Of a stretch of DNA of 64,000 nt, positions 1 through 64,000 are shown in pieces. Origin of the DNA: a phage. Location: NCBI GenBank assembly GCA_033648345.1, contig GCA_033648345.1_4121.1; one strand, written 5' to 3'. Position 1 is the first letter of the stretch; each line of letters opens with the position of its first letter. Position numbers and translations under genes: made by a program. Below the pieces are notes generated by a model, which searched no databases, had not been told where the DNA came from, and was given only the letters and a program-made list of their open reading frames with translations.

Positions 1-405
1 TCCGTCTTTCATTAATATAAATGCTGTATAACCACATAACATTTTTTTAATTTGGGTAACATCTATACCAGTGAAATACACAGCCCAGTCAGTATATCCT
101 TGTTGGAAAGTATTAGAATTCGTGAATGCATATGTTGAACCTGAACCATATATTTTATCACCTTTAATAACAACGGAAAACGATCCTAACCATAAGTCAT
201 CAACTTCAGTTGTGATTTGTTGAACTGCTCCTAACGATACAAACTGTGTACTTAAACCCGCATTATAGTTTGAATCTTCACCGTGTGCATATACAGTGCC
301 ATCTTGCATTAGAAACATTTCAAGAGTGTAACTAACAACACTTTTCTTTATATTATTAACTTCGATTATATTCCCATAATCAAACATTCTAACAAAAGGT
401 AACAT
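1..405 (-). CDS. RCC1-repeat (beta-propeller-like) protein, paralog 1, C-terminus outside window
   Basis: Open frame to window edge; N-terminus MLPFVRMFDYGN shared with the two downstream paralogs; AAGGAGG SD 5 nt upstream. Confidence 0.6.
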   Translation of the reverse strand, partial: MLPFVRMFDYGNIIEVNNIKKSVVSYTLEMFLMQDGTVYAHGEDSNYNAGLSTQFVSLGAVQQITTEVDDLWLGSFSVVIKGDKIYGSGSTYAFTNSNTFQQGYTDWAVYFTGIDVTQIKKMLCGYTAFILMKDG

Positions 406-477
406 AATTCCCTCCTTTATTCATTATACTTTATTTAATACAAATAAGAATTCCTGTATCGAGTACTGGCATTCAAT

Positions 478-1626
478 TTATTGTAAAAAGGACATATCTA
501 CTTCTGTATAACTAAGAATGTTTTGACCAGCAATTCCACCCATTACTACTATTGCATACCCACAATAATATAATTTCCCAGTGTCCGTAAGTATAAGTGA
601 ACCAGAAGGTGTTCTTACCAAATTACACGAACTATTAAAAGAAGTATACGAAGGAGTATAGGAGTACTGATTAATATTATTACCAACACCTAATTGACCA
701 CCCCTATTCGAACCAGATGCATAAAGTACTTCATCTGCTTTGACAATATGTGATGCCATGTTAGCAACACATGCATATACACCATATACCCCTGTACTCA
801 ATAATGTAGGAGTCTTGTATTGAATATCAGTACTAGTAGATGTTCCACCTGTGCCAAATTCATTACCATATTGTGCTCCGTACTGCTTCCCACATGCGTA
901 CAAATTATTATCCGATTTGATAAAAAATGTACTCTGATAACTTACATCAAAATCTATAACATCCGAAGAAATCATCGTTACCCCAGTAATCGAAGTTTGA
1001 TTACCAGTACCCAACTGGTAGTAATAGTTAAAACCACAACCCCATAAAGTATTATCTTCTCGCAAATAAATGTTACCAACAGCCTTTTTAACAGATGTTA
1101 TAGTACTGACCTTCTTGAATGTATTAAATGAATCAATGTTAGTACCATCTCCAAAGGAGGATATGTTCGATGCGTTATTAGCACCACAACAATATAATGT
1201 CCCATCCTTCAGTACTAAATTTACCTTCATATCATTAAAACTGCTCATGTACTCAATATCAGATACACTAATACCACCTGATGTTATCCACGTAGTACAG
1301 TCCGTCCATAACGTCTTCCTATCAGTTACCCCAGTAAATGCCTTCGTGTTACCAGTGATAAACACTTTACCAGTACCCTTTTCTTCATACAATTGACAAT
1401 CACTACTGTTATCTTCCAATAAAACCCTCTGTACATTCTCTGCACAAAGAATAAATTTACTCGATGCTACACCTGTTCCAGTACCCCAATTCGTCGCAGA
1501 AGATGCATACAACTTATGTGTTAGTGTATCATGCAAATACATAGAACCACTAGAATATATTTTAAAACGCCCTTCTTTCTCAGGTATAATATTCCCATAA
1601 TCAAACATTCTAACAAAAGGTAACAT
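478..1626 (-). CDS. RCC1-repeat protein, paralog 2
   Basis: Track ORF 478..1644 trimmed to internal Met (MNKGGN is the SD AAGGAGG); repeated G-x-x-GQLG-x-G motifs typical of RCC1 blades. Confidence 0.65.
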   Translation of the reverse strand: MLPFVRMFDYGNIIPEKEGRFKIYSSGSMYLHDTLTHKLYASSATNWGTGTGVASSKFILCAENVQRVLLEDNSSDCQLYEEKGTGKVFITGNTKAFTGVTDRKTLWTDCTTWITSGGISVSDIEYMSSFNDMKVNLVLKDGTLYCCGANNASNISSFGDGTNIDSFNTFKKVSTITSVKKAVGNIYLREDNTLWGCGFNYYYQLGTGNQTSITGVTMISSDVIDFDVSYQSTFFIKSDNNLYACGKQYGAQYGNEFGTGGTSTSTDIQYKTPTLLSTGVYGVYACVANMASHIVKADEVLYASGSNRGGQLGVGNNINQYSYTPSYTSFNSSCNLVRTPSGSLILTDTGKLYYCGYAIVVMGGIAGQNILSYTEVDMSFLQ

Positions 1627-1654
1627 ATTCCCTCCCTTATTCATTATACTATAT

Positions 1655-1690
1655 TTAATACAAATAAGAAAGCCAGTACAGAGTACTGGC
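1655..1690 (-). terminator. Rho-independent terminator (minus strand)
   Basis: Perfect hairpin GCCAGTAC-nnn-GTACTGGC at 1672-1690 followed on the minus strand by UUUCUUAUUUG, just downstream of the 1698..2864 stop. Confidence 0.5.
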
Positions 1691-1697
1691 CTATCAA

Positions 1698-2864
1698 TTA
1701 CGAAAAACGTGGATCATCAAGAACAAACACTGTACTACTTGGACCACCTTGTGTGGTGACAGCACTAGTACTGTAAAGAAAGTTACCATCCGTCATATAA
1801 GTTCTACGATTCGTACAAATAACTCTTACTTTATTCATATCGATATCAGGATTAGGTAATGGACATGAAGTATACACTGATACATCAGTACTTGTTCCTA
1901 TCCCCAGCGTACCTTCATTTGTGGTTGAACCGCTATTCAACCCACTAGCATATATACCACTGCTTGTAATAACAAAAGTGGCGTAGAATGGAGAACCTTC
2001 ACCTATATTTAATTTAGTTCCAGGTGGTTGTCTTGCCGCAGCAACCGCACCATATGCTTTCCCACCAGATGTGGCAAGATTACCAAGAGCACCATACTGT
2101 TGTTGTCCACCATTATACACTGTGTTAGTGCCATCACTGTTAGTGTGGATACCAATAGAATTATAGTTACTGTTGCTATATACTAACGCGGTATTCGAAG
2201 TAACTGTATTTCGTGTATATACTTTATATTGTTGGGTAAAATTACCACTAGTGGACGTACCCTGTACAGTTCCAGTGTAGTATATATATCCGTCTGTACC
2301 AATGAATGAGTGCATAACACTACCTGCAAAAATTTTTTCGGGAGTAACACCTGACGGTATTGTTGATTGTACAAATCTACCCACTACATTTGTTGTTGTA
2401 TTATTTCCCAATTGACCGGAGTCACCATAACCACTTGACCATATGGTATTGTTCTCAAGAAGAACACTAATTGATAATCTTGATAAAGCTATTTCTTTAA
2501 CATCACTTTCTAATGTATCAAAAAATGAAGTACAATTTGTCCAAGTGTTCACTACGCTAGAACTAACACCAATTTGTTTATTATCACCAGAACTATAATA
2601 ATTCCCATCATATGTTTGTATAAGTATAACAGAACTACCAACCCATACTTTATCAACTGAACCAAACGTTCTTGTCCATGTGGTAACTATATCCCCGCTA
2701 TTATTACCCAATCCAAAGCAACCACTACTATCTACACCTCGTACATATAAATCTCCTGAAGTCATCAGAACTGCACAGAATGATTGTGCACCTTTAACAT
2801 CTTTAATTGGCTCTGGTTCAGGTGCAACATTCCCATAATCAAACATTCTAACAAAAGGTAACAT
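1698..2864 (-). CDS. RCC1-repeat protein, paralog 3
   Basis: Track ORF 1698..2882 trimmed to Met after SD; SGYGDSGQLGNN and GGQQQYGALGN RCC1-like blades. Confidence 0.65.
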   Translation of the reverse strand: MLPFVRMFDYGNVAPEPEPIKDVKGAQSFCAVLMTSGDLYVRGVDSSGCFGLGNNSGDIVTTWTRTFGSVDKVWVGSSVILIQTYDGNYYSSGDNKQIGVSSSVVNTWTNCTSFFDTLESDVKEIALSRLSISVLLENNTIWSSGYGDSGQLGNNTTTNVVGRFVQSTIPSGVTPEKIFAGSVMHSFIGTDGYIYYTGTVQGTSTSGNFTQQYKVYTRNTVTSNTALVYSNSNYNSIGIHTNSDGTNTVYNGGQQQYGALGNLATSGGKAYGAVAAARQPPGTKLNIGEGSPFYATFVITSSGIYASGLNSGSTTNEGTLGIGTSTDVSVYTSCPLPNPDIDMNKVRVICTNRRTYMTDGNFLYSTSAVTTQGGPSSTVFVLDDPRFS

Positions 2865-2912
2865 ATTTCCTCCTTTATTCATTATATCATATTTACCCCA
2901 TAAACAAAACCC

Positions 2913-2941
2913 TTGACAACCTTCCAGTACTGATGTACTAT
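2913..2941 (+). promoter_or_regulatory. sigma70-type promoter driving the FamA array
   Basis: TTGACA-17-TACTAT in the divergent intergenic region. Confidence 0.5.
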
Positions 2942-2966
2942 AGAAGGAATATAAGGAGAACTACAC

Positions 2967-3194
2967 ATGACAAATACTCTTAAGTACTACCTCAATACTC
3001 TAAATGAACTAGAGTACGCGAAGTTTCTCGCGGATAGTTCGTGGCTAATTGAGCTAAAAACACATAACAGTACTGGATGTAACCTTATGCTGAACAATGC
3101 ACTTGATACCCTTGTAGTGAGTATTTTACACAGCACCATCTGCGGGGATAGCAATAAACAATTATCAAAAATCTTAGTACTGGTAGCTCTATGA
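2967..3194 (+). CDS. FamA-like small protein (divergent first member)
   Basis: 75 aa ORF with SD AAGGAG; LKYYLNTL N-terminus. Confidence 0.5.
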   Translation: MTNTLKYYLNTLNELEYAKFLADSSWLIELKTHNSTGCNLMLNNALDTLVVSILHSTICGDSNKQLSKILVLVAL

Positions 3195-3403
3195 ACACTA
3201 TGAACATTGAACAGTACTACATTGATGCACTACCAACAAAAGGTCTACGAGAAAGCCTACTGTATACACAAAATAATTATATAAACCTCAAACATTGTCC
3301 TAAACTCTTGAACTCGTACAGGAATAATAAAATAAGAAATGCTGTACAAGGGGTAGAAAGTATGCAATACTATTACATCCTAACCCTTTTAATCGAGCAC
3401 TAA
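3191..3403 (+). CDS. FamA small paralog
   Basis: ATGA overlap with upstream gene; EQYYID N-term motif. Confidence 0.6.
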   Translation: MNTMNIEQYYIDALPTKGLRESLLYTQNNYINLKHCPKLLNSYRNNKIRNAVQGVESMQYYYILTLLIEH

Positions 3404-3404
3404 T

Positions 3405-3590
3405 ATGTATAAAGAATTCTACTGTAGTAAGCTGCACAAACAATACAGAGATTCATTTCCCAATGAACCTATGGATATGAATAGTCCCTTTTATAAATTT
3501 GACTTCAGACTGGAGACACGTTATGCAATAGAACATCAATTTCCTGAAACTAAGTACTTATCTATCATGAACCTCATCTTTAAGTTCTAA
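3405..3590 (+). CDS. FamA small paralog
   Basis: MYKEFY N-term, LIFKF C-term; TAATATG junction. Confidence 0.6.
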   Translation: MYKEFYCSKLHKQYRDSFPNEPMDMNSPFYKFDFRLETRYAIEHQFPETKYLSIMNLIFKF

Positions 3591-3601
3591 AAGAGTACTA
3601 T

Positions 3602-3814
3602 ATGAAAACTATGAACATACACCAGTACTACTTAGATATTCTCCCTAAAGATGTACAGTTCATCCTTAAACAAGAATACAGTACTTTAAAAAACCTTAAA
3701 AGAACCGCACCGAATGTATTAATCCTGCACCAAGAAAATGTAGTTGATAATATTCTACAAGGTGTACCAGGGACCGAGTACTTTAACATAATAAGGCTAA
3801 TTACATTACCATGA
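3602..3814 (+). CDS. FamA small paralog
   Basis: Near-duplicate architecture of 3191..3403 (MxTMNIxQYY...LQGV). Confidence 0.6.
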   Translation: MKTMNIHQYYLDILPKDVQFILKQEYSTLKNLKRTAPNVLILHQENVVDNILQGVPGTEYFNIIRLITLP

Positions 3815-3996
3815 ATCATATATTATACTATTACCAAAATCTATCCGACAGGGACAAGTACACCCACAACTCCAATGTATGGTACTACAAACGCGGTAGT
3901 ATAAGAGACAAACAACATTACTTCTGTATTGCTATAAAAGAAGCACTAACAACTAAGTACACGTACAGAGCAGTACTGAAACTTATTGATATGTAA
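3811..3996 (+). CDS. FamA small paralog
   Basis: ATGA overlap; C-term VLKLIDM. Confidence 0.55.
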   Translation: MNHILYYYQNLSDRDKYTHNSNVWYYKRGSIRDKQHYFCIAIKEALTTKYTYRAVLKLIDM

Positions 3997-4006
3997 AGAG
4001 AATACT

Positions 4007-4192
4007 ATGAATACATTTGAGTACTATACAAATAAACTATCTATGCCAGAAAGATCTCATCTCTATGTGTGGAGAAATGCGTATAAAAGCGGCAATAAAC
4101 TTATACAAAGAAATTCCCTTACAGTGTGTACAAATTTAATTAAAGCAGAGTACCGCACATATATTGAAGTACTCAAACTGATAGCAATATAA
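4007..4192 (+). CDS. FamA small paralog
   Basis: Start moved to MNTFEYY after upstream stop; C-term VLKLIAI. Confidence 0.55.
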   Translation: MNTFEYYTNKLSMPERSHLYVWRNAYKSGNKLIQRNSLTVCTNLIKAEYRTYIEVLKLIAI

Positions 4193-4200
4193 GGTACTCT

Positions 4201-4380
4201 ATGCAAGAATTCTATATCTATAACCTCCAGCACAAAGATAGATACAACTATAATAAATTCCAAAGGTACTACACAGTCGGAAACAAAAGAGATAAAAAAC
4301 GATACTTTCTATCATGTACAGTAGAAGCACAAAACGAAAAGTACAGGTACAGAGAAGTACTTAAACTAATCTCTATGTAA
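4201..4380 (+). CDS. FamA small paralog (59 aa, absent from ORF track)
   Basis: MQEFYIYNL...VLKLISM by manual translation. Confidence 0.5.
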   Translation: MQEFYIYNLQHKDRYNYNKFQRYYTVGNKRDKKRYFLSCTVEAQNEKYRYREVLKLISM

Positions 4381-4388
4381 GGAATAAT

Positions 4389-4568
4389 ATGCAAGAATAC
4401 TATATAGAACACATAAACATTAAAGACCGTTTCATGTACGACACCTTCGTGAAGTACTACAACCTGGCAACTAACAGTACTAAAAATATTAATCTCAATA
4501 GCTGCATTCATCACGCACTAACAAAAGATAATCCCTTCAGGGAAATCCTCGCACTCGCATCTGTATAA
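4389..4568 (+). CDS. FamA small paralog (59 aa, absent from ORF track)
   Basis: MQEYYIEHI... by manual translation. Confidence 0.5.
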   Translation: MQEYYIEHINIKDRFMYDTFVKYYNLATNSTKNINLNSCIHHALTKDNPFREILALASV

Positions 4569-4578
4569 AGGAAACCAA

Positions 4579-5238
4579 ATGAAACTTAATGCACACAGCA
4601 AACAATACCTTAAGCACTTTAAGTACCTCAACAGTATTCAAGCAGAATCTTTTACACCAGCATATACGTATCACCCAAATGTACTAAAGAAACGAAATAA
4701 AAAGAAAAAATCCAGAAATGTTCTCGTATCTAAGAACCTCAAATCGTACTTGAAGAAAAATAATATAGCTCTTGCTTTTATTAATATCTATCATACTGAT
4801 TTAAAAGTATTGAGTACTAATACCAGCACAAAAGCACTAAAGAATGCATCTATCTATATACACATGGATAATATCCCGTGCACTATAATTCTATCTTTCG
4901 GGAATGTATACTTCTTCGGGAATTGTAATAGCACCCATGATATCAGTACTGCACAATTCCAAATCGGAGATATGTACTGCATGGGTTCAGAAAAAATACA
5001 CGATAACATGCACTTCTTCCAAAAGCAACGTACTAACGAAACTGATACAGTACTGCAATTCCTCAAAGAACTACAAAACAAAGAATTAACACCAGAAGAA
5101 GAATTCATGTACAGTACTGTAATCGATAATCCAGAACTCTATAAAAACGCGTACAAACTAACAAAACATGTACAGGAACTTATCAGTACTGATAAGAAAT
5201 TTCATAACCTCATTACGTATATTACAAACTATGTATAA
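4579..5238 (+). CDS. 219-aa protein with FamC-like motif inside the FamA array
   Basis: Contains LTPEEEFMYSTVID, resembling the FamC EE-x-F-FQ-x-S-T-V motif. Confidence 0.55.
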   Translation: MKLNAHSKQYLKHFKYLNSIQAESFTPAYTYHPNVLKKRNKKKKSRNVLVSKNLKSYLKKNNIALAFINIYHTDLKVLSTNTSTKALKNASIYIHMDNIPCTIILSFGNVYFFGNCNSTHDISTAQFQIGDMYCMGSEKIHDNMHFFQKQRTNETDTVLQFLKELQNKELTPEEEFMYSTVIDNPELYKNAYKLTKHVQELISTDKKFHNLITYITNYV

Positions 5239-5413
5239 AGAATACTACAAAGATAAAATCCCAATGCATCTACAACACCATATACCAAACGTTGCATTGG
5301 GTATCAAAGATCACGCAAAGATAATGTTCCAACAATGTACTAAGTACACGCTCATATACGATGATAATCCATATATGCTGTACTACGTAGTAATGCTAAC
5401 ATTCAGGTACTAA
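5231..5413 (+). CDS. FamA small paralog
   Basis: Start moved to MYKEYY; C-term MLTFRY. Confidence 0.6.
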   Translation: MYKEYYKDKIPMHLQHHIPNVALGIKDHAKIMFQQCTKYTLIYDDNPYMLYYVVMLTFRY

Positions 5414-5415
5414 TA

Positions 5416-5613
5416 ATGAATATAAAAGAATACTACGTAAGTAAACTTGCAATTAATTACCAAATGCTTATTCCCCGCAATCCTGTAGATTTCAAAGATA
5501 AGAGCAAAACAATATACTACCGCCAGCATATAATGCATACAATAGAAGAAGATGATTATGATGATGATATGTATAACCTGTACAAAGTACTAACACTTAT
5601 ATTCAGGTACTAA
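5416..5613 (+). CDS. FamA small paralog
   Basis: MNIKEYY...LTLIFRY. Confidence 0.65.
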   Translation: MNIKEYYVSKLAINYQMLIPRNPVDFKDKSKTIYYRQHIMHTIEEDDYDDDMYNLYKVLTLIFRY

Positions 5614-5614
5614 T

Positions 5615-5800
5615 ATGTATAAAGAATACTACATAGAGAAACTCCCAATGTATCTCCAACACCTTGTACCAACAGAACCATTGGGTATAGAAAAAGACTA
5701 CGAAAAAGACTACTTCGTTAAGTGCACTAAATCCTCAATAGATATTGAGGACTATAATCGAGTACTGTATCACATCCTTTTACTAATATATAAGTACTAA
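5615..5800 (+). CDS. FamA small paralog
   Basis: MYKEYY...LLLIYKY. Confidence 0.65.
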   Translation: MYKEYYIEKLPMYLQHLVPTEPLGIEKDYEKDYFVKCTKSSIDIEDYNRVLYHILLLIYKY

Positions 5801-5801
5801 T

Positions 5802-5990
5802 ATGAATAACCACAAAGAATACTACACACAATTTCTCCCCAGCATTTTTGAACACTACGCCAGATATAAAGTCCCCCTGGATAACGATTTGGCAGTACTG
5901 GGATTCAATAACTGCATAGAACGAAGTATAGAAAATAGTAGTACTTATGACCAATTATATAACATCATACTACTCATATACAGGTACTAA
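5802..5990 (+). CDS. FamA small paralog
   Basis: MNNHKEYY...FNNCIERS...ILLIYRY. Confidence 0.65.
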   Translation: MNNHKEYYTQFLPSIFEHYARYKVPLDNDLAVLGFNNCIERSIENSSTYDQLYNIILLIYRY

Positions 5991-5991
5991 T

Positions 5992-6180
5992 ATGCATAAA
6001 GAATACTACACAAAATATTTCCCAATGTACCTCAGTACTAATCTATTAGATAAACCTCGCGGTATCAATGCTCAAAACGATAAAGTGTACTTTACTATGT
6101 GCACTAAAGCATGTATACTAGATTTTGATAGCTATCATCGAGTACTGTATCATACCCTGTACCTAGCTTTCGTGTACTAA
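5992..6180 (+). CDS. FamA small paralog
   Basis: Start moved to MHKEYY; C-term YLAFVY. Confidence 0.6.
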   Translation: MHKEYYTKYFPMYLSTNLLDKPRGINAQNDKVYFTMCTKACILDFDSYHRVLYHTLYLAFVY

Positions 6181-6190
6181 AGAGGCCAAT

Positions 6191-6397
6191 ATGAACGAAC
6201 AGAAAGAATTCTACACCAAATACCTCAGTGCATCAGAACAAATGTTTCTAAGGAGTGTATCACCTTTACGTTTAGATACACCACACGCCAGAGATTGTTT
6301 TAATAATTGTATACGTATTACTCTAGAAGCTTTAGAAAACAATAACAAAAATATTCAGTACTCAGGCGTAATGGGACTAATATTCTTCTATGAATAA
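6191..6397 (+). CDS. FamA small paralog
   Basis: MNEQKEFY...FNNCIRIT...LIFFYE. Confidence 0.65.
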   Translation: MNEQKEFYTKYLSASEQMFLRSVSPLRLDTPHARDCFNNCIRITLEALENNNKNIQYSGVMGLIFFYE

Positions 6398-6578
6398 CAA
6401 AGAATTCTACATAAACCATCTGGAACTAAACTCCCAAATGCTTATACCACTAAACCCAATAGATATCAAGGATAAGAAAAATACCAAACAATTCCACTAC
6501 CACACACTATGTGCTATCAACCCTGATTATAATACATATAAACTGTACTACATTCTCGCCCTAATATATAGGTACTGA
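6390..6578 (+). CDS. FamA small paralog
   Basis: MNNKEFY...LALIYRY. Confidence 0.65.
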   Translation: MNNKEFYINHLELNSQMLIPLNPIDIKDKKNTKQFHYHTLCAINPDYNTYKLYYILALIYRY

Positions 6579-6579
6579 T

Positions 6580-6765
6580 ATGCATAGAGAATACTATATA
6601 CAATTTGTTAAAGGGAACTACAAACACGCCGTCCCCGTAAACCCCTTAAATTCTAATGACCCAAGTACTATATTCTTGTTCCATGACGCAATACGTACAG
6701 TACTCAATACTAAAGATGAACAGGTGCAGTACGTATTCTTACTATTACTTATATACAGACACTAA
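6580..6765 (+). CDS. FamA small paralog
   Basis: MHREYY...LLLIYRH. Confidence 0.65.
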   Translation: MHREYYIQFVKGNYKHAVPVNPLNSNDPSTIFLFHDAIRTVLNTKDEQVQYVFLLLLIYRH

Positions 6766-6782
6766 AGCACTAAGGTACTAAC

Positions 6783-6986
6783 ATGTATAAAGACTTCTAC
6801 ATAAATCATCTTAGTCCCGCAAAACAATCATTCTATAAAGCAAAACCAATGAAAATGAAATTACAAAATAATTTCACAAAAATATGCTATAATAACTGTA
6901 TACGTAGTACTATACAAGCACTGCAAGAAAATGACAACAATAAACTATACTCCAACATAATGGCACTCCTATATATCTATGAATAA
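6783..6986 (+). CDS. FamA small paralog
   Basis: MYKDFY...YNNCIRST...LLYIYE. Confidence 0.65.
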   Translation: MYKDFYINHLSPAKQSFYKAKPMKMKLQNNFTKICYNNCIRSTIQALQENDNNKLYSNIMALLYIYE

Positions 6987-7188
6987 TGAACATAAAGAAT
7001 TCTACTCCAAACACCTCAGCCCCTCAGAACAAATGTTTCTAAGGACTACAGCACCTTTAAATACTGATACATATTTCGGCAGATTATGCTACAATAATTG
7101 TATTCAAATGACTTTAAACGCAAACGACAATAATAACAGTACTAACATGTACTCAGGCATCATAGGTATACTATTCCTATATGAATAA
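6979..7188 (+). CDS. FamA small paralog
   Basis: MNNEHKEFY...YNNCIQMT...LFLYE. Confidence 0.65.
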   Translation: MNNEHKEFYSKHLSPSEQMFLRTTAPLNTDTYFGRLCYNNCIQMTLNANDNNNSTNMYSGIIGILFLYE

Positions 7189-7369
7189 TTACAAAGACTT
7201 CTATTTGAATACACTACCTACTGTACTTTCTCTAAGTGCTCAATGTAAAATCCCGCTGGATAATCCTTACGCCAGATATAACTATTCCATAACTGTTAAT
7301 CGATGTATAGAGAATCATTGCAGTACTAACCAGTACTATAACATAATCCTACTTATATTCAGGTACTAA
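7181..7369 (+). CDS. FamA small paralog
   Basis: MNNYKDFY...ILLIFRY. Confidence 0.65.
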   Translation: MNNYKDFYLNTLPTVLSLSAQCKIPLDNPYARYNYSITVNRCIENHCSTNQYYNIILLIFRY

Positions 7370-7370
7370 T

Positions 7371-7550
7371 ATGAACGAACACAAAGACTTCTATATAAGA
7401 AAACTAACATTCGTCCCCGTAAAAATATATAAAGAATGCGACCCAAGATTATACCTATGGCACTTCAATGAGTGCATAAAAGATTCTATATACCCTAAGA
7501 ACTATAAAGAACAATTGTGCTCAGTACTAACACTAGTACTATCATATTAA
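7371..7550 (+). CDS. FamA small paralog (59 aa, absent from ORF track)
   Basis: MNEHKDFYIRKL... by manual translation. Confidence 0.5.
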   Translation: MNEHKDFYIRKLTFVPVKIYKECDPRLYLWHFNECIKDSIYPKNYKEQLCSVLTLVLSY

Positions 7551-7563
7551 TAGAGATAATACT

Positions 7564-7755
7564 ATGCATAAAGACTATAAAGAGTACTATATAAGTAAAC
7601 TCAAAGAGAATGAACAAGCATGGGTTAACAATTTAATCCCCCTGGCAATGACTCAATACGAATTTAATATGTGTACAAAGATTGTTTTAACTAGTAATGA
7701 TATCTCTAATACGTACTACTTCCTATTAAGAGTACTATATGGTACTTTGAAATAA
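7564..7755 (+). CDS. FamA small paralog
   Basis: MHKDYKEYYISKL... Confidence 0.6.
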   Translation: MHKDYKEYYISKLKENEQAWVNNLIPLAMTQYEFNMCTKIVLTSNDISNTYYFLLRVLYGTLK

Positions 7756-7766
7756 TAAGGTATACT

Positions 7767-7973
7767 ATGCAGAACATAAAAAACTATAAAGAGTACTATA
7801 TAAGTAAACTACCACCGACTGACCAAGCATGGATTAGATCTATAATAGTACTGGCATTTAATAGATATGCATTTAACAGATGTACCGAGATTGCTATAGA
7901 CCCTTATAATATTAAAGAGAATGTACAGCATAATCAGTACTACTATATGTTAATGCTTATATATAGGAAGTAA
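7767..7973 (+). CDS. FamA small paralog
   Basis: MQNIKNYKEYYISKL...LMLIYRK. Confidence 0.6.
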   Translation: MQNIKNYKEYYISKLPPTDQAWIRSIIVLAFNRYAFNRCTEIAIDPYNIKENVQHNQYYYMLMLIYRK

Positions 7974-8320
7974 TTCAACATATAGACAGGGGAAGCTCCG
8001 CAGGGAAAGCATTGGACAGGCTTTAACATATGTTATATATGTTAAAATTCAGCCTGCTCGACGTCTGAATTGTTAAAATTCAGCCTGGACAAATGCGATC
8101 ACTAGGATTCTCCCCAGGCTAAACCCCGTAATCATATGTAGTCATAAGTAATCATATATAAACATTTATGTAATCATTTATAATCATTGTAGTGATTAGT
8201 ATTGAGTACTAGAGTGTAATAGAGTGTAATAGAGTACAGGAATGTGCACGTTTAATCAAGAACGTAGCAGTACTGCCCCAAAAGTATTCAGTACTGAAGG
8301 TGTCGATATCCCACTAAGTA

Positions 8321-8346
8321 GGCAGAGGAAGTCTGCCGTACTTTTT
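8321..8346 (+). terminator. Terminator-like hairpin
   Basis: GGCAGA-GGAAG-TCTGCC followed by GTACTTTTT. Confidence 0.4.
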
Positions 8347-8681
8347 AGTTTCCAAGCTCCTTTTCCATTTTGCAAATTACATCAAATGTAATCAAAAGTA
8401 ATCACGCAATGATTAGTACTGAATTATTACTTTCACCTTAATTTCAATTACCCCTTTACCCTTCGGGGTAAAATTCCATTACCCCTTGAGGCTCCAGCAA
8501 AAAGTTGGTTAGTACTCCATCCTAAATCTCGATCCTAAAAATTTTGGAGTACCTATGAAATAAAAGTTGGATCTTCGAAAGTTGAAATTTACGTTGGGAC
8601 GTTTGTGATTTGTGGGATATAATGATGTTTGTAGTCGGGTAGTTCTCAAGAATATCAGTACTGAATGGTGAAAGAAAGTTA

Positions 8682-8709
8682 TTGACATTATGATTCAGTA
8701 CTGTATAAT
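8682..8709 (+). promoter_or_regulatory. Orphan sigma70-type promoter in non-coding region
   Basis: TTGACA-16-TATAAT followed by GTTTTACAT; no long ORF downstream. Confidence 0.45.
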
Positions 8710-9096
8710 GTTTTACATAGAGAGATGAGTTGCCGCAAACAATTCATTCACTCTACTTCCTGTCGTGAGACAGTACAGAAAGATAGTTCCTCCTATGGGT
8801 GGTACATCTTTTAGAACCTCTTTTTTCGTAATATGAACAGTACTGATATTAACAGAATGGTGTCAATACTGATTTTAATCTAAAGCATTATGCCACCAGC
8901 TTGTGCTGGTGGATTCCCTCTAACAGTATTCAGTACTACATGATAGTCTTCATCCTCCTAGGGTAACATAGTGAGGGCTATGATGGCAGTACTGAATACT
9001 CCTTTCACAAGATAGATCTATGGTATAGTACTGACGTATTTTGGGCGTAGTTACCCTGGATGGATTTTGGACGTAGATATGTCTAGCCCTCCAGAA

Positions 9097-9240
9097 GTCT
9101 GGAAGTAAATATGGCTATCCATCTAGACGGCTAAACGGCTAGATTTCTGGATGGCTGGGTGGCTGGGTGGCTGGGTGGCTAGACGTTTGGACGGCTAAAC
9201 GGCTAGATGGTTACACGTCTGGAAGTATAGACGGCTAAAT
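9097..9240. repeat. Iteron cluster with near-symmetric architecture
   Basis: (GGCTGGGT)x3.5 tandem at 9153-9180 flanked by two copies of TAGACGGCTAAACGGCTAGAT and outer GTCTGGAAGTA repeats. Confidence 0.65.
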
Positions 9241-9998
9241 CAAAATTTTATTTTGTTTTTTCCAATAGTTCCCCTACCGCGTGGGGATAGTTTCCCCGCA
9301 GTATCTGGAGTTAGATTTTTCTGAATCTGGAATCATTATCTTATAAACTGGGGGCAATGTCAACAGCCTGGACGGATATTTTTAAAAATTTTTTCAGTAC
9401 TGAATTTTGGGCGTAACTATGCACCCGGTGGGCTTGAGTCTTTCTCGACTTGATGGAACTATTATACAGTACTGGAAAAATAAAGCAATACCCTGGAAGC
9501 AAAAAAGTTTTAATTAATTTGCTTGCTATCCTGGGCCGGACTATGGTACTATATTTCAGTACTGAGAAAGTGCGTTTACCTGCTAGGGTGCGGGAGTGTA
9601 TCCTTTTTTTATATCTTGAATTTTGGGCGTAATTCCGCACCCTCTGGGGTTTCCGCTTTCTCGCGTCTATGTAGTAATTATACGCTTTTTCAGGATCAAG
9701 TCAATACCTAAAAACAAAATAATTGAAAATAATTTAACGCGTTTAAACGGCCAGTAAAGCCCTGGAATGATTGGAATGGTGCAAATGTATAGCTTAGGTG
9801 TATTAATGCGTTAGAATGCGTCTGAGGCCGTTTTATGGGGTATAGGGATGATTTGGTGGATTGATTCAGTACTGAATAATAGTACTACTATATAGAAAGA
9901 TAGTTCCCCTGGATGGTTGCAGTACTGAATGATAGTACTGAATAATAGTTCCCCTATATAGAAAGAAAACTATTTTAAAAAGTATTTGTAGAAAGTAC

Positions 9999-10026
9999 TT
10001 GCAAACTAAGTTTAACGGCGTATAAT
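9999..10026 (+). promoter_or_regulatory. Class-I early promoter
   Basis: AAAGTACTTGCAA-16-TATAAT-GTTTTACATC consensus. Confidence 0.6.
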
Positions 10027-10081
10027 GTTTTACATCGAGAGCGGGAACACTTCCCGCTACATATTACGAGAGATTAAAACG

Positions 10082-10444
10082 ATGGCGACTCAAATCACTA
10101 AAATTATTGCTAACCTGGTTAACTTCCGCGACGAGATGAAAGGTCTTCCGGCTGAAACGGTAAAAATTCACATCGCAGCTTATCGGGAACTTATTGCAAT
10201 GTTGCCGCTTAAGCGTGAACAATACGCCGCGACCGTGATGCTTGATGCGATGATCCATAAGATGATCGCCAGTGATTTGACGATGGCGTATCAGTATATG
10301 GGTGAATTGTTCGCGGTGTATAGTAAACCAGTACCAGGAATGGAAAGTACAGAAGTATTACACGGTTTAAATTTAAAACAAGATGCATGGGATAATATGC
10401 CTCGTTTCCTGGTATGGGCTGACAGTGGCAAGATTTACGAATAA
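10082..10444 (+). CDS. Hypothetical early protein (120 aa)
   Basis: Start moved from track ORF 10025 to Met after the 5'UTR hairpin GCGGGAACACTTCCCGC. Confidence 0.65.
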   Translation: MATQITKIIANLVNFRDEMKGLPAETVKIHIAAYRELIAMLPLKREQYAATVMLDAMIHKMIASDLTMAYQYMGELFAVYSKPVPGMESTEVLHGLNLKQDAWDNMPRFLVWADSGKIYE

Positions 10445-10458
10445 GTTTTAGAAAGTAC

Positions 10459-10486
10459 TTGCAAACTAAGTTTAAAAGCGTATAAT
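10459..10486 (+). promoter_or_regulatory. Class-I early promoter
   Basis: TTGCAA-16-TATAAT. Confidence 0.6.
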
Positions 10487-10536
10487 GTTTTACATCAGGT
10501 GGGGAATAGTTCCCCACTATATAAGAGGATTAAAAA

Positions 10537-10776
10537 ATGGCTAAATCAAAAATGTTCTTAGGTCACAAAAACAAAACTCATTGGAATGTAAGCCTTTGGA
10601 TTAATAACGATGAGTCATTGTACCGGTTGGCCCTGGACTTTATTGCCGCCAATACTAATCGCAATGATGCGGCCCGTCATATGATGTTATTTTTAGAACA
10701 GACTGGACAAGATAAAACACCGGACGGATTCAAATATAGCACTACTGCGATCCGTGCGGCGATGGTTGGAATGTAA
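10537..10776 (+). CDS. Hypothetical early protein; paralog of 12576..12815
   Basis: Shared GHKNKTxWNVSLWINN...TPDGFKYSTTAIRAAMVGM; SD AAGAGGA. Confidence 0.7.
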   Translation: MAKSKMFLGHKNKTHWNVSLWINNDESLYRLALDFIAANTNRNDAARHMMLFLEQTGQDKTPDGFKYSTTAIRAAMVGM

Positions 10777-10861
10777 TAGAATTTATTTAAAGTACTATCG
10801 CAAAAAATGATAGTACTTTATAATAGTGTTTTATTCATACACCAACGATAAGGGCAACAGC

Positions 10862-11128
10862 ATGAATATTAAGTATTTTGCGACGCGTGAACAAGCTCGG
10901 ATCGCCGCACGCCAGGACGGGGCAACGTTTAAAGATATGGGCGTACAATCGGAACGTGGTAAACGTTGGGCCATTATAAAGCGTAGTACCGCCAGATCAT
11001 TACAGTACTGGTTAGCGGCGTTAAAAAGTCCCGATAGTGTATCGCGTCGAGTGGTAGAAATAAAGCTCGACCGAAAGGGCAACCGCGTGACCGTGTACCG
11101 TACTAAAAAGATTGCAGTACTTGAATAA
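10862..11128 (+). CDS. Hypothetical early protein; paralog of 23885..24280
   Basis: Shared KYFATREQARIAARQDGATFKDMG and DRKGNRVTVY motifs; start moved to MNIKYF. Confidence 0.65.
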   Translation: MNIKYFATREQARIAARQDGATFKDMGVQSERGKRWAIIKRSTARSLQYWLAALKSPDSVSRRVVEIKLDRKGNRVTVYRTKKIAVLE

Positions 11129-11135
11129 AAAGTAC

Positions 11136-11163
11136 TTGCAAACTATGTTTAATGGCGTATAAT
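11136..11163 (+). promoter_or_regulatory. Class-I early promoter
   Basis: TTGCAA-16-TATAAT. Confidence 0.6.
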
Positions 11164-11215
11164 GTTTTACATCGAGAGCGGGAACACTTCCCGCCTATAA
11201 CCTGGAGTAATAAAA

Positions 11216-11446
11216 ATGACTAATATGTATATGACTGAAGTTAAAACCGTAAAAGATACTACCACGAATAAAACTACTTACTTACAGCGGATCTGCGGTG
11301 TATGGCAACGTATCAGCAAATCAAAGTACTTTAAATTAACATCATATGCAAACCGTTCGGATTCATTCAGTACTGAAATAAAAGGTAATAAAGTACACCA
11401 ATACGGCACTTATTATTATTATAGCCTGGACGCGATTGCAGTATAA
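11216..11446 (+). CDS. Hypothetical early protein (76 aa)
   Basis: ORF after promoter, hairpin and SD GGAGT. Confidence 0.6.
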   Translation: MTNMYMTEVKTVKDTTTNKTTYLQRICGVWQRISKSKYFKLTSYANRSDSFSTEIKGNKVHQYGTYYYYSLDAIAV

Positions 11447-11476
11447 GCAGTTTACAAATCTTTACAATTGCCGGTA

Positions 11477-11505
11477 TTGACTTATTTTGTCAGTACTGGC
11501 ATAAT
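11477..11505 (+). promoter_or_regulatory. Promoter of convergent pair (candidate small-RNA promoter)
   Basis: TTGACT-17-CATAAT; no ORF downstream, followed by the conserved CCCA-GGGTGC leader motif. Confidence 0.5.
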
Positions 11506-11620
11506 GTATTCATTGGCAGATAAGCCGTAGCCCATAGGGTGCGGGAGTGTATCTATAGAAAAAGTAGTTTATTACAGTTACAATTGTGCACCCGGTGGGT
11601 TAGCTGTTGTCATGGGGTAT

Positions 11621-11649
11621 ATTATGCCAGTACTTGATAATGCTGTCAA
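11621..11649 (-). promoter_or_regulatory. Convergent minus-strand promoter
   Basis: Reverse complement reads TTGACA-17-CATAAT and faces the promoter at 11477. Confidence 0.5.
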
Positions 11650-11695
11650 TACTTTTTTTTACTATTCAGTACTGAAAACTATTTTTAAAAAGTAC

Positions 11696-11723
11696 TTGCA
11701 AACTATGTTTAAAGGCGTATAAT
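11696..11723 (+). promoter_or_regulatory. Class-I early promoter (P1 of tandem pair)
   Basis: TTGCAA-16-TATAAT followed by structured leader ACATCAGGACGGGGAACG... Confidence 0.55.
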
Positions 11724-11813
11724 GTTTTACATCAGGACGGGGAACGAAATAAGTAACTCCCCGTTAAGTAGCCCAGGAGTAAGGCACACGAAAAACTCCC
11801 CTGATAAAATAGT

Positions 11814-11841
11814 TTGACAAATGTTTTTAAAAGCGTATAAT
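11814..11841 (+). promoter_or_regulatory. Promoter P2 of tandem pair
   Basis: TTGACA-16-TATAAT. Confidence 0.55.
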
Positions 11842-11873
11842 ACTTACATCAACTACTGAATGAGGGTTACAAA

Positions 11874-12485
11874 ATGAAAACTATCACTACTACTACTTTC
11901 GTTATGGATTTTTCTGAATTGAACGCAGAACAAAAAACGTCAGCTATCGAACTGGTTCGGGAACGTGAAAAAAACTCAAACGACAATTATTTTTCTGAAA
12001 GTGAAATTGAATACTATAAAGAAACAGTACTACCGGAATATGGCATTAATGACGCTGAAATACAATTCAGTGGTTTTTGGTCCCAGGGTGACGGTGCATC
12101 AATCAGTACTGACCACGTTGACGGTGTGAAGTTTTTACGCAAGGTAAGAGCATTAACTAAGTATCGCTCAATCCGTCACTTGCTGAATGAAGATGATTTG
12201 GCGATGAGTGTAAAGCGTTCTCATTCTTTGTACTTGCATGAGAATACTGTAAGCGGGTACATTGAATCGGCTTACACTGATTTAACCGCAAAACAAGAAA
12301 CGTTAGTTAATGAGCTTGAGGAACTACTCACTGAAACTATTCGTGAATTATCCCGCAAGTTGTACCGTGATTTAGAGAATGCATATGAGGATCAATTCAC
12401 TACTGAAAACATCGTATCACTGATTGAGGGTAACGAATATCAATTCAATGTTATTGATGGCGTAGTAGAATCAATCGAATATTAA
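11874..12485 (+). CDS. Hypothetical acidic early protein (203 aa)
   Basis: ORF with upstream tandem promoters; SD GAGGG. Confidence 0.7.
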   Translation: MKTITTTTFVMDFSELNAEQKTSAIELVREREKNSNDNYFSESEIEYYKETVLPEYGINDAEIQFSGFWSQGDGASISTDHVDGVKFLRKVRALTKYRSIRHLLNEDDLAMSVKRSHSLYLHENTVSGYIESAYTDLTAKQETLVNELEELLTETIRELSRKLYRDLENAYEDQFTTENIVSLIEGNEYQFNVIDGVVESIEY

Positions 12486-12497
12486 TTCAAAAAGTAC

Positions 12498-12525
12498 TTG
12501 CAAACTAAGTTTAAAAGCGTATAAT
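12498..12525 (+). promoter_or_regulatory. Class-I early promoter
   Basis: TTGCAA-16-TATAAT. Confidence 0.6.
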
Positions 12526-12575
12526 ACTTTATATCGAGGCGGGGAGTGGTTCCCCGCTCAAACGAGGATTTAAAA

Positions 12576-12815
12576 ATGGCTAGTACTAAAACTTATAACG
12601 GACACAAAAACAAAACTCAATGGAATGTAAGCCTTTGGATTAATAACGGTGAGTCATTGTATCGGCTTGCACAAAGTTGTATCGCACAAAGTAGAACTAA
12701 AGATATTGCAGCGGAATGCATGTACCGCAGATTAAAAGCCAACGGTACTACTACAACGCCGGACGGCTTTAAGTATAGCACTACTGCGATCCGTGCTGCA
12801 ATGGTTGGAATGTAA
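12576..12815 (+). CDS. Hypothetical early protein; paralog of 10537..10776
   Basis: Start moved to MASTKTYNGHK after hairpin GGCGGGGAGTGGTTCCCCGC. Confidence 0.7.
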   Translation: MASTKTYNGHKNKTQWNVSLWINNGESLYRLAQSCIAQSRTKDIAAECMYRRLKANGTTTTPDGFKYSTTAIRAAMVGM

Positions 12816-12873
12816 TATTCAGTACTGTAACAATGGCGGGGAATGGTTCCCGCCTTTATTGAGGGTTTATCTA

Positions 12874-13134
12874 ATGAGTAAAGTAATTAACTATACAGTA
12901 CTAAGCAAGTCATTGTCTATCAGTGAATGCACCGATGGTTTTTGGCTTTATGATGAAACGCGTGGAATGAATTTAGCTATGCGTGTAAAAACTGCTGAGG
13001 CGGCGTATCTTGAGGCACTGGAATACTACCAGGAACGTTTAACGGAAGTAGAAGAAGATTATAAAAGCCTCAAAGCGAAAGTAGATCATTTCGTCGGTCA
13101 ATTCATCGAGGAAGACGACGATAAACAATACTGA
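12874..13134 (+). CDS. Hypothetical early protein (86 aa)
   Basis: Start moved to MSKVINY after hairpin GGCGGGGAATGGTTCCCGCC and SD GAGGG. Confidence 0.6.
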   Translation: MSKVINYTVLSKSLSISECTDGFWLYDETRGMNLAMRVKTAEAAYLEALEYYQERLTEVEEDYKSLKAKVDHFVGQFIEEDDDKQY

Positions 13135-13222
13135 AAAAAAGTACTTGCAATTAGTTTTCAGTACTGTATAATAGTTTACATCAAGTGGAGAAATGGTTCT
13201 CCCTGGTAATGAGGAAAATAAA

Positions 13223-13444
13223 ATGGCTAATATCACTACTCTTTCCCAACTGGAAGCACTGGTTAAATCTATGCGGGAACATGCCGACAAAATCGGCGTA
13301 CAAGATCCAGCCGTTTGCTTCTGCGACGAATTGAATGATGATACCCTTGTAATAGCAGAAGTCCAGGACGTTTCTAACTATTCCTCGCGTTACACTGGCG
13401 GCGTAGCAAATAAAGGCGACTTCTGTTTATACCTTACAAAATAA
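13223..13444 (+). CDS. Hypothetical early protein (73 aa)
   Basis: Start moved to MANITT after hairpin and SD. Confidence 0.6.
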   Translation: MANITTLSQLEALVKSMREHADKIGVQDPAVCFCDELNDDTLVIAEVQDVSNYSSRYTGGVANKGDFCLYLTK

Positions 13445-13449
13445 CAACG

Positions 13450-13480
13450 CGGGGAGATAATAACTCCCCGTTACTTTTTC
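13450..13480 (+). terminator. Rho-independent terminator
   Basis: CGGGGAGATAATAACTCCCCG followed by TTACTTTTT. Confidence 0.6.
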
Positions 13481-13550
13481 AGTACTGAATCATTTAATAG
13501 ACGGATCTATGCACCCGGTGGGTTAGTGACTGTTTCGTCTTGATGTAGTA

Positions 13551-13579
13551 ATTATGCCAGTACTGGATGCAGTTGTCAA
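13551..13579 (-). promoter_or_regulatory. Minus-strand promoter with conserved leader (candidate small RNA)
   Basis: Reverse complement TTGACA-17-CATAAT followed by ACATCAAGACG...CCCACCGGGTGCAT; no ORF. Confidence 0.45.
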
Positions 13580-13612
13580 CAACTATTTTTCAAATACTTT
13601 TTATTAAAATAC

Positions 13613-13640
13613 TTGCAATTAGTTTTTAAACGCGTATAAT
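13613..13640 (+). promoter_or_regulatory. Class-I early promoter
   Basis: TTGCAA-16-TATAAT. Confidence 0.55.
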
Positions 13641-13687
13641 GTTTTGCATAGGGGGAGCGGTTCCCCTGGTAACTAAGGAATAATAAA

Positions 13688-13924
13688 ATGCTTGAACAAA
13701 TCAAATCAACGTCTGCGAATGTAACGGGAACGGTAGCACACTTTACTAGTGATGAATCGCGGGGCGTTCCCTATTGTGCTGTACATGTAAACACTGATGG
13801 CAACTACTGGTTTACGGTTTACGGATCATATTCATTTGGACGGCCTGGGCATCAAAAAATTCTGGATAAAGTACAACCAACGGGTAAAAATATCACTGCC
13901 GAAATGTTTTATAAAAAATCATAA
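13688..13924 (+). CDS. Hypothetical early protein (78 aa)
   Basis: Hairpin GGGGGAGCGGTTCCCC then SD AAGGAA. Confidence 0.65.
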   Translation: MLEQIKSTSANVTGTVAHFTSDESRGVPYCAVHVNTDGNYWFTVYGSYSFGRPGHQKILDKVQPTGKNITAEMFYKKS

Positions 13925-13929
13925 AGTAC

Positions 13930-13957
13930 TTGATAATAGTTTTTAGTACTGTATAAT
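13930..13957 (+). promoter_or_regulatory. Early promoter
   Basis: TTGATA-16-TATAAT. Confidence 0.5.
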
Positions 13958-14008
13958 ATTTTACATCGCAAGGGGGAGCGGTTCCCCCTAGTAACTAAGG
14001 ATAATCAA

Positions 14009-14308
14009 ATGAAAATTGCAATCATCGCCCTGGCTTTATCTGTTTCCTCTTTCGCTGTTAATGCGTCATTAGATGTAAGTAGTGAAAAATTCATTCAGTG
14101 CACTGTTGCAATGACCGATGAAAGAACTGGCGAGATTGTATTAAAGGATTTAGAGATCCAGCCGGAAGCATTTAAAAACGGCCCGTTCCATGAAGAAGAC
14201 GAAAACGGTAGCACAACAATTTATTATGATGCCAGTACTAAACGCGGTTCGGTCACTGTAATGGATACTGAGAAAGTAACTCATACTGGCGTTATTAATT
14301 GCCGTTGA
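14009..14308 (+). CDS. Small secreted/periplasmic protein
   Basis: N-terminal signal-peptide-like MKIAIIALALSVSSFAVNA. Confidence 0.65.
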   Translation: MKIAIIALALSVSSFAVNASLDVSSEKFIQCTVAMTDERTGEIVLKDLEIQPEAFKNGPFHEEDENGSTTIYYDASTKRGSVTVMDTEKVTHTGVINCR

Positions 14309-14329
14309 TAGATACTACGGGGTAACATC

Positions 14330-14560
14330 ATGACTAAGCGAATTGTTTTACTTAACGAAAGCAGTACTACACAACTACTTAACGCCGTGCATTATGATAT
14401 TGAAACGAGCGTTAATCTTATCAGTACTGTAGTACTGTTGGACACTGGAAAGGTCGCCAATGATAAAGCGATTGCAGGTATATTAACGGATCTTGAGCCT
14501 GGTAGCAGTGCACCAATAACGTTAAATGGTAAAGTGTTTAATATTTTACTCACTGATTAA
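14330..14560 (+). CDS. Hypothetical protein (76 aa)
   Basis: ORF closely following upstream gene. Confidence 0.55.
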   Translation: MTKRIVLLNESSTTQLLNAVHYDIETSVNLISTVVLLDTGKVANDKAIAGILTDLEPGSSAPITLNGKVFNILLTD

Positions 14561-14566
14561 GTACAT

Positions 14567-14594
14567 AGCCCACCTGGTGGGCTTTTTTGTTTTT
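14567..14594 (+). terminator. Rho-independent terminator
   Basis: AGCCCACC-TGGTGGGCT followed by TTTTTTGTTTTTG. Confidence 0.75.
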
Positions 14595-14642
14595 GTAGTA
14601 TCGTAGTACTGAGATACTTTGAAAATAGTTTTAAAAAAGTAG

Positions 14643-14670
14643 TTGACATTACCGCAGAAAAGCGTAGAAT
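14643..14670 (+). promoter_or_regulatory. Early promoter
   Basis: TTGACA-16-TAGAAT followed by conserved leader ACATCAAGACGGGGAGC. Confidence 0.5.
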
Positions 14671-14793
14671 GTATTACATCAAGACGGGGAGCACTAAGTA
14701 GACCGCCAGTAAGTCGAACGAAAAACTGGACACGTCGAGAAAACTTTGATACACTAATAAACGTAAACTAAACTTTAATTGAGGATTTATAAA

Positions 14794-15276
14794 ATGGCTA
14801 ATGTAAAATCATTCATCAAAGCACTGGTAGCAAATGAAACTAACGTCGCGGCAGAGATCCTGGCTGAACTGGATAACGATACCATGAAAGCGGTACGCAA
14901 TAATTTTAACATCGCGTACAGTACTGCGAAAGAACTACAAGCAAATAAAGCAGCAGAGATCGAGGCAGCAAAGGCGGCCCGTGAAGCAGAACTACAAGCA
15001 ACAATTGAAAGTATTCAGGCGGCAGTAGTTGGATTGGATCTGGAAGTAGTTACAGAGATGGCACAAAAAGCCCTGGCGAAAAAGTACGGGGAAGACAAGC
15101 CAGAAGTAAAAGCCAAAAAATGGATTCAAGAACGTGTAGCGGTAGTACTTGATAATGGGGAAGAATATCTGATTCCGGTGCGTGGTAACTGCATTGCTGT
15201 AGTACTGGATGCGATTAACTCCAGCGGTATGACTCGCGAGGAATGGATCGAAGCTCATCGCAAAGTGGAAGCATAA
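14794..15276 (+). CDS. Hypothetical protein with Ala/Glu-rich helical segment (160 aa)
   Basis: Start moved to MANVKSF after SD GAGGA. Confidence 0.65.
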   Translation: MANVKSFIKALVANETNVAAEILAELDNDTMKAVRNNFNIAYSTAKELQANKAAEIEAAKAAREAELQATIESIQAAVVGLDLEVVTEMAQKALAKKYGEDKPEVKAKKWIQERVAVVLDNGEEYLIPVRGNCIAVVLDAINSSGMTREEWIEAHRKVEA

Positions 15277-15297
15277 CAATTAAAGTACTGAATCACT

Positions 15298-15325
15298 AGC
15301 CCACTGTATAAGTGGGCTTTTTTGT
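15298..15325 (+). terminator. Rho-independent terminator
   Basis: AGCCCAC-TGTATAA-GTGGGCT followed by TTTTTTG. Confidence 0.75.
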
Positions 15326-15477
15326 GTTTATCGTTTACCAGGCCACCAGCACCGCCTAGAATCGATTCTAACGCATTAAACTGATTATCTGATGCATCGC
15401 CCTAGCTGGTGGAGTTAAGGCCGTTAGAATGCGATTTAGAGCGTTTAAAGTATTTTGCAAAAAGTAATAAAAAGTAC

Positions 15478-15505
15478 TTGCACGATTCAGAGATTAGCGT
15501 ATAAT
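15478..15505 (+). promoter_or_regulatory. Class-I early promoter
   Basis: TTGCAC-16-TATAAT. Confidence 0.5.
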
Positions 15506-15550
15506 GTTTTACATCAAGGCGAAACACCTTAACTAACTGAGGATATAAAG

Positions 15551-15703
15551 ATGAATACTTATGAACTGGATTGTTTCACTATGCAAGTAATGTTAGTATG
15601 CAGTAAAAAAGAATGGTCATCAAAGGAATTTAAAGCAGTTATTGCGTGTGCAAAACACGGCAAGACTATCAATGAAACGGCATCAATCATTGATAAACTT
15701 TAA
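15551..15703 (+). CDS. Small hypothetical protein (50 aa, absent from ORF track)
   Basis: Manual translation MNTYELDCFTMQ... with SD GAGGA. Confidence 0.45.
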   Translation: MNTYELDCFTMQVMLVCSKKEWSSKEFKAVIACAKHGKTINETASIIDKL

Positions 15704-15711
15704 AAAATAGT

Positions 15712-15740
15712 TTGACAATAGTTTTAAGTACTGACATAAT
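15712..15740 (+). promoter_or_regulatory. Class-II early promoter
   Basis: TTGACA-17-CATAAT with AGTACTG before the -10. Confidence 0.6.
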
Positions 15741-15773
15741 ACATACATCAACTACTGAATAGGAATCAAAACA

Positions 15774-16001
15774 ATGGCTATCGTAATCACTCGCGTATCT
15801 GGTACTACTGGCAATTCTTCTACTGTTGCTGTAATTACTAATAAGAAAGGTGCGGAATTACATTTTGCAATGAATACCTGGGCGGTGAATGAGTTCGGTC
15901 AGTGGGCTAGTGTAGAATACATTGAAACCTATCAAGTGCCAACCATTAGCTTAACGGATCTCGGCGTAGATCGTATCTTATGCCTGGATGAATTAAATTA
16001 A
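15774..16001 (+). CDS. Hypothetical early protein (75 aa)
   Basis: ORF after promoter; SD AGGAA. Confidence 0.65.
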   Translation: MAIVITRVSGTTGNSSTVAVITNKKGAELHFAMNTWAVNEFGQWASVEYIETYQVPTISLTDLGVDRILCLDELN

Positions 16002-16008
16002 AAAAGTA

Positions 16009-16037
16009 CTTGCAAAGTAAATCAAATAAAGTATAAT
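16009..16037 (+). promoter_or_regulatory. Class-I early promoter
   Basis: TTGCAA-17-TATAAT; hairpin GGGGAGAAATGGTTCTCCCC at 16050-16069. Confidence 0.6.
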
Positions 16038-16086
16038 ACATTACATCAAGGGGAGAAATGGTTCTCCCCACTACAAGGAAACTAAA

Positions 16087-16230
16087 ATGAAAACTTGTCA
16101 ATGTGGTCAGAAATCTATTACGGGTTTAAAGCGGGGCGTTGCTCTTTGCCAGTACCATTATAATTTACAAGTATGGGGTAAAGAATGGGCCGACCAGGTG
16201 GAAGCAGCAAAGAAAGCAAAAAGTAAGTAA
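16087..16230 (+). CDS. Small Cys-containing (zinc-ribbon-like) protein (47 aa, absent from ORF track)
   Basis: Manual translation MKTCQCGQKS...CQYH with SD AAGGAA. Confidence 0.5.
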   Translation: MKTCQCGQKSITGLKRGVALCQYHYNLQVWGKEWADQVEAAKKAKSK

Positions 16231-16311
16231 AAATATTATCACAGTACTATTGACATAGTTTGATAGTACTGGCATAATAGATTTTATCAAGACAACTAAG
16301 AGGAAACAATA
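16221..16311 (+). repeat. Duplicated ~91-bp promoter cassette (copy 1)
   Basis: Near-identical to 16515..16605; contains TTGACA-17-CATAAT and SD AAGAGGAAA. Confidence 0.8.
16250..16278 (+). promoter_or_regulatory. Class-II early promoter
   Basis: TTGACA-17-CATAAT. Confidence 0.6.
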
Positions 16312-16524
16312 ATGGCTATCATCACAAAAATCAAAGTAAACAAATCACTGGTTAAGCTGGAAGAAGTGAAAGAAGGTTATAAAGTATCGTGGTGCGGCAT
16401 GTATCGGATTTTTACAGATGTTGACGATGCAATCAATTACTACACTGACACGGTAAAAAACTTTGTTCGTGCTGATGTGGTTATGGCAGTGGCAACACAC
16501 AAAGCATCGAAAGAAAGTAAGTAA
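16312..16524 (+). CDS. Hypothetical early protein (70 aa)
   Basis: ORF downstream of duplicated promoter cassette. Confidence 0.65.
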   Translation: MAIITKIKVNKSLVKLEEVKEGYKVSWCGMYRIFTDVDDAINYYTDTVKNFVRADVVMAVATHKASKESK

Positions 16525-16605
16525 AAATATTATCACAGTACTATTGACATAGTTTGATAGTACTGGCATAATAGATTTTATCAAGACAACTAAGAGGAAA
16601 TTAAA
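16515..16605 (+). repeat. Duplicated ~91-bp promoter cassette (copy 2)
   Basis: Near-identical to 16221..16311. Confidence 0.8.
16544..16572 (+). promoter_or_regulatory. Class-II early promoter
   Basis: TTGACA-17-CATAAT. Confidence 0.6.
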
Positions 16606-16950
16606 ATGGCTAACATCAACACTATCGCAGCACAAAATATCAACCTGTCTTCTGTTGAAGTTGTACATATTGCCGCTCGGCGTTGGTTCCAGGCTTCATA
16701 TGGTAACACTTATTTCTCTTTAAGTGTAGACGTAGAAATTGATGGTAATTTTATTGAAGTAGTAAACGTGCCGTTCCAATATGGATACGGGGATCATTTT
16801 GACACTGTAGCAATGGAAGAATTTAGCAAGGTTATTAATATGGAAGGTAAAGAGTTTTTACGCGGTTCTTATCTTTCACGTTTTTGCCGTGATAATAATA
16901 TCACTGTTTACAGTTCGGTAACTGATGTTAAACGCAAAAAAGATCTTTAA
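16606..16950 (+). CDS. Hypothetical early protein; paralog of 23466..23789
   Basis: Shared GNTY...F.YGYG...DVKRKKD motifs. Confidence 0.7.
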   Translation: MANINTIAAQNINLSSVEVVHIAARRWFQASYGNTYFSLSVDVEIDGNFIEVVNVPFQYGYGDHFDTVAMEEFSKVINMEGKEFLRGSYLSRFCRDNNITVYSSVTDVKRKKDL

Positions 16951-17030
16951 TTAGCTTTACTTTATGCAGATACTTTGATATAGTGTCTGCATAGGGGAAA
17001 GAAATTAAATTAACTTAAGAGGATAGTATA

Positions 17031-17300
17031 ATGAAAAATATCAGTACTTTAATTGATGCAGGTACACATGTTCGGCGGTCTATGGTTGCAACCAGTACTA
17101 CAAAACAAGTAGCAAGCGGTTATCTTGTATTTGTGCACGATGGAAAACTCCTGGAACGTTCAATCAATTTTGATGTTAAAAACAATTGCCGTTTTATTAT
17201 TTTTAAGCGTGAACAATATAAAATTGATTTACCAGCGAAGCCCATTAGCGGGGCGTATAACGTCTATTCATTGTTTGAGCGTCAACCATACACCTATTAA
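17031..17300 (+). CDS. Hypothetical protein (89 aa)
   Basis: SD AAGAGGA; upstream inverted repeat TGCAGA...TCTGCA. Confidence 0.6.
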   Translation: MKNISTLIDAGTHVRRSMVATSTTKQVASGYLVFVHDGKLLERSINFDVKNNCRFIIFKREQYKIDLPAKPISGAYNVYSLFERQPYTY

Positions 17301-17351
17301 TCAAAACATCGTTAGCGGTCGATTTAGGCCGCTTATATTGGGGATTATACC

Positions 17352-17624
17352 ATGAACGTTAATCAAGTACTGAATGAGATCGAAAGCATCATTAAACCAA
17401 TGAAACGCATTGATGCTATGTTAACACCGGAAGAATGCCGCCTTTATGAGCGTTACAGCGTCGAACAAGTCCAGGCAATGGCTATGGCTACCCCAGCCGT
17501 TAAACAGCCTGAGAACGCGTTACAGGACGTTACAGGGGATTATATCATCAATCCAGTACTAGGGAAGATGGCGGCAATCACCGAAGATCAACAAGACTAC
17601 TTAAGCCAGTACTTAAAAGGTTAA
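17352..17624 (+). CDS. Hypothetical protein (90 aa)
   Basis: ORF with SD GGGGA. Confidence 0.6.
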   Translation: MNVNQVLNEIESIIKPMKRIDAMLTPEECRLYERYSVEQVQAMAMATPAVKQPENALQDVTGDYIINPVLGKMAAITEDQQDYLSQYLKG

Positions 17625-17629
17625 TTAAT

Positions 17630-17839
17630 ATGCTTACTGTACAGGATAAGATCGACATCTTAAAGGTTAATATGTATGTGATTGATGCCGTACCTGGTAA
17701 AGTATTTGCATACGATGACACTACTGTAAGCGATTTCTACTATAGCCAGGCCGTGGGGGATCTTTCTGTACAGTCGGTTATTGAAAACGTAGTTAATGCA
17801 GCGTATGAGCATTTACTTTCAAATAGTACTTGCAATTAG
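17630..17839 (+). CDS. Hypothetical protein (69 aa)
   Basis: ORF whose 3' end overlaps the next promoter. Confidence 0.55.
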   Translation: MLTVQDKIDILKVNMYVIDAVPGKVFAYDDTTVSDFYYSQAVGDLSVQSVIENVVNAAYEHLLSNSTCN

Positions 17840-17857
17840 TTTTTAAACGCGTATAAT
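17830..17857 (+). promoter_or_regulatory. Class-I early promoter
   Basis: TTGCAA-16-TATAAT; hairpin GGGGAGAAATGATTCTCCCC follows. Confidence 0.6.
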
Positions 17858-17908
17858 GTTTTACATGAAGGGGAGAAATGATTCTCCCCACTAATTAAGG
17901 AATATGAA

Positions 17909-18055
17909 ATGAAAGCATCAAAAAAGAGTAATACTAAGAAAGCACGTTCACCTTTCGCTGGGGTATTCCCTTTACGTTTCGTTGATGAAGTGGTTTCCTA
18001 CCCGCCGGGCCTTACTCCTGAGATGGTAGAAAGTTTGCGTAAATCTAAAAAATAG
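17909..18055 (+). CDS. Small basic protein (48 aa, absent from ORF track)
   Basis: Manual translation MKASKKSNTKKARSPFAG... with SD AAGGAA. Confidence 0.5.
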   Translation: MKASKKSNTKKARSPFAGVFPLRFVDEVVSYPPGLTPEMVESLRKSKK

Positions 18056-18058
18056 TAC

Positions 18059-18086
18059 TTGCAATTAGTTTTTAAACGCGTATAAT
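18059..18086 (+). promoter_or_regulatory. Class-I early promoter
   Basis: TTGCAA-16-TATAAT; hairpin at 18099-18118. Confidence 0.6.
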
Positions 18087-18136
18087 GTTTTACATAGAGG
18101 GGAGAAATGGTTCTCCCCAATAACAGGAGAATCAAA

Positions 18137-18289
18137 ATGAAACAATACAATGCTCGGTTTGATGTTACTATCGGCAACGGCAAAGGTCAATTTTCTTTCA
18201 GTACTCGCCGCAGTTATACAGAAAACTTCCTGCGTAATTGTGCACTGACCGCCGCACAAATTAAACATTACTTCCAGGCTAAAAAATGA
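18137..18289 (+). CDS. Small hypothetical protein (50 aa)
   Basis: Start moved to MKQYNARF after SD AGGAGAA. Confidence 0.6.
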   Translation: MKQYNARFDVTIGNGKGQFSFSTRRSYTENFLRNCALTAAQIKHYFQAKK

Positions 18290-18375
18290 AATCATTAGCT
18301 TATTACAGTTCAGCGGTGATCGGTGCATTGATCGCGGCATTGTTAGTAACCTATCTATTCTTTATGGTGATTTAA
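18286..18375 (+). CDS. Tiny hydrophobic membrane peptide (29 aa)
   Basis: ATGA-coupled ORF MKSLAYYSSAVIGALIAALLVTYLFFMVI; a single TM-length hydrophobic stretch. Confidence 0.45.
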   Translation: MKSLAYYSSAVIGALIAALLVTYLFFMVI

Positions 18376-18510
18376 ATGAATCCTAACGGTTTAATTTACA
18401 GTACTCCTAAAACGAAAGCAGATAAAGCGAAAGCACGTAAAGCGAAAGTAAAGGAGTACATTAAGCAAGGCATGACGCGAAAGGCGGCAGTACTGAAAGC
18501 TAAAAAATAA
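18376..18510 (+). CDS. Small Lys-rich basic protein (44 aa)
   Basis: Manual translation MNPNGLIYSTPKTKADKAKARKAKVKEY... Confidence 0.45.
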   Translation: MNPNGLIYSTPKTKADKAKARKAKVKEYIKQGMTRKAAVLKAKK

Positions 18511-18520
18511 ATGAAAAAAG

Positions 18521-18550
18521 TGGTTGACTTCGGTCAGCCATTTTGCTATT
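18521..18550 (+). terminator. Rho-independent terminator
   Basis: TGGTTGAC-TTCG-GTCAGCCA followed by TTTTGCTATTAT. Confidence 0.7.
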
Positions 18551-18645
18551 ATATATTCATTGAGAGATAGCTCACTAGCCCACCGGGTGCATAAGTGTAT
18601 CTATTATATAAGTATTGAGTACTGAAAACTATTTTTAAAAAGTAC

Positions 18646-18673
18646 TTGCAAACTATCTCAATAAGCGTATAAT
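18646..18673 (+). promoter_or_regulatory. Class-I early promoter
   Basis: TTGCAA-16-TATAAT. Confidence 0.6.
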
Positions 18674-18724
18674 GTTTTACATCGAAAGGGGAAACGGTTT
18701 CCCCTGGTAATAAGGAAACAAATC

Positions 18725-19066
18725 ATGACTATTGCAATTGCTCAATCTAACTTTGAAAATGAAATCATCGCCCAGGCACTGCGTTTAAATGATGGTCGGG
18801 CCGAAATTAATTACGGTTTCAATTCAGGCGGTTGTGAAAAATATCAGTACTTTGTAACTGCTGATGGCGGTGTCCTGGGCATCAATACCGTTATTGTAAA
18901 CATTCAGAAAATTAATTTCAATGATCCAGACGATAGCCAGTTTTACATTGTAGGCGTAGACGTGAACTATGAGGATGACTCACTAACTGATGATCACACT
19001 GGCGAGCGGTTAGAAAGTGCATACGGTGAAGATGATTATCAGTCCGGTCCAGAAGATTTCGAATAA
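18725..19066 (+). CDS. Hypothetical acidic protein (113 aa)
   Basis: ORF after promoter, hairpin GGGGAAACGGTTTCCCC and SD AAGGAA. Confidence 0.7.
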   Translation: MTIAIAQSNFENEIIAQALRLNDGRAEINYGFNSGGCEKYQYFVTADGGVLGINTVIVNIQKINFNDPDDSQFYIVGVDVNYEDDSLTDDHTGERLESAYGEDDYQSGPEDFE

Positions 19067-19079
19067 TATAAAAAATAGT

Positions 19080-19107
19080 TTGACAATAGATTATAGTACT
19101 GTATAAT
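19080..19107 (+). promoter_or_regulatory. Class-II early promoter
   Basis: TTGACA-16-TATAAT. Confidence 0.6.
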
Positions 19108-19157
19108 TAATTACATCAAGGGGAGAATAGTTCTCCCCAACTAAGAGGAAAAAGAAA

Positions 19158-19340
19158 ATGGCTGAATTAATCGCTCGGAATACAATTGCAGGCGTTGAAG
19201 ATGTAACATTATCATATGATTCAGATAAACAAGTTTACGTCGTTCGTTATGGTCTGATTGGTGTTAACGTTGATTATATTGATGAAGCCTTTGAAAAATA
19301 CTTTGAATTTATTAATATGGCTTATAATGATTATCGTTAA
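19158..19340 (+). CDS. Hypothetical early protein (60 aa)
   Basis: Promoter, hairpin GGGGAGAATAGTTCTCCCC, SD AAGAGGA. Confidence 0.65.
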   Translation: MAELIARNTIAGVEDVTLSYDSDKQVYVVRYGLIGVNVDYIDEAFEKYFEFINMAYNDYR

Positions 19341-19348
19341 AAAATAGT

Positions 19349-19376
19349 TTGACAATAGATTATAGTACTGTATAAT
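19349..19376 (+). promoter_or_regulatory. Class-II early promoter
   Basis: TTGACA-16-TATAAT. Confidence 0.6.
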
Positions 19377-19430
19377 AGTTTACATCAAGGGGAGAAAAAC
19401 TTCTCCCCACTAACAGAGAGAGAAAACAAA

Positions 19431-19643
19431 ATGGCTAATATCTGCACTGTACTGAAAAATGCAAAACAAGTTTTATTTTCTGATCACGATCATTTAAACA
19501 AGGATATTACGGGCGTTCGGAATATCAAAGATGTAAAAAGTGTTATGGGTATCTATTGCAATATGAAACGTGTCGGCACGTTCGGCGATAAAGTACTATA
19601 CCAGGCAGGGGATTATAACTTCACATTAACCATCATCAATTAA
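19431..19643 (+). CDS. Hypothetical early protein (70 aa)
   Basis: Promoter, hairpin GGGGAGAAAAACTTCTCCCC, SD. Confidence 0.65.
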   Translation: MANICTVLKNAKQVLFSDHDHLNKDITGVRNIKDVKSVMGIYCNMKRVGTFGDKVLYQAGDYNFTLTIIN

Positions 19644-19733
19644 AATATATTACCAGTACTATTGACAACGTTTGATAGTACTGTATAATAAGTTTTATAA
19701 ACAGTAGTTAACTTAACCTAAGAGAGAAACAAA

Positions 19734-19877
19734 ATGATCGCACTGGATTCATTCATCGACGCAGTACTGGCAAAAACTGGCGAGGATCTGACCGCAGAAC
19801 AATACGCGATGATCGAGCAATGTCAGCAAAACGGTAAATCGGTGAAAGATACTGTTAAGATTATCCGCAAGATGTAA
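19734..19877 (+). CDS. Small hypothetical protein (47 aa, absent from ORF track)
   Basis: Manual translation MIALDSFIDAVLAKTGEDL... after class-II promoter near 19663. Confidence 0.5.
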   Translation: MIALDSFIDAVLAKTGEDLTAEQYAMIEQCQQNGKSVKDTVKIIRKM

Positions 19878-19883
19878 TATTAT

Positions 19884-19912
19884 AGCCCACTGGTTAACGC
19901 TGGTGGGCTTTA
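19884..19912 (+). terminator. Terminator-like hairpin
   Basis: AGCCCAC-12 nt-GTGGGCT followed by TTTAATCATTT. Confidence 0.5.
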
Positions 19913-19976
19913 ATCATTTACCCTATACAATGCCAGTACTCAACCGTTTATCTCGTTAGAATGCGTTACAGGACGT

Positions 19977-20180
19977 TTGACAATGATTAGCATGAAATCA
20001 GTACAAAAACAAATAGAAACATTATCAAAAATTAAACGTAAACAATACTCCTTAGAATATACAATCAATGGTAACTATCATCTAATGAAAGAAAATAATT
20101 TTATAGTCATTGATGAATCATTGCAAATTATTAGTATAGTACTGAAAGCATTAATCAATGACAGAAAAAAATTAAAATAA
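19977..20180 (+). CDS. Hypothetical AT-rich ORF (67 aa)
   Basis: Track ORF; weak SD, so low confidence. Confidence 0.35.
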   Translation: MTMISMKSVQKQIETLSKIKRKQYSLEYTINGNYHLMKENNFIVIDESLQIISIVLKALINDRKKLK

Positions 20181-20183
20181 TTG

Positions 20184-20212
20184 TTGACATACAATGCCAG
20201 TACTGGCATAAT
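20184..20212 (+). promoter_or_regulatory. Promoter with conserved leader (candidate small RNA)
   Basis: TTGACA-17-CATAAT followed by ACATCAAGACGAGAACGTCACTAACCCATAGGGTGCACAAATGTAACTAT; no ORF for ~300 bp. Confidence 0.5.
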
Positions 20213-20274
20213 ACTTACATCAAGACGAGAACGTCACTAACCCATAGGGTGCACAAATGTAACTATATAATATC

Positions 20275-20347
20275 GATCAATAAATGATCAAAAAAGTACT
20301 GGATCAATTTAGCATAAGGAGTATAATTCTGATCAATTCTTGATCAA
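20275..20347. repeat. Cluster of five GATCAA sites including palindrome TTGATCAA
   Basis: GATCAA at 20275, 20286, 20302, 20331, 20342 upstream of the TraR-like gene. Confidence 0.7.
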
Positions 20348-20508
20348 AGGCAATATACGCAGTTGAATTTATATAGACAGTACAAAGGCGTTACTATCCG
20401 TGGTAATGCTGGTGGATATGTAGTATCATATGGTTTGAATAAGATTAGCACTAGTAGTATTATTGTAGCATTACAGTACTATAGTATTTTTATAATGAGG
20501 TTAAAATA

Positions 20509-20766
20509 ATGGCTGTTGGATTCGCGAAGGACGGGGCCGAGCAAGACGAGATTAACGCAGTGATTCAGGCCGCTGTAAACCACGCTAGAAAGCAAATTAA
20601 CGCACAAAGAGAATCACTGGTACATTGCCTCGACTGCGGCGATAAAATCCCTGAGAATCGACGCCAGGCCGTTATAGGGTGCATGTATTGTATTACTTGC
20701 CAGGAGGATCATGATAGTACTTTTAAAAGAGATCCGCGTAATTGTTGGCATAGATCTATGAGATAA
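20509..20766 (+). CDS. TraR/DksA-family C4 zinc-finger protein
   Basis: RKQINA...HCLDCGDKIPENRR...CMYCITCQ fits the TraR pattern C-x2-CG-x-IPE-x-RR ... C-x2-CQ. Confidence 0.8.
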   Translation: MAVGFAKDGAEQDEINAVIQAAVNHARKQINAQRESLVHCLDCGDKIPENRRQAVIGCMYCITCQEDHDSTFKRDPRNCWHRSMR

Positions 20767-20773
20767 AAAGTAA

Positions 20774-20801
20774 TTGACAGTACTGAAAGATAGTGTATAA
20801 T
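20774..20801 (+). promoter_or_regulatory. Early promoter with extended -10
   Basis: TTGACA-16-TGTATAAT. Confidence 0.6.
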
Positions 20802-20830
20802 GTTTTATATCTTAACTGAGGATTGAAATC

Positions 20831-21187
20831 ATGGGTATTCAACACATCACGCGTACTACTGACAATGGCGAGATCACTGGTTATCAGGTACAGGGCAAAG
20901 TAGCACAATTGCAGTACTGGTTTGTTAAACGTGGAATCATTGCACCGGATCTTGATTATGACCGTGTAGCGTTTATTGATTCTCTTTATGTTGATCCTGA
21001 TAGTCGGGGCAATGGTGAAGGTAACGAATTAATGAATGCCTTTATTGATGCCGCCGATGATTCAGATTGTATCATCTTAGAATGCGATACGGGAGAAGAT
21101 AACGCCTTTAATCTTAAAGAATGGTACGAAGGCTTCGGATTCGAGGTATTGATAGATAGTGAATATCCTATCATGATTTTATCATAG
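20831..21187 (+). CDS. Putative GNAT-like acetyltransferase (weak)
   Basis: VDPDSRGNGEGNELMNAF resembles the GNAT acetyl-CoA-binding motif; 118 aa. Confidence 0.45.
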   Translation: MGIQHITRTTDNGEITGYQVQGKVAQLQYWFVKRGIIAPDLDYDRVAFIDSLYVDPDSRGNGEGNELMNAFIDAADDSDCIILECDTGEDNAFNLKEWYEGFGFEVLIDSEYPIMILS

Positions 21188-21190
21188 TAC

Positions 21191-21219
21191 TTGCATTTAG
21201 TTTTCAGTACTGTTATAGT
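21191..21219 (+). promoter_or_regulatory. Early promoter
   Basis: TTGCAT-17-TATAGT; hairpin GGGGAAACATCTTCCCC follows. Confidence 0.5.
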
Positions 21220-21266
21220 ACTTGCATCAAGGGGAAACATCTTCCCCTACTAAGAGGAAATAAAAA

Positions 21267-21455
21267 ATGGAAAACTTATCAAGTATTTTAGTACAAGATG
21301 ATTTCGGTAATCCTGGAAGTGCTATCATTGTTCGGGGCAATAAAGCAACGTTTGTTATTGCTGGTGGACCCGTACAGCGTAGCATTAAAAATAATGCTGT
21401 TACCATTAATAATGTACGCTATCGCTTAGATAAAGAATTAATTCATAAACTGTAA
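21267..21455 (+). CDS. Hypothetical early protein (62 aa)
   Basis: ORF with SD AAGAGGAAA. Confidence 0.6.
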   Translation: MENLSSILVQDDFGNPGSAIIVRGNKATFVIAGGPVQRSIKNNAVTINNVRYRLDKELIHKL

Positions 21456-21482
21456 TATTAATTTAATAGAGGATAACAATAA

Positions 21483-21806
21483 ATGTACATTCATACTACT
21501 ATCACAAAGGAAGTCCGTTGCCAGTTCGAAAGTATTCCGGGCGTATGTTTCATCACTGGTACGTTTTCCCCTGGTGATCGTGATAATCCAGTACTGTTAC
21601 AATTACGCCATCCATCATGGGATAAAGCATTTGATCTACCGTTGAATGAATTCGCAACTACTGCTGAAAAGTACATTAAAAATATTCGCGAGAATGATCG
21701 ACTATTCATTAATGCTTTTAGTGATTCCGCGTTAAGCGAGATCCACGGCGTATTGGTTGCAATCATGGAATCAATGCAGAAAACTAAATTCAAACAAGGT
21801 GAATAA
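21483..21806 (+). CDS. Hypothetical protein (107 aa)
   Basis: ORF with SD AGAGGA. Confidence 0.6.
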   Translation: MYIHTTITKEVRCQFESIPGVCFITGTFSPGDRDNPVLLQLRHPSWDKAFDLPLNEFATTAEKYIKNIRENDRLFINAFSDSALSEIHGVLVAIMESMQKTKFKQGE

Positions 21807-21812
21807 AAACTA

Positions 21813-21840
21813 TTGACAATGCAATCCAGTACTGTATAAT
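21813..21840 (+). promoter_or_regulatory. Class-II early promoter
   Basis: TTGACA-16-TATAAT; hairpin GGGGAGAAATGATTCTCCCC follows. Confidence 0.6.
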
Positions 21841-21889
21841 AGTTTACATGAAGGGGAGAAATGATTCTCCCCACTAAGAGGAAAGAAAA

Positions 21890-22102
21890 ATGCAAGGTCA
21901 ACTAATCGTTCGTAAATGGTCTGATACTAACGAAAAACCGTGGGATGTACAATACATCGCCCCAAATGGTGAATCCAGATATCAACCAGGTGTAACGCAT
22001 AGTACTGAGCAATTCGCCGCCGCTCATCGCGAACGTCTGTTACAATCAATGCAGCAAGGTTCCGGTGAAAAATTCATTCAGGATCATTGGCTGAAAGATT
22101 AA
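21890..22102 (+). CDS. Hypothetical early protein (70 aa)
   Basis: ORF with SD AAGAGGAAA. Confidence 0.65.
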   Translation: MQGQLIVRKWSDTNEKPWDVQYIAPNGESRYQPGVTHSTEQFAAAHRERLLQSMQQGSGEKFIQDHWLKD

Positions 22103-22108
22103 AAAGTA

Positions 22109-22137
22109 CTTGCACTGTACTGAATAAAGTGTATAAT
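22109..22137 (+). promoter_or_regulatory. Class-I early promoter
   Basis: TTGCAC-17-TATAAT. Confidence 0.55.
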
Positions 22138-22188
22138 GTTTTATATCGGAAGGGGAATAGTTCCCCTCCGAACAAAGAGGAAAGTATA

Positions 22189-22362
22189 ATGGTCCAGGTA
22201 GAATTAACAGTACTGAAAGATCTGTTTTATCGGATTGGTACTACTGGCGAATATCCGAAGGGTGATAATGCAAAACTTTACGTATCACTCGACTTATGGC
22301 AACGCGAACAATTAGCAACGGCCTGGCGTAAAGGCAAAGCAGATCGAGAGGTGAAAGCATGA
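22189..22362 (+). CDS. Hypothetical early protein (57 aa)
   Basis: Start moved to MVQVEL after hairpin GGAAGGGGAATAGTTCCCCTCC and SD. Confidence 0.55.
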   Translation: MVQVELTVLKDLFYRIGTTGEYPKGDNAKLYVSLDLWQREQLATAWRKGKADREVKA

Positions 22363-22508
22363 AAGAATTCTTATTTGAAGTAGTGTTTCAAGGTGTCGGC
22401 AATAACCAACTGATTCGATCAAGTGGTTATAATGTTAACCAGGCATGGAATAACATTAAACAAATGTACCCGAACGCTATCACATATCGCAACCCGAAAG
22501 AAGTTTAA
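22359..22508 (+). CDS. Small hypothetical protein (49 aa, absent from ORF track)
   Basis: ATGA-coupled ORF MKEFLFEVVFQGVGNN... Confidence 0.45.
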   Translation: MKEFLFEVVFQGVGNNQLIRSSGYNVNQAWNNIKQMYPNAITYRNPKEV

Positions 22509-22518
22509 AAATAATTGA

Positions 22519-22555
22519 AAAAGGGATTGACTCCGGTCAGTCCCTTTGCTATTAT
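22519..22555 (+). terminator. Terminator hairpin with embedded promoter-like TTGACT
   Basis: AAGGGATTGAC-TCCG-GTCAGTCCCTT followed by TGCTATTATAT. Confidence 0.7.
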
Positions 22556-22655
22556 ATACGCATAGAAACAAATTAGCCCACCGGGTGCATAAATGTATCT
22601 ATTGTTTGCTGGTGGCTAGTACTATCAAGTACTGAAAACTATTTTTAAAAAGTAC

Positions 22656-22683
22656 TTGCAAAGTATCACGATAAGCGTATAAT
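22656..22683 (+). promoter_or_regulatory. Class-I promoter P1 with structured leader
   Basis: TTGCAA-16-TATAAT followed by ACATCAGGACGGGGAACGAAACAAGTAACCCCG... Confidence 0.55.
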
Positions 22684-22771
22684 GTTTTACATCAGGACGG
22701 GGAACGAAACAAGTAACCCCGTTAAGTAGTCCAGGAGTAAGACATACGAAAAACTCCCCTGATAAAATAGT

Positions 22772-22799
22772 TTGACAATAGAAAGTAAACGAGTATAAT
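22772..22799 (+). promoter_or_regulatory. Promoter P2
   Basis: TTGACA-16-TATAAT. Confidence 0.55.
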
Positions 22800-22832
22800 A
22801 CTTACATCAACCACTGATAAGGAAACATTAAA

Positions 22833-23108
22833 ATGCGGATTCTACTGACAGCTAACGAAATCGAACAAGTACTGACTACTAACCTGGAAGACTGGAAACG
22901 TGAAGCAGATATCCAGGCGGTTCAATGGCTTAACGATAAGTTAACGCCGGATGACTTAAGCAAGATTGTAGATCCTCAATTCTACGAAGATATTCACGAC
23001 ACCGCGTTAAGCGTCGAGGATGTACTTGATAAGCACTACATTGATACTGATTTACATGTTTACGGTCGTAAAAACTTTATCACTATTCACGACATTTACA
23101 ATACTTAA
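22833..23108 (+). CDS. Hypothetical acidic early protein (91 aa)
   Basis: ORF after tandem promoters; SD AAGGAAA. Confidence 0.7.
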   Translation: MRILLTANEIEQVLTTNLEDWKREADIQAVQWLNDKLTPDDLSKIVDPQFYEDIHDTALSVEDVLDKHYIDTDLHVYGRKNFITIHDIYNT

Positions 23109-23111
23109 GTA

Positions 23112-23139
23112 TTGACAAAGTATCTTAGTACTGTATAAT
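23112..23139 (+). promoter_or_regulatory. Class-II promoter (duplicated cassette, copy 1)
   Basis: TTGACA-16-TGTATAAT; whole ~90-bp cassette repeated at 23377..23468. Confidence 0.6.
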
Positions 23140-23196
23140 AGTTTACATCAAGTGAGGGGAAACGGTTCCCCTCCTAACAAAGAGAGAGAAATAAAA

Positions 23197-23379
23197 ATGG
23201 CTAAGTGCACTATCTGCAAGAAAGAAATAGTATTAGTTCCAAGTGCCCGTGAACGTGCCGCTCGGTTTGGTGGCAAAGCGTCAGACTATACAAAAATGTT
23301 TACTGCCCATACAGCTTGCCAGGTAGCAAAACGTTCACAAGAAAGCGTAGAATTAATGCGTAAACTTTCCAAAAAATAA
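23197..23379 (+). CDS. Small CxxC protein (60 aa)
   Basis: Start moved to MAKCTICKKE; second Cys pair near the C-terminus. Confidence 0.6.
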   Translation: MAKCTICKKEIVLVPSARERAARFGGKASDYTKMFTAHTACQVAKRSQESVELMRKLSKK

Positions 23380-23381
23380 GT

Positions 23382-23409
23382 ATTGACAAAGTATCTTAGT
23401 ACTGTATAA
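23382..23409 (+). promoter_or_regulatory. Class-II promoter (duplicated cassette, copy 2)
   Basis: Identical to the promoter at 23112. Confidence 0.6.
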
Positions 23410-23465
23410 TAGTTTACATCAAGTGAGGGGAAACGGTTCCCCTCCTAACAGAGAGAGAAATAAAA

Positions 23466-23789
23466 ATGGCTATGATCCTTACCCAGAAAGTGGAATTGAA
23501 AATTGTAACCTCCTTTGACATTAAAGTTAATCGGTGGACTGATTCACACGGCAATACTTACCACTCTTGCTACGTGTCTGCGTTAATTGGCGACCGCTGG
23601 GAAGACCTGGGACACGAAACCTTTACATACGGTTACGGTACGCAAGGCGAATACACTGGTTTGGAGATCATTAAAGAAACCGTTATAGGTTTCAACCCGA
23701 AAGAAAAAGTTATTCACCGCATCGAAAAAGAGATTAACAAAGAAATAACAGTTCGCTACTACGATGTAAAACGTAAGAAAGACATGTAA
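23466..23789 (+). CDS. Hypothetical early protein; paralog of 16606..16950
   Basis: Shared GNTY...YGYG...DVKRKKD motifs. Confidence 0.7.
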   Translation: MAMILTQKVELKIVTSFDIKVNRWTDSHGNTYHSCYVSALIGDRWEDLGHETFTYGYGTQGEYTGLEIIKETVIGFNPKEKVIHRIEKEINKEITVRYYDVKRKKDM

Positions 23790-23811
23790 TAGAATCCATT
23801 TAAAGTACTAT

Positions 23812-23840
23812 TTGACATTGCCCAGATAGTACTTTATAAT
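23812..23840 (+). promoter_or_regulatory. Class-II early promoter
   Basis: TTGACA-17-TATAAT. Confidence 0.6.
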
Positions 23841-23884
23841 AGACTCTAACTTGTAGTACTAACTCAACTAATAGGATGTATACC

Positions 23885-24280
23885 ATGATTACTAAATTCT
23901 ACGCTACCCGTGAAGCTGCCCGTATTGTTGCACGCGAGGAAGGAGCAGCATTTAAAGACATGGGAACGACAGCACCGAAAGGTCAACGCTGGGCCGTACA
24001 GTTCAAAGAAATCTCTGATATTGTGAATTCACCTGAGCCAGTACTGACAGCAGCAGAACTAAAACGAGCGGATATGCTGGCGGCAATACTTGACGCACAA
24101 GATGAGTTTATCGCTGATTCTGATATCAAAGTACAGGTAAACCACACCGCATGGACTCACGCGGATCACCTGGCAAACCTTAAGCGTCCAAGTGAACTGA
24201 TTCGCAACCAGAAAGAGATCCGACATGATCGTAAGGGTAATCGTGTAACAGTATACAGTAAACGCCGCCAGGTTATCTAA
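23885..24280 (+). CDS. Hypothetical protein; paralog of 10862..11128
   Basis: Start moved to MITKFYATREAARIVAREEG. Confidence 0.65.
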   Translation: MITKFYATREAARIVAREEGAAFKDMGTTAPKGQRWAVQFKEISDIVNSPEPVLTAAELKRADMLAAILDAQDEFIADSDIKVQVNHTAWTHADHLANLKRPSELIRNQKEIRHDRKGNRVTVYSKRRQVI

Positions 24281-24302
24281 TAACTTGCAGTACTAACAAC
24301 AC

Positions 24303-24328
24303 GGCGGGATCAGTTCCCGCCTTTTTTA
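24303..24328 (+). terminator. Rho-independent terminator
   Basis: GGCGGGATCAGTTCCCGCC followed by TTTTTT. Confidence 0.75.
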
Positions 24329-24341
24329 TAGGACAAACAAA

Positions 24342-24596
24342 ATGATTAAGGTTCAACTATATAAAGATAACATCTTACGGGTACACTATAAAGCACCGAA
24401 GAGAATCATCACAAAGGCCGTACAGCTTGCTAATGAGTTTATTAATGGTAACCTATTACCGAGGAAGTTAAGCAACGGGAAACTGCGTGTAATCGACGTG
24501 GACACTAACAACAGGATAGTAATCGAGAACACAGGAAAGATAAACCTTTATGAGCATCAACAATACAATAAGAAAATAAAACTAATATCACGTTGA
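24342..24596 (+). CDS. Hypothetical protein (84 aa)
   Basis: ORF with SD GGACAAACAAA. Confidence 0.55.
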   Translation: MIKVQLYKDNILRVHYKAPKRIITKAVQLANEFINGNLLPRKLSNGKLRVIDVDTNNRIVIENTGKINLYEHQQYNKKIKLISR

Positions 24597-24621
24597 CAGT
24601 ACTCAATTGTTTTAGTATTAT
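24593..24621 (+). promoter_or_regulatory. Promoter (duplicated cassette, copy 1)
   Basis: TTGACA-17-TATTAT; cassette repeated at 24869. Confidence 0.5.
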
Positions 24622-24649
24622 GTACACATACCAACACGGGAGAAACAAA

Positions 24650-24868
24650 ATGAAATTATCTAAAATCGAAAAGAAAACTATTGATGAAGCAGTTAAGCAC
24701 GGTTATACCTTTCGTAATGATTCACATTTTACCAATTATCAACAAGGGTATCGTACTATTAAAAAACTTATTGACAAAGGTTTATTAGTTGAAGTCAATA
24801 ACGGCAATGGCATTGAGTATCAACCAACACAGGACGCATTTTATTTTAAGAAATATAATATTATCTAA
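24650..24868 (+). CDS. Hypothetical protein (72 aa)
   Basis: Start moved to MKLSKIEKK after SD GGGAGAAA. Confidence 0.6.
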   Translation: MKLSKIEKKTIDEAVKHGYTFRNDSHFTNYQQGYRTIKKLIDKGLLVEVNNGNGIEYQPTQDAFYFKKYNII

Positions 24869-24898
24869 TTGACAGTACTCAAATGTTTTAGTACTATA
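24869..24898 (+). promoter_or_regulatory. Promoter (duplicated cassette, copy 2)
   Basis: TTGACA-18-TACTAT. Confidence 0.45.
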
Positions 24899-24926
24899 TG
24901 TACATACCAACACGGGGGAAAACAAA

Positions 24927-25169
24927 ATGATTACTTTAGAAAAACGTATCAAAGAAACTACATCGCTGGTGGAATTGTTAACAGTACTCAAATGTAAAAC
25001 AACACCATTCAGCACGCCGGACTTTATTAATATGGTTGATGTTAACGGTCGTTATCGCATTGCAGTAGAACATGGAACAGCGAAAGTATTCAGTACTAAA
25101 AACACTAAGGAAGTGATTCACGCGGTTAGTGTGAAAAAAGTGGTTGCCATTGATAGTAAAGTACTGTAA
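24927..25169 (+). CDS. Hypothetical protein (80 aa)
   Basis: ORF after duplicated promoter cassette. Confidence 0.6.
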   Translation: MITLEKRIKETTSLVELLTVLKCKTTPFSTPDFINMVDVNGRYRIAVEHGTAKVFSTKNTKEVIHAVSVKKVVAIDSKVL

Positions 25170-25200
25170 TATAGTTTCATTAACTCAAGGAGTAAATGCA

Positions 25201-25785
25201 ATGCGTAATTATACTAAATTCATCCGTACACTGTCAGAAATGGAAACCAACAAAGAGATCCTTTCAGCTTGTCGGTTAGCTGGCCTGGAGATCATCGGTG
25301 CTGGTTCTTCCCGTATAGTATTCGCTTTAAATGATCGGTTAGTGATTAAGGTCGCGAATTGTGATGCGGGTGTAGAACAAAATGAAACTGAATGTAAGGT
25401 ATGGAATTTTTTAGACTATGACCGCCCTCAGTTGAAACAGTACTTTGCAAAGGTGCATATGCATTTATGCGATCCTGATAATATGTTTATCGTTATGGAT
25501 CGGTTGAGTACTGCAAGCAAAGGCAGTGTGAAGCACGTTAACGCGTGCAATGAATTAAAGTACAATATTAAACGTAATGCAATCGAACGCCAGCACCGCT
25601 TTGCTGATGCACTACAACACGTTGATGATACATTATCAACACTAACGATAAGAGATATCAGAAAACAGAATATCGGCCAGGATCGTAATGGCCTTATTAA
25701 AGTACTTGATTACGGTTTAACCAGCAATATCTGGAATCAGTACTATAAAAAGCGTGATGTGGCAGCAAGTAAAGTAACACGATAA
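25201..25785 (+). CDS. Protein-kinase-like protein (Ser/Thr kinase fold motifs)
   Basis: Gly-rich loop IGAGSSRIV plus Lys VIKVA; catalytic-loop-like RDIRKQNIG; DYG in place of DFG. Start moved to MRNYTKF after SD AAGGAG. Confidence 0.5.
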   Translation: MRNYTKFIRTLSEMETNKEILSACRLAGLEIIGAGSSRIVFALNDRLVIKVANCDAGVEQNETECKVWNFLDYDRPQLKQYFAKVHMHLCDPDNMFIVMDRLSTASKGSVKHVNACNELKYNIKRNAIERQHRFADALQHVDDTLSTLTIRDIRKQNIGQDRNGLIKVLDYGLTSNIWNQYYKKRDVAASKVTR

Positions 25786-25796
25786 AAAAAGATTAA

Positions 25797-25833
25797 AAAA
25801 GGGATTGACTCCGGTCAGTCCCTTTGCTATTAT
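25797..25833 (+). terminator. Terminator hairpin with embedded promoter-like TTGACT
   Basis: Same element as 22519. Confidence 0.7.
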
Positions 25834-25925
25834 ATATTCATTGAGAGATAACTCACTGACCCATAGGGTGCGGAAGTGTATCTATTATATAAGCATTCAG
25901 TACTGAAAACTATTTTAAAAAAGTA

Positions 25926-25954
25926 CTTGCATTGTACTTAGAATCAAGTATAAT
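25926..25954 (+). promoter_or_regulatory. Class-I early promoter
   Basis: TTGCAT-17-TATAAT. Confidence 0.6.
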
Positions 25955-26008
25955 GTTTTATATCGAGAGGGGGAAATGGTTCTCCCTGGTACATTAAGGA
26001 ATAAAATC

Positions 26009-26416
26009 ATGACTACTACTAATCAAGCTCGGTCCATCGCCAACGATAAAAATCATGCTGCAATGGTCGCTGGTTACATTGAAGCTATGCAATTCAGTAC
26101 TGTACACAATGAGAACGGCGAATACCTGGAAGATTATGAATTATCAGAGCAAGCCCATCAAGCGGCAGTGATTGCATGTTCACGTTTCCTTGCTGTACAT
26201 GGTGAAGATATGGAAACAGTACAAAAACACCATAATCCTGATTATACTTATAGTCATGCAGGTCATGATCTCTTTCTTACTCGCGAAGGTCACGGCACTG
26301 GTTTTTGGGATCGTGATATCGGTCACTATGATGATATATTCACTAAGTACTGCGAAGAAATCAACGTTTGCGATCCCTATGTAGGCGATGATAATCTAAT
26401 CTATATGGGCGAATAA
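26009..26416 (+). CDS. Hypothetical His-rich protein (135 aa)
   Basis: Start moved to MTTTNQ after hairpin and SD AAGGAA. Confidence 0.65.
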   Translation: MTTTNQARSIANDKNHAAMVAGYIEAMQFSTVHNENGEYLEDYELSEQAHQAAVIACSRFLAVHGEDMETVQKHHNPDYTYSHAGHDLFLTREGHGTGFWDRDIGHYDDIFTKYCEEINVCDPYVGDDNLIYMGE

Positions 26417-26422
26417 AAGTAT

Positions 26423-26450
26423 TTGACAAAGTATATCAGTACTGTATAAT
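26423..26450 (+). promoter_or_regulatory. Class-II early promoter
   Basis: TTGACA-16-TATAAT. Confidence 0.6.
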
Positions 26451-26504
26451 AGTTTACATCAAGGGGAGAATAGTTCTCCCCCACCAATAAAAGGAAACAA
26501 AATT

Positions 26505-26777
26505 ATGTCCAGCTACTCCGCTACTATGATCATTAAAGATATGAACGGTAATCCTACTTCTGCTGGTGGATCATTTGGAAACATTAATTTAGATGGTCGG
26601 TTATCCATGCAATCAGCCATCGATGCAGCGAAAGAAGTTTTTAAGAATGAATGTACTGTAAGTAAGCTGGATTATATGGGATTCGCTATCGAAAAAACTA
26701 ATCGTTTTGTGAACTACAAAAATCCACTGATGATCGATACTAACCTGAAAGCAAACGAAGTGGGGTACTTATTATGA
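26505..26777 (+). CDS. Hypothetical protein (90 aa)
   Basis: ORF after hairpin GGGGAGAATAGTTCTCCCCC. Confidence 0.65.
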   Translation: MSSYSATMIIKDMNGNPTSAGGSFGNINLDGRLSMQSAIDAAKEVFKNECTVSKLDYMGFAIEKTNRFVNYKNPLMIDTNLKANEVGYLL

Positions 26778-26965
26778 CAGTTGAAGAAGTTAAAAAAGTA
26801 CTGGCAGTACTACGCTATCATAATCATTGCAAGGTGAAGAATGATCCTGATTATCTCGATTCATCCCTGGAAGAGGATACACTACAAGCAATAAGCCATA
26901 TGCAAAAAATGCTTAAGCGTATGACCGAAAAGAATAGGCCGGACTATATCGGAAATAAAATTTAA
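26774..26965 (+). CDS. Hypothetical protein (63 aa)
   Basis: ATGA-coupled ORF. Confidence 0.55.
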   Translation: MTVEEVKKVLAVLRYHNHCKVKNDPDYLDSSLEEDTLQAISHMQKMLKRMTEKNRPDYIGNKI

Positions 26966-26972
26966 AAAGTAC

Positions 26973-27000
26973 TTGCATTGTAGTTAGATTAACGTATAAT
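26973..27000 (+). promoter_or_regulatory. Class-I early promoter
   Basis: TTGCAT-16-TATAAT. Confidence 0.6.
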
Positions 27001-27052
27001 GTTTTATATCGAGAGGGGGAAATGGTTTCCCCTCAAGTCCAGGAGATACACC

Positions 27053-27316
27053 ATGAACACTATCGAAATCACTATCAATGCACACGTATACGACAACGTA
27101 GTACTGCAAACTACTATGACCGCTAATGATACCAGTACTTTGCGGAATACTGTTATTAGTGCCGTATGTGCTGCAATCGGTGATGTATCCCTGGAAAATG
27201 CAGAACATATCAACAACGGTTTCACTATGTGCAAGCGTGATAACGCAAAACATATCATCGTGGAAGGTTACGGCGGTGTAGAATTTAATGTTTATATGAA
27301 AAAAGTACTTGCATAA
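27053..27316 (+). CDS. Hypothetical protein (87 aa)
   Basis: Start moved to MNTIEIT after hairpin GAGGGGGAAATGGTTTCCCCTC and SD AGGAGA. Confidence 0.65.
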   Translation: MNTIEITINAHVYDNVVLQTTMTANDTSTLRNTVISAVCAAIGDVSLENAEHINNGFTMCKRDNAKHIIVEGYGGVEFNVYMKKVLA

Positions 27317-27335
27317 TAACTAAAACAAAGTATAA
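27308..27335 (+). promoter_or_regulatory. Class-I early promoter
   Basis: TTGCAT-16-TATAAT. Confidence 0.55.
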
Positions 27336-27383
27336 TGTTTTGCATAGGGGGAGATATCCTCCCCCACTAAAAGGAGTAATAAA

Positions 27384-27608
27384 ATGGCTAACTTTGATGA
27401 ACTGATGCGGGAAGTAGCTAACCTGGCAGAAGAGAAGAAATCATTCGATTCTATCTATAACACCGCTCACCGTGATTCAGTACTGGCATGTAACCAGGAT
27501 CAAAAAGATGAACTAATCGCCACCTATCATGAAGCATGGAAGTACTACCGACAATGGGAGAAAGAAGAAAGTGAGTCTACCATTGACGGCCTCAATAATC
27601 TAATCTAA
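27384..27608 (+). CDS. Hypothetical acidic protein (74 aa)
   Basis: ORF after hairpin GGGGGAGATATCCTCCCCC and SD AAGGAG. Confidence 0.65.
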   Translation: MANFDELMREVANLAEEKKSFDSIYNTAHRDSVLACNQDQKDELIATYHEAWKYYRQWEKEESESTIDGLNNLI

Positions 27609-27684
27609 AAGTTTTATTTCAGTACTATTGACATAGCTTGATAGTACTGATGTAATAACTTTACTAACTACAAGGGGAAACATA

Positions 27685-27942
27685 ATGGAACAGTTCACAC
27701 AATATCGGGTAAATCCACAAGCTATGGCCTACGTAGAAGACCATAAAACGTTACCAGTACTGCAACCAGTTAAAGGCCGTATCTATCGTGGCCTTGCCTG
27801 GGATACGGCCCAGGATGGATATAAAACCGTCGCCGTGGGGATGTATTGCGGGAATGGTGAATGGTTTGATCCTAGCAATCCGATTGCACTTGACAGTACT
27901 GAAAAAATGAAATGGGCCGACTACATCGAAGATATTTCATAA
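27685..27942 (+). CDS. Hypothetical protein (85 aa)
   Basis: ORF with upstream TTGACA promoter-like element. Confidence 0.6.
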   Translation: MEQFTQYRVNPQAMAYVEDHKTLPVLQPVKGRIYRGLAWDTAQDGYKTVAVGMYCGNGEWFDPSNPIALDSTEKMKWADYIEDIS

Positions 27943-27949
27943 AAACTAT

Positions 27950-27977
27950 TTGACAGTACTAACCAGTAATGTATAAT
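27950..27977 (+). promoter_or_regulatory. Class-II early promoter
   Basis: TTGACA-16-TATAAT. Confidence 0.6.
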
Positions 27978-28032
27978 GTTTTACATAGAGCGGGGGAATA
28001 GTTCTCCCGCCAATAGTTTGGAGTTAAACATT

Positions 28033-28233
28033 ATGTCTATCGCTATCGCCCTGGTTGAAGTACTGAAAGAAGCTAAAGCCAACCAGATCGACGTAAAGAT
28101 CCAGGAACTACAAAACGGCTTAATCGGCTGTACTTGTACCGCTGGTGGAGCGGCAGACTATCGAGAACACGAATCACTCGAATCACTGGTTCGGTATCTT
28201 ACCATGATCGTTGATGATTGGAGAATCATCTAA
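28033..28233 (+). CDS. Hypothetical protein (66 aa)
   Basis: Start moved to MSIAIALVEV after hairpin GCGGGGGAATAGTTCTCCCGC and SD GGAG. Confidence 0.6.
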   Translation: MSIAIALVEVLKEAKANQIDVKIQELQNGLIGCTCTAGGAADYREHESLESLVRYLTMIVDDWRII

Positions 28234-28247
28234 CAAAAAAAGAATAA

Positions 28248-28284
28248 AAAAGGGATTGACTCCGGTCAGTCCCTTTGCTATTAT
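28248..28284 (+). terminator. Terminator hairpin with embedded promoter-like TTGACT
   Basis: Same element as 22519. Confidence 0.7.
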
Positions 28285-28480
28285 ATACGCATAGACAAAA
28301 ACTAGCCCACAGGGTGCATAGGTGTATCTAAAATATATAGTTAATAACGGTGAGTAACTATCTGCTGGTGGAGTGAAAACTATTAATAAAAAAAACTATT
28401 GACAAAGTATATCAGTACTGCAATAATGTATCTCGTAGGGCGGCAATGGTGCGACGGCCCACAAAGTTAGGAGATTCAAA

Positions 28481-28813
28481 ATGAGTACTTCAATCGCTAT
28501 CGTTAAAGCTTTCATCCGTACCAATGTTTCATCTGTATTCATCGACGGTCTGGATCGGGAAGTAGAATACTCAATCATTATCGCACAGACTGCAAACGGT
28601 GCTCGGTATATCCTTAATAATAGTGAAGCAAATCACTACTACTTCACTAAAGCTACTGGCTTTAAACGCATCGATGCTGACGTAGTATACACTAAGATGA
28701 ATAAGCTGGTAGACAAGATTAACGCGAAAGGTACTATCGATTTACAGTACTGGACCGAAACCGATCCAGAATATGGATCTCACCGCTACCTGAATCCAGG
28801 TATTAAAATGTAA
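28481..28813 (+). CDS. Hypothetical protein (110 aa)
   Basis: ORF with SD AGGAGA. Confidence 0.65.
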   Translation: MSTSIAIVKAFIRTNVSSVFIDGLDREVEYSIIIAQTANGARYILNNSEANHYYFTKATGFKRIDADVVYTKMNKLVDKINAKGTIDLQYWTETDPEYGSHRYLNPGIKM

Positions 28814-28820
28814 AAAGTAC

Positions 28821-28848
28821 TTGCATAGTACTTAGATTCATGTATAAT
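28821..28848 (+). promoter_or_regulatory. Class-I early promoter
   Basis: TTGCAT-16-TATAAT. Confidence 0.6.
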
Positions 28849-28902
28849 GTTTTACATAGAGAGGGGGAAATGGTTCTCCCTCCTAAATTAAGGAGTTTTA
28901 TC

Positions 28903-29304
28903 ATGACCTTCTCAATCACTTCCTTCGCTGACGTTTTAGTACTGGCTCGGACTTTTGGTAAAGCTGGCCTTGAGCACGCTGTAAGTAATGGTCATATGCA
29001 CCCTGAATATTGCCGCATCATTGGAAGCTGTAAACGTTGGGCTGTGTCCCGTAACATTGAGATTGAAAACTTCAATGACGGTAACAACGAATATACAGTT
29101 GATGCAGTATTCGAAGTCGTTGATCTCGGCGGTATCTATAACACTAACCTGAATGATGTGCGTATCGTTCGCACGGGGTTCGGTGCTTATGATGTATCTA
29201 TCCGTGAAGCTATGGACAAGGGATACATTAGCAAGGACCAGTTAGCTTACATCATGCAGCAAACTAAGGAACGTAACGAAGCACGCACTATCTTAGGACT
29301 GTAA
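28903..29304 (+). CDS. Hypothetical protein (133 aa)
   Basis: Start moved to MTFSITSF after hairpin and SD AAGGAG. Confidence 0.65.
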   Translation: MTFSITSFADVLVLARTFGKAGLEHAVSNGHMHPEYCRIIGSCKRWAVSRNIEIENFNDGNNEYTVDAVFEVVDLGGIYNTNLNDVRIVRTGFGAYDVSIREAMDKGYISKDQLAYIMQQTKERNEARTILGL

Positions 29305-29372
29305 GCGTTACACATCACCAAACATCATAGGCCGCCTTGTAGCGGCCTTAACTATATCAGGAGGGCATACAT

Positions 29373-29582
29373 ATGTTCTATACAGTATACAGCGTTCTAG
29401 GTACTATTGCAGGCGTACATGATAACGTCAATGATGCTATGCGTACAGTACTGCAACAGGTTCCACTAAAGCCTAAGACCATTAAGCAGATGACAGCACG
29501 ACTAACCAGGGCGACGGCTGGCGTGGAAGTATGGCAGGACTATGGGGATACACAGATAATCGTAAGCGTAACGAAGGATTAA
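29373..29582 (+). CDS. Hypothetical protein (69 aa)
   Basis: ORF with SD AGGAGGG. Confidence 0.6.
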   Translation: MFYTVYSVLGTIAGVHDNVNDAMRTVLQQVPLKPKTIKQMTARLTRATAGVEVWQDYGDTQIIVSVTKD

Positions 29583-29865
29583 TGCGTAAAAGGATTTAGT
29601 ACTGAATCATAAAAAAGTCAAGGCATTTTTAAACTTCAGCGTTAAAAAAATGCATAGGTAATCCCTTGACTTTTATGAATAAAAAGGGATTGGACTATGG
29701 CAAAATGCGTAGGGGGCTTAACTGCGGGTAACCTTAGCGACTTCGAAAAAAGGAGTGATAGGGGCTTGACTTTTTATATAATTCTGATAATATATAGTCT
29801 ATATTATATTTCATTCATATTTTATATGTTAGTTACATTAACTCAACATTAGAGGTCACAGAACT

Positions 29866-30231
29866 ATGAATCCATCATCTAATAAATGTGGTACTTCCTT
29901 TAATGTAGAATGGTTATTTTTTAAACCCACATCTACTATAAAATCATTCATTGCTGATATCACTGAAGCACCTGACACCCTTGTATCAGTTGTTAACAAC
30001 AATAACGAAATGGTATTTTCTATTGATGAAAATCAATATGCAGATATCTATTCATTGAGTCGTATAAAAAACTTAGTTGTACTGTCCGAGAAAGCGTTCG
30101 CAAAAGAAGCGAAGAAATGGGATTTTAAACTTCCTATTGAATTGGTACGTGAAATACAAAAATTGGGATGTACTACTATTGAGAATTGTAAAGACTCACG
30201 TGCTACTGGGAATATTTCATTTGAAGTATAA
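29866..30231 (+). CDS. Hypothetical AT-rich protein (121 aa)
   Basis: Track ORF; SD AGAGG; first gene of the AT-rich right-hand zone. Confidence 0.55.
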   Translation: MNPSSNKCGTSFNVEWLFFKPTSTIKSFIADITEAPDTLVSVVNNNNEMVFSIDENQYADIYSLSRIKNLVVLSEKAFAKEAKKWDFKLPIELVREIQKLGCTTIENCKDSRATGNISFEV

Positions 30232-30317
30232 TGCATTTATATGAACAAAACATCTTGACATCATGCCTCACATGGGGTATGATGTTTTTTCACATATGAA
30301 CCTATGGATTTTATCCT

Positions 30318-30515
30318 ATGCGTATTTTAACTAAAGAACAGCACCACGAAAGACTTATCAATAACATGGCTATGATAATGTATAAGTCCCATGACCGTGG
30401 TATTGCATATAAGCGTGAATTGGTTATGGCACTATTCATTGGAACTAACTTTCAGGAAAGGTATGTCAAGGATTGGATTTGGTATTTAATTGAAGATATA
30501 ACGAGTAAACTATGA
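30318..30515 (+). CDS. FamB small paralog
   Basis: C-terminal IGTNFQERYVKDWIWYLIEDI. Confidence 0.65.
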   Translation: MRILTKEQHHERLINNMAMIMYKSHDRGIAYKRELVMALFIGTNFQERYVKDWIWYLIEDITSKL

Positions 30516-30712
30516 AAATGCGTATTTTAAATAAAGAAGAATATCAATCACTGTTACGTAAAAACTACGTAAAGATTTACAACACAGACACACACGTAGA
30601 ACGAATGGAGTTATACCTTTTGATTACATTGGGAACAAACTATCAGGGTAGATGGGTGTGGCAATATATGGATACATTGAAAAATAAAATATTGTCCACG
30701 AGGAAACAATGA
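30512..30712 (+). CDS. FamB small paralog
   Basis: LGTNYQGRWV; ATGA overlap. Confidence 0.65.
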   Translation: MKMRILNKEEYQSLLRKNYVKIYNTDTHVERMELYLLITLGTNYQGRWVWQYMDTLKNKILSTRKQ

Positions 30713-30918
30713 AAACTATAACACGAACCCAATCATTAGGTCTTATCTTGAAATACATGGACTTAATGTTGGATATCAGCAAAGACCTTCCTAAAACTGA
30801 AATCCAAGTTGCAAGAGCAGAGATCCGCATGTTAGCTGTACTGAACACAAACCATCAGGAAGAGTATGTTGACGATTGGATTCGATTTTTAATAGAAGAT
30901 ATTAAGAGTAAACTATGA
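30709..30918 (+). CDS. FamB small paralog
   Basis: LNTNHQEEYVDDWIRFLIEDI. Confidence 0.65.
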   Translation: MKTITRTQSLGLILKYMDLMLDISKDLPKTEIQVARAEIRMLAVLNTNHQEEYVDDWIRFLIEDIKSKL

Positions 30919-31130
30919 ATATCATTACAAACTCAAATCAATATACCGAACGCGTCGCTGCCAGACAACTTGAAATTCTCATAGTATATGAAGAGACTGA
31001 TGATTTGAACTTAGCATTAGTATTGGAAAATGATATACTATTGGGTGCATTCCTCGGCACAGATTATCAGGAGCACTTCTTGAATGAGTATATAATTGCA
31101 CTCCAGAAATACATTAAGAGCAAACTATGA
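30915..31130 (+). CDS. FamB small paralog
   Basis: LGTDYQEHFL. Confidence 0.65.
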   Translation: MNIITNSNQYTERVAARQLEILIVYEETDDLNLALVLENDILLGAFLGTDYQEHFLNEYIIALQKYIKSKL

Positions 31131-31345
31131 AACATTTAAGTAACTCCGAGAAGAATAAAATTATCATTGCTGCAATAAACAAATATTTTACACTTCCTCA
31201 CACAGAAGGTTTATGTGTAAGGGAACACAGGATAAACACCACCGATATACGCATGATGGCTGTACTGGGGACGAACTTTCAGGAAGAGTATGTTGTTGCA
31301 CACATAGTTGCCCTCACTGATCTAATAAGGGACAAATGCAAATGA
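31127..31345 (+). CDS. FamB small paralog
   Basis: LGTNFQEEYV. Confidence 0.65.
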   Translation: MKHLSNSEKNKIIIAAINKYFTLPHTEGLCVREHRINTTDIRMMAVLGTNFQEEYVVAHIVALTDLIRDKCK

Positions 31346-31560
31346 AAGACATAAACACTCAAGAATATCTTAAACGATTAGAACAAGGGAAGAACTTTAG
31401 ACTTCAAGTTTACGATGATGAATCACTAACATCCAATGAAAAGTATGTTATACTAACAGACTCAACATTAATACCATTTGTAGGAACAAACTATCAGGAG
31501 GTTATGGTAGACAACCACATCACGGCCTTAAAATGTCATGTCAGGGATTTAGGTAAATGA
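31336..31560 (+). CDS. FamB small paralog
   Basis: VGTNYQEVMV. Confidence 0.65.
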   Translation: MQMKDINTQEYLKRLEQGKNFRLQVYDDESLTSNEKYVILTDSTLIPFVGTNYQEVMVDNHITALKCHVRDLGK

Positions 31561-31814
31561 GACGCTTAACACAAGATGAATATGAAACTATAGTTCGTAA
31601 ACTAACCCCCGTCGCCAGTATAGTCTACGATGACCCCAGCCTTACATGGAACCAAATGCGAGCTAAAGTTAATGAGCTATGGTTGCTGTACTTTATGGGG
31701 ACTCAATATCAAGATAAGTTTTGCACAGAATATGTCGAACAATTAATGAATGTTATACAGGATAAACTAGATGATTATTGGCTCACAAAACATGAAGACT
31801 TTATCAGGAGTTGA
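31557..31814 (+). CDS. FamB small paralog
   Basis: MGTQYQDKFC. Confidence 0.65.
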   Translation: MRRLTQDEYETIVRKLTPVASIVYDDPSLTWNQMRAKVNELWLLYFMGTQYQDKFCTEYVEQLMNVIQDKLDDYWLTKHEDFIRS

Positions 31815-32043
31815 GTATCAAACTGCCCTATTCTCTTTAATCCATACCCTTAGAAAAAACAATGCCTTACATGGTGCACCTGAAGTGGATGTTATCAACG
31901 GTGAACTTTATCTTATGAAATTCATTGGAACAAACTATCAAGATCTGTTCATTCAACGATACTTGGCAGCATTAAGAAACCAAATCCAATATAAAACCCA
32001 GAGAGCCAAAAAAGAATGGAATAAACAATGCGACAAAGAATGA
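31792..32043 (+). CDS. FamB small paralog
   Basis: IGTNYQDLFI; start uncertain (track 31771). Confidence 0.55.
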   Translation: MKTLSGVEYQTALFSLIHTLRKNNALHGAPEVDVINGELYLMKFIGTNYQDLFIQRYLAALRNQIQYKTQRAKKEWNKQCDKE

Positions 32044-32279
32044 ACCACAAAATGTATTGTAAACTATTGCAGACACTGGCACAGAAACACTATGACACGG
32101 TATCTGAAATATTACCCTATGATATCATGCGTTTACTTCACTGTGAGGCCGAGATGCTTGTACTGATGACAGGCACTGATAAAAAAGCAATTGCCAAATC
32201 AATAGATATGTTCATCGAAGCACAATGTCAACACATTAGAACCGAGATATGGAGACGAGAGAATGATAACACTAAATGA
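32028..32279 (+). CDS. FamB-like small paralog (divergent)
   Basis: TGTDKKAIAKSIDMFIE variant of the motif. Confidence 0.5.
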   Translation: MRQRMNHKMYCKLLQTLAQKHYDTVSEILPYDIMRLLHCEAEMLVLMTGTDKKAIAKSIDMFIEAQCQHIRTEIWRRENDNTK

Positions 32280-32478
32280 GTTTCAGTATCATTGGAGGTT
32301 ACAAGCTATAAGAAGGAAAGTTGTTAGTATTTCTTTAGACAAGTCTATTGCACAAGAGGACAAATGTGTTATAATAGCTGAAATGAAGTTGGGTGTATTC
32401 GTAGGAACAAACTATCAAAACATCTACACTGACGTATTGTTAAGTGCCTTACGTAACAAGGTGATATCAAAAGAATGA
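32263..32478 (+). CDS. FamB small paralog
   Basis: VGTNYQNIYT. Confidence 0.65.
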   Translation: MITLNEFQYHWRLQAIRRKVVSISLDKSIAQEDKCVIIAEMKLGVFVGTNYQNIYTDVLLSALRNKVISKE

Positions 32479-32693
32479 GAAAATTAATAGGTTACGAATA
32501 TGTTAAGCTTCTGAAAACATGTGCCAACAGAAGAGTAAAGATTCAATCTGATAAGAGCATCCCTGCCAACCTAAAACATGCAATGGTAGCTGAACTCTAT
32601 GCAGGGGCACTCATAGGAACAAACTATCAACAAATGTATATAGACATGTGGGTTGATGCATTAGTCAAGGTGATCCAAAGTAAATGCAAATGA
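32475..32693 (+). CDS. FamB small paralog
   Basis: IGTNYQQMYI. Confidence 0.65.
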   Translation: MRKLIGYEYVKLLKTCANRRVKIQSDKSIPANLKHAMVAELYAGALIGTNYQQMYIDMWVDALVKVIQSKCK

Positions 32694-32932
32694 TTAATTT
32701 AAGTAAATCTGAATATAAAGAACGCCAAGCAAAAATCTTACCTAAACTTAATGAAATCCATTTCGGTGAAGTAAACAAACACGAAAATAAGATGATTATG
32801 AAGCGTGAGACAAAGCTATGTGCATTCTTAGGAACTAACTATCAGGAGTATTATGTAGAGGAATATATAATTACACTTAAGAAATACATTGGGAGTAAAC
32901 TAAGTAAATGTACGAGAAATGCAAATGATTAA
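32684..32932 (+). CDS. FamB small paralog
   Basis: LGTNYQEYYV; MQMINLSK N-terminus. Confidence 0.65.
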   Translation: MQMINLSKSEYKERQAKILPKLNEIHFGEVNKHENKMIMKRETKLCAFLGTNYQEYYVEEYIITLKKYIGSKLSKCTRNAND

Positions 32933-33137
32933 TTTAAGTAAAGATGAATATTATGATCGTCTTGCAAAAACTTATCCAGCACGTAACGCCGTTTATAATA
33001 GTAACATTATTGAACGCTCAAAGAAGTTGATTGTAGTAAATGAGATTAAGATGCTTTCAGTCTTAGGAACAAACTATCAAGAGAATGCTGTACTGTTGTT
33101 AATTGATGCCCTCAAGAGAGAGATACAAAGTAAATGA
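32919..33137 (+). CDS. FamB small paralog
   Basis: LGTNYQENAV; MQMINLSK N-terminus. Confidence 0.65.
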   Translation: MQMINLSKDEYYDRLAKTYPARNAVYNSNIIERSKKLIVVNEIKMLSVLGTNYQENAVLLLIDALKREIQSK

Positions 33138-33358
33138 TTAATTTATCTTTCCATGAATATCAAAAACGTTTAAATGCATCCAGAGATATAAGGATTCAAA
33201 TATTCAATAACAAAAGATTGAAGCCTGATATCAGAAAAATCAAAATTATAGAAGCAGAGTTATGCAACTTTCTAGGGACCAACTATCAGGCAGGTAAGGT
33301 AAAAAACTATCTTAGAGAACTAATGAATAGTATTGAAAATAAATGCGAGGGTAATTAA
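33134..33358 (+). CDS. FamB small paralog
   Basis: LGTNYQAGKV. Confidence 0.65.
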   Translation: MINLSFHEYQKRLNASRDIRIQIFNNKRLKPDIRKIKIIEAELCNFLGTNYQAGKVKNYLRELMNSIENKCEGN

Positions 33359-33359
33359 C

Positions 33360-33623
33360 ATGAAAATGATTAATTTAAGTAAAGATGAATATACCGAGCG
33401 TATGACAAAAATTACGCACAAACGTAATACAATCTATCACAACCCAGAAATTCAACACAGTAAGAAGATGATTATGATGCGTGAGTTAAAGATGGGTGTA
33501 TTCTTAGGAACAAACTATCAAGATACAGAAGTAAATCGCTTAATCGCGGAGTTACTACTGGAAATCAAAGGTAAGCTGTACTTTTATCAAATGACCCGTC
33601 CACTAAGGTGTACTGATCGATGA
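33360..33623 (+). CDS. FamB small paralog
   Basis: LGTNYQDTEV; start moved to MKMINLSK. Confidence 0.6.
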   Translation: MKMINLSKDEYTERMTKITHKRNTIYHNPEIQHSKKMIMMRELKMGVFLGTNYQDTEVNRLIAELLLEIKGKLYFYQMTRPLRCTDR

Positions 33624-33862
33624 ATATTGTGAATAACATCAGAATAGCAGAAAGATTTGATAGAATTGGGGAAGCTCTGAGAAGATACGATAAAGAATAT
33701 GGTCATTTAAGCTTTTCTATAGAAAAGAGATATGAACTTGAAGCAGAGTTTAAAATGCAGTTCCTCTTAGGTACACAGTATCAAAACCAATATGTAGAAA
33801 AATGGATTTCACTTTTAATCCAGACAATTTACGTAAGGAACATTAAATGCAAAATGAAATGA
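33620..33862 (+). CDS. FamB small paralog
   Basis: LGTQYQNQYV. Confidence 0.65.
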   Translation: MNIVNNIRIAERFDRIGEALRRYDKEYGHLSFSIEKRYELEAEFKMQFLLGTQYQNQYVEKWISLLIQTIYVRNIKCKMK

Positions 33863-34107
33863 TATACTTAACACATGATGAGTTAACAGAAAGACTAGAT
33901 AAATCCAAAAAACTTACAAATAAACTTCCTCACAACACAAACCAAACCCCAGCGGAAAGGAGTGCAGAAGTTTTATTCCAAACATTACCATACCTTCTTG
34001 GAACTGATAGGCAAGAGTATCACATTGAACGTATAATTAAATATCTCAAAATTACTATTAAGGAAAAAGTAAATGCAAATGCAAATGAAATACTTAACAG
34101 ACGATGA
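33847..34107 (+). CDS. FamB small paralog
   Basis: LGTDRQEYHI. Confidence 0.65.
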   Translation: MQNEMIYLTHDELTERLDKSKKLTNKLPHNTNQTPAERSAEVLFQTLPYLLGTDRQEYHIERIIKYLKITIKEKVNANANEILNRR

Positions 34108-34330
34108 GTTAAAAGAACGATTAATTAAATCCAGAAAACTTACAAATCAACTTCCAATCGACACAAACAAGTCACATGCCGAAAGGAGTGCAGAAGTTTT
34201 ATACATTCAACTCCTGTACTTTCTTGGAACTGACAGACAAGAGTATTACATTGAAAGTATGCTTCGATATCTTAAATTCTCTATAAAGGAAAAGATACAT
34301 GCTCAAGAATTTAAAAATCCTAACAGTTAA
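34073..34330 (+). CDS. FamB small paralog
   Basis: LGTDRQEYYI; near-duplicate of 33847..34107. Confidence 0.65.
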   Translation: MQMQMKYLTDDELKERLIKSRKLTNQLPIDTNKSHAERSAEVLYIQLLYFLGTDRQEYYIESMLRYLKFSIKEKIHAQEFKNPNS

Positions 34331-34556
34331 TGAATATCATAAGATTGTAATGAAAACTAATAGTGCAATTTCTAAAAAATCAAACCCAAAGTACATACTG
34401 GAACACACATTCGAAGAACGCCAATTAGCTCTAGTTGAAGCAAAACTTCTTGCACTCCTAGGAACAAACTATCAGGAAGAATACATTAGAAAACTAATAT
34501 ACCTTTTAACTAAACACATCAGGAAAAGAAAAAAGCATGAAGCACTTGACAGATGA
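34299..34556 (+). CDS. FamB small paralog
   Basis: LGTNYQEEYI. Confidence 0.65.
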   Translation: MLKNLKILTVNEYHKIVMKTNSAISKKSNPKYILEHTFEERQLALVEAKLLALLGTNYQEEYIRKLIYLLTKHIRKRKKHEALDR

Positions 34557-34767
34557 TGAACATGGGCTTATAGTAATGGATGTAATCAACATCGAATACA
34601 AAAAGTTGATACGCTACCGTTGTTATGAAGATAAGCAACTCGTTCTAGCAGAACAGAAGTTGTTTCGACTCTTAAACACAAACTTCCAAGCACAATACGA
34701 AGAATCGTATTTGTACCTACTGTCGAGGAAAGCAAAAAGAGATTATGAAAATTTTAAGCCACAGTGA
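34537..34767 (+). CDS. FamB small paralog
   Basis: LNTNFQAQYE. Confidence 0.6.
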   Translation: MKHLTDDEHGLIVMDVINIEYKKLIRYRCYEDKQLVLAEQKLFRLLNTNFQAQYEESYLYLLSRKAKRDYENFKPQ

Positions 34768-34960
34768 ACAAACAGAATTGTTAATCTTTAATACAAGTAA
34801 ATTCTTAAACATAACATTGTCTGATATAGATGATGATGAAAAAGAGTTACTTAGAGCAGATTTAAGAGTTCTTTTATATATTGGAACTAACTTCCAAGAG
34901 CAATTCGTTGAGGACTACATCGATGAACTTAAAGAATCTGTACTGAGAACATGCAAATGA
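34745..34960 (+). CDS. FamB small paralog
   Basis: IGTNFQEQFV. Confidence 0.65.
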   Translation: MKILSHSEQTELLIFNTSKFLNITLSDIDDDEKELLRADLRVLLYIGTNFQEQFVEDYIDELKESVLRTCK

Positions 34961-35184
34961 AAATCCTTTCACCAAGTGAATACCACGAACTATTAAGTAG
35001 TTTAATTCTAAAATTGTATATAGCAAAGACCACAGATTTACCTGATGAAGAAAAAAATATTCTAATGAGTGAAATCTATGTTAATTCTACCCTAGGGACT
35101 AACTATCAAGAATGTAATATTAATGATTACATCAAAGAACTAAAAAGGTTTATCCAATGCAAATGCGAATCATTACCGAAGTAG
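34951..35184 (+). CDS. FamB small paralog
   Basis: LGTNYQECNI. Confidence 0.65.
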   Translation: MQMKILSPSEYHELLSSLILKLYIAKTTDLPDEEKNILMSEIYVNSTLGTNYQECNINDYIKELKRFIQCKCESLPK

Positions 35185-35408
35185 AATACCTAACAATCAT
35201 AAATGGACTGTTTTCGAAGTTATTTGCCATTAACACATCAAAACTTCCAGATACTGATAAAATTATTAAGTTAAATGAAATCTACGTTCAAGCTACTCTA
35301 GGAACAAACTATCAAGAAGCCAATGTGTATAATTACATTAATACACTCAAAAGGGTAATAAAATTAAAATGCACAGACAGCACAAACAGCCAATACACAA
35401 ACCCCTAG
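35157..35408 (+). CDS. FamB small paralog
   Basis: LGTNYQEANV. Confidence 0.65.
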   Translation: MQMRIITEVEYLTIINGLFSKLFAINTSKLPDTDKIIKLNEIYVQATLGTNYQEANVYNYINTLKRVIKLKCTDSTNSQYTNP

Positions 35409-35608
35409 GAACAGCAGAATACATTGAACTAATGGCTGCAAACTTCTCATCCTTTAAGAAACTGATGCAAGAATCAAATAATGATTTAGAATATCATATC
35501 AAAAGTTCAGATTTAAGAATGCTTCTCACCCTAGACACAGATTCCCAAGAGCGATTTGTCAATGAGCATATTAGAGCACTTTTAAATGGCATCAGGGATA
35601 AACTATGA
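35369..35608 (+). CDS. FamB small paralog
   Basis: LDTDSQERFV. Confidence 0.6.
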   Translation: MHRQHKQPIHKPLGTAEYIELMAANFSSFKKLMQESNNDLEYHIKSSDLRMLLTLDTDSQERFVNEHIRALLNGIRDKL

Positions 35609-35820
35609 AGGAAATATCAAATCAAGAGTACTTGGCACTATTCAGGAAGAATAATCACAAATATATGGCACTTGATTCAAGAACTGATATAAGTGAACTT
35701 GAAAAAAATCTTTTGCGTTCAGAGATGATAGTACTGACACTCTTAGGAACACAGCATCAAGAGAGAACTGTTAATTCACACATAGAGATTCTTATGCAGA
35801 TAGTACAGGAAAAGATATGA
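35605..35820 (+). CDS. FamB small paralog
   Basis: LGTQHQERTV. Confidence 0.65.
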   Translation: MKEISNQEYLALFRKNNHKYMALDSRTDISELEKNLLRSEMIVLTLLGTQHQERTVNSHIEILMQIVQEKI

Positions 35821-36038
35821 GAATCATAACACAACAAGATATGCTTAAGTTCGCAAGGGTTCATGCATCTGAATTTGATGCTATATTATCAAAAAGTTAC
35901 AACAACCCTTATACACAAGATGTACATTACAGTGAATTATGGATGTATATACTTTTAGGTACAGATCATCAAGAGCAAGCAGTACAGAAGTATTTGACAG
36001 CTTTACGTGATGCTACAGCTAATGGAGTACGTGTTTAA
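35817..36038 (+). CDS. FamB small paralog
   Basis: LGTDHQEQAV. Confidence 0.65.
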   Translation: MRIITQQDMLKFARVHASEFDAILSKSYNNPYTQDVHYSELWMYILLGTDHQEQAVQKYLTALRDATANGVRV

Positions 36039-36039
36039 T

Positions 36040-36282
36040 ATGAAAGTACTGACAGAACTAGAAATGTATCATAGATTTAATAAGTACTATCATTTACTTA
36101 AGCCTATACAGAGGATTAAATGTCCATTTGAAGAGAAACAGGTTTTAATCTATGAGCACAAGTTCTTTGTATCATTAGGTACAGATCAACAAGAGTACTA
36201 TTTGACGTTGTACTTGATTACATTAATAGATTTCATTCACTATAAAACCACACAATCTAATAAAGAGAAATATGAAAACTAA
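36040..36282 (+). CDS. FamB small paralog
   Basis: LGTDQQEYYL; start moved to MKVLTELEMY. Confidence 0.6.
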   Translation: MKVLTELEMYHRFNKYYHLLKPIQRIKCPFEEKQVLIYEHKFFVSLGTDQQEYYLTLYLITLIDFIHYKTTQSNKEKYEN

Positions 36283-36616
36283 TATACAACTCAAGGTATA
36301 TAAATCCTATGAACATATATATATCAAAAGTAGTCTATGTAGAGATGTAATGGACTACAAGGGTAAGCCATTCACAATTACGTATGATTCTTATATTAAT
36401 GATTTATATATATCATTTGTTAATTACGAAAATAAAATATACAAGCACGTTGATATTAAAGATTTAAGTACTTTATCACCAGAGGAATACTTTCAAGAAT
36501 CATTAGTATGGGATTTAGAATTTCCTATGCCATTAGTACATAAAATGATAGTACTAATGAAAGAAGCTAAACAGGAGCCTAATGGTGATTATGAAGAACA
36601 CATTATTGAGTACTGA
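36272..36616 (+). CDS. FamC paralog (short form) at the FamB/FamC border
   Basis: SPEEYFQESLVWD motif. Confidence 0.65.
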   Translation: MKTNIQLKVYKSYEHIYIKSSLCRDVMDYKGKPFTITYDSYINDLYISFVNYENKIYKHVDIKDLSTLSPEEYFQESLVWDLEFPMPLVHKMIVLMKEAKQEPNGDYEEHIIEY

Positions 36617-36619
36617 ACA

Positions 36620-36835
36620 ATGAAAAGATTATCATACAAAGATTACACCAATCTTATCAGGACTTTACAACCAGAAATTAGAAGAATTAATTCTCTTCCT
36701 ATATCTAATGAAGAATGTTCAGTACTGAAAGATGAGTTAATCTTAAAACACACAGTAGGAACAAACTATCAAGCTGATAGTGTTCGATATTTAATTTGGG
36801 GGTTGATGTGTCAAATAAAGTCCAGACAAGCTTGA
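36620..36835 (+). CDS. FamB small paralog
   Basis: VGTNYQADSV. Confidence 0.65.
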   Translation: MKRLSYKDYTNLIRTLQPEIRRINSLPISNEECSVLKDELILKHTVGTNYQADSVRYLIWGLMCQIKSRQA

Positions 36836-36860
36836 CAGTACTCTTCATTACTGCTATAGT
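36832..36860 (+). promoter_or_regulatory. sigma70-type promoter
   Basis: TTGACA-17-TATAGT. Confidence 0.5.
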
Positions 36861-36890
36861 ACACTAACGTTAATCATTAGGGTAAAAATT

Positions 36891-37136
36891 ATGTTAAATT
36901 TTTTAAATTTCCTTATCGTCTTGTGTATTGTTCTTGGGATTGCACCATTTGTATTGTATTTCATGGATTCAGATGAAATGCAGAAGATGAATTGCACAAA
37001 GACAGGACAGAGTAGAGTAGAGACGATTCTTATGCCTGTTACCGTTATTGTTAATAATATGCCCATTACAAACATGGTCCCTACCCTAACGACAACGTAC
37101 CAGTACTCTTGTACAGACGGAGAGAGGTGGAGATAA
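36891..37136 (+). CDS. Small membrane protein (N-terminal TM helix)
   Basis: MLNFLNFLIVLCIVLGIAPFVLYF hydrophobic N-terminus. Confidence 0.55.
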   Translation: MLNFLNFLIVLCIVLGIAPFVLYFMDSDEMQKMNCTKTGQSRVETILMPVTVIVNNMPITNMVPTLTTTYQYSCTDGERWR

Positions 37137-37459
37137 TGCGTAAGTTCAATTGTATTGTACGTAAGAATTCATGTTACATTGTAGTAGCTGATTTTAATAC
37201 AGGTTCTGGGTTGAAGATATTTGAGTACAGAAAATGCAATAATTCTTTTCATTGGAAATTGGGTGCAAGAAAAGCAAAAACAATTTCAGTACCGAATTTA
37301 TGTTCTATCTCTGAAGAAGAAGAGTTTCAGTACTTGTTAGTACATGATGATTCTTTAGGATTTACATTCGAAGATATGAAGGAAGTACAAAAGCAGATGA
37401 TTGCACATTGTCATCTTCCAAAGAATTTTGTTCAACGCGTATGTGAATTCTACATATAA
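37136..37459 (+). CDS. FamC paralog (short form)
   Basis: SEEEEFQYLLVHDD; start moved to MRKFNC. Confidence 0.6.
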   Translation: MRKFNCIVRKNSCYIVVADFNTGSGLKIFEYRKCNNSFHWKLGARKAKTISVPNLCSISEEEEFQYLLVHDDSLGFTFEDMKEVQKQMIAHCHLPKNFVQRVCEFYI

Positions 37460-37468
37460 GAGAAGAAT

Positions 37469-37780
37469 ATGAAATTTAATATAGCAAAAACATCGAGTAT
37501 ATGTATTTTTGGTTATGCAGAAGAGTTAGGTGATATTGACATTCTTTTGTACAAAAAGGATGGTGTTATGCATTTCAAGTACCAGGATGAAGAGGCAGAC
37601 AATTATCTTTTACCTAATTTAGTACACATGCAGGAAGAGGAATTATTCCAGTACAGCCTTGTGTACGACATTGATATTTGCACGATGCCAGTATTAATTA
37701 GTATTCAAAAAGTGATGCTCGATATGTATGATAAGCTAATACAAGGTATGTCAGGGAGGATCATTGAAATTGATATATAA
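37469..37780 (+). CDS. FamC paralog (short form)
   Basis: QEEELFQYSLVYD. Confidence 0.65.
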   Translation: MKFNIAKTSSICIFGYAEELGDIDILLYKKDGVMHFKYQDEEADNYLLPNLVHMQEEELFQYSLVYDIDICTMPVLISIQKVMLDMYDKLIQGMSGRIIEIDI

Positions 37781-37808
37781 GAATTTACCTAAAGGAGATG
37801 CAATATAA

Positions 37809-38060
37809 ATGTACAAAAAAATAAACCGTTATTTGTATGCATCAAAGTACAGGGATTTTTGTTTACAAGGGGGAGATGACGATTTTGCTCTGAGGTTATC
37901 GGAATTTAATATGTTATTTTATCTTGGTACATCAGTACAAGAAGAAATGGTACAGAAATTTCTCAATCACCTTGGACGAAAAATTAATATACAAATTTTG
38001 ATGCTTAAGTTACAGAATGAGATAAATGAATATGAATCCAGAAATAGTTCAGGATCTTAA
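37809..38060 (+). CDS. FamB-like gene embedded in the FamC array
   Basis: YLGTSVQEEMVQKFLNHL. Confidence 0.55.
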   Translation: MYKKINRYLYASKYRDFCLQGGDDDFALRLSEFNMLFYLGTSVQEEMVQKFLNHLGRKINIQILMLKLQNEINEYESRNSSGS

Positions 38061-38436
38061 AAAAGTAATATTTCTTTTGAATACAAGAAGCTCTTTATAT
38101 AAGGAGTTCAAGGATATTAAAACATCGTGTAATATAGATTTTTTTGAAACCATACATGCGGAGTTTCGTGATTTAATTGCAGATGCATTGTTTGAATTTT
38201 CCGAGAAATATCAAGGTACAGTCTTCGGTGTTAAGAATGTTCTTCGTCCAAGTACAGGTACAAGGAAGATTGAGTTATCACATTTTACAATTGGTAACAA
38301 CGATTTATTCAGTTATAACCCCAGTACATCTTTATATTTTATTCCTGTTTCAGACAAAAATCATCCTATTCATTACGGATGGATTATATCTTATACAATA
38401 AATGGGACGGAGTATCCTATTAAATGGCACGATTAG
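38026..38436 (+). CDS. Hypothetical protein (136 aa), no family motif
   Basis: Track ORF. Confidence 0.5.
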   Translation: MNMNPEIVQDLKKVIFLLNTRSSLYKEFKDIKTSCNIDFFETIHAEFRDLIADALFEFSEKYQGTVFGVKNVLRPSTGTRKIELSHFTIGNNDLFSYNPSTSLYFIPVSDKNHPIHYGWIISYTINGTEYPIKWHD

Positions 38437-38453
38437 GGTGTGAAGATTATAAT

Positions 38454-38576
38454 ATGAATATATTATTAAGAAATATTAATGCAGATTATTGTGTATGGGT
38501 TAAGAATAGAGATATGATGTATTATGATTTTTATTTAGATTGTGCCATTAAGCGTTTTTTAAGAGAAGAACATTAA
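38454..38576 (+). CDS. Small hypothetical ORF (40 aa)
   Basis: Manual translation; overlaps the next start; low confidence. Confidence 0.3.
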   Translation: MNILLRNINADYCVWVKNRDMMYYDFYLDCAIKRFLREEH

Positions 38577-38758
38577 TGAAAACCGTTAATACAAAAGCAA
38601 TAAATGATTTAAATGATTCTTTATTAGTAAGTATCAAGATGTATTACAATATACATTTAAAGGGTGGTATAGATAATTACAATTATTATCTTTCATTAGT
38701 TACAATAGAACATTTAAATTATATAGATCAGTTATTACATCCAAATCCACCAAATTAA
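38576..38758 (+). CDS. Small hypothetical protein (60 aa)
   Basis: Track ORF. Confidence 0.45.
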   Translation: MKTVNTKAINDLNDSLLVSIKMYYNIHLKGGIDNYNYYLSLVTIEHLNYIDQLLHPNPPN

Positions 38759-38769
38759 GGAATACCAAT

Positions 38770-39330
38770 ATGAATGATATTGAGTTATTGGTACATAAGA
38801 TTTGCACAATATCGTTTGTGCTGAACAATTCGAATACAGTACAGAGTTCCCTTTTAAGAATTAATAAAGTTGGGAGTAGTTTATATTTGGAAGTAAAAGC
38901 TGGTTTTGCAGGACAGTACAATGATAAAATCAAAGAAGAAGTTAAGGGAAGTGAAGATGCTTACATTGAGGTTTGTGCAACAGTTGGTTCAAATCCAATT
39001 TCAGTATCACCGTTAATGCGAAATGAAAATTCAGAATTTGATTCCAGTTTTGAAGGTTATTTGTGGTACAATTATGGTGATGATTATTTTATATATCAAA
39101 ATTCCAAAACGGATTATAGTGAAGAAGGTATAAAATTCATTGATCCTTACAATGAAGCAGAAGTATTTCAGACATCCCTAATATACAATACAAATCAAAT
39201 GAAGTATCTTATGTTGTTTAGTACAATGCATTTGAATCCATTGAAAGATAATTTAAAATTTTTCATTCGTTTAGAATTAGTTGATATTGCTTATGATCTT
39301 TTAATGCAAGGATATAGTTATGAAGTATAA
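38770..39330 (+). CDS. FamC paralog (long form)
   Basis: NEAEVFQTSLIYN. Confidence 0.65.
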   Translation: MNDIELLVHKICTISFVLNNSNTVQSSLLRINKVGSSLYLEVKAGFAGQYNDKIKEEVKGSEDAYIEVCATVGSNPISVSPLMRNENSEFDSSFEGYLWYNYGDDYFIYQNSKTDYSEEGIKFIDPYNEAEVFQTSLIYNTNQMKYLMLFSTMHLNPLKDNLKFFIRLELVDIAYDLLMQGYSYEV

Positions 39331-39631
39331 AATGCTGTATACATTAACATTAATATATGTAGAATTAGAATCCGATTCAGATGCATGGAATTTGGTTAAA
39401 GAGGTCGATACCAATCAATGGTACATGGCAAATTTAGACGAACATGTTGTTACGGATTATTTTATAGATTTTAATACATTATCTGAAGAAGAATTTTTCC
39501 AAATGCAATTGGTGGTTGACATGTACGGACATGACATGGTAACATTAAGAAATATACAGAAAGTAGTTAATGAATTCCAAAGCAAGAAAGATTATGAGGT
39601 AGGAGCGTATTATGACATCGACGTACAGTGA
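39320..39631 (+). CDS. FamC paralog (short form)
   Basis: LSEEEFFQMQLVVD. Confidence 0.65.
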   Translation: MKYKMLYTLTLIYVELESDSDAWNLVKEVDTNQWYMANLDEHVVTDYFIDFNTLSEEEFFQMQLVVDMYGHDMVTLRNIQKVVNEFQSKKDYEVGAYYDIDVQ

Positions 39632-39978
39632 AAGCAATGAGTACAATAGTTATGATATATAAAATGCTTTATACAGTATCGGGGATATATGTAGAATTAG
39701 AACCCGATTATCCAGATGGATGGAATTTTATTAAACGCTCCGAAAGAAATACATGGCACATGGCACATTTGGATAATGACGTAATATTAGACAATTTTGT
39801 GGATTTTAATACATTATCAGAAGAAGAATTCTTCCAAATGCAATGTGTGCTTGACACAAAAGGATTTGATGTGCTATTATTAAAGAATATACAAAAAGCT
39901 GTTAACGAATTAATATCCAATGACGAGTTAGGCAAAGTGAGGCTGTTCCATGATCTCGAAGTACCGTACCAGCAATGA
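39628..39978 (+). CDS. FamC paralog (short form)
   Basis: LSEEEFFQMQCVLD; near-duplicate of 39320..39631. Confidence 0.65.
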   Translation: MKAMSTIVMIYKMLYTVSGIYVELEPDYPDGWNFIKRSERNTWHMAHLDNDVILDNFVDFNTLSEEEFFQMQCVLDTKGFDVLLLKNIQKAVNELISNDELGKVRLFHDLEVPYQQ

Positions 39979-40519
39979 AATTCAGTACACCTACGCTAAT
40001 GCCATTCTTATGGGACAAAAGTTAGCTTGTATTGTTGCAGCCTTATATAATGTACAGAAAGCAGCACATAATAAAAAACCATATACAAGAATCATTAACG
40101 CATTCATGGGGTTTAAACCATCTGATTTTGATTCACATATTGCGTGCACAAGTTATTTTGACAAACGATTCAATACACCTGATACCCCAAATGCCCGTAG
40201 TGTTATTAGTCTTTTACAGTTTAATCCAACACCAGTTATATCAAAGAATGATTTGGATTACACATGGTACAATTCAAATCAAGATTCATTTTATTCTAAT
40301 GATCAATCGATTGAATATAATAAAATTAAATCAGAGGAAGCATTTTTTCAGGAATCATTATTTACACATGAACGTTCTTTGTTTTATAGTGTTATGTTGA
40401 GTACAGTATACAATAGTCCATTACACAAGAATAACAAAATTAATTTCAGTTTTTGTGCTTATGCGATTGATGGTGTTTATGAGTGCTTAATGGAGGTATT
40501 GAGTTATGAAGCTGAATAA
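39950..40519 (+). CDS. FamC paralog (long form)
   Basis: SEEAFFQESLFTHE. Confidence 0.6.
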   Translation: MISKYRTSNEIQYTYANAILMGQKLACIVAALYNVQKAAHNKKPYTRIINAFMGFKPSDFDSHIACTSYFDKRFNTPDTPNARSVISLLQFNPTPVISKNDLDYTWYNSNQDSFYSNDQSIEYNKIKSEEAFFQESLFTHERSLFYSVMLSTVYNSPLHKNNKINFSFCAYAIDGVYECLMEVLSYEAE

Positions 40520-40847
40520 TACATTTGATATTAAGAAGTTAAGAGAATGGTTTTATAGTATTGAAATTGAAGCCATTCCTTATCATACATATGAACAAAG
40601 TGATTTACAAAGTATTGATATCAGAGAGTTGTACAAATATTATCAGAGTGCATTAGAGATGCATAAGTTATTTTTGAGTACAAATTTCATTCTAAATTAC
40701 AATTTTGAGGAATTTAATAATTATAATTTAGTACAGAAATATGTAGTAGCAAAGTACATGTACAATCAAGGTATCAAAGGTTGCCTCGAATTCAATACCG
40801 TTCTTATTTTAGTTGAGGTAATTTTATGCACCGCATGTCTGATTTAG
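40506..40847 (+). CDS. Hypothetical protein (degenerate FamC-like)
   Basis: Track ORF; motif not evident. Confidence 0.45.
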   Translation: MKLNNTFDIKKLREWFYSIEIEAIPYHTYEQSDLQSIDIRELYKYYQSALEMHKLFLSTNFILNYNFEEFNNYNLVQKYVVAKYMYNQGIKGCLEFNTVLILVEVILCTACLI

Positions 40848-41323
40848 AGTTCAGTTTAGATGCAGCCTTTAAATTTGTTCACAAAATAGAAACAATATAT
40901 CGTACATTATGTGCAATAACATCAGTATCAAAAGAGTTTGATGTTGGTGAAAGGTATCAGGTGTGGAATAATTCATTTTATAATAAAGAACATTCTGCGA
41001 CGGCATTTTATATTTTAGCATTTAATCCCAGCAATTGTTACCCTGAGAAGCATGAACGTTATCCAAATGACGACATGTGGTTTGAGTACAAAGAAGATGC
41101 TGATATGTCGTCAATTGTAGTTCCTGATGATTTTAATGCACAAGATTTAACAGAAGAGTGGTGGTTCCAGCAGAATTTAGTACATGATGATATTGATTTA
41201 TTTTTCTATATTGCATTTAAAATGCTTTATCACAACAATATAGTTAAAGAAAGTTTATCGTTTTCATGTCTATATATTGATGATTTGTACAATGAAATTC
41301 AAATAAACATGCCTGTATCGTAA
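40826..41323 (+). CDS. FamC paralog (long form)
   Basis: TEEWWFQQNLVHDD. Confidence 0.65.
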   Translation: MHRMSDLEFSLDAAFKFVHKIETIYRTLCAITSVSKEFDVGERYQVWNNSFYNKEHSATAFYILAFNPSNCYPEKHERYPNDDMWFEYKEDADMSSIVVPDDFNAQDLTEEWWFQQNLVHDDIDLFFYIAFKMLYHNNIVKESLSFSCLYIDDLYNEIQINMPVS

Positions 41324-41341
41324 GATATGGGCTTTTTTTGT

Positions 41342-41370
41342 TTGACACGAGTACAAATGCATGGTACAAT
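41342..41370 (+). promoter_or_regulatory. sigma70-type promoter inside the FamC array
   Basis: TTGACA-17-TACAAT. Confidence 0.5.
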
Positions 41371-41396
41371 GTGTAATCATTTTTAAGGAGATACCT

Positions 41397-41972
41397 ATGG
41401 AAAATTTTAAAATACCAGATGATTTCAATTCAGTACAAGAGATTGTACACAAGGTTCATTATATTTTTAATGAATTAATTATTGCCAATTCATCCGGTAT
41501 GCAAATTGAGTTAAAGGATATTGATAGAGAAGAAGTTTTTTTGGGTTCCCCAAATTCAATCATTCCTTTTTATGGACAAGATCGTTTATGGTTCATGAGA
41601 GATACCCCAATTGACAAATACAAAATACAAACAAAATCAGAGTTTTATTCTATTTTTGAATATCTTAATATTACATTACAAACACAAGATATAAATGCAA
41701 TGAGTGCCATGAGTGCAGAGGATTATTTTCAGTACAGTACAGTGTATAGTCCAGAAGAAATCTTTGTTGTTATGCTCGTTGCAAAATTGAGTACAGTTGA
41801 TTTTGGGACGTACCCAAATAAATCATTCAAGATTATTATTCCTGCATTCGTCGATCTTTATGATTTCATTGTGCACAAGAAAGAAAGTACAGTGTACGAT
41901 ATGTATCGTTCAAATATCAGTTTATTTGCATCAAGTGCAGTAAATGCAGTGATTACAGGGGAATTAAAATGA
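41397..41972 (+). CDS. FamC paralog (long form)
   Basis: SAEDYFQYSTVYSPEE; start moved to MENFKIPDDF after SD AAGGAG. Confidence 0.65.
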   Translation: MENFKIPDDFNSVQEIVHKVHYIFNELIIANSSGMQIELKDIDREEVFLGSPNSIIPFYGQDRLWFMRDTPIDKYKIQTKSEFYSIFEYLNITLQTQDINAMSAMSAEDYFQYSTVYSPEEIFVVMLVAKLSTVDFGTYPNKSFKIIIPAFVDLYDFIVHKKESTVYDMYRSNISLFASSAVNAVITGELK

Positions 41973-42577
41973 ACATAGACCAATTAATGAAGTACAGTAC
42001 AAATACAATTCCAGTGCTAAGTAAAGCATTAGATGCATTCAATGCTAAGTACCCTGAAGGTTCAGAGTTAAATATTCCTTTTACCACAGAAGGAATTGTT
42101 GATACGTACATTGTAAACATCAGTAGTACAGGTATTGTTTTGAAGCAAAAGTACGGCGAAAGTGAATATTATGGATTGAAGCTGGATAATATTTCAGGAG
42201 AGAAGACACCTTATGAGTTTTGGGTTCCGAATAACATTGAGTCATGGAAAACAAATATTAATAAGAGAGACGAAAGAAATTTACCTCTTGTACAAAATAA
42301 TGAAAAAAGAATTGACGTATTTTATTATTACAGTACAGCCCAGTTTCCAGAAGAGATTTATTTAAATTCAGAGGTGCATGAAGATATTGAATCATTTTTC
42401 TTTCAGTTATCATTGGTACAGGATATCATGCCTGTGCAAATGTTCAGGGATGAAATAAATTTAGCGAAAGAGATTTCGGATATGTTACCTGAATTTAGTG
42501 TTCTTTATGGTAGTAGAGCTTTACCTGAAAATGTATACAAAGAATTTATTTCCATTGTTAAAGGGTTGAATATATAA
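41969..42577 (+). CDS. FamC paralog (long form)
   Basis: ESFFFQLSLVQD. Confidence 0.65.
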   Translation: MNIDQLMKYSTNTIPVLSKALDAFNAKYPEGSELNIPFTTEGIVDTYIVNISSTGIVLKQKYGESEYYGLKLDNISGEKTPYEFWVPNNIESWKTNINKRDERNLPLVQNNEKRIDVFYYYSTAQFPEEIYLNSEVHEDIESFFFQLSLVQDIMPVQMFRDEINLAKEISDMLPEFSVLYGSRALPENVYKEFISIVKGLNI

Positions 42578-42578
42578 T

Positions 42579-42773
42579 ATGACCGCCTATGATATCAAAC
42601 AAAGGCATACGAAGTTTGATTTGTTCACATACCAATTCCACAATGATATAGTGAATTTTAACATCAATGCGTCATTGCATCCTACATCACAAGATGATTT
42701 TGACAACAGAGTGCTTAACATCGTGGTGCTTTTGTGTTATAATCATTTCAGTGAATATTTTAACACAAGATAA
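42579..42773 (+). CDS. Small hypothetical protein (64 aa)
   Basis: Track ORF. Confidence 0.45.
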   Translation: MTAYDIKQRHTKFDLFTYQFHNDIVNFNINASLHPTSQDDFDNRVLNIVVLLCYNHFSEYFNTR

Positions 42774-42786
42774 GGTTGAGGCACAC

Positions 42787-43305
42787 ATGTATCAGGCCAA
42801 GTACAATACATCATATGCATTTGCACACAACATTTTGAAGATCATCAAAGCGTTAGAGGGTGGATTGCTTAGTCATAAGTACACCAAAGTAGGTGACAAT
42901 TGGTTCAGAAATGATGATGAGTTCAGAAGTCATAAGATTGTTTACAGCAATAATTACAGTGCCAATTACCTTCAGGATGTTGCTATGTGCTTCGAATACG
43001 TGTTACAGTTCAGGGGTTCCATCAGTCCAGAGCTAAGAGAACACATGTACATTCGATACCTACCAATGCTTAAGGATGAGAAAACAATATTCAATTCAGT
43101 ACACCACAGAGTACGAGAGAGAACATTCAGGGATATTTTAGAAGATGAAGCTGCATATTTCCAGCAATCATTGATTGATGCTCCTGATGTGTTACAGATG
43201 CAGAATTTGTATAATGTATTAGATGCGAACATCGATACGGATATCTTTTTTTCCTTAAGTGATTATGAAACATTTTTGGAAGATTTAAAGGAAATAGGAT
43301 TATGA
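42787..43305 (+). CDS. FamC paralog (long form)
   Basis: DEAAYFQQSLIDAPD; start moved to MYQAKYNT. Confidence 0.6.
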   Translation: MYQAKYNTSYAFAHNILKIIKALEGGLLSHKYTKVGDNWFRNDDEFRSHKIVYSNNYSANYLQDVAMCFEYVLQFRGSISPELREHMYIRYLPMLKDEKTIFNSVHHRVRERTFRDILEDEAAYFQQSLIDAPDVLQMQNLYNVLDANIDTDIFFSLSDYETFLEDLKEIGL

Positions 43306-43646
43306 GTAGATTTTCAGTTTATATAGTAAACGTCAGTAAAGATGGTAGTTTAATTGAATTTGATGTAGTTGATGACAATGATAATTCATATTGTATTAAG
43401 GTACAGGACAATGATGTACAGTTCAGTACAAGGACAAATTTTGAAAATCCAGTCCAAGTTCCGAATTTCATAGAAGATGAAGCTGCACGATTCCAATACG
43501 AAACGGCCTTTGATAATTTAGCGATGCATATTATTATGCAACAGAGTTTAGTTCAATTGCTTCAGGTATTCAGACAAAATATATATGTACACGAAGTGTC
43601 GATTAATGGCATTCAAAGTTCCGTTTTGTTCAGTACAAATATGTAA
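43302..43646 (+). CDS. FamC paralog (short form)
   Basis: DEAARFQYETAFD. Confidence 0.6.
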   Translation: MSRFSVYIVNVSKDGSLIEFDVVDDNDNSYCIKVQDNDVQFSTRTNFENPVQVPNFIEDEAARFQYETAFDNLAMHIIMQQSLVQLLQVFRQNIYVHEVSINGIQSSVLFSTNM

Positions 43647-43656
43647 GGAAAGTACA

Positions 43657-44211
43657 ATGAGTTCAATGAGTTTATTAGATACATTAGAAAAAGACAGAAG
43701 TGCCATTAAGAGATTAAAAAATCTTGTCCAGAGCATTGCGAACAACGCTGAGAAGTTCAGTGACAATCTTAGTATAGGTGATATAACCAGTACAGGAATA
43801 AAATCCCTGAAGTCAGATTTATTAATTCATAAGGAAGATAAATTATTATTTGTATTGAGTTCAGATTTAATGGTTGCAAGTAATGGTTTCAATTCGATAT
43901 CAACACAAGATGGTAGCACAGGATTATATCTATCACAGGGTGTCCAGACGAACGAACAAAAGTGTTTTAGTTCAGGAGTACAGAATCCCTTTAAGTTCAG
44001 TACAGAACAAGCTACAGAGCTTTTAGATGCTTCAGAAGAGATGTTATTTCAGTACAAAACGGTTCATACAGATTTTGAATTACGATGCATGTACGCTGTT
44101 AAGCATTATGTTCAGGAGTTCGAGAATTTAAGTTATCTTTTAGTTCGAACGAATACAAAGAACATTGGTGCATTAGAAGATTACATTTCAAAAGTTGTTA
44201 AAGGGTGCTAA
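43657..44211 (+). CDS. FamC paralog (long form)
   Basis: SEEMLFQYKTVHTD; start moved to MSSMSLL. Confidence 0.6.
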   Translation: MSSMSLLDTLEKDRSAIKRLKNLVQSIANNAEKFSDNLSIGDITSTGIKSLKSDLLIHKEDKLLFVLSSDLMVASNGFNSISTQDGSTGLYLSQGVQTNEQKCFSSGVQNPFKFSTEQATELLDASEEMLFQYKTVHTDFELRCMYAVKHYVQEFENLSYLLVRTNTKNIGALEDYISKVVKGC

Positions 44212-44220
44212 AGGGTGCTG

Positions 44221-44382
44221 ATGAAAGAGTTATTTGAAGAACAGTTCGATACATATGTGGATAATATTCTTTATTCCAGTCGTGCTAGTCAACGAGGAAA
44301 TCGTGCTTACAACATAGATTACCTATTAACGGTGCTGAGTTCACAGTACACCTACGCTGTGCAGAGGACATATTATGGATAA
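44221..44382 (+). CDS. Small hypothetical protein (53 aa)
   Basis: Manual translation MKELFEEQFD... Confidence 0.4.
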   Translation: MKELFEEQFDTYVDNILYSSRASQRGNRAYNIDYLLTVLSSQYTYAVQRTYYG

Positions 44383-44578
44383 TTTTAGAGATGTTGCTAA
44401 GGAGAAGTTCAAGTGCAGTTTAGATTACGGTTTAAATGATTTTCTTACATGCACAATGTACAGGAATGATGATTATGAGCAATCCGTAATTTCGTTGCAC
44501 AGATATTTCGAAATAATTTACGCAAGATATCTTAGAAGGTTAGATGGGATAGGGGATTGGAATTATGATTACGTTTGA
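44375..44578 (+). CDS. Small hypothetical protein (67 aa)
   Basis: Track ORF. Confidence 0.5.
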   Translation: MDNFRDVAKEKFKCSLDYGLNDFLTCTMYRNDDYEQSVISLHRYFEIIYARYLRRLDGIGDWNYDYV

Positions 44579-44789
44579 AGAGCCGGAAGTAGTATATTGC
44601 TATAGTGTGAAAGGTTTTGAATACATGATGGATTCGATTTTGAAGGATACATATTTGGTTCAGATTGCAGTTACAGATAATACAGATAATGCATTACAGC
44701 GAGTATTGAATATATACGAGAGGACGAGTCGAAGGCTTTGTGCATTGAAAAGGATTGAAGAAATCAAGCTTTCTAGGCTGAATAAATAG
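44565..44789 (+). CDS. Small hypothetical protein (74 aa)
   Basis: Track ORF. Confidence 0.5.
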   Translation: MITFEEPEVVYCYSVKGFEYMMDSILKDTYLVQIAVTDNTDNALQRVLNIYERTSRRLCALKRIEEIKLSRLNK

Positions 44790-44986
44790 AGACGTTTCGT
44801 TTTCACAGGCCGCAGGGGGGGGTCAAAAAAAATTTTCGCTGAAAAACATGTTAAGGTATATGTTTAATATAAAGTTTTAAAATGTGTTCACAGAGTACAG
44901 TTCATGTTTCCTGAAACAAAAAATACCCCGCCGCGAACGTTCTCCTTATATTGGAGTTTACCTTATTAATTACAGTTGAGATTAAG

Positions 44987-45364
44987 ATGGAAATAAAATA
45001 TAATGATTTTTGTGCAAGGACATGGATGTACACTGGTGAGTTAGTTACGCACTCTAACTTATACAAGGGTGATTTAAACTACGCAAGGGACAAGATTTTA
45101 AAGTACTGGAATTCTGACTTTTATTTGATGGATTTTAGTACTGGGTTTAGGGGTAAAGCAACCGAGATGTTGGACTATACAGTACTTGATGATGCGGCAC
45201 TGTTTCAGGAGGCATTAGTATTTGATAAGAAGTACATCTGTACATTAGAAGAGATGATTGAAATCCAGCGTAGAATTAAATGTATTCACAGAGAATGTAT
45301 AGACATCTGGTGCAGTACTGGTGAGGCTGATTTCTGGAAATTTTTTAATCTAGGGGAAGAGTGA
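44987..45364 (+). CDS. FamC paralog (short form)
   Basis: DAALFQEALVFDKKYICTLEE; start moved to MEIKYNDF. Confidence 0.6.
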   Translation: MEIKYNDFCARTWMYTGELVTHSNLYKGDLNYARDKILKYWNSDFYLMDFSTGFRGKATEMLDYTVLDDAALFQEALVFDKKYICTLEEMIEIQRRIKCIHRECIDIWCSTGEADFWKFFNLGEE

Positions 45365-45720
45365 TGGAATTTGATTTTGTAATATCAGTACATTCTTTTA
45401 AGAACAGTTTTCAGTACTTTTGTAATTTAAACAAAGGTGATTTAATGCACAGTGCAAATGAGTATATTCATTACACTCAGGGTAAATTTACATTCATTGA
45501 TTACAGTTCATTACAGTATCCGCATCAGGATATGCCGGATTATACAGTACTTGATGAGGCTGAACTATTTCAGGAGTCATTAGTATTTGATAAGAAGTAC
45601 TTGTGTACATTTGAAGAAGTAATTGCAATACAAAATGAAATGAAAGAGTATGACTCTTTGAATAAAGGCAATGTCAGTATTAATCAAGAATACAAATTCA
45701 ATATAGGAATTCCAGAATGA
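45361..45720 (+). CDS. FamC paralog (short form)
   Basis: EAELFQESLVFDKKYLCTFEE. Confidence 0.7.
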   Translation: MMEFDFVISVHSFKNSFQYFCNLNKGDLMHSANEYIHYTQGKFTFIDYSSLQYPHQDMPDYTVLDEAELFQESLVFDKKYLCTFEEVIAIQNEMKEYDSLNKGNVSINQEYKFNIGIPE

Positions 45721-46061
45721 CATTTGATTTTTCTATGTTTATACCTAAGATTAGTACTTCACTGGAAGTGTATTGCAATCTTAACAAAGGTGATTATGAA
45801 CACAAAATGGATCAGTACATTAAATTTAATGGTTCTTACTTTAGCTTCATTGATTATCAGGCCAAAGGAACAGTTGTAGAAAATATGAAAGACTATGCAA
45901 CTGTACATGGTGAGGCTGAAATATTTCAAGAGTCATTAATATTTGACAAGAAGTACTTGTGTACACTAGAGGAAGTTATTGAACTCCAACAGAAGATGAA
46001 AGAATATAGAAGAATCTGCATAGAGACTGATTCCAAAGATAGGTATTGTTTTAAGCTATGA
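45717..46061 (+). CDS. FamC paralog (short form)
   Basis: EAEIFQESLIFDKKYLCTLEE. Confidence 0.7.
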   Translation: MTFDFSMFIPKISTSLEVYCNLNKGDYEHKMDQYIKFNGSYFSFIDYQAKGTVVENMKDYATVHGEAEIFQESLIFDKKYLCTLEEVIELQQKMKEYRRICIETDSKDRYCFKL

Positions 46062-46243
46062 ATAAAAAAGAACAAATGGAATCATTCATGAATACAATAC
46101 TTCGACGATTCGTAATTGATATTAGACATAACAACAGCATTAGGAATGATATGTACTTCGGTACATATGATATTAGTGAATTGTATATAGCTAATATTCA
46201 CATGGTTTACCGAGATTATATCAAGACACAACACAGGAGTTGA
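46058..46243 (+). CDS. Small hypothetical protein (61 aa)
   Basis: Track ORF. Confidence 0.45.
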   Translation: MNKKEQMESFMNTILRRFVIDIRHNNSIRNDMYFGTYDISELYIANIHMVYRDYIKTQHRS

Positions 46244-46244
46244 T

Positions 46245-46715
46245 ATGAGTTTTGCAAGAGCATTAGAAATTGCTAAGTTAATTGATTTATGTAAAAAGGA
46301 AATAGTACTCAATCGTCTCAATGGGTATCTATTCAAGGAAGGTAAAGCTTATTGTCGAATGATATACGATGACAGTAGTGAGTACATTCACATGTACGAA
46401 GAAAACTTAGATTCTTCTGAAACAACACTCACTGGGTGTGATGTTAATCTGGAAGATAATTACATGTACTTCTGTCGTGATGCTGATATTTTAATACAAT
46501 ATACTGACATTATAACTGGTACAGCAGAAAAACATCTTCCGTATTCAGTACTGGATAATGACTGGGGAAGTGAAGAGTTCTACTTCCAGCAGAATACTAT
46601 CTACGAGGAAGATGTGCTTGACAAGCTTGTCATTCTGTGGTACTTTAATAATACCGATTGTCCTAGCTTCTATCTGGACTTGGATCTACTACGAGTTATT
46701 AAAGAGGATATATGA
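46245..46715 (+). CDS. FamC paralog (long form)
   Basis: SEEFYFQQNTIYEEDVLDKLVILWYF. Confidence 0.7.
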   Translation: MSFARALEIAKLIDLCKKEIVLNRLNGYLFKEGKAYCRMIYDDSSEYIHMYEENLDSSETTLTGCDVNLEDNYMYFCRDADILIQYTDIITGTAEKHLPYSVLDNDWGSEEFYFQQNTIYEEDVLDKLVILWYFNNTDCPSFYLDLDLLRVIKEDI

Positions 46716-47152
46716 GTTTAGCAAGTGCACTTAAACTGGCACACAAAATACATCACTTCCACGATAACATAAAAAGTGGTTTCTATGGTGATAAAGTAAG
46801 TGCATTTGGTAATGAGTATTATCTATCAGGTATAAAGACATACTCTGATGATATTTTACTTATGGGCCATGATAAAGACAATACTATACAGTACTCTTCA
46901 TGTAGTCAATATACTAGTTTTTTTGTATATATTCCAGGTACTAAGATTACTTTTGACACATCAAATACACCTGTTGACTTCGGGGTACTTGATGGGCCGT
47001 GGGGTACTGAAGAGTATTACTTCCAACAGAGTCTTATTTTTAACCAAGAAATGCTTGATTCCTTGGTTGTTTTGTGGTACTTTAAGGAATTGAATTTTGA
47101 ACCCTTCTTCCTTGACTGGGGAGCATGTGAATATTTAAGTACAGGGGATTAG
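46712..47152 (+). CDS. FamC paralog (long form)
   Basis: TEEYYFQQSLIFNQEMLDSLVVLWYF. Confidence 0.7.
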   Translation: MSLASALKLAHKIHHFHDNIKSGFYGDKVSAFGNEYYLSGIKTYSDDILLMGHDKDNTIQYSSCSQYTSFFVYIPGTKITFDTSNTPVDFGVLDGPWGTEEYYFQQSLIFNQEMLDSLVVLWYFKELNFEPFFLDWGACEYLSTGD

Positions 47153-47154
47153 TA

Positions 47155-47643
47155 ATGTCATTACAAAGTGCATTGAAAGAAGCAAAGAAGATTCATGAGT
47201 ACATGATTATGGTACAAGAAGGTTCAGTTCCTGGGGTGTATAAAACATCTGATACTGAATTTTTTGTAAAAGACCGCGACGATTATGATGAGTCAGAGAT
47301 ACATGCAGAAACGTTAGTACTACACACTGATACGGGTGATACTGATGACTGTGAATATCATATGTACAATCAATACATTAGTTATTGTAGAGATGAAGAT
47401 ATTATAATTTACAGCCCTGATTACGATGATTATGACACAATTATTCCGTATTCAGTACTGGATGGTCCGTGGGACAGTGAGGAATATTACTTCCAGAACA
47501 GTACTGTGTACAATGAAGAAGAATTAGATGTTATTGTAATTATGTGGTACTTTAAAAGTATTGGTTCTGGTAGTTTCTATTTCGATTATGAATACGTAGA
47601 GAATACTGTAGGGGAAGATAATGTCATTACGAAGTGCTCTTGA
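47155..47643 (+). CDS. FamC paralog (long form)
   Basis: SEEYYFQNSTVYNEEELDVIVIMWYF. Confidence 0.7.
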   Translation: MSLQSALKEAKKIHEYMIMVQEGSVPGVYKTSDTEFFVKDRDDYDESEIHAETLVLHTDTGDTDDCEYHMYNQYISYCRDEDIIIYSPDYDDYDTIIPYSVLDGPWDSEEYYFQNSTVYNEEELDVIVIMWYFKSIGSGSFYFDYEYVENTVGEDNVITKCS

Positions 47644-48064
47644 TAAAGCAAAAGAACTACAGGCATATATTGAAGATATTAAGGCTGGGAAGTTCGAAGA
47701 AGTATACAAAGCCGAGAATGGTAACTACTACAAGGATTGTGATTTTGCTACAACTACAGTTATTCTTGGGTTGAATTCCAAAAGTCCCGCAGATTTTTCA
47801 CAATACAATCCAGATGCAGAATTTATCAGTTATGCTTATGGTGGTGAAATCCGTTTTTATAATCGCAGCAGACCTTTAAAATTGAACTTTGAAGTACTGA
47901 AAGGTCCGTGGGATAGTGAAGAGTATTACTTCCAGAATAGTACTTTGTATGATGATGAAGTACTAGATACTTTAGTTATTATGTGGTACTTTAAAAGTAT
48001 TGATAGTACAAGATTTTATTTGGATTATGAATATGTACGTGAAGCATATAAGGGCAAACGATGA
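47621..48064 (+). CDS. FamC paralog (long form)
   Basis: SEEYYFQNSTLYDDEVLDTLVIMWYF. Confidence 0.7.
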   Translation: MSLRSALDKAKELQAYIEDIKAGKFEEVYKAENGNYYKDCDFATTTVILGLNSKSPADFSQYNPDAEFISYAYGGEIRFYNRSRPLKLNFEVLKGPWDSEEYYFQNSTLYDDEVLDTLVIMWYFKSIDSTRFYLDYEYVREAYKGKR

Positions 48065-48375
48065 AATTCTTATACAGTATTCAGTACATTCCAGGTACAA
48101 TTAGTTTAATGTATTTCTTCGATCATGATAATTTCCAGCAACTTGCCGTTAGAAGATGTAATGAATCTTTAATGATTGAATATCTTCACGATTGTGATTA
48201 TATTCCCGACTTTCTTGAATGCGATTACAGTGATGATCATGAAACATTTCTTTTTCAGGAATCACTTATATGGGATAAGAGAATTAATTTTCATGCCTTA
48301 ATTGAGATACAAAAACAAGTGAAGTACTACTGGGATTACTTAATTACCCAAAAATATATAGAGATTGAAATATAA
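48061..48375 (+). CDS. FamC paralog (short form)
   Basis: HETFLFQESLIWDKR. Confidence 0.65.
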   Translation: MKFLYSIQYIPGTISLMYFFDHDNFQQLAVRRCNESLMIEYLHDCDYIPDFLECDYSDDHETFLFQESLIWDKRINFHALIEIQKQVKYYWDYLITQKYIEIEI

Positions 48376-48818
48376 TGTACGAAAGTGATCTTAAGCACGC
48401 TGAGGAATTAGTTAATATAGTAAAGTTCTTTCAAAATAATGTAAAGTACTTAGACGACAAAGGGGCATATATTAGTACTATAAGTGTTGGTACAGATATT
48501 CTAGGATTAGGTAATGAATATAAGTACGAGTCCCATGATTATGATTTGGAATTCAAGTACTTCGAATGGAATTCTGGGACTTTCTATTCAATCGATGAAA
48601 GTGGGGGATACATTGAATTCACAGAAGAAGAAGTACTATTCTTAAATTCAGAATATGCTTACTTCCAGTACAGTACTATATACCCAAGTAGTGCATTAAG
48701 AGCTTTAGTAGTTTTTAATGCATTTCTGAAAGAGAACTTTAATAATTCTATATTCATTGATTTAAATTATGTATATGAACTAAATCAGGTGATATATATG
48801 GAGTCCAGAAAAAAATGA
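48375..48818 (+). CDS. FamC paralog (long form)
   Basis: SEYAYFQYSTIY. Confidence 0.65.
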   Translation: MYESDLKHAEELVNIVKFFQNNVKYLDDKGAYISTISVGTDILGLGNEYKYESHDYDLEFKYFEWNSGTFYSIDESGGYIEFTEEEVLFLNSEYAYFQYSTIYPSSALRALVVFNAFLKENFNNSIFIDLNYVYELNQVIYMESRKK

Positions 48819-49270
48819 GTTACGAAAGTGCAATCAAGAAAGCAAATGATATTCTAAAAGTTGTTAAGTTCTTCAAAGAAAATCCTGAATACGTAGATGA
48901 TGAACGAAGAGAAGTTTCTAATGGCACGAAGATTACAATTGATTCTTTATTTGACACTAGCAACAACAACTGTAGTACTATTGAATTAGCATACGATTAT
49001 ATTTCATTGAACAGAAAATATGATGAAGTTACGATAGAGCGTCATGAGAATGAAGAATCTTTTAAAATTTCTGATATTTTATCTCTGAGTACAGAAGAAG
49101 GGTACTTTCAGGGAAGTACTGTTTATAATGAAGGAACACTTGACAATCTATGTACATTTAGTGTACTATATCAGAAGTCAGTACTGGATATATTTTATCT
49201 AGACACTGAAAAACTTGATAGGTTAGTTGATTTCGTTACTATAGAAGAGGCATCCTTTGAGAAAAATTAA
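48815..49270 (+). CDS. FamC paralog (long form)
   Basis: TEEGYFQGSTVY. Confidence 0.65.
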   Translation: MSYESAIKKANDILKVVKFFKENPEYVDDERREVSNGTKITIDSLFDTSNNNCSTIELAYDYISLNRKYDEVTIERHENEESFKISDILSLSTEEGYFQGSTVYNEGTLDNLCTFSVLYQKSVLDIFYLDTEKLDRLVDFVTIEEASFEKN

Positions 49271-49793
49271 TATTAATGATTATGATGCATTACAAGATTT
49301 ATCAAAAAAGATTCGCACTATCGTACCAGTACTGAAAAAATGCAGTACTGGATTAATCGATCCTAGTACTGTTGTTAATGAGAAGTACAATTTTCATTAT
49401 GTATTACAGGGTACTGGGGCATTCCAGAAGTGTGAGGTGCGTGAGAAACACGTAATTGATACATCATTGTTTTCTATTGGTGCACCTATGTCGAATAATA
49501 CTATTTTCCTGGATGACGCAGGAAATATTCAACAATTAACATTTAAGAAAAGGAAAAAGAACAATAACATTGGTGTGTACGCGATGAAGTGGGGTCAACC
49601 TGATTTGAAGCGTGAAATTCACATCCCTAAGTACAATTACAATTCATTTGAAGAACAGTGCTTTCAACTATCTTGTACTGATCCTGACTATGCTATTATT
49701 CAGTTCTATATGGAATTGCAGATTGCATTTAACAGTAATTTGTATATTAACTTATTGGCGATGAACATCGATGAAGTATTCAAAAACATTTAA
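49257..49793 (+). CDS. FamC paralog (long form)
   Basis: FEEQCFQLSCTD. Confidence 0.6.
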   Translation: MRKININDYDALQDLSKKIRTIVPVLKKCSTGLIDPSTVVNEKYNFHYVLQGTGAFQKCEVREKHVIDTSLFSIGAPMSNNTIFLDDAGNIQQLTFKKRKKNNNIGVYAMKWGQPDLKREIHIPKYNYNSFEEQCFQLSCTDPDYAIIQFYMELQIAFNSNLYINLLAMNIDEVFKNI

Positions 49794-49989
49794 TCGAATT
49801 GAATACATGAGAACTGTGAGTGCAGTGTGGGACATATGGTTCACTACTAAACCAAAAATGGATTACCATGACTTTAAGCTATTGTTCTTCGTTGGTTCTA
49901 ATAAACAGGACGTTGCAATGAAGGGTTATATTGAGCACTTACAGGAACTAATACAGAAGAGGATTTATGAAAATAATAGACCAAAGTGA
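49771..49989 (+). CDS. FamB-like gene embedded in the FamC array
   Basis: FFVGSNKQDVAMKGYIEHLQELI; start uncertain. Confidence 0.5.
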   Translation: MKYSKTFNRIEYMRTVSAVWDIWFTTKPKMDYHDFKLLFFVGSNKQDVAMKGYIEHLQELIQKRIYENNRPK

Positions 49990-50161
49990 CATTGATAAAC
50001 TCTTCGGTATATACTCTAAAAGAATGATGCAAATATCAGACTCATTTAGTACTGAATTCAAAGAATTAAAAGTACTGATGTATTTGGGCACACAGTATCA
50101 GGAACAAGTTGTTAAAGAATATATTGATTCTTTACAGAAGGATATCCGTTATGTACAATGA
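49967..50161 (+). CDS. FamB-like gene embedded in the FamC array
   Basis: YLGTQYQEQVVKEYIDSL. Confidence 0.6.
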   Translation: MKIIDQSDIDKLFGIYSKRMMQISDSFSTEFKELKVLMYLGTQYQEQVVKEYIDSLQKDIRYVQ

Positions 50162-50705
50162 ACTTGACTTGACATTTGAGCGTGTAAAAATCTTCATTGA
50201 AACTTATCTTATGCATGAAACTATACTGAAAACAAAAGGAATATGGTTCACTGATAAATTTCTTACTCTAGCTATGAGAGGTGGAATGAAACATCTGTAC
50301 TGCACAGATAATGCAAGAATTTCAGTACTGAATTATGATGAAAGTGTAGCATCCAGTACCAGTTTAATTTCTACATACAATGATAATGTTATTAGTATTA
50401 TGTGCAATATGAATGTCCCATCTATTTCTGTATATAAAAACTGTGATAGTTCATTGGGGTACAAGATTGAGCAGTACTTATATCCTAACACAGAAGAAAA
50501 CATCTTTCAAAATAGTCTTATGTGGGATGATACATCTACTAAGTGCATATATCTTTATAATAAATTAAAAGAGTACATTGTTGATAGTTCAATTAGTACT
50601 GCTGTATTCAGTGTTACTGTTTTTAATGATAATCGTGAAGATATGAGTTATTACAGAGACATTGTAAGAATACATGCAATGTATAAGGATCTACTATGTT
50701 ATTAA
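50151..50705 (+). CDS. FamC paralog (long form)
   Basis: TEENIFQNSLMWDD; start moved to MYNELDL. Confidence 0.6.
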   Translation: MYNELDLTFERVKIFIETYLMHETILKTKGIWFTDKFLTLAMRGGMKHLYCTDNARISVLNYDESVASSTSLISTYNDNVISIMCNMNVPSISVYKNCDSSLGYKIEQYLYPNTEENIFQNSLMWDDTSTKCIYLYNKLKEYIVDSSISTAVFSVTVFNDNREDMSYYRDIVRIHAMYKDLLCY

Positions 50706-51298
50706 ATGCAAATAAATGTTGTAGTACTGAGGTTCATTTGTATTTTAAGAAATTAGTAAATGATATTATCTATATGCAAGAAATCATTTATCACAAAAGA
50801 ATGGACTTAGAAAAAGCATTAGTTCAGTTCTCTTTTAATCTCGATGGTGATATATCGTTAGATGGTGATGGATTGCGTATAGCATTTGACGGTAATACAA
50901 ATAGGGTTTTCTTTTGGATAGATAATAAATTATGTTCATCAATATGTCGTACTTTTTATAACCCTATTTCGGACTTATATCAATTGGTGTATTCTAAAGG
51001 TGCAGTTGAAGCATCATACGGTGATAGCTTTGCACTAGGAAAGAGTATCCCATATATGCAATCATTTGATATTGAATTAGTCAGTACTGATGAAGATGCA
51101 ATGTTCACAAATGATATAACAATGCAGCGTGAATCTGCAATGAGATATATTACAAATTCTATGCATACATTCTTCGAAAGAACAGAATTTGATAATGTGT
51201 ATATAGCAAATGTAAATATTTTTACTGACCTTTGTCAGTTCTTGAGAAGTATTTTTGATTTCGATGAAAGCTATTGTAAGCTTTATACTGAGGTTTAA
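50696..51298 (+). CDS. FamC-like protein (degenerate motif)
   Basis: 200 aa; TDEDAMFTNDITMQ in motif position. Confidence 0.5.
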   Translation: MLLNANKCCSTEVHLYFKKLVNDIIYMQEIIYHKRMDLEKALVQFSFNLDGDISLDGDGLRIAFDGNTNRVFFWIDNKLCSSICRTFYNPISDLYQLVYSKGAVEASYGDSFALGKSIPYMQSFDIELVSTDEDAMFTNDITMQRESAMRYITNSMHTFFERTEFDNVYIANVNIFTDLCQFLRSIFDFDESYCKLYTEV

Positions 51299-51303
51299 AT
51301 GCC

Positions 51304-51663
51304 ATGAATACCATTAGTATTACGTACTACACAACGAAAAAATACGTTTGTTGTTTACTTTCGTTAAAGACAAATGATGATATGTTTGAAATGGCGGCAT
51401 ATACATTAGAATTGTCAGAAGATGGATTTCAATGTCATGAAGCGTACTCAAATACACGTGAAGATACAATTGATACTACGCTAATGCAAGAAGATGAGTT
51501 ATTTCAAGAAAGTTTAGTATGGGATAAAAAATACTATTGTGATTTTGATTTTCTTTGTTTAATCCAGAAAGAAATGAAAAGGATCTTCGACAATTATCCG
51601 GTGAAGAGATTGAGTACTAAGCCGGAGCAGTACAGGAGAATTTTATTCCGTTATGAAGACTGA
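51304..51663 (+). CDS. FamC paralog (short form)
   Basis: QEDELFQESLVWDKKYYCDF. Confidence 0.7.
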   Translation: MNTISITYYTTKKYVCCLLSLKTNDDMFEMAAYTLELSEDGFQCHEAYSNTREDTIDTTLMQEDELFQESLVWDKKYYCDFDFLCLIQKEMKRIFDNYPVKRLSTKPEQYRRILFRYED

Positions 51664-51991
51664 ATTAGTAAAAATAATGTACGCAACTCACACTAAGTTA
51701 TTATTGGTTAAAATGGATTATAACAGAAAACATAATGAATTCTGTACATTAATCCGAAATGAGGAATCATTTACATTGCGTACCAATGATAAGCCAATGC
51801 TAACTATAAATGATTTTTCATGTTTAGATACAGGTGAATTGTTCCAGGAGTCATTAGTACTGGATAGTAGTATACATTTGGAAATTGAAGTACTACAACA
51901 GTACCAGATACTTTTGAATCGTATTATGGAAAATTATCCATGTGAAGTTGGTGGACCAATGCAATTCAAATCAAAGATGTATGAATTATGA
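51653..51991 (+). CDS. FamC paralog (short form)
   Basis: DTGELFQESLVLDSS. Confidence 0.65.
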   Translation: MKTELVKIMYATHTKLLLVKMDYNRKHNEFCTLIRNEESFTLRTNDKPMLTINDFSCLDTGELFQESLVLDSSIHLEIEVLQQYQILLNRIMENYPCEVGGPMQFKSKMYEL

Positions 51992-51998
51992 GGTTAGT

Positions 51999-52532
51999 AT
52001 GTTAGATAAAATAAAGAACAAGGGTACACAATACAATCATCTTAAGTTGGATACGTTCGAGGCAGCAATCAGTACTGCACAAGATATAATTGATATTATC
52101 AAGTACATTAAAGAAAATAAGTTAAAATGTGTGAAAACGCCAGAACGTACAATGTACAAAGATGACGACCTTCACGTATCAGTTGTTAAGCCAAAAGATA
52201 AGGATGGTAATAGAGATTTCTATAATAACAGTGGACAGTATGAATGTGAATATGATCCCGAATTTAGAGGTGGATTCATGTGCTTCAGTAAAACAGATAC
52301 TTCACATGTTGAGATACGTACATTAAAAGGTCTAGGTAGATTTGAGTTCATGGATATAGAACTAAATGAAGAAAACTACTTCCAACAATCATTACTTAAT
52401 ACTGAATACAATTTAGGTGTACTATTCATGTACAAGTACTTATATGAGCACTTAAATGAAGACTTCTATCTGGACTTAGAAGATTACCATTTAGTATGGA
52501 AAGAAATGGTAGAACTTCGTGAGAACTCTTGA
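51999..52532 (+). CDS. FamC paralog (long form)
   Basis: NEENYFQQSLLNTE; start moved to MLDKIKNK. Confidence 0.6.
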   Translation: MLDKIKNKGTQYNHLKLDTFEAAISTAQDIIDIIKYIKENKLKCVKTPERTMYKDDDLHVSVVKPKDKDGNRDFYNNSGQYECEYDPEFRGGFMCFSKTDTSHVEIRTLKGLGRFEFMDIELNEENYFQQSLLNTEYNLGVLFMYKYLYEHLNEDFYLDLEDYHLVWKEMVELRENS

Positions 52533-52591
52533 CACCCTCCAAATCTTTGTGATATAATCTCTTTATATTAATTGTAAAGGGTTATATCACA

Positions 52592-53071
52592 ATGTCCAAA
52601 GACCTATCATTTAGCAATGCACAAAAAATCGCACAAAATATCATTAAACTTCATAAGTTCCTTTTAACAGTTAAAGAGAATATAATTCTCCCACGATGCA
52701 CACTTTATGCGTACAAAAATTATTTGTCAATGAATAGCAATTTGTTGCATACTACAGATGAGAATTTCTGTGGTATTCGTGTACTTGACGATGCACCATC
52801 AGGGGATTTTATCTCATATTGTTTCCATACATCTGATAGTTTTAAGTACTATCATCCTAGATCTGATGATGATGATGAATATGACACATTTAATGTTAGA
52901 TCAGAAGAAGAATTCTTCCAGTACAGTACTTTGTACAATGAGAGAATCGTGTTTAGTTCTACAATTTTTACAGTACTTAAAGATGAACTCAATGACGCAA
53001 ATGATAGATTCTATATGGATTTAAACTTCGTAGATGAAATCATTGAGTACATGGAGAAAAATGGTCTATGA
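52592..53071 (+). CDS. FamC paralog (long form)
   Basis: SEEEFFQYSTLYNE; SD AAAGGG. Confidence 0.65.
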   Translation: MSKDLSFSNAQKIAQNIIKLHKFLLTVKENIILPRCTLYAYKNYLSMNSNLLHTTDENFCGIRVLDDAPSGDFISYCFHTSDSFKYYHPRSDDDDEYDTFNVRSEEEFFQYSTLYNERIVFSSTIFTVLKDELNDANDRFYMDLNFVDEIIEYMEKNGL

Positions 53072-53550
53072 TTACAACAGAATATGATTACGATGGTGTT
53101 TTAGAATTTGCATCTAACATTCATCGCATTGCAAAGGAGTTCAGAAGTCCCCAACCTTTCGGTGGAATGCCTTTTGGTGGAATGTTCCAATATGACCAAT
53201 TCAGTTCAACCAAAGGAAGACTTGCCTTTAAAAATAATAGGGACAATCAAGTATATGCTGAGTACTTTGACGATAATGACTTTCATTACAGAGGTGAATA
53301 TATTTCATATTGCCAAGGGTCCGATTTGAAGATTAACATTGATACATTTAGAGATTCAGTGTTTATCCCTTATAGTGAGTTAGTTTTCATGACAGAAGAA
53401 ATGTACTTCCAAGAGTCTTGTATTCATGATGCAAAAGTACTTAATGCTATATTACTTTATGGTGCACTACTTCATCATTACAAATACAAACAACGATTCT
53501 TTTTAGATTTAGATGTATACCATAAATGCGTGGATTATTTGAATGCATAA
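53068..53550 (+). CDS. FamC paralog (long form)
   Basis: TEEMYFQESCIHD. Confidence 0.65.
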   Translation: MITTEYDYDGVLEFASNIHRIAKEFRSPQPFGGMPFGGMFQYDQFSSTKGRLAFKNNRDNQVYAEYFDDNDFHYRGEYISYCQGSDLKINIDTFRDSVFIPYSELVFMTEEMYFQESCIHDAKVLNAILLYGALLHHYKYKQRFFLDLDVYHKCVDYLNA

Positions 53551-53905
53551 TACAACAACAATTCAGTACATGACGGATGGCAATGATTGCTTTGCTTCAA
53601 GATATGAATTCATCAAGAACCATTTCGTAACCTATATCCCTGAATATAATCAGTTTTATCTACAGATTTACCAAAATGATTCATATATGAATGAGATATA
53701 TTCTGAAATAAAAATCCCTGATTATAGTACTTTATCAGAAGAGGAATTGTTTCAGGAGAGCACTGTCAATACTGAAGATGTGTACGAACTAATGGAATAC
53801 CAGAAGGTACTTAAATATTTCCATGAAGTTCAGGATATACAAATGGATAGTGTTAAAACGTGGAATTATAACACATACGAGGTAAATTATGTTCGAAATG
53901 ATTAA
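53543..53905 (+). CDS. FamC paralog (short form)
   Basis: SEEELFQESTVNTED. Confidence 0.65.
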   Translation: MHNTTTIQYMTDGNDCFASRYEFIKNHFVTYIPEYNQFYLQIYQNDSYMNEIYSEIKIPDYSTLSEEELFQESTVNTEDVYELMEYQKVLKYFHEVQDIQMDSVKTWNYNTYEVNYVRND

Positions 53906-54302
53906 AATTATGCAACGATGCATTGTTGACCAACATGGAATATATGGATATAGTTTAAGTGCAGCTATTGACAAAAACAAAACAACCTATGTAAGCTATA
54001 ATGCAGTACTTGGATTTGATATATTCATTAATGCCAACAATAAAATCAAACAAGCCAAAGATGTATCTATAATGACCCCTGATGAGCTATTTCAGTACAG
54101 CTTAGTTCTGCCGGGCTGTATTGATTTACAACGCCTAGGAGCTATACAGAAGGTTTTACGCGAACATAAAGTACAACCAAATAAAATTACACACATTCCA
54201 GAAACATTCTACAAACCCATAGAAGTAGAAACACCTGATTATATGTTAAGTGATGATGAGTTCTACAAGAAACACTTCCCTGGTAAAGTTTGGAGAGACT
54301 AA
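53889..54302 (+). CDS. FamC paralog
   Basis: TPDELFQYSLVLPG. Confidence 0.65.
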   Translation: MFEMIKIMQRCIVDQHGIYGYSLSAAIDKNKTTYVSYNAVLGFDIFINANNKIKQAKDVSIMTPDELFQYSLVLPGCIDLQRLGAIQKVLREHKVQPNKITHIPETFYKPIEVETPDYMLSDDEFYKKHFPGKVWRD

Positions 54303-54784
54303 TGAACCGAAAGTACAGAGAAACTATGAAGTTCGCTAAGGAGTGTTTAGAGACAGTTGATTTCATTTTCGATAACAAAGACTCACTGGGTCATCACTTC
54401 GTAATTACAAAGAAAGAAGATAAGAGATACAAGTGTCAAAGATTAGGATACAGTATTGAGTTCTCCTTAATGATTGATGGAATGATAAACTCCTTATATG
54501 AATGTGGTAAGACTGATTACCTTTCATTTAGATCATGGAGTGAAGGTATCATGTTCTTGAGAACAAATGGAGTTTTATATCCGTTTCTTGATGATTTATC
54601 AGAAGAAAGTTACTTTCAAAATAGTTTAATTTACACAGAAAAAGAACTCAAGATGCTATTCATTATGTCGTACTTTAAAAAGTACTGCAATTTTAAATCA
54701 TTATCTTTTGAGATCTCTGCAATGAAAGTATTCATTAAAAATGTAAAAGAATTAAAGAGGATTTACGATGTACATAGAAAATGA
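54290..54784 (+). CDS. FamC paralog (long form)
   Basis: SEESYFQNSLIYTEKELKMLFIMSYF. Confidence 0.65.
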   Translation: MERLMNRKYRETMKFAKECLETVDFIFDNKDSLGHHFVITKKEDKRYKCQRLGYSIEFSLMIDGMINSLYECGKTDYLSFRSWSEGIMFLRTNGVLYPFLDDLSEESYFQNSLIYTEKELKMLFIMSYFKKYCNFKSLSFEISAMKVFIKNVKELKRIYDVHRK

Positions 54785-55310
54785 TAATGTAAAATGCATT
54801 GCCGACATTTGTATAAAATTAATGAAAATTTTCATTAACCCAAAATACAAGACTCGTTCTTTACGTCATAATATTGATGATCATTGTGTAATTACTATTC
54901 TAGGTAGTATGCTTGATGTAAAGTACGATGGTAAATTGTTATTCGGTATACGAGAAGAGAAGATAGATGATGTCTTCTTTTCTCCTAAAGATAAGTTTGA
55001 ACCTTCTGATTATAAAGTAATTATTCGTGATGATAGTATCTACATTAGTAGTGACTATTCAAATTACGTCGAACAGATATACACTGAAAATGTTGACTAC
55101 AACCATGAACTACTAGATTTACCAACATCAGACATAGATATGGAGAGAATCAAATTTTCATTATCAAATAATGAGTACTTAGGTATACAAACATATTATG
55201 CACTTCAGGGAAAGATTCCACCTGCGATGTATATAAGAATTGAGATTGGTAATGTATTCAGTGATACGGTTATATCAATTGCTGATAAAATATTGAAGGT
55301 ACAATTATGA
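54768..55310 (+). CDS. FamC-like protein (degenerate motif)
   Basis: 180 aa track ORF in array context. Confidence 0.5.
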   Translation: MYIENDNVKCIADICIKLMKIFINPKYKTRSLRHNIDDHCVITILGSMLDVKYDGKLLFGIREEKIDDVFFSPKDKFEPSDYKVIIRDDSIYISSDYSNYVEQIYTENVDYNHELLDLPTSDIDMERIKFSLSNNEYLGIQTYYALQGKIPPAMYIRIEIGNVFSDTVISIADKILKVQL

Positions 55311-55864
55311 ATTTTACTAATTATAATTTACATAGACTTGAATTACGTCATTGTATTGCATTTGCAAAAACATTAATGTGCATCATTGATACACTATCAT
55401 CTAAAACTTTTCGAAAGGATAATGATTTATGCCTTAAAAAAGGTAAAGTACAAAAATACGATTATACAGATGAAACGTATTTTGATATCTTTTTGGGAAC
55501 AAATGATAGTACAAGAGTAGGATGTTTGGGAACAGTTGGGACACATTGCTTTACATGGAATCCAAATTCAAGTACAGTACGAATTGACACCAACGATACA
55601 TGTTATGCTGACCTTAGTACTGAATCTGATTTAGAATCAGTTATGTTCCAACACATGTTAATCCATAAACCAAATGAAATTCTTTATCTTGTTGCTTTTA
55701 GTTATCTCTTACAAAATTATAAATCAGGTTTTACTATTGAAACTGATATCGATGAGATTATGGATGAGATTCCTAGTTTAAAAGATATTCTTGAAGAAAA
55801 AGATTTCTATCAGGACTTTAGAGATTTATACAACATGCACAGGGAGTTATCTGATAATGAATAA
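55307..55864 (+). CDS. FamC paralog (long form)
   Basis: TESDLESVMFQHMLIHK. Confidence 0.6.
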   Translation: MNFTNYNLHRLELRHCIAFAKTLMCIIDTLSSKTFRKDNDLCLKKGKVQKYDYTDETYFDIFLGTNDSTRVGCLGTVGTHCFTWNPNSSTVRIDTNDTCYADLSTESDLESVMFQHMLIHKPNEILYLVAFSYLLQNYKSGFTIETDIDEIMDEIPSLKDILEEKDFYQDFRDLYNMHRELSDNE

Positions 55865-56375
55865 AGATGATATTCTAATCAGACTAATCAACAGTCTGTT
55901 AAAATTCGTGAATAGTGATAGTGATACACACAATGTAGGTGACATTGAATTCAAATCATTTGGAATGTACGGTGAGGACAAAACATATTATGCATCAATG
56001 AAATTCCAAGATTATTATGAAATGTTAATTGCGTTAACATACGAAGATGTGGACCCAAGATGGAGTTCCAGTATTTCTCTGTCGAGAATGGTAATTCGTA
56101 GTAAACATCGTTACATTTCGTCAAAGAATACTCCTAATTTGTTTGATATTGTTTTGAATGAAAATACCAACCCCCCATCTAAACATGATATCGTACCTTT
56201 AACTGATGAAGTACAGTTTCAATTGAGTACCATTTGTGATGAAGATGTGATATCATGTATGAAAATTTACGAGAAGATTGGTAGTGATATCCCTAAGAAC
56301 TATTACATAACAATAGATGGAACGTACCTCCGAGATGAGGCTCTAGCGTACATTGACAGCGTTTTACCAAAATAA
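55857..56375 (+). CDS. FamC paralog (long form)
   Basis: TDEVQFQLSTICDED; start moved to MNKDDIL. Confidence 0.6.
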   Translation: MNKDDILIRLINSLLKFVNSDSDTHNVGDIEFKSFGMYGEDKTYYASMKFQDYYEMLIALTYEDVDPRWSSSISLSRMVIRSKHRYISSKNTPNLFDIVLNENTNPPSKHDIVPLTDEVQFQLSTICDEDVISCMKIYEKIGSDIPKNYYITIDGTYLRDEALAYIDSVLPK

Positions 56376-56400
56376 AGACCCTTATGGGTCTTTTTGTGTT
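56375..56400 (+). terminator. Rho-independent terminator
   Basis: AAGACCC-TTAT-GGGTCTT followed by TTTTGTGTTT. Confidence 0.7.
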
Positions 56401-56406
56401 TAGTGC

Positions 56407-56435
56407 TTTACATGAGCATTCAGGTGTGTTATAAT
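56407..56435 (+). promoter_or_regulatory. sigma70-type promoter with extended -10
   Basis: TTTACA-17-TGTTATAAT. Confidence 0.55.
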
Positions 56436-56462
56436 CGCTTTTAACAGAGTACAGGAGAAGAT

Positions 56463-57026
56463 ATGAGTACTGAATTAATTAAAGAAATCACATTGTTGGT
56501 AAAGCATTGTTTTAAGTTCATTGATGATAATGGTTCACGCCAGTACATTAAAGTTAATGAGAAATATAACATTAACGTCCTAAAGAATGAAACCGTTAAC
56601 AGTTATGCAAACATTGAGTTAGATGTTGAGGACAAATACACAGCATTACACATCATTTCGTCCGGCGATAGAAAACAAGATTATCGTTCTACATTTTATG
56701 ATGATAGTGTTACTGTTGGTTATAAATTTCATAAAAATAAAATTGCCTATAAGAATACATACACACATGAAGTAATTGAAGAGTACAATTATAAAATTAA
56801 AAAAGACGAGTACGATGTACTTTTATTCAATGCGAACCTCATACACAACGCTGGTACTGTTCGCAATCTTATGTTAGCATATGAAATTCCAAAGATTATA
56901 GAAAGAAATGAATTGATAATCTTTAAAACTATATTAAAATTCAGTACAGAAGAATTAGAAGATCTAGTACTGGCTCTTAAGACGTTCATCAATGAACATG
57001 TACCTGTTAAATTAGAGGACTTATAA
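56463..57026 (+). CDS. FamC-like protein (degenerate motif)
   Basis: 187 aa ORF after promoter and SD AGGAGAAG. Confidence 0.55.
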   Translation: MSTELIKEITLLVKHCFKFIDDNGSRQYIKVNEKYNINVLKNETVNSYANIELDVEDKYTALHIISSGDRKQDYRSTFYDDSVTVGYKFHKNKIAYKNTYTHEVIEEYNYKIKKDEYDVLLFNANLIHNAGTVRNLMLAYEIPKIIERNELIIFKTILKFSTEELEDLVLALKTFINEHVPVKLEDL

Positions 57027-57610
57027 TGCAAGCTGAACACATTCAAATTATGAAATTGATGCATGACATTGCAGAACTATCTGAAAAGCACAACATTACT
57101 GAACATGAGCCTATTGGAAATTATCGTCTTAAAGTTGAATGCAAATCACCATATCGTTTTGGTTCAGTAGTACTGGAGTCTTATAAAGTTTACGATTATG
57201 GAACGACGAAAAAAGGTTCATGGGATACTATGGCAATGTATATCCGAACATCAAGGCATAGTGAGCAAATCGGTTCCATTACTCCAAACATGATATTTGT
57301 CAATGCTTTACACGAAGATATTAATCGAATTGTTGAATCTAATTTTGATGACGTAGAGAATGATACATATTTGGAAATTCCACCAGAACTAGATCAATGT
57401 GAAGACATTCGCGAAGGATACATTTTTCAGAGATCAGTACTTGACAACTTCAAGGAATTTGAGTACATGATGCTTTGCTATGAAACTGCAAAAGCTATTG
57501 ACACTGGTGAATTGGTAATGTATAGTAAGTTCATTAACTGTGAATCCGATACATTAAAAGAGCTACACACGGCAATCAAAAACATCAAGGATACATATGA
57601 ACGCTTATAG
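57026..57610 (+). CDS. FamC paralog (long form)
   Basis: REGYIFQRSVLDNF. Confidence 0.65.
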   Translation: MQAEHIQIMKLMHDIAELSEKHNITEHEPIGNYRLKVECKSPYRFGSVVLESYKVYDYGTTKKGSWDTMAMYIRTSRHSEQIGSITPNMIFVNALHEDINRIVESNFDDVENDTYLEIPPELDQCEDIREGYIFQRSVLDNFKEFEYMMLCYETAKAIDTGELVMYSKFINCESDTLKELHTAIKNIKDTYERL

Positions 57611-58175
57611 TTATATGACAGCCCGACACCAACAGCTATATGATATCAGTACAAAAATGTTATCAATTGTTAGTAGTGCAAAAGAAATTGAAAAACAATA
57701 CCTCATCCGTGATGTAGCAATTTCATCTAAATGTTGGTCCAATGAATATTACGATCACGGTATTCTTACTATTTCTGGGGCTAGAAATATTTGTATTGTA
57801 AAAAATAAAAATAAAAGTAATGAAGAGTGTGAGATTAGAACCGATATACAAATTAAGGATGATGGAAGTTTTTCACACCACCCATTCCATATTAGTACTA
57901 TTGGTGTTTTATATAATATTAAAGTACTATTCGGTGATGAAGAGTATGTGTTAAAAGCTATCAATCCAGATTCAAGTACAGTTGAAGAAGAACTGTTCCA
58001 GATGAGCACTGTTATACCTGAAGAGGTTCTTAGTACTGTTATTTTTTGTAGTTTAATTTATCACACATACAAAAAGTACCAGTTCGATTTCCACATTTTA
58101 GGAACGTACATCTTCAATACTTTGAATGTTGATCGTTTAAAAGCATTAAATGCAGCAATGGATAAGGTGCTATAA
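57597..58175 (+). CDS. FamC paralog (long form)
   Basis: VEEELFQMSTVIPEE. Confidence 0.65.
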   Translation: MNAYSYMTARHQQLYDISTKMLSIVSSAKEIEKQYLIRDVAISSKCWSNEYYDHGILTISGARNICIVKNKNKSNEECEIRTDIQIKDDGSFSHHPFHISTIGVLYNIKVLFGDEEYVLKAINPDSSTVEEELFQMSTVIPEEVLSTVIFCSLIYHTYKKYQFDFHILGTYIFNTLNVDRLKALNAAMDKVL

Positions 58176-58603
58176 TGACAAGAGATGAATGCTTATACAT
58201 ATGGGATATAATTGAAACTACACTTTCAAATCCAGAAAATTATAAAACAAAAAAAAGACAACGACACAAAATATGGATAGATTTGTTCGTTGAGGGCATA
58301 CACGCAGTGACTATTTGGGATTCACCGAGGGCATCATCATCTACTCTGTTGGACAATGAATGCATTGATTGCATTAATTCCACTTTTCATCTCCACGGTA
58401 CTACATATTTCGGCACATTTCTGGATATTGAAAGTAAAGATGATATTGATTCACTTGCTTTACAATACGGAGTACTGTATGATACTAAATTAATTTACGA
58501 TTTAGTACTAGCTTCTTATGTGTATAAATTAATGATGAAATATAATCATATTTCAGTTTCAGTTTATACTAAGGATATTCTTTCATTAAGAGACAAAACA
58601 TGA
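58175..58603 (+). CDS. FamC-like protein (degenerate motif)
   Basis: SLALQYGVLYD in motif position. Confidence 0.5.
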   Translation: MTRDECLYIWDIIETTLSNPENYKTKKRQRHKIWIDLFVEGIHAVTIWDSPRASSSTLLDNECIDCINSTFHLHGTTYFGTFLDIESKDDIDSLALQYGVLYDTKLIYDLVLASYVYKLMMKYNHISVSVYTKDILSLRDKT

Positions 58604-59106
58604 GTTTATTAAATGCACGAGAATTAGTTGAGATGTATGAGATCTTATCTTCATATAAAAATTCTCCAAAAGATGTAATTCTCAACAAAAAGTTCCATGT
58701 CAATGTTGATCATATGAAAAATATAGATATGATTTCTTTAGTGGAAAGTCGTAAATCGGGTCTTGAGCGTGATATCATGCGTTTGATTTATATTACCAAA
58801 CCATCATATACTAATGATAGTTCAATTAGTAATGAGACGTTTTTGTACACTCCTTATACTGATTGTACTTTAGTTTCAATGTCTAATCAGAAACAAGATA
58901 CTATCCAATTCATCAATACCAGTACTGATAACATTGAAGAAAATGAATTCCAAAACAATACATTAAGTTCATGTAGTAGTGTTATAACCTTTATGTCATA
59001 TCTGTGGTCAATCAAATCAAATGCAATTGTATATAGTTCTAATTACACACAAGATAGTATTGTTGAATCATTTAAAGTTCTAAAGGAATACTATGAAAAT
59101 AACTAA
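58600..59106 (+). CDS. FamC paralog (long form)
   Basis: IEENEFQNNTLSS. Confidence 0.6.
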   Translation: MSLLNARELVEMYEILSSYKNSPKDVILNKKFHVNVDHMKNIDMISLVESRKSGLERDIMRLIYITKPSYTNDSSISNETFLYTPYTDCTLVSMSNQKQDTIQFINTSTDNIEENEFQNNTLSSCSSVITFMSYLWSIKSNAIVYSSNYTQDSIVESFKVLKEYYENN

Positions 59107-59674
59107 TGATTTTATTAGAAGCTTAGTGCACCCTATGCTTGGTGTTATGAAAAAACTACAGACTCTACCTGAAGACAACGATTACAAGTTTAATCGTTTT
59201 GATTCGGATGTGTTTTGTATTGAAATGGAAATTAATAACAATCGTTATTTTCATTTAAAATTCAAAGAATCGTCGAGTTCGCACTACAACTTTGACATGA
59301 ATTTTAAAATAAGCAATGATATTGAAGAAAACGCAATATCAAATCATATTAGCAGAAATGGTTTCATGCATAGAACTAATATGTTCAATAATAAAAACAG
59401 TATTATATCTAAATGGAATCATCAATTCACTAAAATTTGTGATATTGATTGCAGTACATTTGGTGAAGAACAATACTTTCAGTTAAGTACAATACATGAA
59501 CTTCCACCATATGATTGTGTAAAAACATGGTTTGATATTCATAATATAATTGATGATGCAATCGTACTTCCATTTGGGTTGTCAATATCATATACTGCAC
59601 CTAAAACGTTTGTTTTTACTGAAGATATGATTATGAAAAAGATATGGGCGATGATCCCACTTATGCTTGATTAA
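59093..59674 (+). CDS. FamC paralog (long form)
   Basis: GEEQYFQLSTIHEL. Confidence 0.65.
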   Translation: MKITNDFIRSLVHPMLGVMKKLQTLPEDNDYKFNRFDSDVFCIEMEINNNRYFHLKFKESSSSHYNFDMNFKISNDIEENAISNHISRNGFMHRTNMFNNKNSIISKWNHQFTKICDIDCSTFGEEQYFQLSTIHELPPYDCVKTWFDIHNIIDDAIVLPFGLSISYTAPKTFVFTEDMIMKKIWAMIPLMLD

Positions 59675-59685
59675 CGGAGAACTAC

Positions 59686-60237
59686 ATGAATCAAAGTCAT
59701 GATCTTTTTAAATTATGTGCATCCAAAGATGTGGAAGGATGGGCAGATAAAATCAATACAATTATTAACCGTTATCTTGGCTTCTGTGCACGATCACGAA
59801 GTGAAGGTTCAATGCGTTTCCAAATAACCATGACAATCGATGGTGTTACGATTTATGTCAACGAAGAACGTCTTGGTATTAATCTCTATGATAGTTGTGT
59901 CTTTGCTATTCACCAGAAAATGGGGGCAGGTTGGGGTTGTAATAATATGAACACCAATGCATTTTTCTGGGTAGGTCATAGCAACACAGTACTTGATCCT
60001 TCAAAGAAATCAAACCTTTTAGATGATAATTTGGTATATGATTTAGCTTACTCTGAAGAACAACATTTCCAGTTAAGTACATTGCATAATTTAGTCAAAT
60101 ATGAAGATTGTATCAAAGCATTAGAATTATGCCATTCACTTGAACTTAAAGAAAAATTGATACAAATTTACCCATTGTTCTTCCATGAAGAAGTACAATG
60201 CACACTAGATCATATTTTATATGGGTACGACAAATGA
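59686..60237 (+). CDS. FamC paralog (long form)
   Basis: SEEQHFQLSTLHNL. Confidence 0.65.
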   Translation: MNQSHDLFKLCASKDVEGWADKINTIINRYLGFCARSRSEGSMRFQITMTIDGVTIYVNEERLGINLYDSCVFAIHQKMGAGWGCNNMNTNAFFWVGHSNTVLDPSKKSNLLDDNLVYDLAYSEEQHFQLSTLHNLVKYEDCIKALELCHSLELKEKLIQIYPLFFHEEVQCTLDHILYGYDK

Positions 60238-60836
60238 GAAAAAGTTATCAAGAAGCTATTGACCTAATTCGAGAAGTTATTAAGGCGGCTCCAGGTGCGA
60301 TAGCATTCAAGAAGTCCCTATATAAAAAGTATGGTCCCATGTCAAGTATGTGCTGTCAAAAGAAACGTAGTAAATTTACTACGCAGTACTGGCATGATTC
60401 TATTATCCTGAGTAATGAACATCAGCGTATTTTAACAATCGAATCAGTAGATAATCAATATGGTGAAGGAATGATTTGTGTTCCTGACTATGATGAAATT
60501 AATTTCAATTGTGGAGATTATGAGACAACATTATTATTACACGAGGGTTACCCTGAAGGTGATGTAATGGCAGAGTATAATCCAAAAACCAAAATACTGA
60601 AACGTGGTATGCAGTTCAAAATCAATAACAAAGATGATGTGGAAGCAGCACTAATGCAACTTAGTACTAGTGAACCTATCACTATTGATGTAGAAGAGTT
60701 ATGGGGCATCATTTCAGTACTTAATGAGTGTTATAAAATTAAATCATTACATAAGTACTCTATCATTTTACATACTAATTGTGCAATGATAAAATGCAAG
60801 AACATACAAGAGATGGTGGTTCCAGATGAACTTTAA
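60234..60836 (+). CDS. FamC paralog (long form, divergent motif)
   Basis: VEAALMQLSTSEP; start moved to MRKSYQ. Confidence 0.55.
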   Translation: MRKSYQEAIDLIREVIKAAPGAIAFKKSLYKKYGPMSSMCCQKKRSKFTTQYWHDSIILSNEHQRILTIESVDNQYGEGMICVPDYDEINFNCGDYETTLLLHEGYPEGDVMAEYNPKTKILKRGMQFKINNKDDVEAALMQLSTSEPITIDVEELWGIISVLNECYKIKSLHKYSIILHTNCAMIKCKNIQEMVVPDEL

Positions 60837-61410
60837 AGAAATAGAAAGTAAAATTAAGTACTTCAAAGATATTAAAAAACTTTGGGAAAAGTATAAAATT
60901 GATTATCAGTTCCAAGATGATGATACTGTTCAAAGCATTGATATTAATATTCGTGTGAAGTTTAAGAATGGCAATTATGGCGAAGTTAAATTGAATGCTA
61001 TTGGTGTATTCCTTAAGGATTATGATGGTTCTTCACTCGCTCAATTCGATTTCACACCTGATCCTGATGATATGTTATTGAGTGAAGTCAATGCATATGA
61101 CCTTGAGATGTTTAATGGTAAACCTTTACTATTCCGCTTATCAGATGAATGGGATGAGGTTTACTACACATACAAAGATGGTGTGATTCGAGACGTAAAT
61201 GATGAAGTAGTAAATGATATGGAAGAACGTCTATTTCAAGAATCATGTGTGTCATCGGAGTCATATACATATCAATATCTACTTGACATGTTCGATTTGT
61301 ATAGTAAAATAGATTCAGAAATGAGTACATTGGGTATTCATTATCTTACAATCAACGACTTTGCACAACTTGAAACAGCGGTTAAAGCACTGGTCAAAGT
61401 ACTGAAATAG
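60826..61410 (+). CDS. FamC paralog (long form)
   Basis: MEERLFQESCVSSE. Confidence 0.65.
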   Translation: MNFKEIESKIKYFKDIKKLWEKYKIDYQFQDDDTVQSIDINIRVKFKNGNYGEVKLNAIGVFLKDYDGSSLAQFDFTPDPDDMLLSEVNAYDLEMFNGKPLLFRLSDEWDEVYYTYKDGVIRDVNDEVVNDMEERLFQESCVSSESYTYQYLLDMFDLYSKIDSEMSTLGIHYLTINDFAQLETAVKALVKVLK

Positions 61411-61419
61411 GAATGAATA

Positions 61420-61833
61420 ATGAAACTGTATCATGCGAGTACTGTAAAAATTGATAACTTTTATATCCCGTATGGTGGCCTTCATATGGGAGGTAAACAC
61501 AGTGCTTTAGAAGCTGCATTACGCAAACTGAGAAGCCCACTAAACGTCGTTGACGCTGATACAGTATACTTGCATACCTTAGAAGTTGATGTTGATAACG
61601 TGCTTCTATGGACGGATATGGGCAGTGATGATGAATGGCGTGGAGTGATTGAGTACTGCGAAATTAACGGCTATGATGCAGTTCAGTACCAAAACGATTA
61701 CGAACCAGATACAGTTCCTAGCTATATGATTTGGGATACGTCTAAGGTTCGCATTATTGAAGTTGATGCGATGCATATGGATGAAGCTGAAATGATCATC
61801 GAAGATTTCCTTGATGAATATGAAGGTGTATAA
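61420..61833 (+). CDS. Hypothetical protein (137 aa), no family motif
   Basis: Track ORF; locally higher GC than neighbours. Confidence 0.55.
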   Translation: MKLYHASTVKIDNFYIPYGGLHMGGKHSALEAALRKLRSPLNVVDADTVYLHTLEVDVDNVLLWTDMGSDDEWRGVIEYCEINGYDAVQYQNDYEPDTVPSYMIWDTSKVRIIEVDAMHMDEAEMIIEDFLDEYEGV

Positions 61834-62351
61834 TGATTGAACCTATGACAGTACTAGCACGTACTAAATTATTATTGAAGATTGGTGAGATATTCACTGA
61901 TATTTTGTACAGTGGGATTGATATACATGAATTAGGCATTAAGCAACCGTGGGAAATAACCAAGTTCTCTGCGTTCTATCGTTTATCATATAAAGGGGAA
62001 ACGGTTCTGGACTGGAACCCCAAAGCCAAATTCATGGAATATGCGGCGTTATATGGAAGCAATGGTGGTATAACAAATAATTTTAAAGAAATTAAAGTCC
62101 TAATTGGGTCAAAGGAATTTAATGATCTACTATATCCAGAATTTAAGTTAACAGAAGAATTAATATTTCAGTACTCTTTGATTTTAAAAGATCTTAATGA
62201 TTTAGAGTACTACAAAGAGTTAGTAGATATTTTTATTAATACTCGACTTTCAAAAGATATTGTGATATTCTGGTATGTTGAGTATGTTACAGAGGAATTG
62301 CTTGAAGAATTTCTTCTAAATATGACAGCAATCAAGGAGAAGTTATGTTAG
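61833..62351 (+). CDS. FamC paralog (long form)
   Basis: TEELIFQYSLILKD. Confidence 0.65.
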   Translation: MIEPMTVLARTKLLLKIGEIFTDILYSGIDIHELGIKQPWEITKFSAFYRLSYKGETVLDWNPKAKFMEYAALYGSNGGITNNFKEIKVLIGSKEFNDLLYPEFKLTEELIFQYSLILKDLNDLEYYKELVDIFINTRLSKDIVIFWYVEYVTEELLEEFLLNMTAIKEKLC

Positions 62352-62818
62352 ACATTTTAGGAAACATCGATACAGCAAATTATTTTATTCAAGATGCACT
62401 GTTCAATACAGTACAGAAAGGGTTGGATGTACGATGTAATATCCATCAGGGAGATGGGTATTTTGTTGATATCACAGAAACACGCAAGAACGTGTTCAAT
62501 TTAAACATTACCACATTAGCACGTCAGAACATTGCACGCATTCTGGTTAATAAAGATGAAATAGTTCTTCGTTATAATTCCAAATTCTTATTCACATACA
62601 AGAAGAAGACTGACATGTTCAGTACTAATTTGTTTGATGAACCCTTCAATCTGGAAGACTTAGAAGCAACTTTCTTTACACAGAACACTATGCTGAAATT
62701 CAATGATGTTGAATTTTCATCAGAAGTAATGTCTGAAACACTACAAATGGTTAAGGTAGTATTCTATGCTTTTCAACAGTTTAACGAAGAACGAAACAAG
62801 GTTAACAACAACAGATGA
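62345..62818 (+). CDS. FamC paralog (divergent motif)
   Basis: LEATFFTQNTMLKF. Confidence 0.55.
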   Translation: MLDILGNIDTANYFIQDALFNTVQKGLDVRCNIHQGDGYFVDITETRKNVFNLNITTLARQNIARILVNKDEIVLRYNSKFLFTYKKKTDMFSTNLFDEPFNLEDLEATFFTQNTMLKFNDVEFSSEVMSETLQMVKVVFYAFQQFNEERNKVNNNR

Positions 62819-63179
62819 ACTAATCGCGGCGATGGGAGCCAATGAGAAATACTTCAATGGGATTCATTTTTTTAAAACAGATCTTAGTGAAAGTAAAGTA
62901 CTATATGTGTATGGTTCCCAGTACTGCATTGTCACAAAGCACCCAGATTCGATTTCACTAAAATTTAACACTTATTCAAAAAACTTCTTGACGATTAATA
63001 AAAGCAATGTTACTATGTCTGGTATAGGGAATCAGGTTGTTGAGATTCCTTTGGACTCAATTGATTCTATTGAGTTCTTTCAATACGAGTGCTTAGGTGT
63101 TGATTTTGGTACTGTCAGTACTGAATCTATGCGAACATTAATTAATTTACTTAAAGGTAAAGTTCATGCTTTTAACTAA
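62766..63179 (+). CDS. FamC paralog
   Basis: DSIEFFQYECLGVD; start uncertain (52-nt overlap with upstream gene). Confidence 0.5.
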   Translation: MLFNSLTKNETRLTTTDELIAAMGANEKYFNGIHFFKTDLSESKVLYVYGSQYCIVTKHPDSISLKFNTYSKNFLTINKSNVTMSGIGNQVVEIPLDSIDSIEFFQYECLGVDFGTVSTESMRTLINLLKGKVHAFN

Positions 63180-63666
63180 TTCGATGAAGAATTCATTTAA
63201 AATTATCAAAGAAATACTAAATGGGTCTAAAACTTCTAGTGGGTCTTCCTTTACTAGTGACCAGATCCAACACAGTACAAAGGATTGTACTGTAATCTTT
63301 GGGTTACATAGTCTGCGTTTGACAATAGTAAATAATATTGATAACACAGCAATTGTAATCACCCCATGTCATATTCAGAATGAAACAGGTGCATACTTAC
63401 ACCACATGGGGACTGTATTCTACATCTTCAATACTGAAGAAAACATTGTTAAAGAATACAACACACTCAATGTTGATGCAGGTGAGTTATTCCAATTGAG
63501 TACTGTCAATGATTGTAACTTCAGTGACAATGCAGAAGTACTTCCATTGTTTCTAAGTCTTCTCAATAACATGGAAAAACTAACCATTGCATACAACAAA
63601 AGTGACGTACCGCAAGCAGTATTGAATATCACCGAAGCAATGGAGAAATACAAAGCTGTGACCTAA
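63166..63666 (+). CDS. FamC paralog
   Basis: DAGELFQLSTVNDCN. Confidence 0.65.
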   Translation: MLLTNSMKNSFKIIKEILNGSKTSSGSSFTSDQIQHSTKDCTVIFGLHSLRLTIVNNIDNTAIVITPCHIQNETGAYLHHMGTVFYIFNTEENIVKEYNTLNVDAGELFQLSTVNDCNFSDNAEVLPLFLSLLNNMEKLTIAYNKSDVPQAVLNITEAMEKYKAVT

Positions 63667-63708
63667 TATATGTGCACATGGAGTGCCTTTGAAGATCAAG
63701 GATAGATC

Positions 63709-64000
63709 ATGGAGATTAAAACTGTTGAGAATGGAAAGATAGATGACATTTTAGAGTTGGACGCATTCAAAGTTCATGATATAATGTTCAATGTAAAGGA
63801 CATAATTCAGTGCTTGTTTTTATGCAGTAAAACTATGCACGACTTCTTTCACAATCCAAATACTAATGTTTTCATACTAACAATCAGTACTAGCAATTCG
63901 TTTATCATGGGTATGCCTATGAGTACAAATGACGAGTACATTGATTGTGTTATTCGTAACAATGATAATATTACCCCACAATCTGAAGTACGTAAGAAAA
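63709..64000 (+). CDS. Hypothetical protein, 3' end outside window
   Basis: Open frame from ATG 63709 to window edge by manual translation. Confidence 0.45.
   Translation, partial: MEIKTVENGKIDDILELDAFKVHDIMFNVKDIIQCLFLCSKTMHDFFHNPNTNVFILTISTSNSFIMGMPMSTNDEYIDCVIRNNDNITPQSEVRKK

What the first reader, a model, noticed from the sequence alone, without database searches (positions are those of the whole stretch)
20509..25785. Host-takeover-type trio: TraR/DksA-like zinc finger, GNAT-like protein and a minimal protein-kinase-like gene
The ORF at 20509 matches the TraR pattern (C-x2-CG-x-IPE-x-RR ... C-x2-CQ), a family that binds the RNA polymerase secondary channel. The ORF at 20831 has a GNAT-like Gly-rich motif. 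The ORF at 25201 (194 aa) has a Gly-rich loop with Lys (GAGSSRIVFAL..VIKVA), a catalytic-loop-like RDIRKQN and DYG replacing DFG, which would make it a very small kinase. Together with dozens of promoter-proximal small ORFs this looks like an early host-reprogramming and anti-defence region.
Basis: partly seen in the sequence, partly recalled or inferred. Interest (0 to 1): 0.55.

Follow-up and report, generated by a model that had tools for sequence, protein, structure and literature searches.

The report
Three early accessory genes, jumbo coliphage
The three genes are real: a YbiI/TraR-type zinc finger, a shortened GNAT acetyltransferase and a 194-residue minimal kinase-fold protein. They are separately transcribed early genes in the terminal-repeat region of a known jumbo E. 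coli phage and are already annotated this way in relatives; only the mini-kinase family is still biochemically unexplored.

Summary
All three ORFs and the quoted motifs are present and under purifying selection. The window is an Asteriusvirus (PBECO4/121Q-like) jumbo coliphage. Window 8317-29734 corresponds to the ~21-kb direct terminal repeat of phage fEgEco12. It is an array of short + strand genes driven by consensus sigma-70 promoters, so it is very likely the host-RNAP-transcribed early region.

- **Zinc finger (20509):** a DksA/TraR-superfamily C4 zinc finger of the YbiI type. The Arg-Arg pair is kept, but the DxxDxA tip motif that TraR needs for function is absent.
- **GNAT (20831):** passes Pfam thresholds and has an intact R-x-x-G-x-G motif, but only the C-terminal half of the domain is matched.
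- **Kinase candidate (25201):** folds confidently (pLDDT 92.5) as a protein-kinase-like domain. Lys50, Glu64, Asp152 and Asp170 are invariant. The protein ends 22 residues after DYG.

The mini-kinase belongs to a large unannotated phage family (phrog_4301). In distant members this domain is fused to, or sits next to, mini-GNATs and RNA-repair genes.

The three genes are not an operon. The GNAT is missing from some relatives and occurs alone in other phages. Relatives' GenBank records already carry these annotations. Host-takeover and anti-defence roles are inferred, not shown.

The parts
8317..29734 (+). Segment homologous to the direct terminal repeat (DTR) of Asteriusvirus fEgEco12. It is an array of short + strand genes with consensus sigma-70 promoters and is the presumed host-RNAP early region.
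   Evidence: blastn maps fEgEco12 position 1 to window 8317 and the record end (374,733) to window 29734. The DTR length of 20,993 bp was determined by PhageTerm and restriction digests (PMC13070987). GC is 0.36-0.40 here against 0.30-0.35 beyond 30 kb. All 12 perfect promoters lie inside it.
20266..20348 (+). Atypical upstream control region of the zinc-finger operon. Two copies of TATAAT-N3-GATCAAT-N3/4-(T)GATCAAA lie 56 nt apart, giving five GATC/TGATCAA sites in about 80 bp.
   Evidence: Sequence; direct repeat D2 and inverted repeats I1, I8, I18 and I19.
20363..20509 (+). 48-aa ORF with a TTG start whose stop codon overlaps the zinc-finger ATG (TAATG). It is probably translationally coupled to the zinc-finger gene.
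   Evidence: Annotated as g029, abutting g030, in fEgEco12.
20509..20766 (+). 85-aa DksA/TraR-superfamily C4 zinc-finger protein, YbiI-like subtype.
   Evidence: Pfam PF01258 E=3.9e-9. PDB: E. coli YbiI 2KGO E=6.4e-12, TraR E=7e-6. NCBIfam YbiI model 79.9 bits, below its cut-off of 96. phrog_54 E=5.7e-19. Alignment A6.
20774..20801 (+). Perfect sigma-70 consensus promoter (TTGACA-16-TATAAT) directly upstream of the GNAT gene.
20831..21187 (+). 118-aa shortened GNAT acetyltransferase with an intact R-x-x-G-x-G acetyl-CoA motif. Only about 41 residues precede the matched half of the domain.
   Evidence: Pfam Acetyltransf_1/7/10 all above cut-off, but only profile positions 53-116 of 116 are matched. 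phrog_1249. 100% amino-acid identity in 18 related phages.
25144..25172 (+). Degenerate copy of the local promoter module (TTGCCA-17-TAATAT, 9 of 12 matches), inside the 3' end of the upstream ORF. It is a possible own promoter for the kinase gene.
   Evidence: sequence comparison with neighbouring promoters (inference).
25201..25785 (+). 194-aa minimal protein-kinase-like (PKL) phosphotransferase. It has two N-terminal helices, a complete N-lobe, helices D and E, the catalytic loop and DYG, then one helix and the C-terminus.
25798..25825 (+). 12-bp-stem hairpin AAAGGGATTGACTCCGGTCAGTCCCTTT just after the kinase stop codon. It looks like a terminator but embeds a -35 (TTGACT-17-TATTAT). It is the first element of a ~200-nt intergenic module repeated at 18517, 22520 and 28249.
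   Evidence: alignment A5.

Best explanation
Window 20.5-25.8 kb is part of the early region of an Asteriusvirus (PBECO4/121Q-like) jumbo coliphage, carried in its direct terminal repeat. After DNA entry, host sigma-70 RNA polymerase reads an array of about 70 short genes from near-consensus promoters. Three of these genes are independent accessory cassettes, not an operon.

1. **Zinc finger.** An 85-aa YbiI-type member of the DksA/TraR zinc-finger superfamily. It most likely docks on RNA polymerase at the secondary-channel rim through its conserved Zn-ribbon and Arg-Arg pair. It would bias initiation away from short-lived host promoters such as rRNA promoters and towards the phage's consensus promoters, which have A/T-rich discriminators. 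Because it lacks the DxxDxA tip, its effect may be weaker than or different from TraR's.
2. **GNAT.** A 118-aa shortened GNAT that keeps the acetyl-CoA-binding half of the fold. It presumably acetylates an unknown host or phage target.
3. **Mini-kinase.** A 194-aa minimal kinase-fold enzyme with every ATP- and Mg-binding and catalytic residue conserved, but no activation segment and no F-I helices. It most likely transfers phosphate to host (or phage) proteins early in infection, in the manner of T7 gp0.7, although it is a different and much smaller family.

**Shown:** gene reality, fold and family assignments, terminal-repeat location, promoter architecture, independent distributions.
**Inferred:** early timing, RNAP binding, enzymatic activity, substrates, any anti-defence role.
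For: - **Genome identity:** 97% nucleotide identity to Ecwhy_1 and 96% to fEgEco12.
- **Terminal-repeat location:**. The three genes are duplicated in fEgEco12 as g030/g031/g044 and g644/g645/g658. The kinase ortholog also lies in the annotated terminal repeat of Klebsiella phage fENko-Kae01.
- **Promoters:** 12 perfect consensus promoters, all inside this segment.
- **Precedent in a relative:** PA5oct terminal-repeat genes are early, and infection is rifampicin-sensitive.
- **Zinc finger:**. Overexpressed YbiI rescues the amino-acid auxotrophy of a dksA deletion (data not shown in PMC2613031). TraR homologs from phages bind RNAP and inhibit rRNA promoters (PMC9239242).
- **GNAT:**
- **Kinase:**
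- **Purifying selection:**
- **Independence of the three genes:**
Against: - No expression, binding or activity data exist for any of the three proteins.
- The zinc finger lacks DxxDxA. D3N or D6N substitutions in that motif strongly reduce lambda Orf73 activity.
- The zinc finger also falls below the NCBIfam cut-offs for both the YbiI and TraR models.
- The GNAT lacks the usual N-terminal substrate-binding arm, and no structure model was made for it.
- In most of the wider family the catalytic-loop Asn is replaced by Ser.
- Distant members sit among RNA-repair genes, so a non-protein substrate is possible.
- The kinase's own promoter is weak (9 of 12 matches).
Confidence: 0.6

Rival explanations
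1. The mini-kinase is not a protein kinase. It would be an RNA, nucleotide or small-molecule kinase, like aminoglycoside phosphotransferases or the archaeal tRNA kinase ArkI, and in the wider family it would work with a mini-GNAT and tRNA/RNA-repair enzymes.
For: - There is no activation segment or peptide-binding C-lobe.
- One 2130-aa protein combines the domain with a GNAT, a 2'-5' RNA ligase domain and a CCA-adding/poly(A) polymerase domain.
- In 4 of 7 distant genomic contexts, PolyA_pol/CCA-adding, T4 Rnl1, Pnk-like AAA_33, NUDIX or HD genes lie within 6 kb.
- Mini-GNAT fusions exist (P0173, P0188), and a mini-GNAT gene lies directly downstream in L015.
Against: - Those contexts come from related environmental jumbo phages and are not independent samples. 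25%-identity relatives need not share a substrate.
- The Asteriusvirus subfamily and its 52%-identity relative sit in arrays of small early ORFs with no RNA-repair genes nearby.
- Profile-to-sequence matches are to protein kinases (MKK4, CDPK, BTK), and 6 of 49 members hit Pfam Pkinase.
- This subfamily keeps the D-x4-N catalytic loop typical of protein kinases.
Confidence: 0.25
2. The zinc-finger protein does not act on RNA polymerase. Like some intermediate-length DksA/TraR-superfamily proteins, it would share only the Zn-ribbon and have a different, unknown role.
For: - DxxDxA is absent from the whole YbiI-like clade, which instead has a conserved MA(V/S)G(F/W) N-terminus.
- PMC9239242 notes that not all C4 zinc-finger homologs function like DksA.
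- Its scores fall below the NCBIfam cut-offs.
Against: - R51-R52 match TraR R48/R49, the contacts with the rim helices and beta' Si3. The IPE-x-RR block is also conserved.
- YbiI overexpression rescues the dksA deletion auxotrophy.
- Homologs occur in 960 phage records, including lambda Orf73, which has been tested.
Confidence: 0.35
3. The 194-aa protein is a pseudokinase or ATP-binding scaffold with no catalytic turnover. Alternatively it acts only as a subunit of an oligomer, since many relatives are tandem arrays of 2-6 domains.
For: - The C-lobe is extremely truncated.
- The histidine and arginine of the canonical HRD motif and the catalytic-loop Lys are not conserved.
- Tandem multi-domain relatives exist.
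Against: - G35, K50, E64, D152, D170 and G172 are invariant across 95 sequences at 20-45% identity. That pattern is expected for active enzymes, not for pseudokinases.
Confidence: 0.12

Closest known systems
E. coli YbiI (PDB 2KGO) and YbiI-like zinc fingers of T4-like phages (e.g. Edwardsiella phage PEi26, 73% identity)
   Same: Same length class. Shares the MA(V/S)G(F/W) N-terminus, the helix followed by CxxC-N17-CxxC, and the IP-x-x-RR block.
   Different: The C-terminal tail differs: DPRNCWHRSMR instead of YNRRGSKDSQLR. The score is below the NCBIfam equivalog cut-off (79.9 against 96). YbiI itself has no established function.
F-plasmid TraR and phage lambda Orf73 (RNAP secondary-channel regulators)
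   Same: Shares the C4 Zn-ribbon, the Arg-Arg pair (TraR R48/R49), small size and carriage on a mobile element or phage.
   Different: Lacks the N-terminal DxxDxA motif required for TraR and Orf73 function. Has about 3 extra N-terminal residues and a different C-terminus.
Phage T7 gp0.7 kinase (T7K) and JSS1_004
   Same: An early phage gene with a protein-kinase-like fold. BFVD hits to T7-like phage kinases reach E about 1e-5 with TM about 0.55.
   Different: It is a different family. It has DYG rather than the DPV motif, no shut-off domain, and is about half the size. Asteriusviruses carry a separate T7K-like gene elsewhere in the genome (Sharanji WNN14432.1 against the ortholog WNN14351.1).
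Minimal and atypical PKL kinases: Rio2, Bud32/PRPK, archaeal ArkI, Legionella Lpg2603, APH(2'')
   Different: Only 110-139 residues superpose, at 12-19% identity. Nothing follows DYG except one helix. It has its own two-helix N-terminal extension. OspG/NleH and HopBF1 are about 200-aa minimal effector kinases that I recall from memory; they were not among the listed hits and were not tested.
GNAT superfamily (Pfam Acetyltransf_1/7/10); minimal GNATs of the COG2388/PF14542 type
   Same: Shares the beta4-alpha3-beta5-alpha4-beta6 half with R-x-x-G-x-G. There is a weak PF14542 match at E=0.0011.
   Different: About 40-60 residues shorter than typical GNATs. The alpha1-alpha2 arm is not detectable. 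Close homologs are found in only 25 phage records.
Early genes in long terminal repeats of related jumbo phages (PA5oct)
   Same: Shares the long direct terminal repeat packed with short genes of unknown function, transcribed early by host RNAP.
   Different: Timing has not been measured for Asteriusviruses. This segment has an unusually regular architecture of consensus promoter plus 5'-UTR hairpin.

Membership tests
DksA/TraR C4 zinc-finger superfamily (PF01258) | CxxC-N17-CxxC zinc ribbon scoring above the Pfam gathering threshold | tested here: met
   C40, C43, C61 and C64 are present. 36.8 bits against a cut-off of 24.9. These residues are invariant in alignment A6.
TraR-like functional group (TraR, lambda Orf73) | N-terminal DxxDxA motif that contacts the RNAP active-site region | tested here: not met
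   The N-terminus is MAVGFAKDGAEQDE. With TraR and Orf73 in the alignment, no DxxDxA register exists. The same is true of the whole YbiI-like clade. The requirement for the motif is documented in PMC9239242.
TraR-like functional group (TraR, lambda Orf73) | Arg-Arg pair (TraR R48/R49) contacting the rim helices and beta' Si3 | tested here: met
   R51 and R52 are invariant in A6. Their role is described.
TraR-like functional group (TraR, lambda Orf73) | C-terminal helix contacting beta Si1 | tested here: inconclusive
   20 residues follow CxxCQ, but they contain Pro76 and are unlike TraR. No structure model was made.
YbiI equivalog (NCBIfam NF008243) | Score above the curated cut-off | tested here: not met
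   79.9 bits against 96. It is the best-scoring model, covering residues 1-73.
GNAT acetyltransferases | Pfam GNAT models above the gathering threshold, and the Q/R-x-x-G-x-G/A acetyl-CoA motif | tested here: met
   Three models score above cut-off. R59-G-N-G62-E-G64 is read directly from the sequence.
GNAT acetyltransferases | Complete fold including the N-terminal beta1-alpha1-alpha2-beta2-beta3 arm | tested here: inconclusive
   Only profile positions 53-116 of 116 are matched, and 41 residues precede them.
GNAT acetyltransferases | Acetyl transfer from acetyl-CoA | not testable with these tools
   Needs biochemistry.
Eukaryotic-like protein kinases (Pfam Pkinase) | Score above the Pfam gathering threshold | tested here: not met
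   17.0 bits against 31.7, E=0.0041. 6 of 49 family members hit at E<=0.01, the best at 5.7e-6.
Protein-kinase-like (PKL) fold | Bilobal fold, with an N-lobe beta-sheet plus helix C and a C-lobe carrying the catalytic and Mg-binding loops | tested here: met
Protein-kinase-like (PKL) fold | Catalytic residues: Gly-rich loop, beta3 Lys, helix-C Glu, catalytic Asp, DFG Asp | tested here: met
   G33/G35, K50, E64, D152 and D170-Y-G172. All are invariant except G33.
Eukaryotic-like protein kinases (Pfam Pkinase) | HRD-x-K-x-x-N catalytic loop with conserved Lys and Asn | tested here: inconclusive
   The loop here is R-D152-I-R-K-Q-N157. Asn is at D+5 in this subfamily but is Ser in most of the wider family. 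The His, Arg and D+2 Lys are not conserved.
Eukaryotic-like protein kinases (Pfam Pkinase) | Activation segment/APE motif and helices F-I | tested here: not met
   The protein ends 22 residues after DYG. Only one helix (175-183) follows.
T7 gp0.7 (T7K) kinase family | DPV-type DFG replacement and close homology to T7K | tested here: not met
   The motif here is DYG. T7-like kinases match only at fold level, E about 1e-5. The T7K-like gene of these phages is a different locus.

The most novel reading that the evidence does not exclude
The 194-aa protein may represent a large, unannotated phage family of minimal kinase-fold enzymes. The family corresponds to phrog_4301, has more than 2,000 50%-identity clusters and has no Pfam model. 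It may work with a mini-GNAT as a two-enzyme module: the two are fused in some phages, adjacent in others, and separated here. Its true targets may be tRNA/RNA or RNA-repair and defence components rather than generic host proteins. That would be a new phage strategy combining phosphorylation and acetylation.
Probability: 0.15. Interest if true: 0.7.

Novelty: new variant of a known kind. Interest (0 to 1): 0.38.

Why it matters
The same three genes are already labelled 'DksA-like zinc finger', 'GNAT' and 'Ser/Thr kinase' in GenBank records of close relatives. The Sharanji genome paper already lists the kinase ortholog as a protein kinase of unknown function.

Three points add value:
- **Location.** The genes sit in the terminal-repeat early region, which gives a concrete timing hypothesis that can be tested.
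- **Zinc finger.** It is YbiI-type and lacks the TraR tip motif, so its effect on RNA polymerase cannot be assumed.
- **Mini-kinase.** It belongs to a very large uncharacterised phage family with all catalytic residues retained and one of the smallest kinase cores. Its recurrent fusion or adjacency to mini-GNATs and RNA-repair genes is a testable lead on substrate.

T7 kinase was recently shown to disarm bacterial defences, which makes a second, unrelated early phage kinase family worth an experiment.

Tried and rejected
- **First structure prediction.** The run with 13 close homologs was unusable (pLDDT 48). It was superseded by the 95-sequence run.
- **afdb50 fold library.** Not available.
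- **Paralogs of the mini-kinase in the window.** None. Only one hit came from an HMM search of all six-frame ORFs. The many ~190-aa ORFs at 38-64 kb are not related to it, and are mostly unrelated to each other by BLAST.
- **GNAT homolog search in the 5.8-billion-protein set.** It returned only near-identical orthologs, so no deep alignment or fusion census could start from the GNAT side.
- **PADLOC.** Only weak hits of the kinase to the PD-T4-6 Ser/Thr kinase models (E about 7e-4). This adds nothing beyond 'kinase-like'.
- **Ser/Thr/Tyr depletion in terminal-repeat proteins**, a signature reported for phages with the promiscuous T7 kinase. The fractions were 17.1% against 19.0%, p=0.025. The comparison is confounded by GC content (Tyr codons are AT-rich), so I treat it as inconclusive.
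- **Rfam scan of 8-31 kb.** No match at E<=0.1.
- **DxxDxA motif.** A three-sequence MAFFT alignment and a spacing argument gave conflicting registers. This was resolved only by the eight-sequence alignment including lambda Orf73.
- **Operon idea.** Rejected, because each gene or gene pair has its own promoter and the three genes have independent distributions.

Full report
**What the window is.** Megablast of 20300-26000 finds 60 phage records. Seventeen cover at least 80% of the query, at 92-97% identity. All are ~350-385-kb Asteriusvirus (PBECO4/121Q-like) jumbo coliphages such as Ecwhy_1, WPEC3 and fEgEco12. Several of these records already annotate the three genes. fEgEco12 calls them 'DksA-like zinc-finger protein', 'GNAT family N-acetyltransferase' and 'serine/threonine-protein kinase PRP4'; Turkey5 has similar labels. 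The Sharanji genome paper names the ortholog WNN14351.1 as 'another protein kinase, which function is unknown'.

**Position in the genome.**
- The physical ends of fEgEco12 were determined with PhageTerm and restriction digests. It has a 20,993-bp direct terminal repeat (PMC13070987).
- All three genes lie inside that repeat and are therefore present twice in the record, as g030/g031/g044 and g644/g645/g658.
- blastn maps fEgEco12 position 1 to window 8317 and the record's last base to window 29734. Window 8317-29734 is therefore the terminal-repeat equivalent, and the window comes from an assembly in which the repeat is collapsed.
- This segment stands out in composition: GC is 0.36-0.40, against 0.30-0.35 further on, and the GC-skew sign changes at about 8 kb.
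- It contains all 12 perfect TTGACA-N16-TATAAT promoters of the window, all on the + strand, against 0.06 expected.
- In the related jumbo phage PA5oct, the long terminal repeat carries genes that are highly transcribed early, and infection is rifampicin-sensitive (PMC7318152).
- The kinase ortholog of Klebsiella phage fENko-Kae01 (39% identity) also lies in an annotated terminal repeat.
- Early transcription by host RNAP is thus a well-founded inference, but it has not been measured for this phage.

**Zinc finger (20509-20766).**
- Pfam zf-dskA_traR is passed at E=3.9e-9.
- The closest solved structure is E. coli YbiI (2KGO, E=6.4e-12), followed by TraR (E=7e-6).
- The NCBIfam YbiI model scores best but falls below its cut-off (79.9 against 96).
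- tblastn finds homologs in 960 phage records. These include T4-like phages at 56-73% identity and lambda Orf73.
- An eight-sequence alignment with YbiI, four phage homologs, lambda Orf73 and TraR shows the four Cys and R51-R52 as invariant; R51-R52 correspond to TraR R48/R49. The YbiI-like clade, including this protein, has MA(V/S)G(F/W)... at the N-terminus and no DxxDxA motif.
- That motif matters: D3N or D6N substitutions strongly reduce lambda Orf73 activity (PMC9239242). The same paper warns that not all C4 zinc-finger homologs act like DksA.
- On the other side, YbiI overexpression was reported to rescue the auxotrophy of a dksA deletion (data not shown in PMC2613031).
- Membership of the superfamily is therefore established. 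TraR-like function is plausible but unproven.
- The gene is coupled to a 48-aa upstream ORF by a TAATG overlap. It is preceded by an unusual control region with two TATAAT-GATCAA-GATCAA repeats.

**GNAT (20831-21187).**
- Three Pfam GNAT models are passed, and R59-x-x-G62-x-G64 is intact. The match covers only the C-terminal half of the domain model, positions 53-116 of 116.
- The protein is 100% conserved in 18 relatives despite synonymous DNA changes.
- It is found in only 25 phage records and is absent at this position in Sharanji and G17.
- It occurs as a lone cassette in a similar small-gene array of the 146-kb Shigella phage SF1-1.
- It has its own perfect promoter.

**Kinase candidate (25201-25785).**
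- Alone it is sub-threshold for Pfam Pkinase and for PDB sequence search.
- Thirteen close clusters show invariant G33, G35, K50, E64, D152, D170 and G172.
- An exhaustive profile search finds 2,072 representatives at E<=1e-3.
- A word-indexed search with a 49-sequence profile finds 576 clusters at E<=1e-5. Of the 120 listed, only one carries a precomputed Pfam domain, and that is a GNAT.
- The PHROG family is phrog_4301, 'unknown function'.
- The family profile matches 836 solved kinases, the best being MKK4 at E=4.3e-6.
- With 95 sequences, AlphaFold2 gives pLDDT 92.5 and pTM 0.89. The model has two N-terminal helices, five N-lobe strands with helix C, helices D and E, the catalytic loop, DYG, then one helix and the end of the protein.
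- In BFVD the nearest models are the RaK2, CBB and PBECO4 orthologs; the PBECO4 one is named 'Protein kinase domain-containing protein'. T7-like kinases appear only at E about 1e-5.
- It is distinct from the T7K-like kinase that these phages also encode.

**Are the three genes linked?**
- In this phage they are not. They are separate transcription units with independent distributions.
- In distant members of the mini-kinase family there is a link. P0173 and P0188 carry an N-terminal mini-GNAT. The P0173 mini-GNAT matches the window GNAT at E=9e-9.
- A 2130-aa protein combines the domain with a GNAT, a 2'-5' RNA ligase domain and a CCA-adding/poly(A) polymerase domain.
- A BFVD hit is a 'NAT_SF domain' protein.
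- In locus L015 a mini-GNAT gene starts 4 nt after the kinase-like gene.
- Four of seven distant contexts contain CCA-adding/PolyA_pol, Rnl1, Pnk-like, NUDIX or HD genes within 6 kb.
- Other fusions include a tape-measure-like giant protein and tandem arrays of 2-6 domains.
- These observations are leads for a non-protein substrate or a kinase-GNAT partnership. They come from few and related genomes.

**Verdict.** The zinc finger and the GNAT are ordinary new members of known families. The mini-kinase is a strongly truncated variant of the kinase fold from a large uncharacterised phage family. Host-takeover and anti-defence roles remain hypotheses.

Noticed in passing
whole window, e.g. 2925-63123; densest in 8268-29453: The palindrome AGTACT occurs 286 times in 64 kb, about 13 times the base-composition expectation. 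CAGTACTG occurs 64 times against 0.66 expected. Sites lie in all three codon phases inside ORFs, in promoter spacers (cAGTACTGTATAAT) and next to -35 boxes. GAGTACTC has no copies. Several other palindromic hexamers are absent altogether (AGCGCT, AGGCCT, CAGCTG, CCATGG). The excess is shared by fEgEco12 and by a 52%-identity relative contig (L004), but not by unrelated jumbo-phage contigs. The cause is unknown. It could be a binding site for a phage DNA-binding protein or a promoter element. No paper in the library combines AGTACT with 'jumbo phage'.
   Followed up: partly
10501-28881, + strand (about 21 sites, e.g. 21231, 21853, 22152, 23156, 23427, 25970): A conserved 5'-UTR stem-loop GGGGA(G/A)..(T/C)TCCCC lies between the consensus promoter and the ribosome-binding site of many terminal-repeat genes (expected 0.2 sites). 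It probably stabilises the mRNA or regulates translation. None of the three genes under study has it.
   Followed up: partly
18517-18720, 22520-22723, 25798-26001, 28249-28452; partial inverted copy near 11660: A ~200-nt intergenic module is repeated four times. It consists of an A-run, a 12-bp-stem hairpin that embeds a -35 (TTGACT-17-TATTAT), a conserved CCCAC(C/A)GGGTGC element, an A/T-rich block and a second promoter (TTGCAA-16-TATAAT). It could be a terminator-promoter junction or a small-RNA gene. There was no Rfam match.
   Followed up: partly
20266-20348: Five GATC/TGATCAA sites lie in about 80 bp, arranged as two TATAAT-GATCAA-GATCAA repeats upstream of the zinc-finger operon. They may be an operator or a Dam/SeqA-sensitive control region, unlike the other promoters in the array.
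   Followed up: no
23106-23203 and 23377-23472: A nearly identical promoter plus 5'-UTR cassette is duplicated in front of two unrelated small genes. This suggests the regulatory module moves or is copied independently of the coding sequences.
   Followed up: no
21483-21806: This 107-aa ORF matches Pfam DUF7247 above threshold (32.4 bits against 27) and phrog_3566. It is one of the few neighbours with any family assignment.
   Followed up: no
23197-23379: This 60-aa ORF has a CxxC...HxxC pattern (MAKCTICKKE...HTACQ). It may be a small zinc-binding protein. The only Pfam hit is weak (zf-FCS, E=0.1).
   Followed up: no
loci of distant mini-kinase relatives (P0218/P0252 N-termini; P0133; P0021): The mini-kinase domain also occurs in other architectures. 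It follows an N-terminal region with a ParB/Srx-like 'DGHHR' motif (motif recognised by eye only). It sits inside a 3248-aa protein with a phage minor-tail/tape-measure domain, which could mean delivery with the DNA. It also forms tandem arrays of up to six domains.
   Followed up: partly
window about 13.6-13.9 kb (fEgEco12 g10, record 5284-5583): The fEgEco12 record annotates a 'protein spackle' homolog in the same terminal repeat. In T4, Spackle is a superinfection-exclusion lysozyme inhibitor. This is consistent with an early or accessory gene set, but I did not verify the annotation.
   Followed up: no

What the first reader, a model, noticed from the sequence alone, without database searches (positions are those of the whole stretch)
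22519..22610. Terminator hairpin that embeds a promoter -35 (four near-identical copies)
The element AAAAAGGGATTGACTCCGGTCAGTCCCTTTGCTATTATAT occurs at 22519, 25797 and 28248, with a variant at 18521. It forms a strong hairpin followed by a T-rich tract, so it is a plausible intrinsic terminator. Its loop and 3' arm also spell TTGACT-17-TATTAT, a near-consensus promoter, so termination of the upstream operon and initiation of the downstream transcript are physically coupled. A ~27-nt conserved insert (GGGTGCATAAATGTATCTATT..) follows each copy.
Basis: seen in the sequence. Interest (0 to 1): 0.55.

Follow-up and report, generated by a model that had tools for sequence, protein, structure and literature searches.

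The report
Terminator-promoter cassette driving a conserved leader RNA
In the early region of a giant E. coli phage, a hairpin that probably ends one transcript also contains the -35 box of the next promoter; this layout is already known from T4-like phages, but here the promoter always drives a conserved small RNA motif that nobody appears to have described.

Summary
Three exact 40-nt copies lie at 22518, 25796 and 28247, with a compensated variant at 18515. The window comes from an Asteriusvirus (121Q/PBECO4/fEgEco12-like) jumbo coliphage, and the copies sit in the zone matching its about 21-kb terminal repeat.

Each copy starts 12-22 nt after a stop codon. It forms a 12-bp hairpin with a UNCG loop and spells TTGACT-17-TGnTATTAT.

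Across five Rak2-like phages:
- The outer stem covaries.
- TTGAC is invariant, and its partner drifts only to G·U.
- The hairpin occurs only where a co-directional gene ends just upstream.

This supports an RNA-level 3'-end hairpin fused to a sigma-70 promoter. The U-tract is weak, so termination may be partial. The design matches the published PeSL cassettes of T4-type phages.

The "27-nt insert" is not an insert. It belongs to a roughly 50-nt 5' leader: a covarying hairpin followed by rCCCAyAGGGUGC-N5-UnUaUCUAU. This leader lies at a fixed distance from a promoter in 49 manually inspected copies. The covariance model matches 88 sites, on both strands. Some copies form stand-alone sRNA-like units of about 100 nt. 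It has no Rfam match and occurs only in Rak2-like phages. Its function is unknown.

The parts
22518..22557 (+). Composite element, copy 2 (the reported one). Hairpin 22520-22547 (12 bp, UCCG loop), -35 TTGACT 22527-22532, -10 TATTAT 22550-22555 preceded by TGC. Predicted start is A22562.
25796..25835 (+). Composite element, copy 3. Hairpin 25798-25825, -35 25805-25810, -10 25828-25833. Predicted start about 25840. It follows ORF 25144..25785.
28247..28286 (+). Composite element, copy 4. Hairpin 28249-28276, -35 28256-28261, -10 28279-28284. Predicted start about 28291. It follows ORF 27976..28233.
18515..18554 (+). Composite element, variant copy 1. Hairpin 18517-18544 with compensatory stem changes and a UUCG loop, -35 18524-18529, -10 18547-18552. 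Predicted start about 18559.
11468..11505 (+). Fifth hairpin-in-promoter of different sequence: GCCGGTATTGAC-TTATTTT-GTCAGTACTGGC (-18.5 kcal/mol) embedding TTGACT-17-CATAAT. It drives the same leader motif.
18557..18605 (+). Leader RNA motif: 5' hairpin A (UGAG-AGAUAG-CUCA) followed by AGCCCACCGGGUGCAUAAGUGUAUCUAUU.
22560..22603 (+). Leader RNA motif with hairpin A deleted (AUAGAAACAAAUU), followed by the block. A partial anti-block (GCUGGUGGCUA) lies at 22608-22618.
25838..25886 (+). Leader RNA motif (hairpin A plus block).
28289..28332 (+). Leader RNA motif with hairpin A deleted, followed by the block.
11510..11557 (+). Leader RNA motif. It is the + member of a convergent pair.
11573..11610 (-). 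Leader RNA motif, the - member of the convergent pair. Its own promoter is TTGACA-17-CATAAT at about 11630-11658. Together with 11510-11557 it gives a long RNA hairpin (-45 kcal/mol).
20220..20267 (+). Leader RNA motif behind promoter TTGACA-17-CATAAT (20184-20212). No GC hairpin is present.
13438..13579 (-). Stand-alone sRNA-like unit on the minus strand. It has -35 at 13579-13574, -10 at 13556-13551 and the leader motif at 13543-13496. It then has AGUACUG and a hairpin at 13470-13450, which also serves as terminator of + ORF 13193..13444. The predicted RNA is about 105 nt.
9406..9670 (.). Cluster of three leader-motif units (- at 9406-9453, + with the block at 9586, - at 9622-9670). They lie in a non-coding stretch about 1.1-1.4 kb from the position matching the left genome end of fEgEco12.
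18639..18706 (+). Second promoter cassette (P2) of the same intergenic region: AAAGTACTTGCAA..GTATAATG, then a 5'-UTR hairpin and SD, before ORF 18725..19066. Equivalent P2 cassettes lie at 22649-22716, 25920-25987 and 28399-28427.

Best explanation
The element is a compact punctuation cassette of the early, host-RNA-polymerase-transcribed region of a Rak2-like (Asteriusvirus) jumbo phage. It matches the terminal direct repeat of fEgEco12.

Read as RNA from upstream, it makes a 12-bp hairpin closed by a UNCG tetraloop, followed by a U-rich tract. This ends or attenuates the transcript of the preceding small gene and leaves a stable 3' hairpin.

Read as duplex DNA, the same bases form a strong sigma-70 promoter:
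- The -35 box (TTGACT) is the end of the 5' arm plus the first loop base.
- The spacer is the loop, the 3' arm and the U-tract.
- The -10 box is TGnTATTAT.

Transcription restarts about 7 nt further on, at the A of a conserved CA. The new transcript begins with a conserved leader of about 50 nt: a 5' hairpin, then rCCCAyAGGGUGC-N5-UnUaUCUAU. It then runs through a second early promoter into the next gene.

What is shown by sequence comparison: the hairpin, the promoter, the fixed register between promoter and leader, and the rule that the hairpin is present only after a co-directional gene.

What is inferred: actual termination and its efficiency, the exact start site, and the role of the leader. 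My best guess for the leader is a cis-acting 5' RNA domain read by a conserved factor. That factor could be RNA polymerase itself, or a phage or host protein. It would set the stability or processivity of early transcripts. The same module also exists as free sRNAs of about 100 nt.
For: Identity and context:
- Megablast places the window in Asteriusvirus phages at 89-97% identity.
- Window 8342 aligns to position 26 of fEgEco12, whose 20,993-bp terminal repeat was confirmed experimentally (PMC13070987).

Hairpin:
- It folds at -21.3 kcal/mol (z = -5.5) on the sense strand, against -13.4 kcal/mol on the antisense strand.
- In 20 in-register copies from five phages, 93% of cells are paired.
- Three outer pairs change on both sides (GC to UA, AU or CG).
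- TTGAC is invariant, and its partners change only to G·U or U·G.
- 14 of 20 loops are UNCG (read from the alignment).

Link to gene ends:
- 27 of 49 module copies have the hairpin, and all 27 are on the gene strand.
- In 26 of those 27, a co-directional ORF ends 36 nt or less upstream.
- 22 copies lack the hairpin; 16 of them are on the minus strand (Fisher p = 1.4e-6 and 2.2e-8).

Promoter:
- All 49 copies have a -35/-10 pair with a 17-18 bp spacer.
- The -10 box ends 27-35 nt before GGGTGC.
- By my count, TTGACT is found in 18 of 27 hairpin copies. It is found in 1 of 22 copies without a hairpin, where TTGACA is the commonest form. This fits the U needed to open a UNCG loop.

Leader:
- All four pairs of hairpin A covary (89 double-sided cells, 94.7% paired).
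- In my own scan, 40 of 49 copies have a hairpin of 4 bp or more, against a shuffled mean of 23 and a maximum of 33.
- The covariance model finds 55 copies in five phage loci. It finds 88 copies when IMG/VR loci are added.

Precedent:
- PeSL stem-loops overlapping the -35 box terminate, and their promoters fire, in reporter assays (PMC2839356).
Against: - No 3'- or 5'-end data exist for any phage of this group.
- The U-tract is only UUU before GC. A d'Aubenton-Carafa-type score gives +3.7 and -7.4 for the two hairpin types, against +25 and +35 for two plain terminators in the same window. The formula was recalled from memory, so this is indicative only.
- The three exact copies may be recent gene conversion and are not independent evidence.
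- The alignment used for hairpin A was fitted to the model, which inflates pairing.
- A second strong promoter lies about 100 nt downstream, so the promoter in the hairpin is not needed to express the next gene.
- The leader on its own is no more stable than shuffled sequence (z = -0.9 and +0.5).
- Its core admits two mutually exclusive helices, CCC/GGG and GGUG/yrUC, and neither has strong covariation.
Confidence: 0.7

Rival explanations
1. The inverted repeat is a DNA-level control site. It would act as an operator for a dimeric regulator, or as a cruciform, that gates the promoter whose -35 box it contains. It would not be an RNA terminator.
For: - The palindrome is centred on the -35 box, a classic operator position.
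- Another palindrome, AGTACT, flanks the -35 and -10 boxes of many early promoters here. DNA-binding control of these promoters is therefore plausible.
Against: - The outer arms differ freely between copies (GGGG/CCCC, GTAC/GTAC, AAGG/CCTT, GGGA/TCCC, GTGG/CCAT) while pairing is kept. That marks structure, not a protein recognition sequence.
- Many positions are G·U, which pair only in sense-strand RNA. The antisense fold is 8 kcal/mol weaker.
- 14 of 20 loops are UNCG, an RNA-specific motif.
- The repeat is absent from copies of the same promoter that have no upstream gene.
Confidence: 0.07
2. The hairpin is a 3'-end stabiliser or processing signal. It would block exonuclease on read-through or Rho-terminated RNA, or mark a nuclease site, rather than act as an efficient intrinsic terminator. 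Transcription mostly continues through it.
For: - The U-tract is weak and interrupted, and the tail score is marginal compared with plain terminators nearby.
- Stable hairpins are also a general feature of 5' ends in this region. RNA-end protection therefore seems to be under selection.
Against: - The position right after stop codons, the upstream A-tract and the 3' U-rich tract are conserved in all five phages.
- The consensus scan lists all four copies as terminator-like.
- PeSL stem-loops of similar build terminated as well as rrnB T1 in vivo (PMC2839356).
- The two roles are not exclusive.
Confidence: 0.2
3. The conserved block after the promoter acts at the DNA level. It would be a promoter for the phage-encoded sigma factor or a protein-binding site, and not part of an RNA.
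For: - Conservation is mainly in sequence: CCC, A and GGGUGC are almost invariant.
- The block ends in a -10-like TATCTAT(A/T).
- These phages encode their own sigma factors (PMC5259590).
Against: - Orientation and distance to an upstream sigma-70 promoter are fixed in 49 of 49 copies on both strands.
- The stretch between promoter and block keeps a hairpin through more than 12 different compensatory stems.
- In minus-strand units a terminator follows the block by only 20-50 nt. Transcripts started at the block would then be pointlessly short, whereas transcripts from the upstream promoter would be RNAs of about 100 nt.
- The R·U closing pair of the CCC/GGG helix alternates between A-U and G·U.
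- The published middle (TGAAACG..TATA) and late (ATAAATA) motifs are different.
Confidence: 0.1
4. The repeats are chiefly recombination substrates, that is, mobile regulatory cassettes as proposed for PeSLs. The overlap of hairpin and promoter is a by-product of compaction, without functional coupling.
For: - All indel breakpoints between the window and fEgEco12 fall in repeated promoter cassettes.
- The four copies are mosaics. Copy 25796 has the hairpin of 22518 and 28247 but the leader of 18515, with the switch inside the shared TGCTATTATATA.
Against: - The breakpoints found lie in the second (P2) promoter cassettes, not in the hairpin element.
- Conservation of hairpin, promoter and leader across genera with about 25% genome identity argues for function.
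- This reading complements the main one rather than excluding it.
Confidence: 0.3

Closest known systems
PeSL (promoter-early stem-loop) cassettes of T4-type phages RB49, phi1, KVP40 and nt-1 (Arbiol et al. 2010, PMC2839356; Comeau et al. 2014, PMC4122927)
   Same: - A strong sigma-70-like early promoter with an AT-rich upstream region is fused to a stem-loop that follows the stop codon of the preceding small gene.
- Published subclasses include stem-loops that overlap the -35 box.
- Many copies occur in a region of small orphan genes.
- The copies mark indel breakpoints between close relatives.
   Different: - The phage lineage is different: Rak2-like jumbo phages, not Tevenvirinae.
- The hairpin promoter does not sit directly before a Shine-Dalgarno sequence and ORF. 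It drives a conserved non-coding leader and is followed by a second promoter.
- Stems here are mixed-sequence with UNCG loops, rather than polyG/polyC.
- The breakpoints seen here fall in the hairpin-less P2 cassettes.
Canonical intrinsic (Rho-independent) terminators
   Same: A GC-containing stem with a stable tetraloop, an upstream A-tract, a U-rich 3' tract, and a position just after a stop codon.
   Different: The U-tract is broken after three U by GC, because the same bases must supply the TGn extended -10. The predicted strength is well below plain terminators at 15298 and 24303 in the same window.
Promoter-proximal antitermination RNAs (HK022 put; lambda nut boxB). This is a works-like candidate for the leader only, recalled from general knowledge.
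   Same: - A short structured RNA made at a fixed, close distance from an early promoter.
- Hairpin A has a purine-rich loop (GAGAAA, GCGAAA, AGAUAA) reminiscent of boxB loops.
- Some copies are followed by terminators before the next gene (GAP32 8855).
   Different: - No sequence similarity is known, and no boxA is present.
- Most copies have no terminator to overcome before the gene.
- Minus-strand copies end at terminators as short RNAs.
- No partner protein has been identified.
Abundant ncRNAs in the terminal repeat of the related jumbo phage PA5oct (ncRNA001 and ncRNA002; PMC7318152)
   Same: Non-coding transcripts encoded in the long terminal repeat of a phage from the wider Rak2-related clade, highly expressed from early infection.
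   Different: They are not homologous. The covariance model finds nothing in the PA5oct locus, and the sequences differ.
Bacterial trans-acting sRNA genes with a conserved 5' domain and an intrinsic terminator
   Same: The minus-strand units have a promoter, a conserved 5' domain and a terminator hairpin with a U-tail, giving about 100 nt. They are conserved between orthologous genes in four genera.
   Different: - No target complementarity was found in the window.
- The same domain also heads mRNAs.
- There is no evidence for Hfq or ProQ binding.

Membership tests
PeSL cassettes (T4-type phages) | [quoted passage not shown] | tested here: met
   TTGACT-17-TATTAT with TG and an A-rich 5' flank in all four copies. 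The promoter is present in 49 of 49 related copies.
PeSL cassettes (T4-type phages) | Stable stem-loop within or overlapping the promoter, downstream of the preceding gene's stop codon | tested here: met
   A 12-bp stem overlaps the -35 box, at -16 to -21 kcal/mol, 12-22 nt after the stop codons. Covariation is shown.
PeSL cassettes (T4-type phages) | Cassette ends directly in the Shine-Dalgarno sequence and start codon of the next ORF | tested here: not met
   A 50-nt conserved leader and one or two further promoters lie between the element and the next start codon, 170-280 nt away.
PeSL cassettes (T4-type phages) | Copies mediate gene gain, loss or replacement between close relatives | tested here: inconclusive
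   All four indel junctions against fEgEco12 lie in repeated promoter cassettes, but these are of the P2 type. Mosaicism among the four hairpin copies suggests exchange.
PeSL cassettes (T4-type phages) | Terminator and promoter activity demonstrated in reporter assays | not testable with these tools
   Requires cloning into a lacZ fusion vector, as in PMC2839356.
PeSL cassettes (T4-type phages) | Host genome is a T4-type (Tevenvirinae) phage | tested here: not met
   The window is an Asteriusvirus-like jumbo phage.
Intrinsic terminator | GC-containing hairpin immediately followed by a U-rich tract | tested here: inconclusive
   The hairpin is strong. The tail UUUGCUAUUAU passes the simple scan but scores marginally (+3.7 and -7.4) against +25 and +35 for plain terminators.
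Intrinsic terminator | RNA 3' ends map 7-9 nt after the stem | not testable with these tools
   No Term-seq or RNA-seq data for Rak2-like phages were found in the papers searched.
Sigma-70 promoter | -35 and -10 hexamers with a 17±1 bp spacer, conserved among paralogues and orthologues | tested here: met
   The Yersinia phage record annotates an overlapping extended -10 signal, and a -35 signal offset from TTGACT, at the homologous site.
Any Rfam 15 family (for the leader RNA) | Covariance-model match | tested here: not met
   cmscan of 8000-32000 on both strands at E ≤ 1 returned only a chance Trp_leader hit at 15189, and nothing at any of the 11 motif copies.
put/nut-type processive antitermination RNA (for the leader) | Promoter-proximal structured RNA that lets polymerase read through downstream terminators | tested here: inconclusive
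   The position is fixed and promoter-proximal and one hairpin is proven. However, only a few copies have a terminator between the leader and the gene. Read-through cannot be tested here.

The most novel reading that the evidence does not exclude
The promoter inside the hairpin exists to make a previously undescribed regulatory RNA domain. The domain is a 5' hairpin followed by rCCCAyAGGGUGC-N5-UnUaUCUAU.

What the data show about it:
- Rak2-like jumbo phages carry it in several copies (at least 11 in this window).
- It sits at the extreme 5' end of early transcripts on both strands.
- It also occurs as free sRNAs of about 100 nt.
- It also occurs as convergent pairs, which fold into 25-bp hairpins next to the genome end that probably enters the cell first.

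Its core can adopt two mutually exclusive helices, so it could be a switch. It might act on the transcribing polymerase (put-like antitermination or anti-Rho). Alternatively it might be read by a conserved phage or host protein that times the shut-off or stabilisation of early RNA.
Probability: 0.45. Interest if true: 0.65.

Novelty: new variant of a known kind. Interest (0 to 1): 0.5.

Why it matters
- The PeSL design, in which one stretch of DNA serves as both terminator and promoter, now extends from T4-type phages to the Rak2-like jumbo phages.
- This case offers a clean example of dual coding. The non-consensus T of TTGACT is explained by the UNCG loop, and the broken U-tract is explained by the TGn extended -10.
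- More usefully, it points to an unannotated RNA family. That family is multi-copy, conserved across at least five phage genera and tied to the first promoters that enter the cell.
- The family is directly testable by Northern blot, 5'/3'-end mapping, in vitro transcription and pull-downs. Almost nothing is known about early gene control in this phage group.

Tried and rejected
- **Rfam:** no family matches any copy.
- **tRNA or tmRNA:** none in the window.
- **PA5oct ncRNAs:** no homology by eye or by covariance model.
- **Copy of a host sequence:** the exact block pattern gives 12 scattered single matches in unrelated bacteria and archaea. My own estimate of the chance expectation is about 35. 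None is in Enterobacterales, and the model rejects all of them.
- **Metagenome scan:** a looser pattern returned mostly chance hits. The model confirmed only 10 loci, some with several or convergent copies as in the Rak2-like loci.
- **Small ORF in the leader:** no ATG or SD is present, and the hairpin covariation is incompatible with coding (read).
- **Shine-Dalgarno or anti-SD mimic (GGAGGUG):** present in some copies only. The window copies read AUAAGUG.
- **tRNA 3'-end or anticodon-stem mimic:** the ACCA and the loop size are not conserved.
- **Block as a phage-sigma promoter:** rejected for the reasons given under the rival explanations.
- **Host target search by BLAST against E. coli genomes:** not attempted. 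Seed-length matches cannot reach significance in a 28-Gb database.
- **Literature:** the papers on CBB, RaK2, phAPEC6 and fEgEco12 do not describe these elements.

Full report
**1. What is there**

The 40-mer AAAAAGGGATTGACTCCGGTCAGTCCCTTTGCTATTATAT occurs exactly three times on the + strand, at 22518, 25796 and 28247. No match appeared in 100 shuffles. A variant lies at 18515-18554. There the outer stem has changed from GGGA/UCCC to GUGG/CCAU, and the loop from UCCG to UUCG.

As RNA, the element folds into a 12-bp stem with a tetraloop:
- -21.3 kcal/mol, z = -5.5, for the main type.
- -15.9 kcal/mol, z = -4.6, for the variant.
- Only -13.4 kcal/mol for the opposite strand, because a U·G pair becomes a C·A mismatch.

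The consensus scan lists all four copies as TTGACT-17-TATTAT with TG before the -10, and also as terminator-like sites.

The -35 hexamer is the end of the 5' arm plus the first loop base. The loop, the 3' arm and the T-tract form the spacer.

**2. Where it is**

Megablast places the window in Asteriusvirus jumbo coliphages such as fEgEco12, 121Q, PBECO4 and phAPEC6, at 89-97% identity.
- Window 8342 aligns to position 26 of fEgEco12.
- fEgEco12 has an experimentally confirmed direct terminal repeat of 20,993 bp (PMC13070987).
- The zone from about 8.3 to 29 kb therefore corresponds to that repeat.

This zone is packed with small + strand ORFs. It contains more than 22 copies of a second early-promoter cassette, which I call P2: AAAGTACTTGCAA..GTATAATGTTTTACATC, then a 5'-UTR hairpin and a Shine-Dalgarno sequence.

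Each of the four elements starts 12-22 nt after a stop codon. Each is followed, about 100 nt later, by a P2 cassette and then a gene.

**3. The element is old and widespread in one phage clade**

A 116-nt query covering the hairpin, the promoter and the downstream block matches 3-10 places per genome at 73-83% identity. The matching genomes are:
- Cronobacter phage GAP32
- Pectobacterium phage CBB
- Klebsiella phages RaK2, K64-1 and Muenster
- Salmonella phages Munch and 7t3
- Yersinia phage fHe-Yen9-03
- Serratia phage BF
- Erwinia phages

I fetched the early regions of GAP32, Yen9-03, RaK2 and CBB. Together with the window they yielded 49 copies on both strands.

**4. The hairpin is an RNA-level feature linked to gene ends**

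I aligned 20 hairpins that share the same register. The results were:
- 93% of cells pair.
- Three outer pairs change on both sides (GC to UA, AU or CG; 11 cells, 0 of 500 shuffles as high).
- The five inner pairs keep TTGAC invariant, and their partners change only to wobble (G-C to G·U, U-A to U·G).
- 14 of 20 loops are UNCG.

Wobble pairs and UNCG loops make sense only in sense-strand RNA.

The -35 box reads TTGACT in 18 of 27 hairpin copies. It reads TTGACT in 1 of 22 copies without a hairpin, where TTGACA is the commonest form (my count). The non-consensus T is the U that opens the UNCG loop.

Of the 49 copies of the promoter module:
- 27 have a stable hairpin over the -35 box.
- All 27 are on the gene strand.
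- 26 of them have a co-directional ORF ending 36 nt or less upstream.
- 22 copies have no hairpin, and 16 of those are on the minus strand (Fisher p = 1.4e-6 and 2.2e-8).

The hairpin is therefore an add-on that appears exactly where a transcript needs an end.

There is a caveat. The U-tract is UUU, then GC, then AU-rich sequence, because those bases must also provide the TGn extended -10. A tail/hairpin score gives +3.7 and -7.4, against +25 and +35 for the plain terminators at 15298 and 24303. I recalled the formula from memory, so this is indicative only. Termination may be partial.

**5. The '27-nt insert' is the core of a conserved leader RNA**

In all 49 copies a sigma-70 promoter lies at a fixed distance. 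The -10 box ends 31-35 nt before GGGTGC, or 27-28 nt where a small hairpin has been deleted.

The transcript would start at the A of a conserved CA, and then contains two parts.

*Hairpin A.* This is a 4-5 bp hairpin with a purine-rich loop (GAGAAA, GCGAAA, AGAUAA, AGAACAA).
- The stem sequence differs between copies. Examples are GCCA/UGGC, GGC/GCC, AGCA/UGCU, GACG/CGUC, GGAG/CUCC, UCCA/UGGA and UGAG/CUCA. There are 30 distinct stems.
- 40 of 49 copies have a hairpin of 4 bp or more, against a shuffled mean of 23 and a maximum of 33.

*The block.* This reads yUAr-CCC-AyA-GGGUGC-(GGAGA or AUAAG)-U-n-U-a-UCUAU.

I built a covariance model from nine copies. It finds 55 matches in the five loci and none in a PA5oct locus. 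On the model-fitted alignment:
- All four pairs of hairpin A show changes on both sides (89 cells, 94.7% paired).
- The CCC/GGG helix is 98% paired, with only two compensated cells (CCU/AGG).

An alternative helix, GGUG with (U/C)(A/G)UC, is also fully compatible. Columns 73, 74 and 76 show only pair-preserving transitions. It shares the G's with the first helix, so the two exclude each other. The structure of the core is unresolved.

Two of the four reported copies (22560 and 28289) lack hairpin A.

**6. The leader module exists without the hairpin and without a gene**

- Plus-strand copies are followed by a gene 76-440 nt away, usually after another promoter. Minus-strand copies have no ORF downstream.
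- Several minus-strand copies are followed within 20-50 nt by a terminator.
- An alignment of six such units from GAP32, CBB, Yen9-03, RaK2 and the window shows a shared order. The order is promoter, hairpin A, block, AGUACUG, an A-rich stretch, then a terminator hairpin.
- In the window, this unit runs from about 13544 to about 13438 on the minus strand. It uses the hairpin 13450-13470 that also terminates + ORF 13193..13444.
- Other copies form convergent pairs. One example is 11510-11557 (+) with 11573-11610 (-). Its RNA would fold into a long hairpin (-45 kcal/mol, z = -3.6).
- Such pairs lie within about 0.3-4 kb of the start of the GAP32, CBB and Yen9-03 records. In the window they lie about 1.1-1.4 kb from the position matching the fEgEco12 left end, at 9406-9670.

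**7. Distribution and prior knowledge**

- The exact block pattern occurs in IMG/VR only in contigs of 345-378 kb, plus two fragments.
- In 185,579 bacterial and archaeal genomes there are 12 scattered single matches, about what chance predicts. None is in Enterobacterales.
- The model rejects all 12 and accepts only 10 metagenome loci, some with several or convergent copies as in the Rak2-like loci.
- Rfam 15 has no match.
- The papers on CBB, RaK2, phAPEC6 and fEgEco12 do not mention these elements.
- The GAP32 record annotates only a 'stem_loop' at the homologous site. The Yen9-03 record annotates only an overlapping extended -10 signal and an offset -35 signal there.
- PA5oct, a distant relative, has abundant ncRNAs in its terminal repeat (PMC7318152), but they are not homologous.

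**8. Comparison with known systems**

The overlap of terminator and promoter is the PeSL design of T4-type phages. In those phages, stem-loops may overlap the -35 box, and both terminator and promoter activities were shown with reporters (PMC2839356; PMC4122927).

The proposed role of PeSLs in modular shuffling is echoed here. All indel junctions against fEgEco12 fall in repeated promoter cassettes (12568/13138, 16296/16925, 19167/19339 and 25948-26016). These are P2 cassettes, however, not the hairpin elements. The four hairpin copies are mosaics of two hairpin types and two leader types.

The differences from PeSLs are:
- another phage lineage;
- a conserved non-coding leader and a second promoter between the element and the gene;
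- mixed-sequence stems with UNCG loops.

**9. Verdict**

The hairpin and the promoter are both real, selected features that share bases, but termination efficiency is unproven and probably modest.
- The principle is already known.
- The new content is the leader/sRNA motif that the promoter drives. Its function is unknown.
- My preferred reading is a cis-acting 5' RNA domain recognised by a conserved factor. I hold this reading with low confidence.

Noticed in passing
whole window; also loci L001-L004 and L021: The palindrome AGTACT occurs 286 times in 64 kb against about 20 expected, a 14.7-fold excess. The next palindromic hexamer reaches 2.6-fold. The same 18-24-fold excess is seen in the GAP32, Yen9-03, RaK2, CBB and fEgEco12 loci, but not in PA5oct (0.5-fold). 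Density is 3.6 per kb inside ORFs and 8.5 per kb outside. In early promoters it overlaps the -35 box (AAAGTACTTGCAA) and abuts the -10 box (CAGTACTGTATAAT). It also follows the leader block. No literature was found.
   Followed up: partly
window 12491-13205, 16228-16925, 19073-19409, 25920-26016: Every indel junction between the window and phage fEgEco12 lies in a repeated early-promoter (P2) cassette. Small genes are therefore gained or lost as promoter-flanked modules, as proposed for PeSLs.
   Followed up: partly
window 13438-13579 (-): A stand-alone unit on the minus strand has a promoter, a 5' hairpin, the conserved block and a terminator. The predicted RNA is about 105 nt, and it shares a bidirectional terminator with the upstream + gene. 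Units with the same layout occur in four genera.
   Followed up: partly
window 9380-9720: A non-coding stretch about 1.1-1.4 kb from the position matching the fEgEco12 left genome end holds three leader-motif units with their own promoters, in back-to-back and convergent arrangement. Similar convergent pairs lie near the start of the GAP32, CBB and Yen9-03 records. The convergent RNAs would be self-complementary and mutually complementary.
   Followed up: partly
window 16250, 16544, 19662, 27628 (+): A second sequence class of promoter-in-hairpin occurs here: CAGTACTATTGACATAGTTTGATAGTACTG followed by GCATAAT or TATAAT, at -12 to -14 kcal/mol. The stem is built from AGTACT-containing arms. The copies at 16228-16295 and 16522-16589 are identical over 68 nt.
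   Followed up: no
window 11660-11760 and 22620-22720 (to about 11820 and 22780): A 101-nt repeat (89% identical) contains a P2 promoter, a 5' hairpin and an SD-like CCAGGAGTAAG, followed by ACG instead of a start codon. Another promoter follows. It looks like a decayed gene start retained between tandem promoters.
   Followed up: no
window 30500-36200 and 44000-55000: These are arrays of paralogous small genes with spacings of 210-480 nt. They carry conserved motifs such as GGAACAAACTATCAA and TACTTCCAG.ACAGTACT (repeat families D5 and D7-D13).
   Followed up: no
L001 8830-9230 (GAP32): In GAP32, one hairpin-promoter-leader unit is followed by about 320 nt without an annotated gene and then by a strong terminator. 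The next promoter and gene come after that. This suggests a non-coding RNA of about 400 nt.
   Followed up: no
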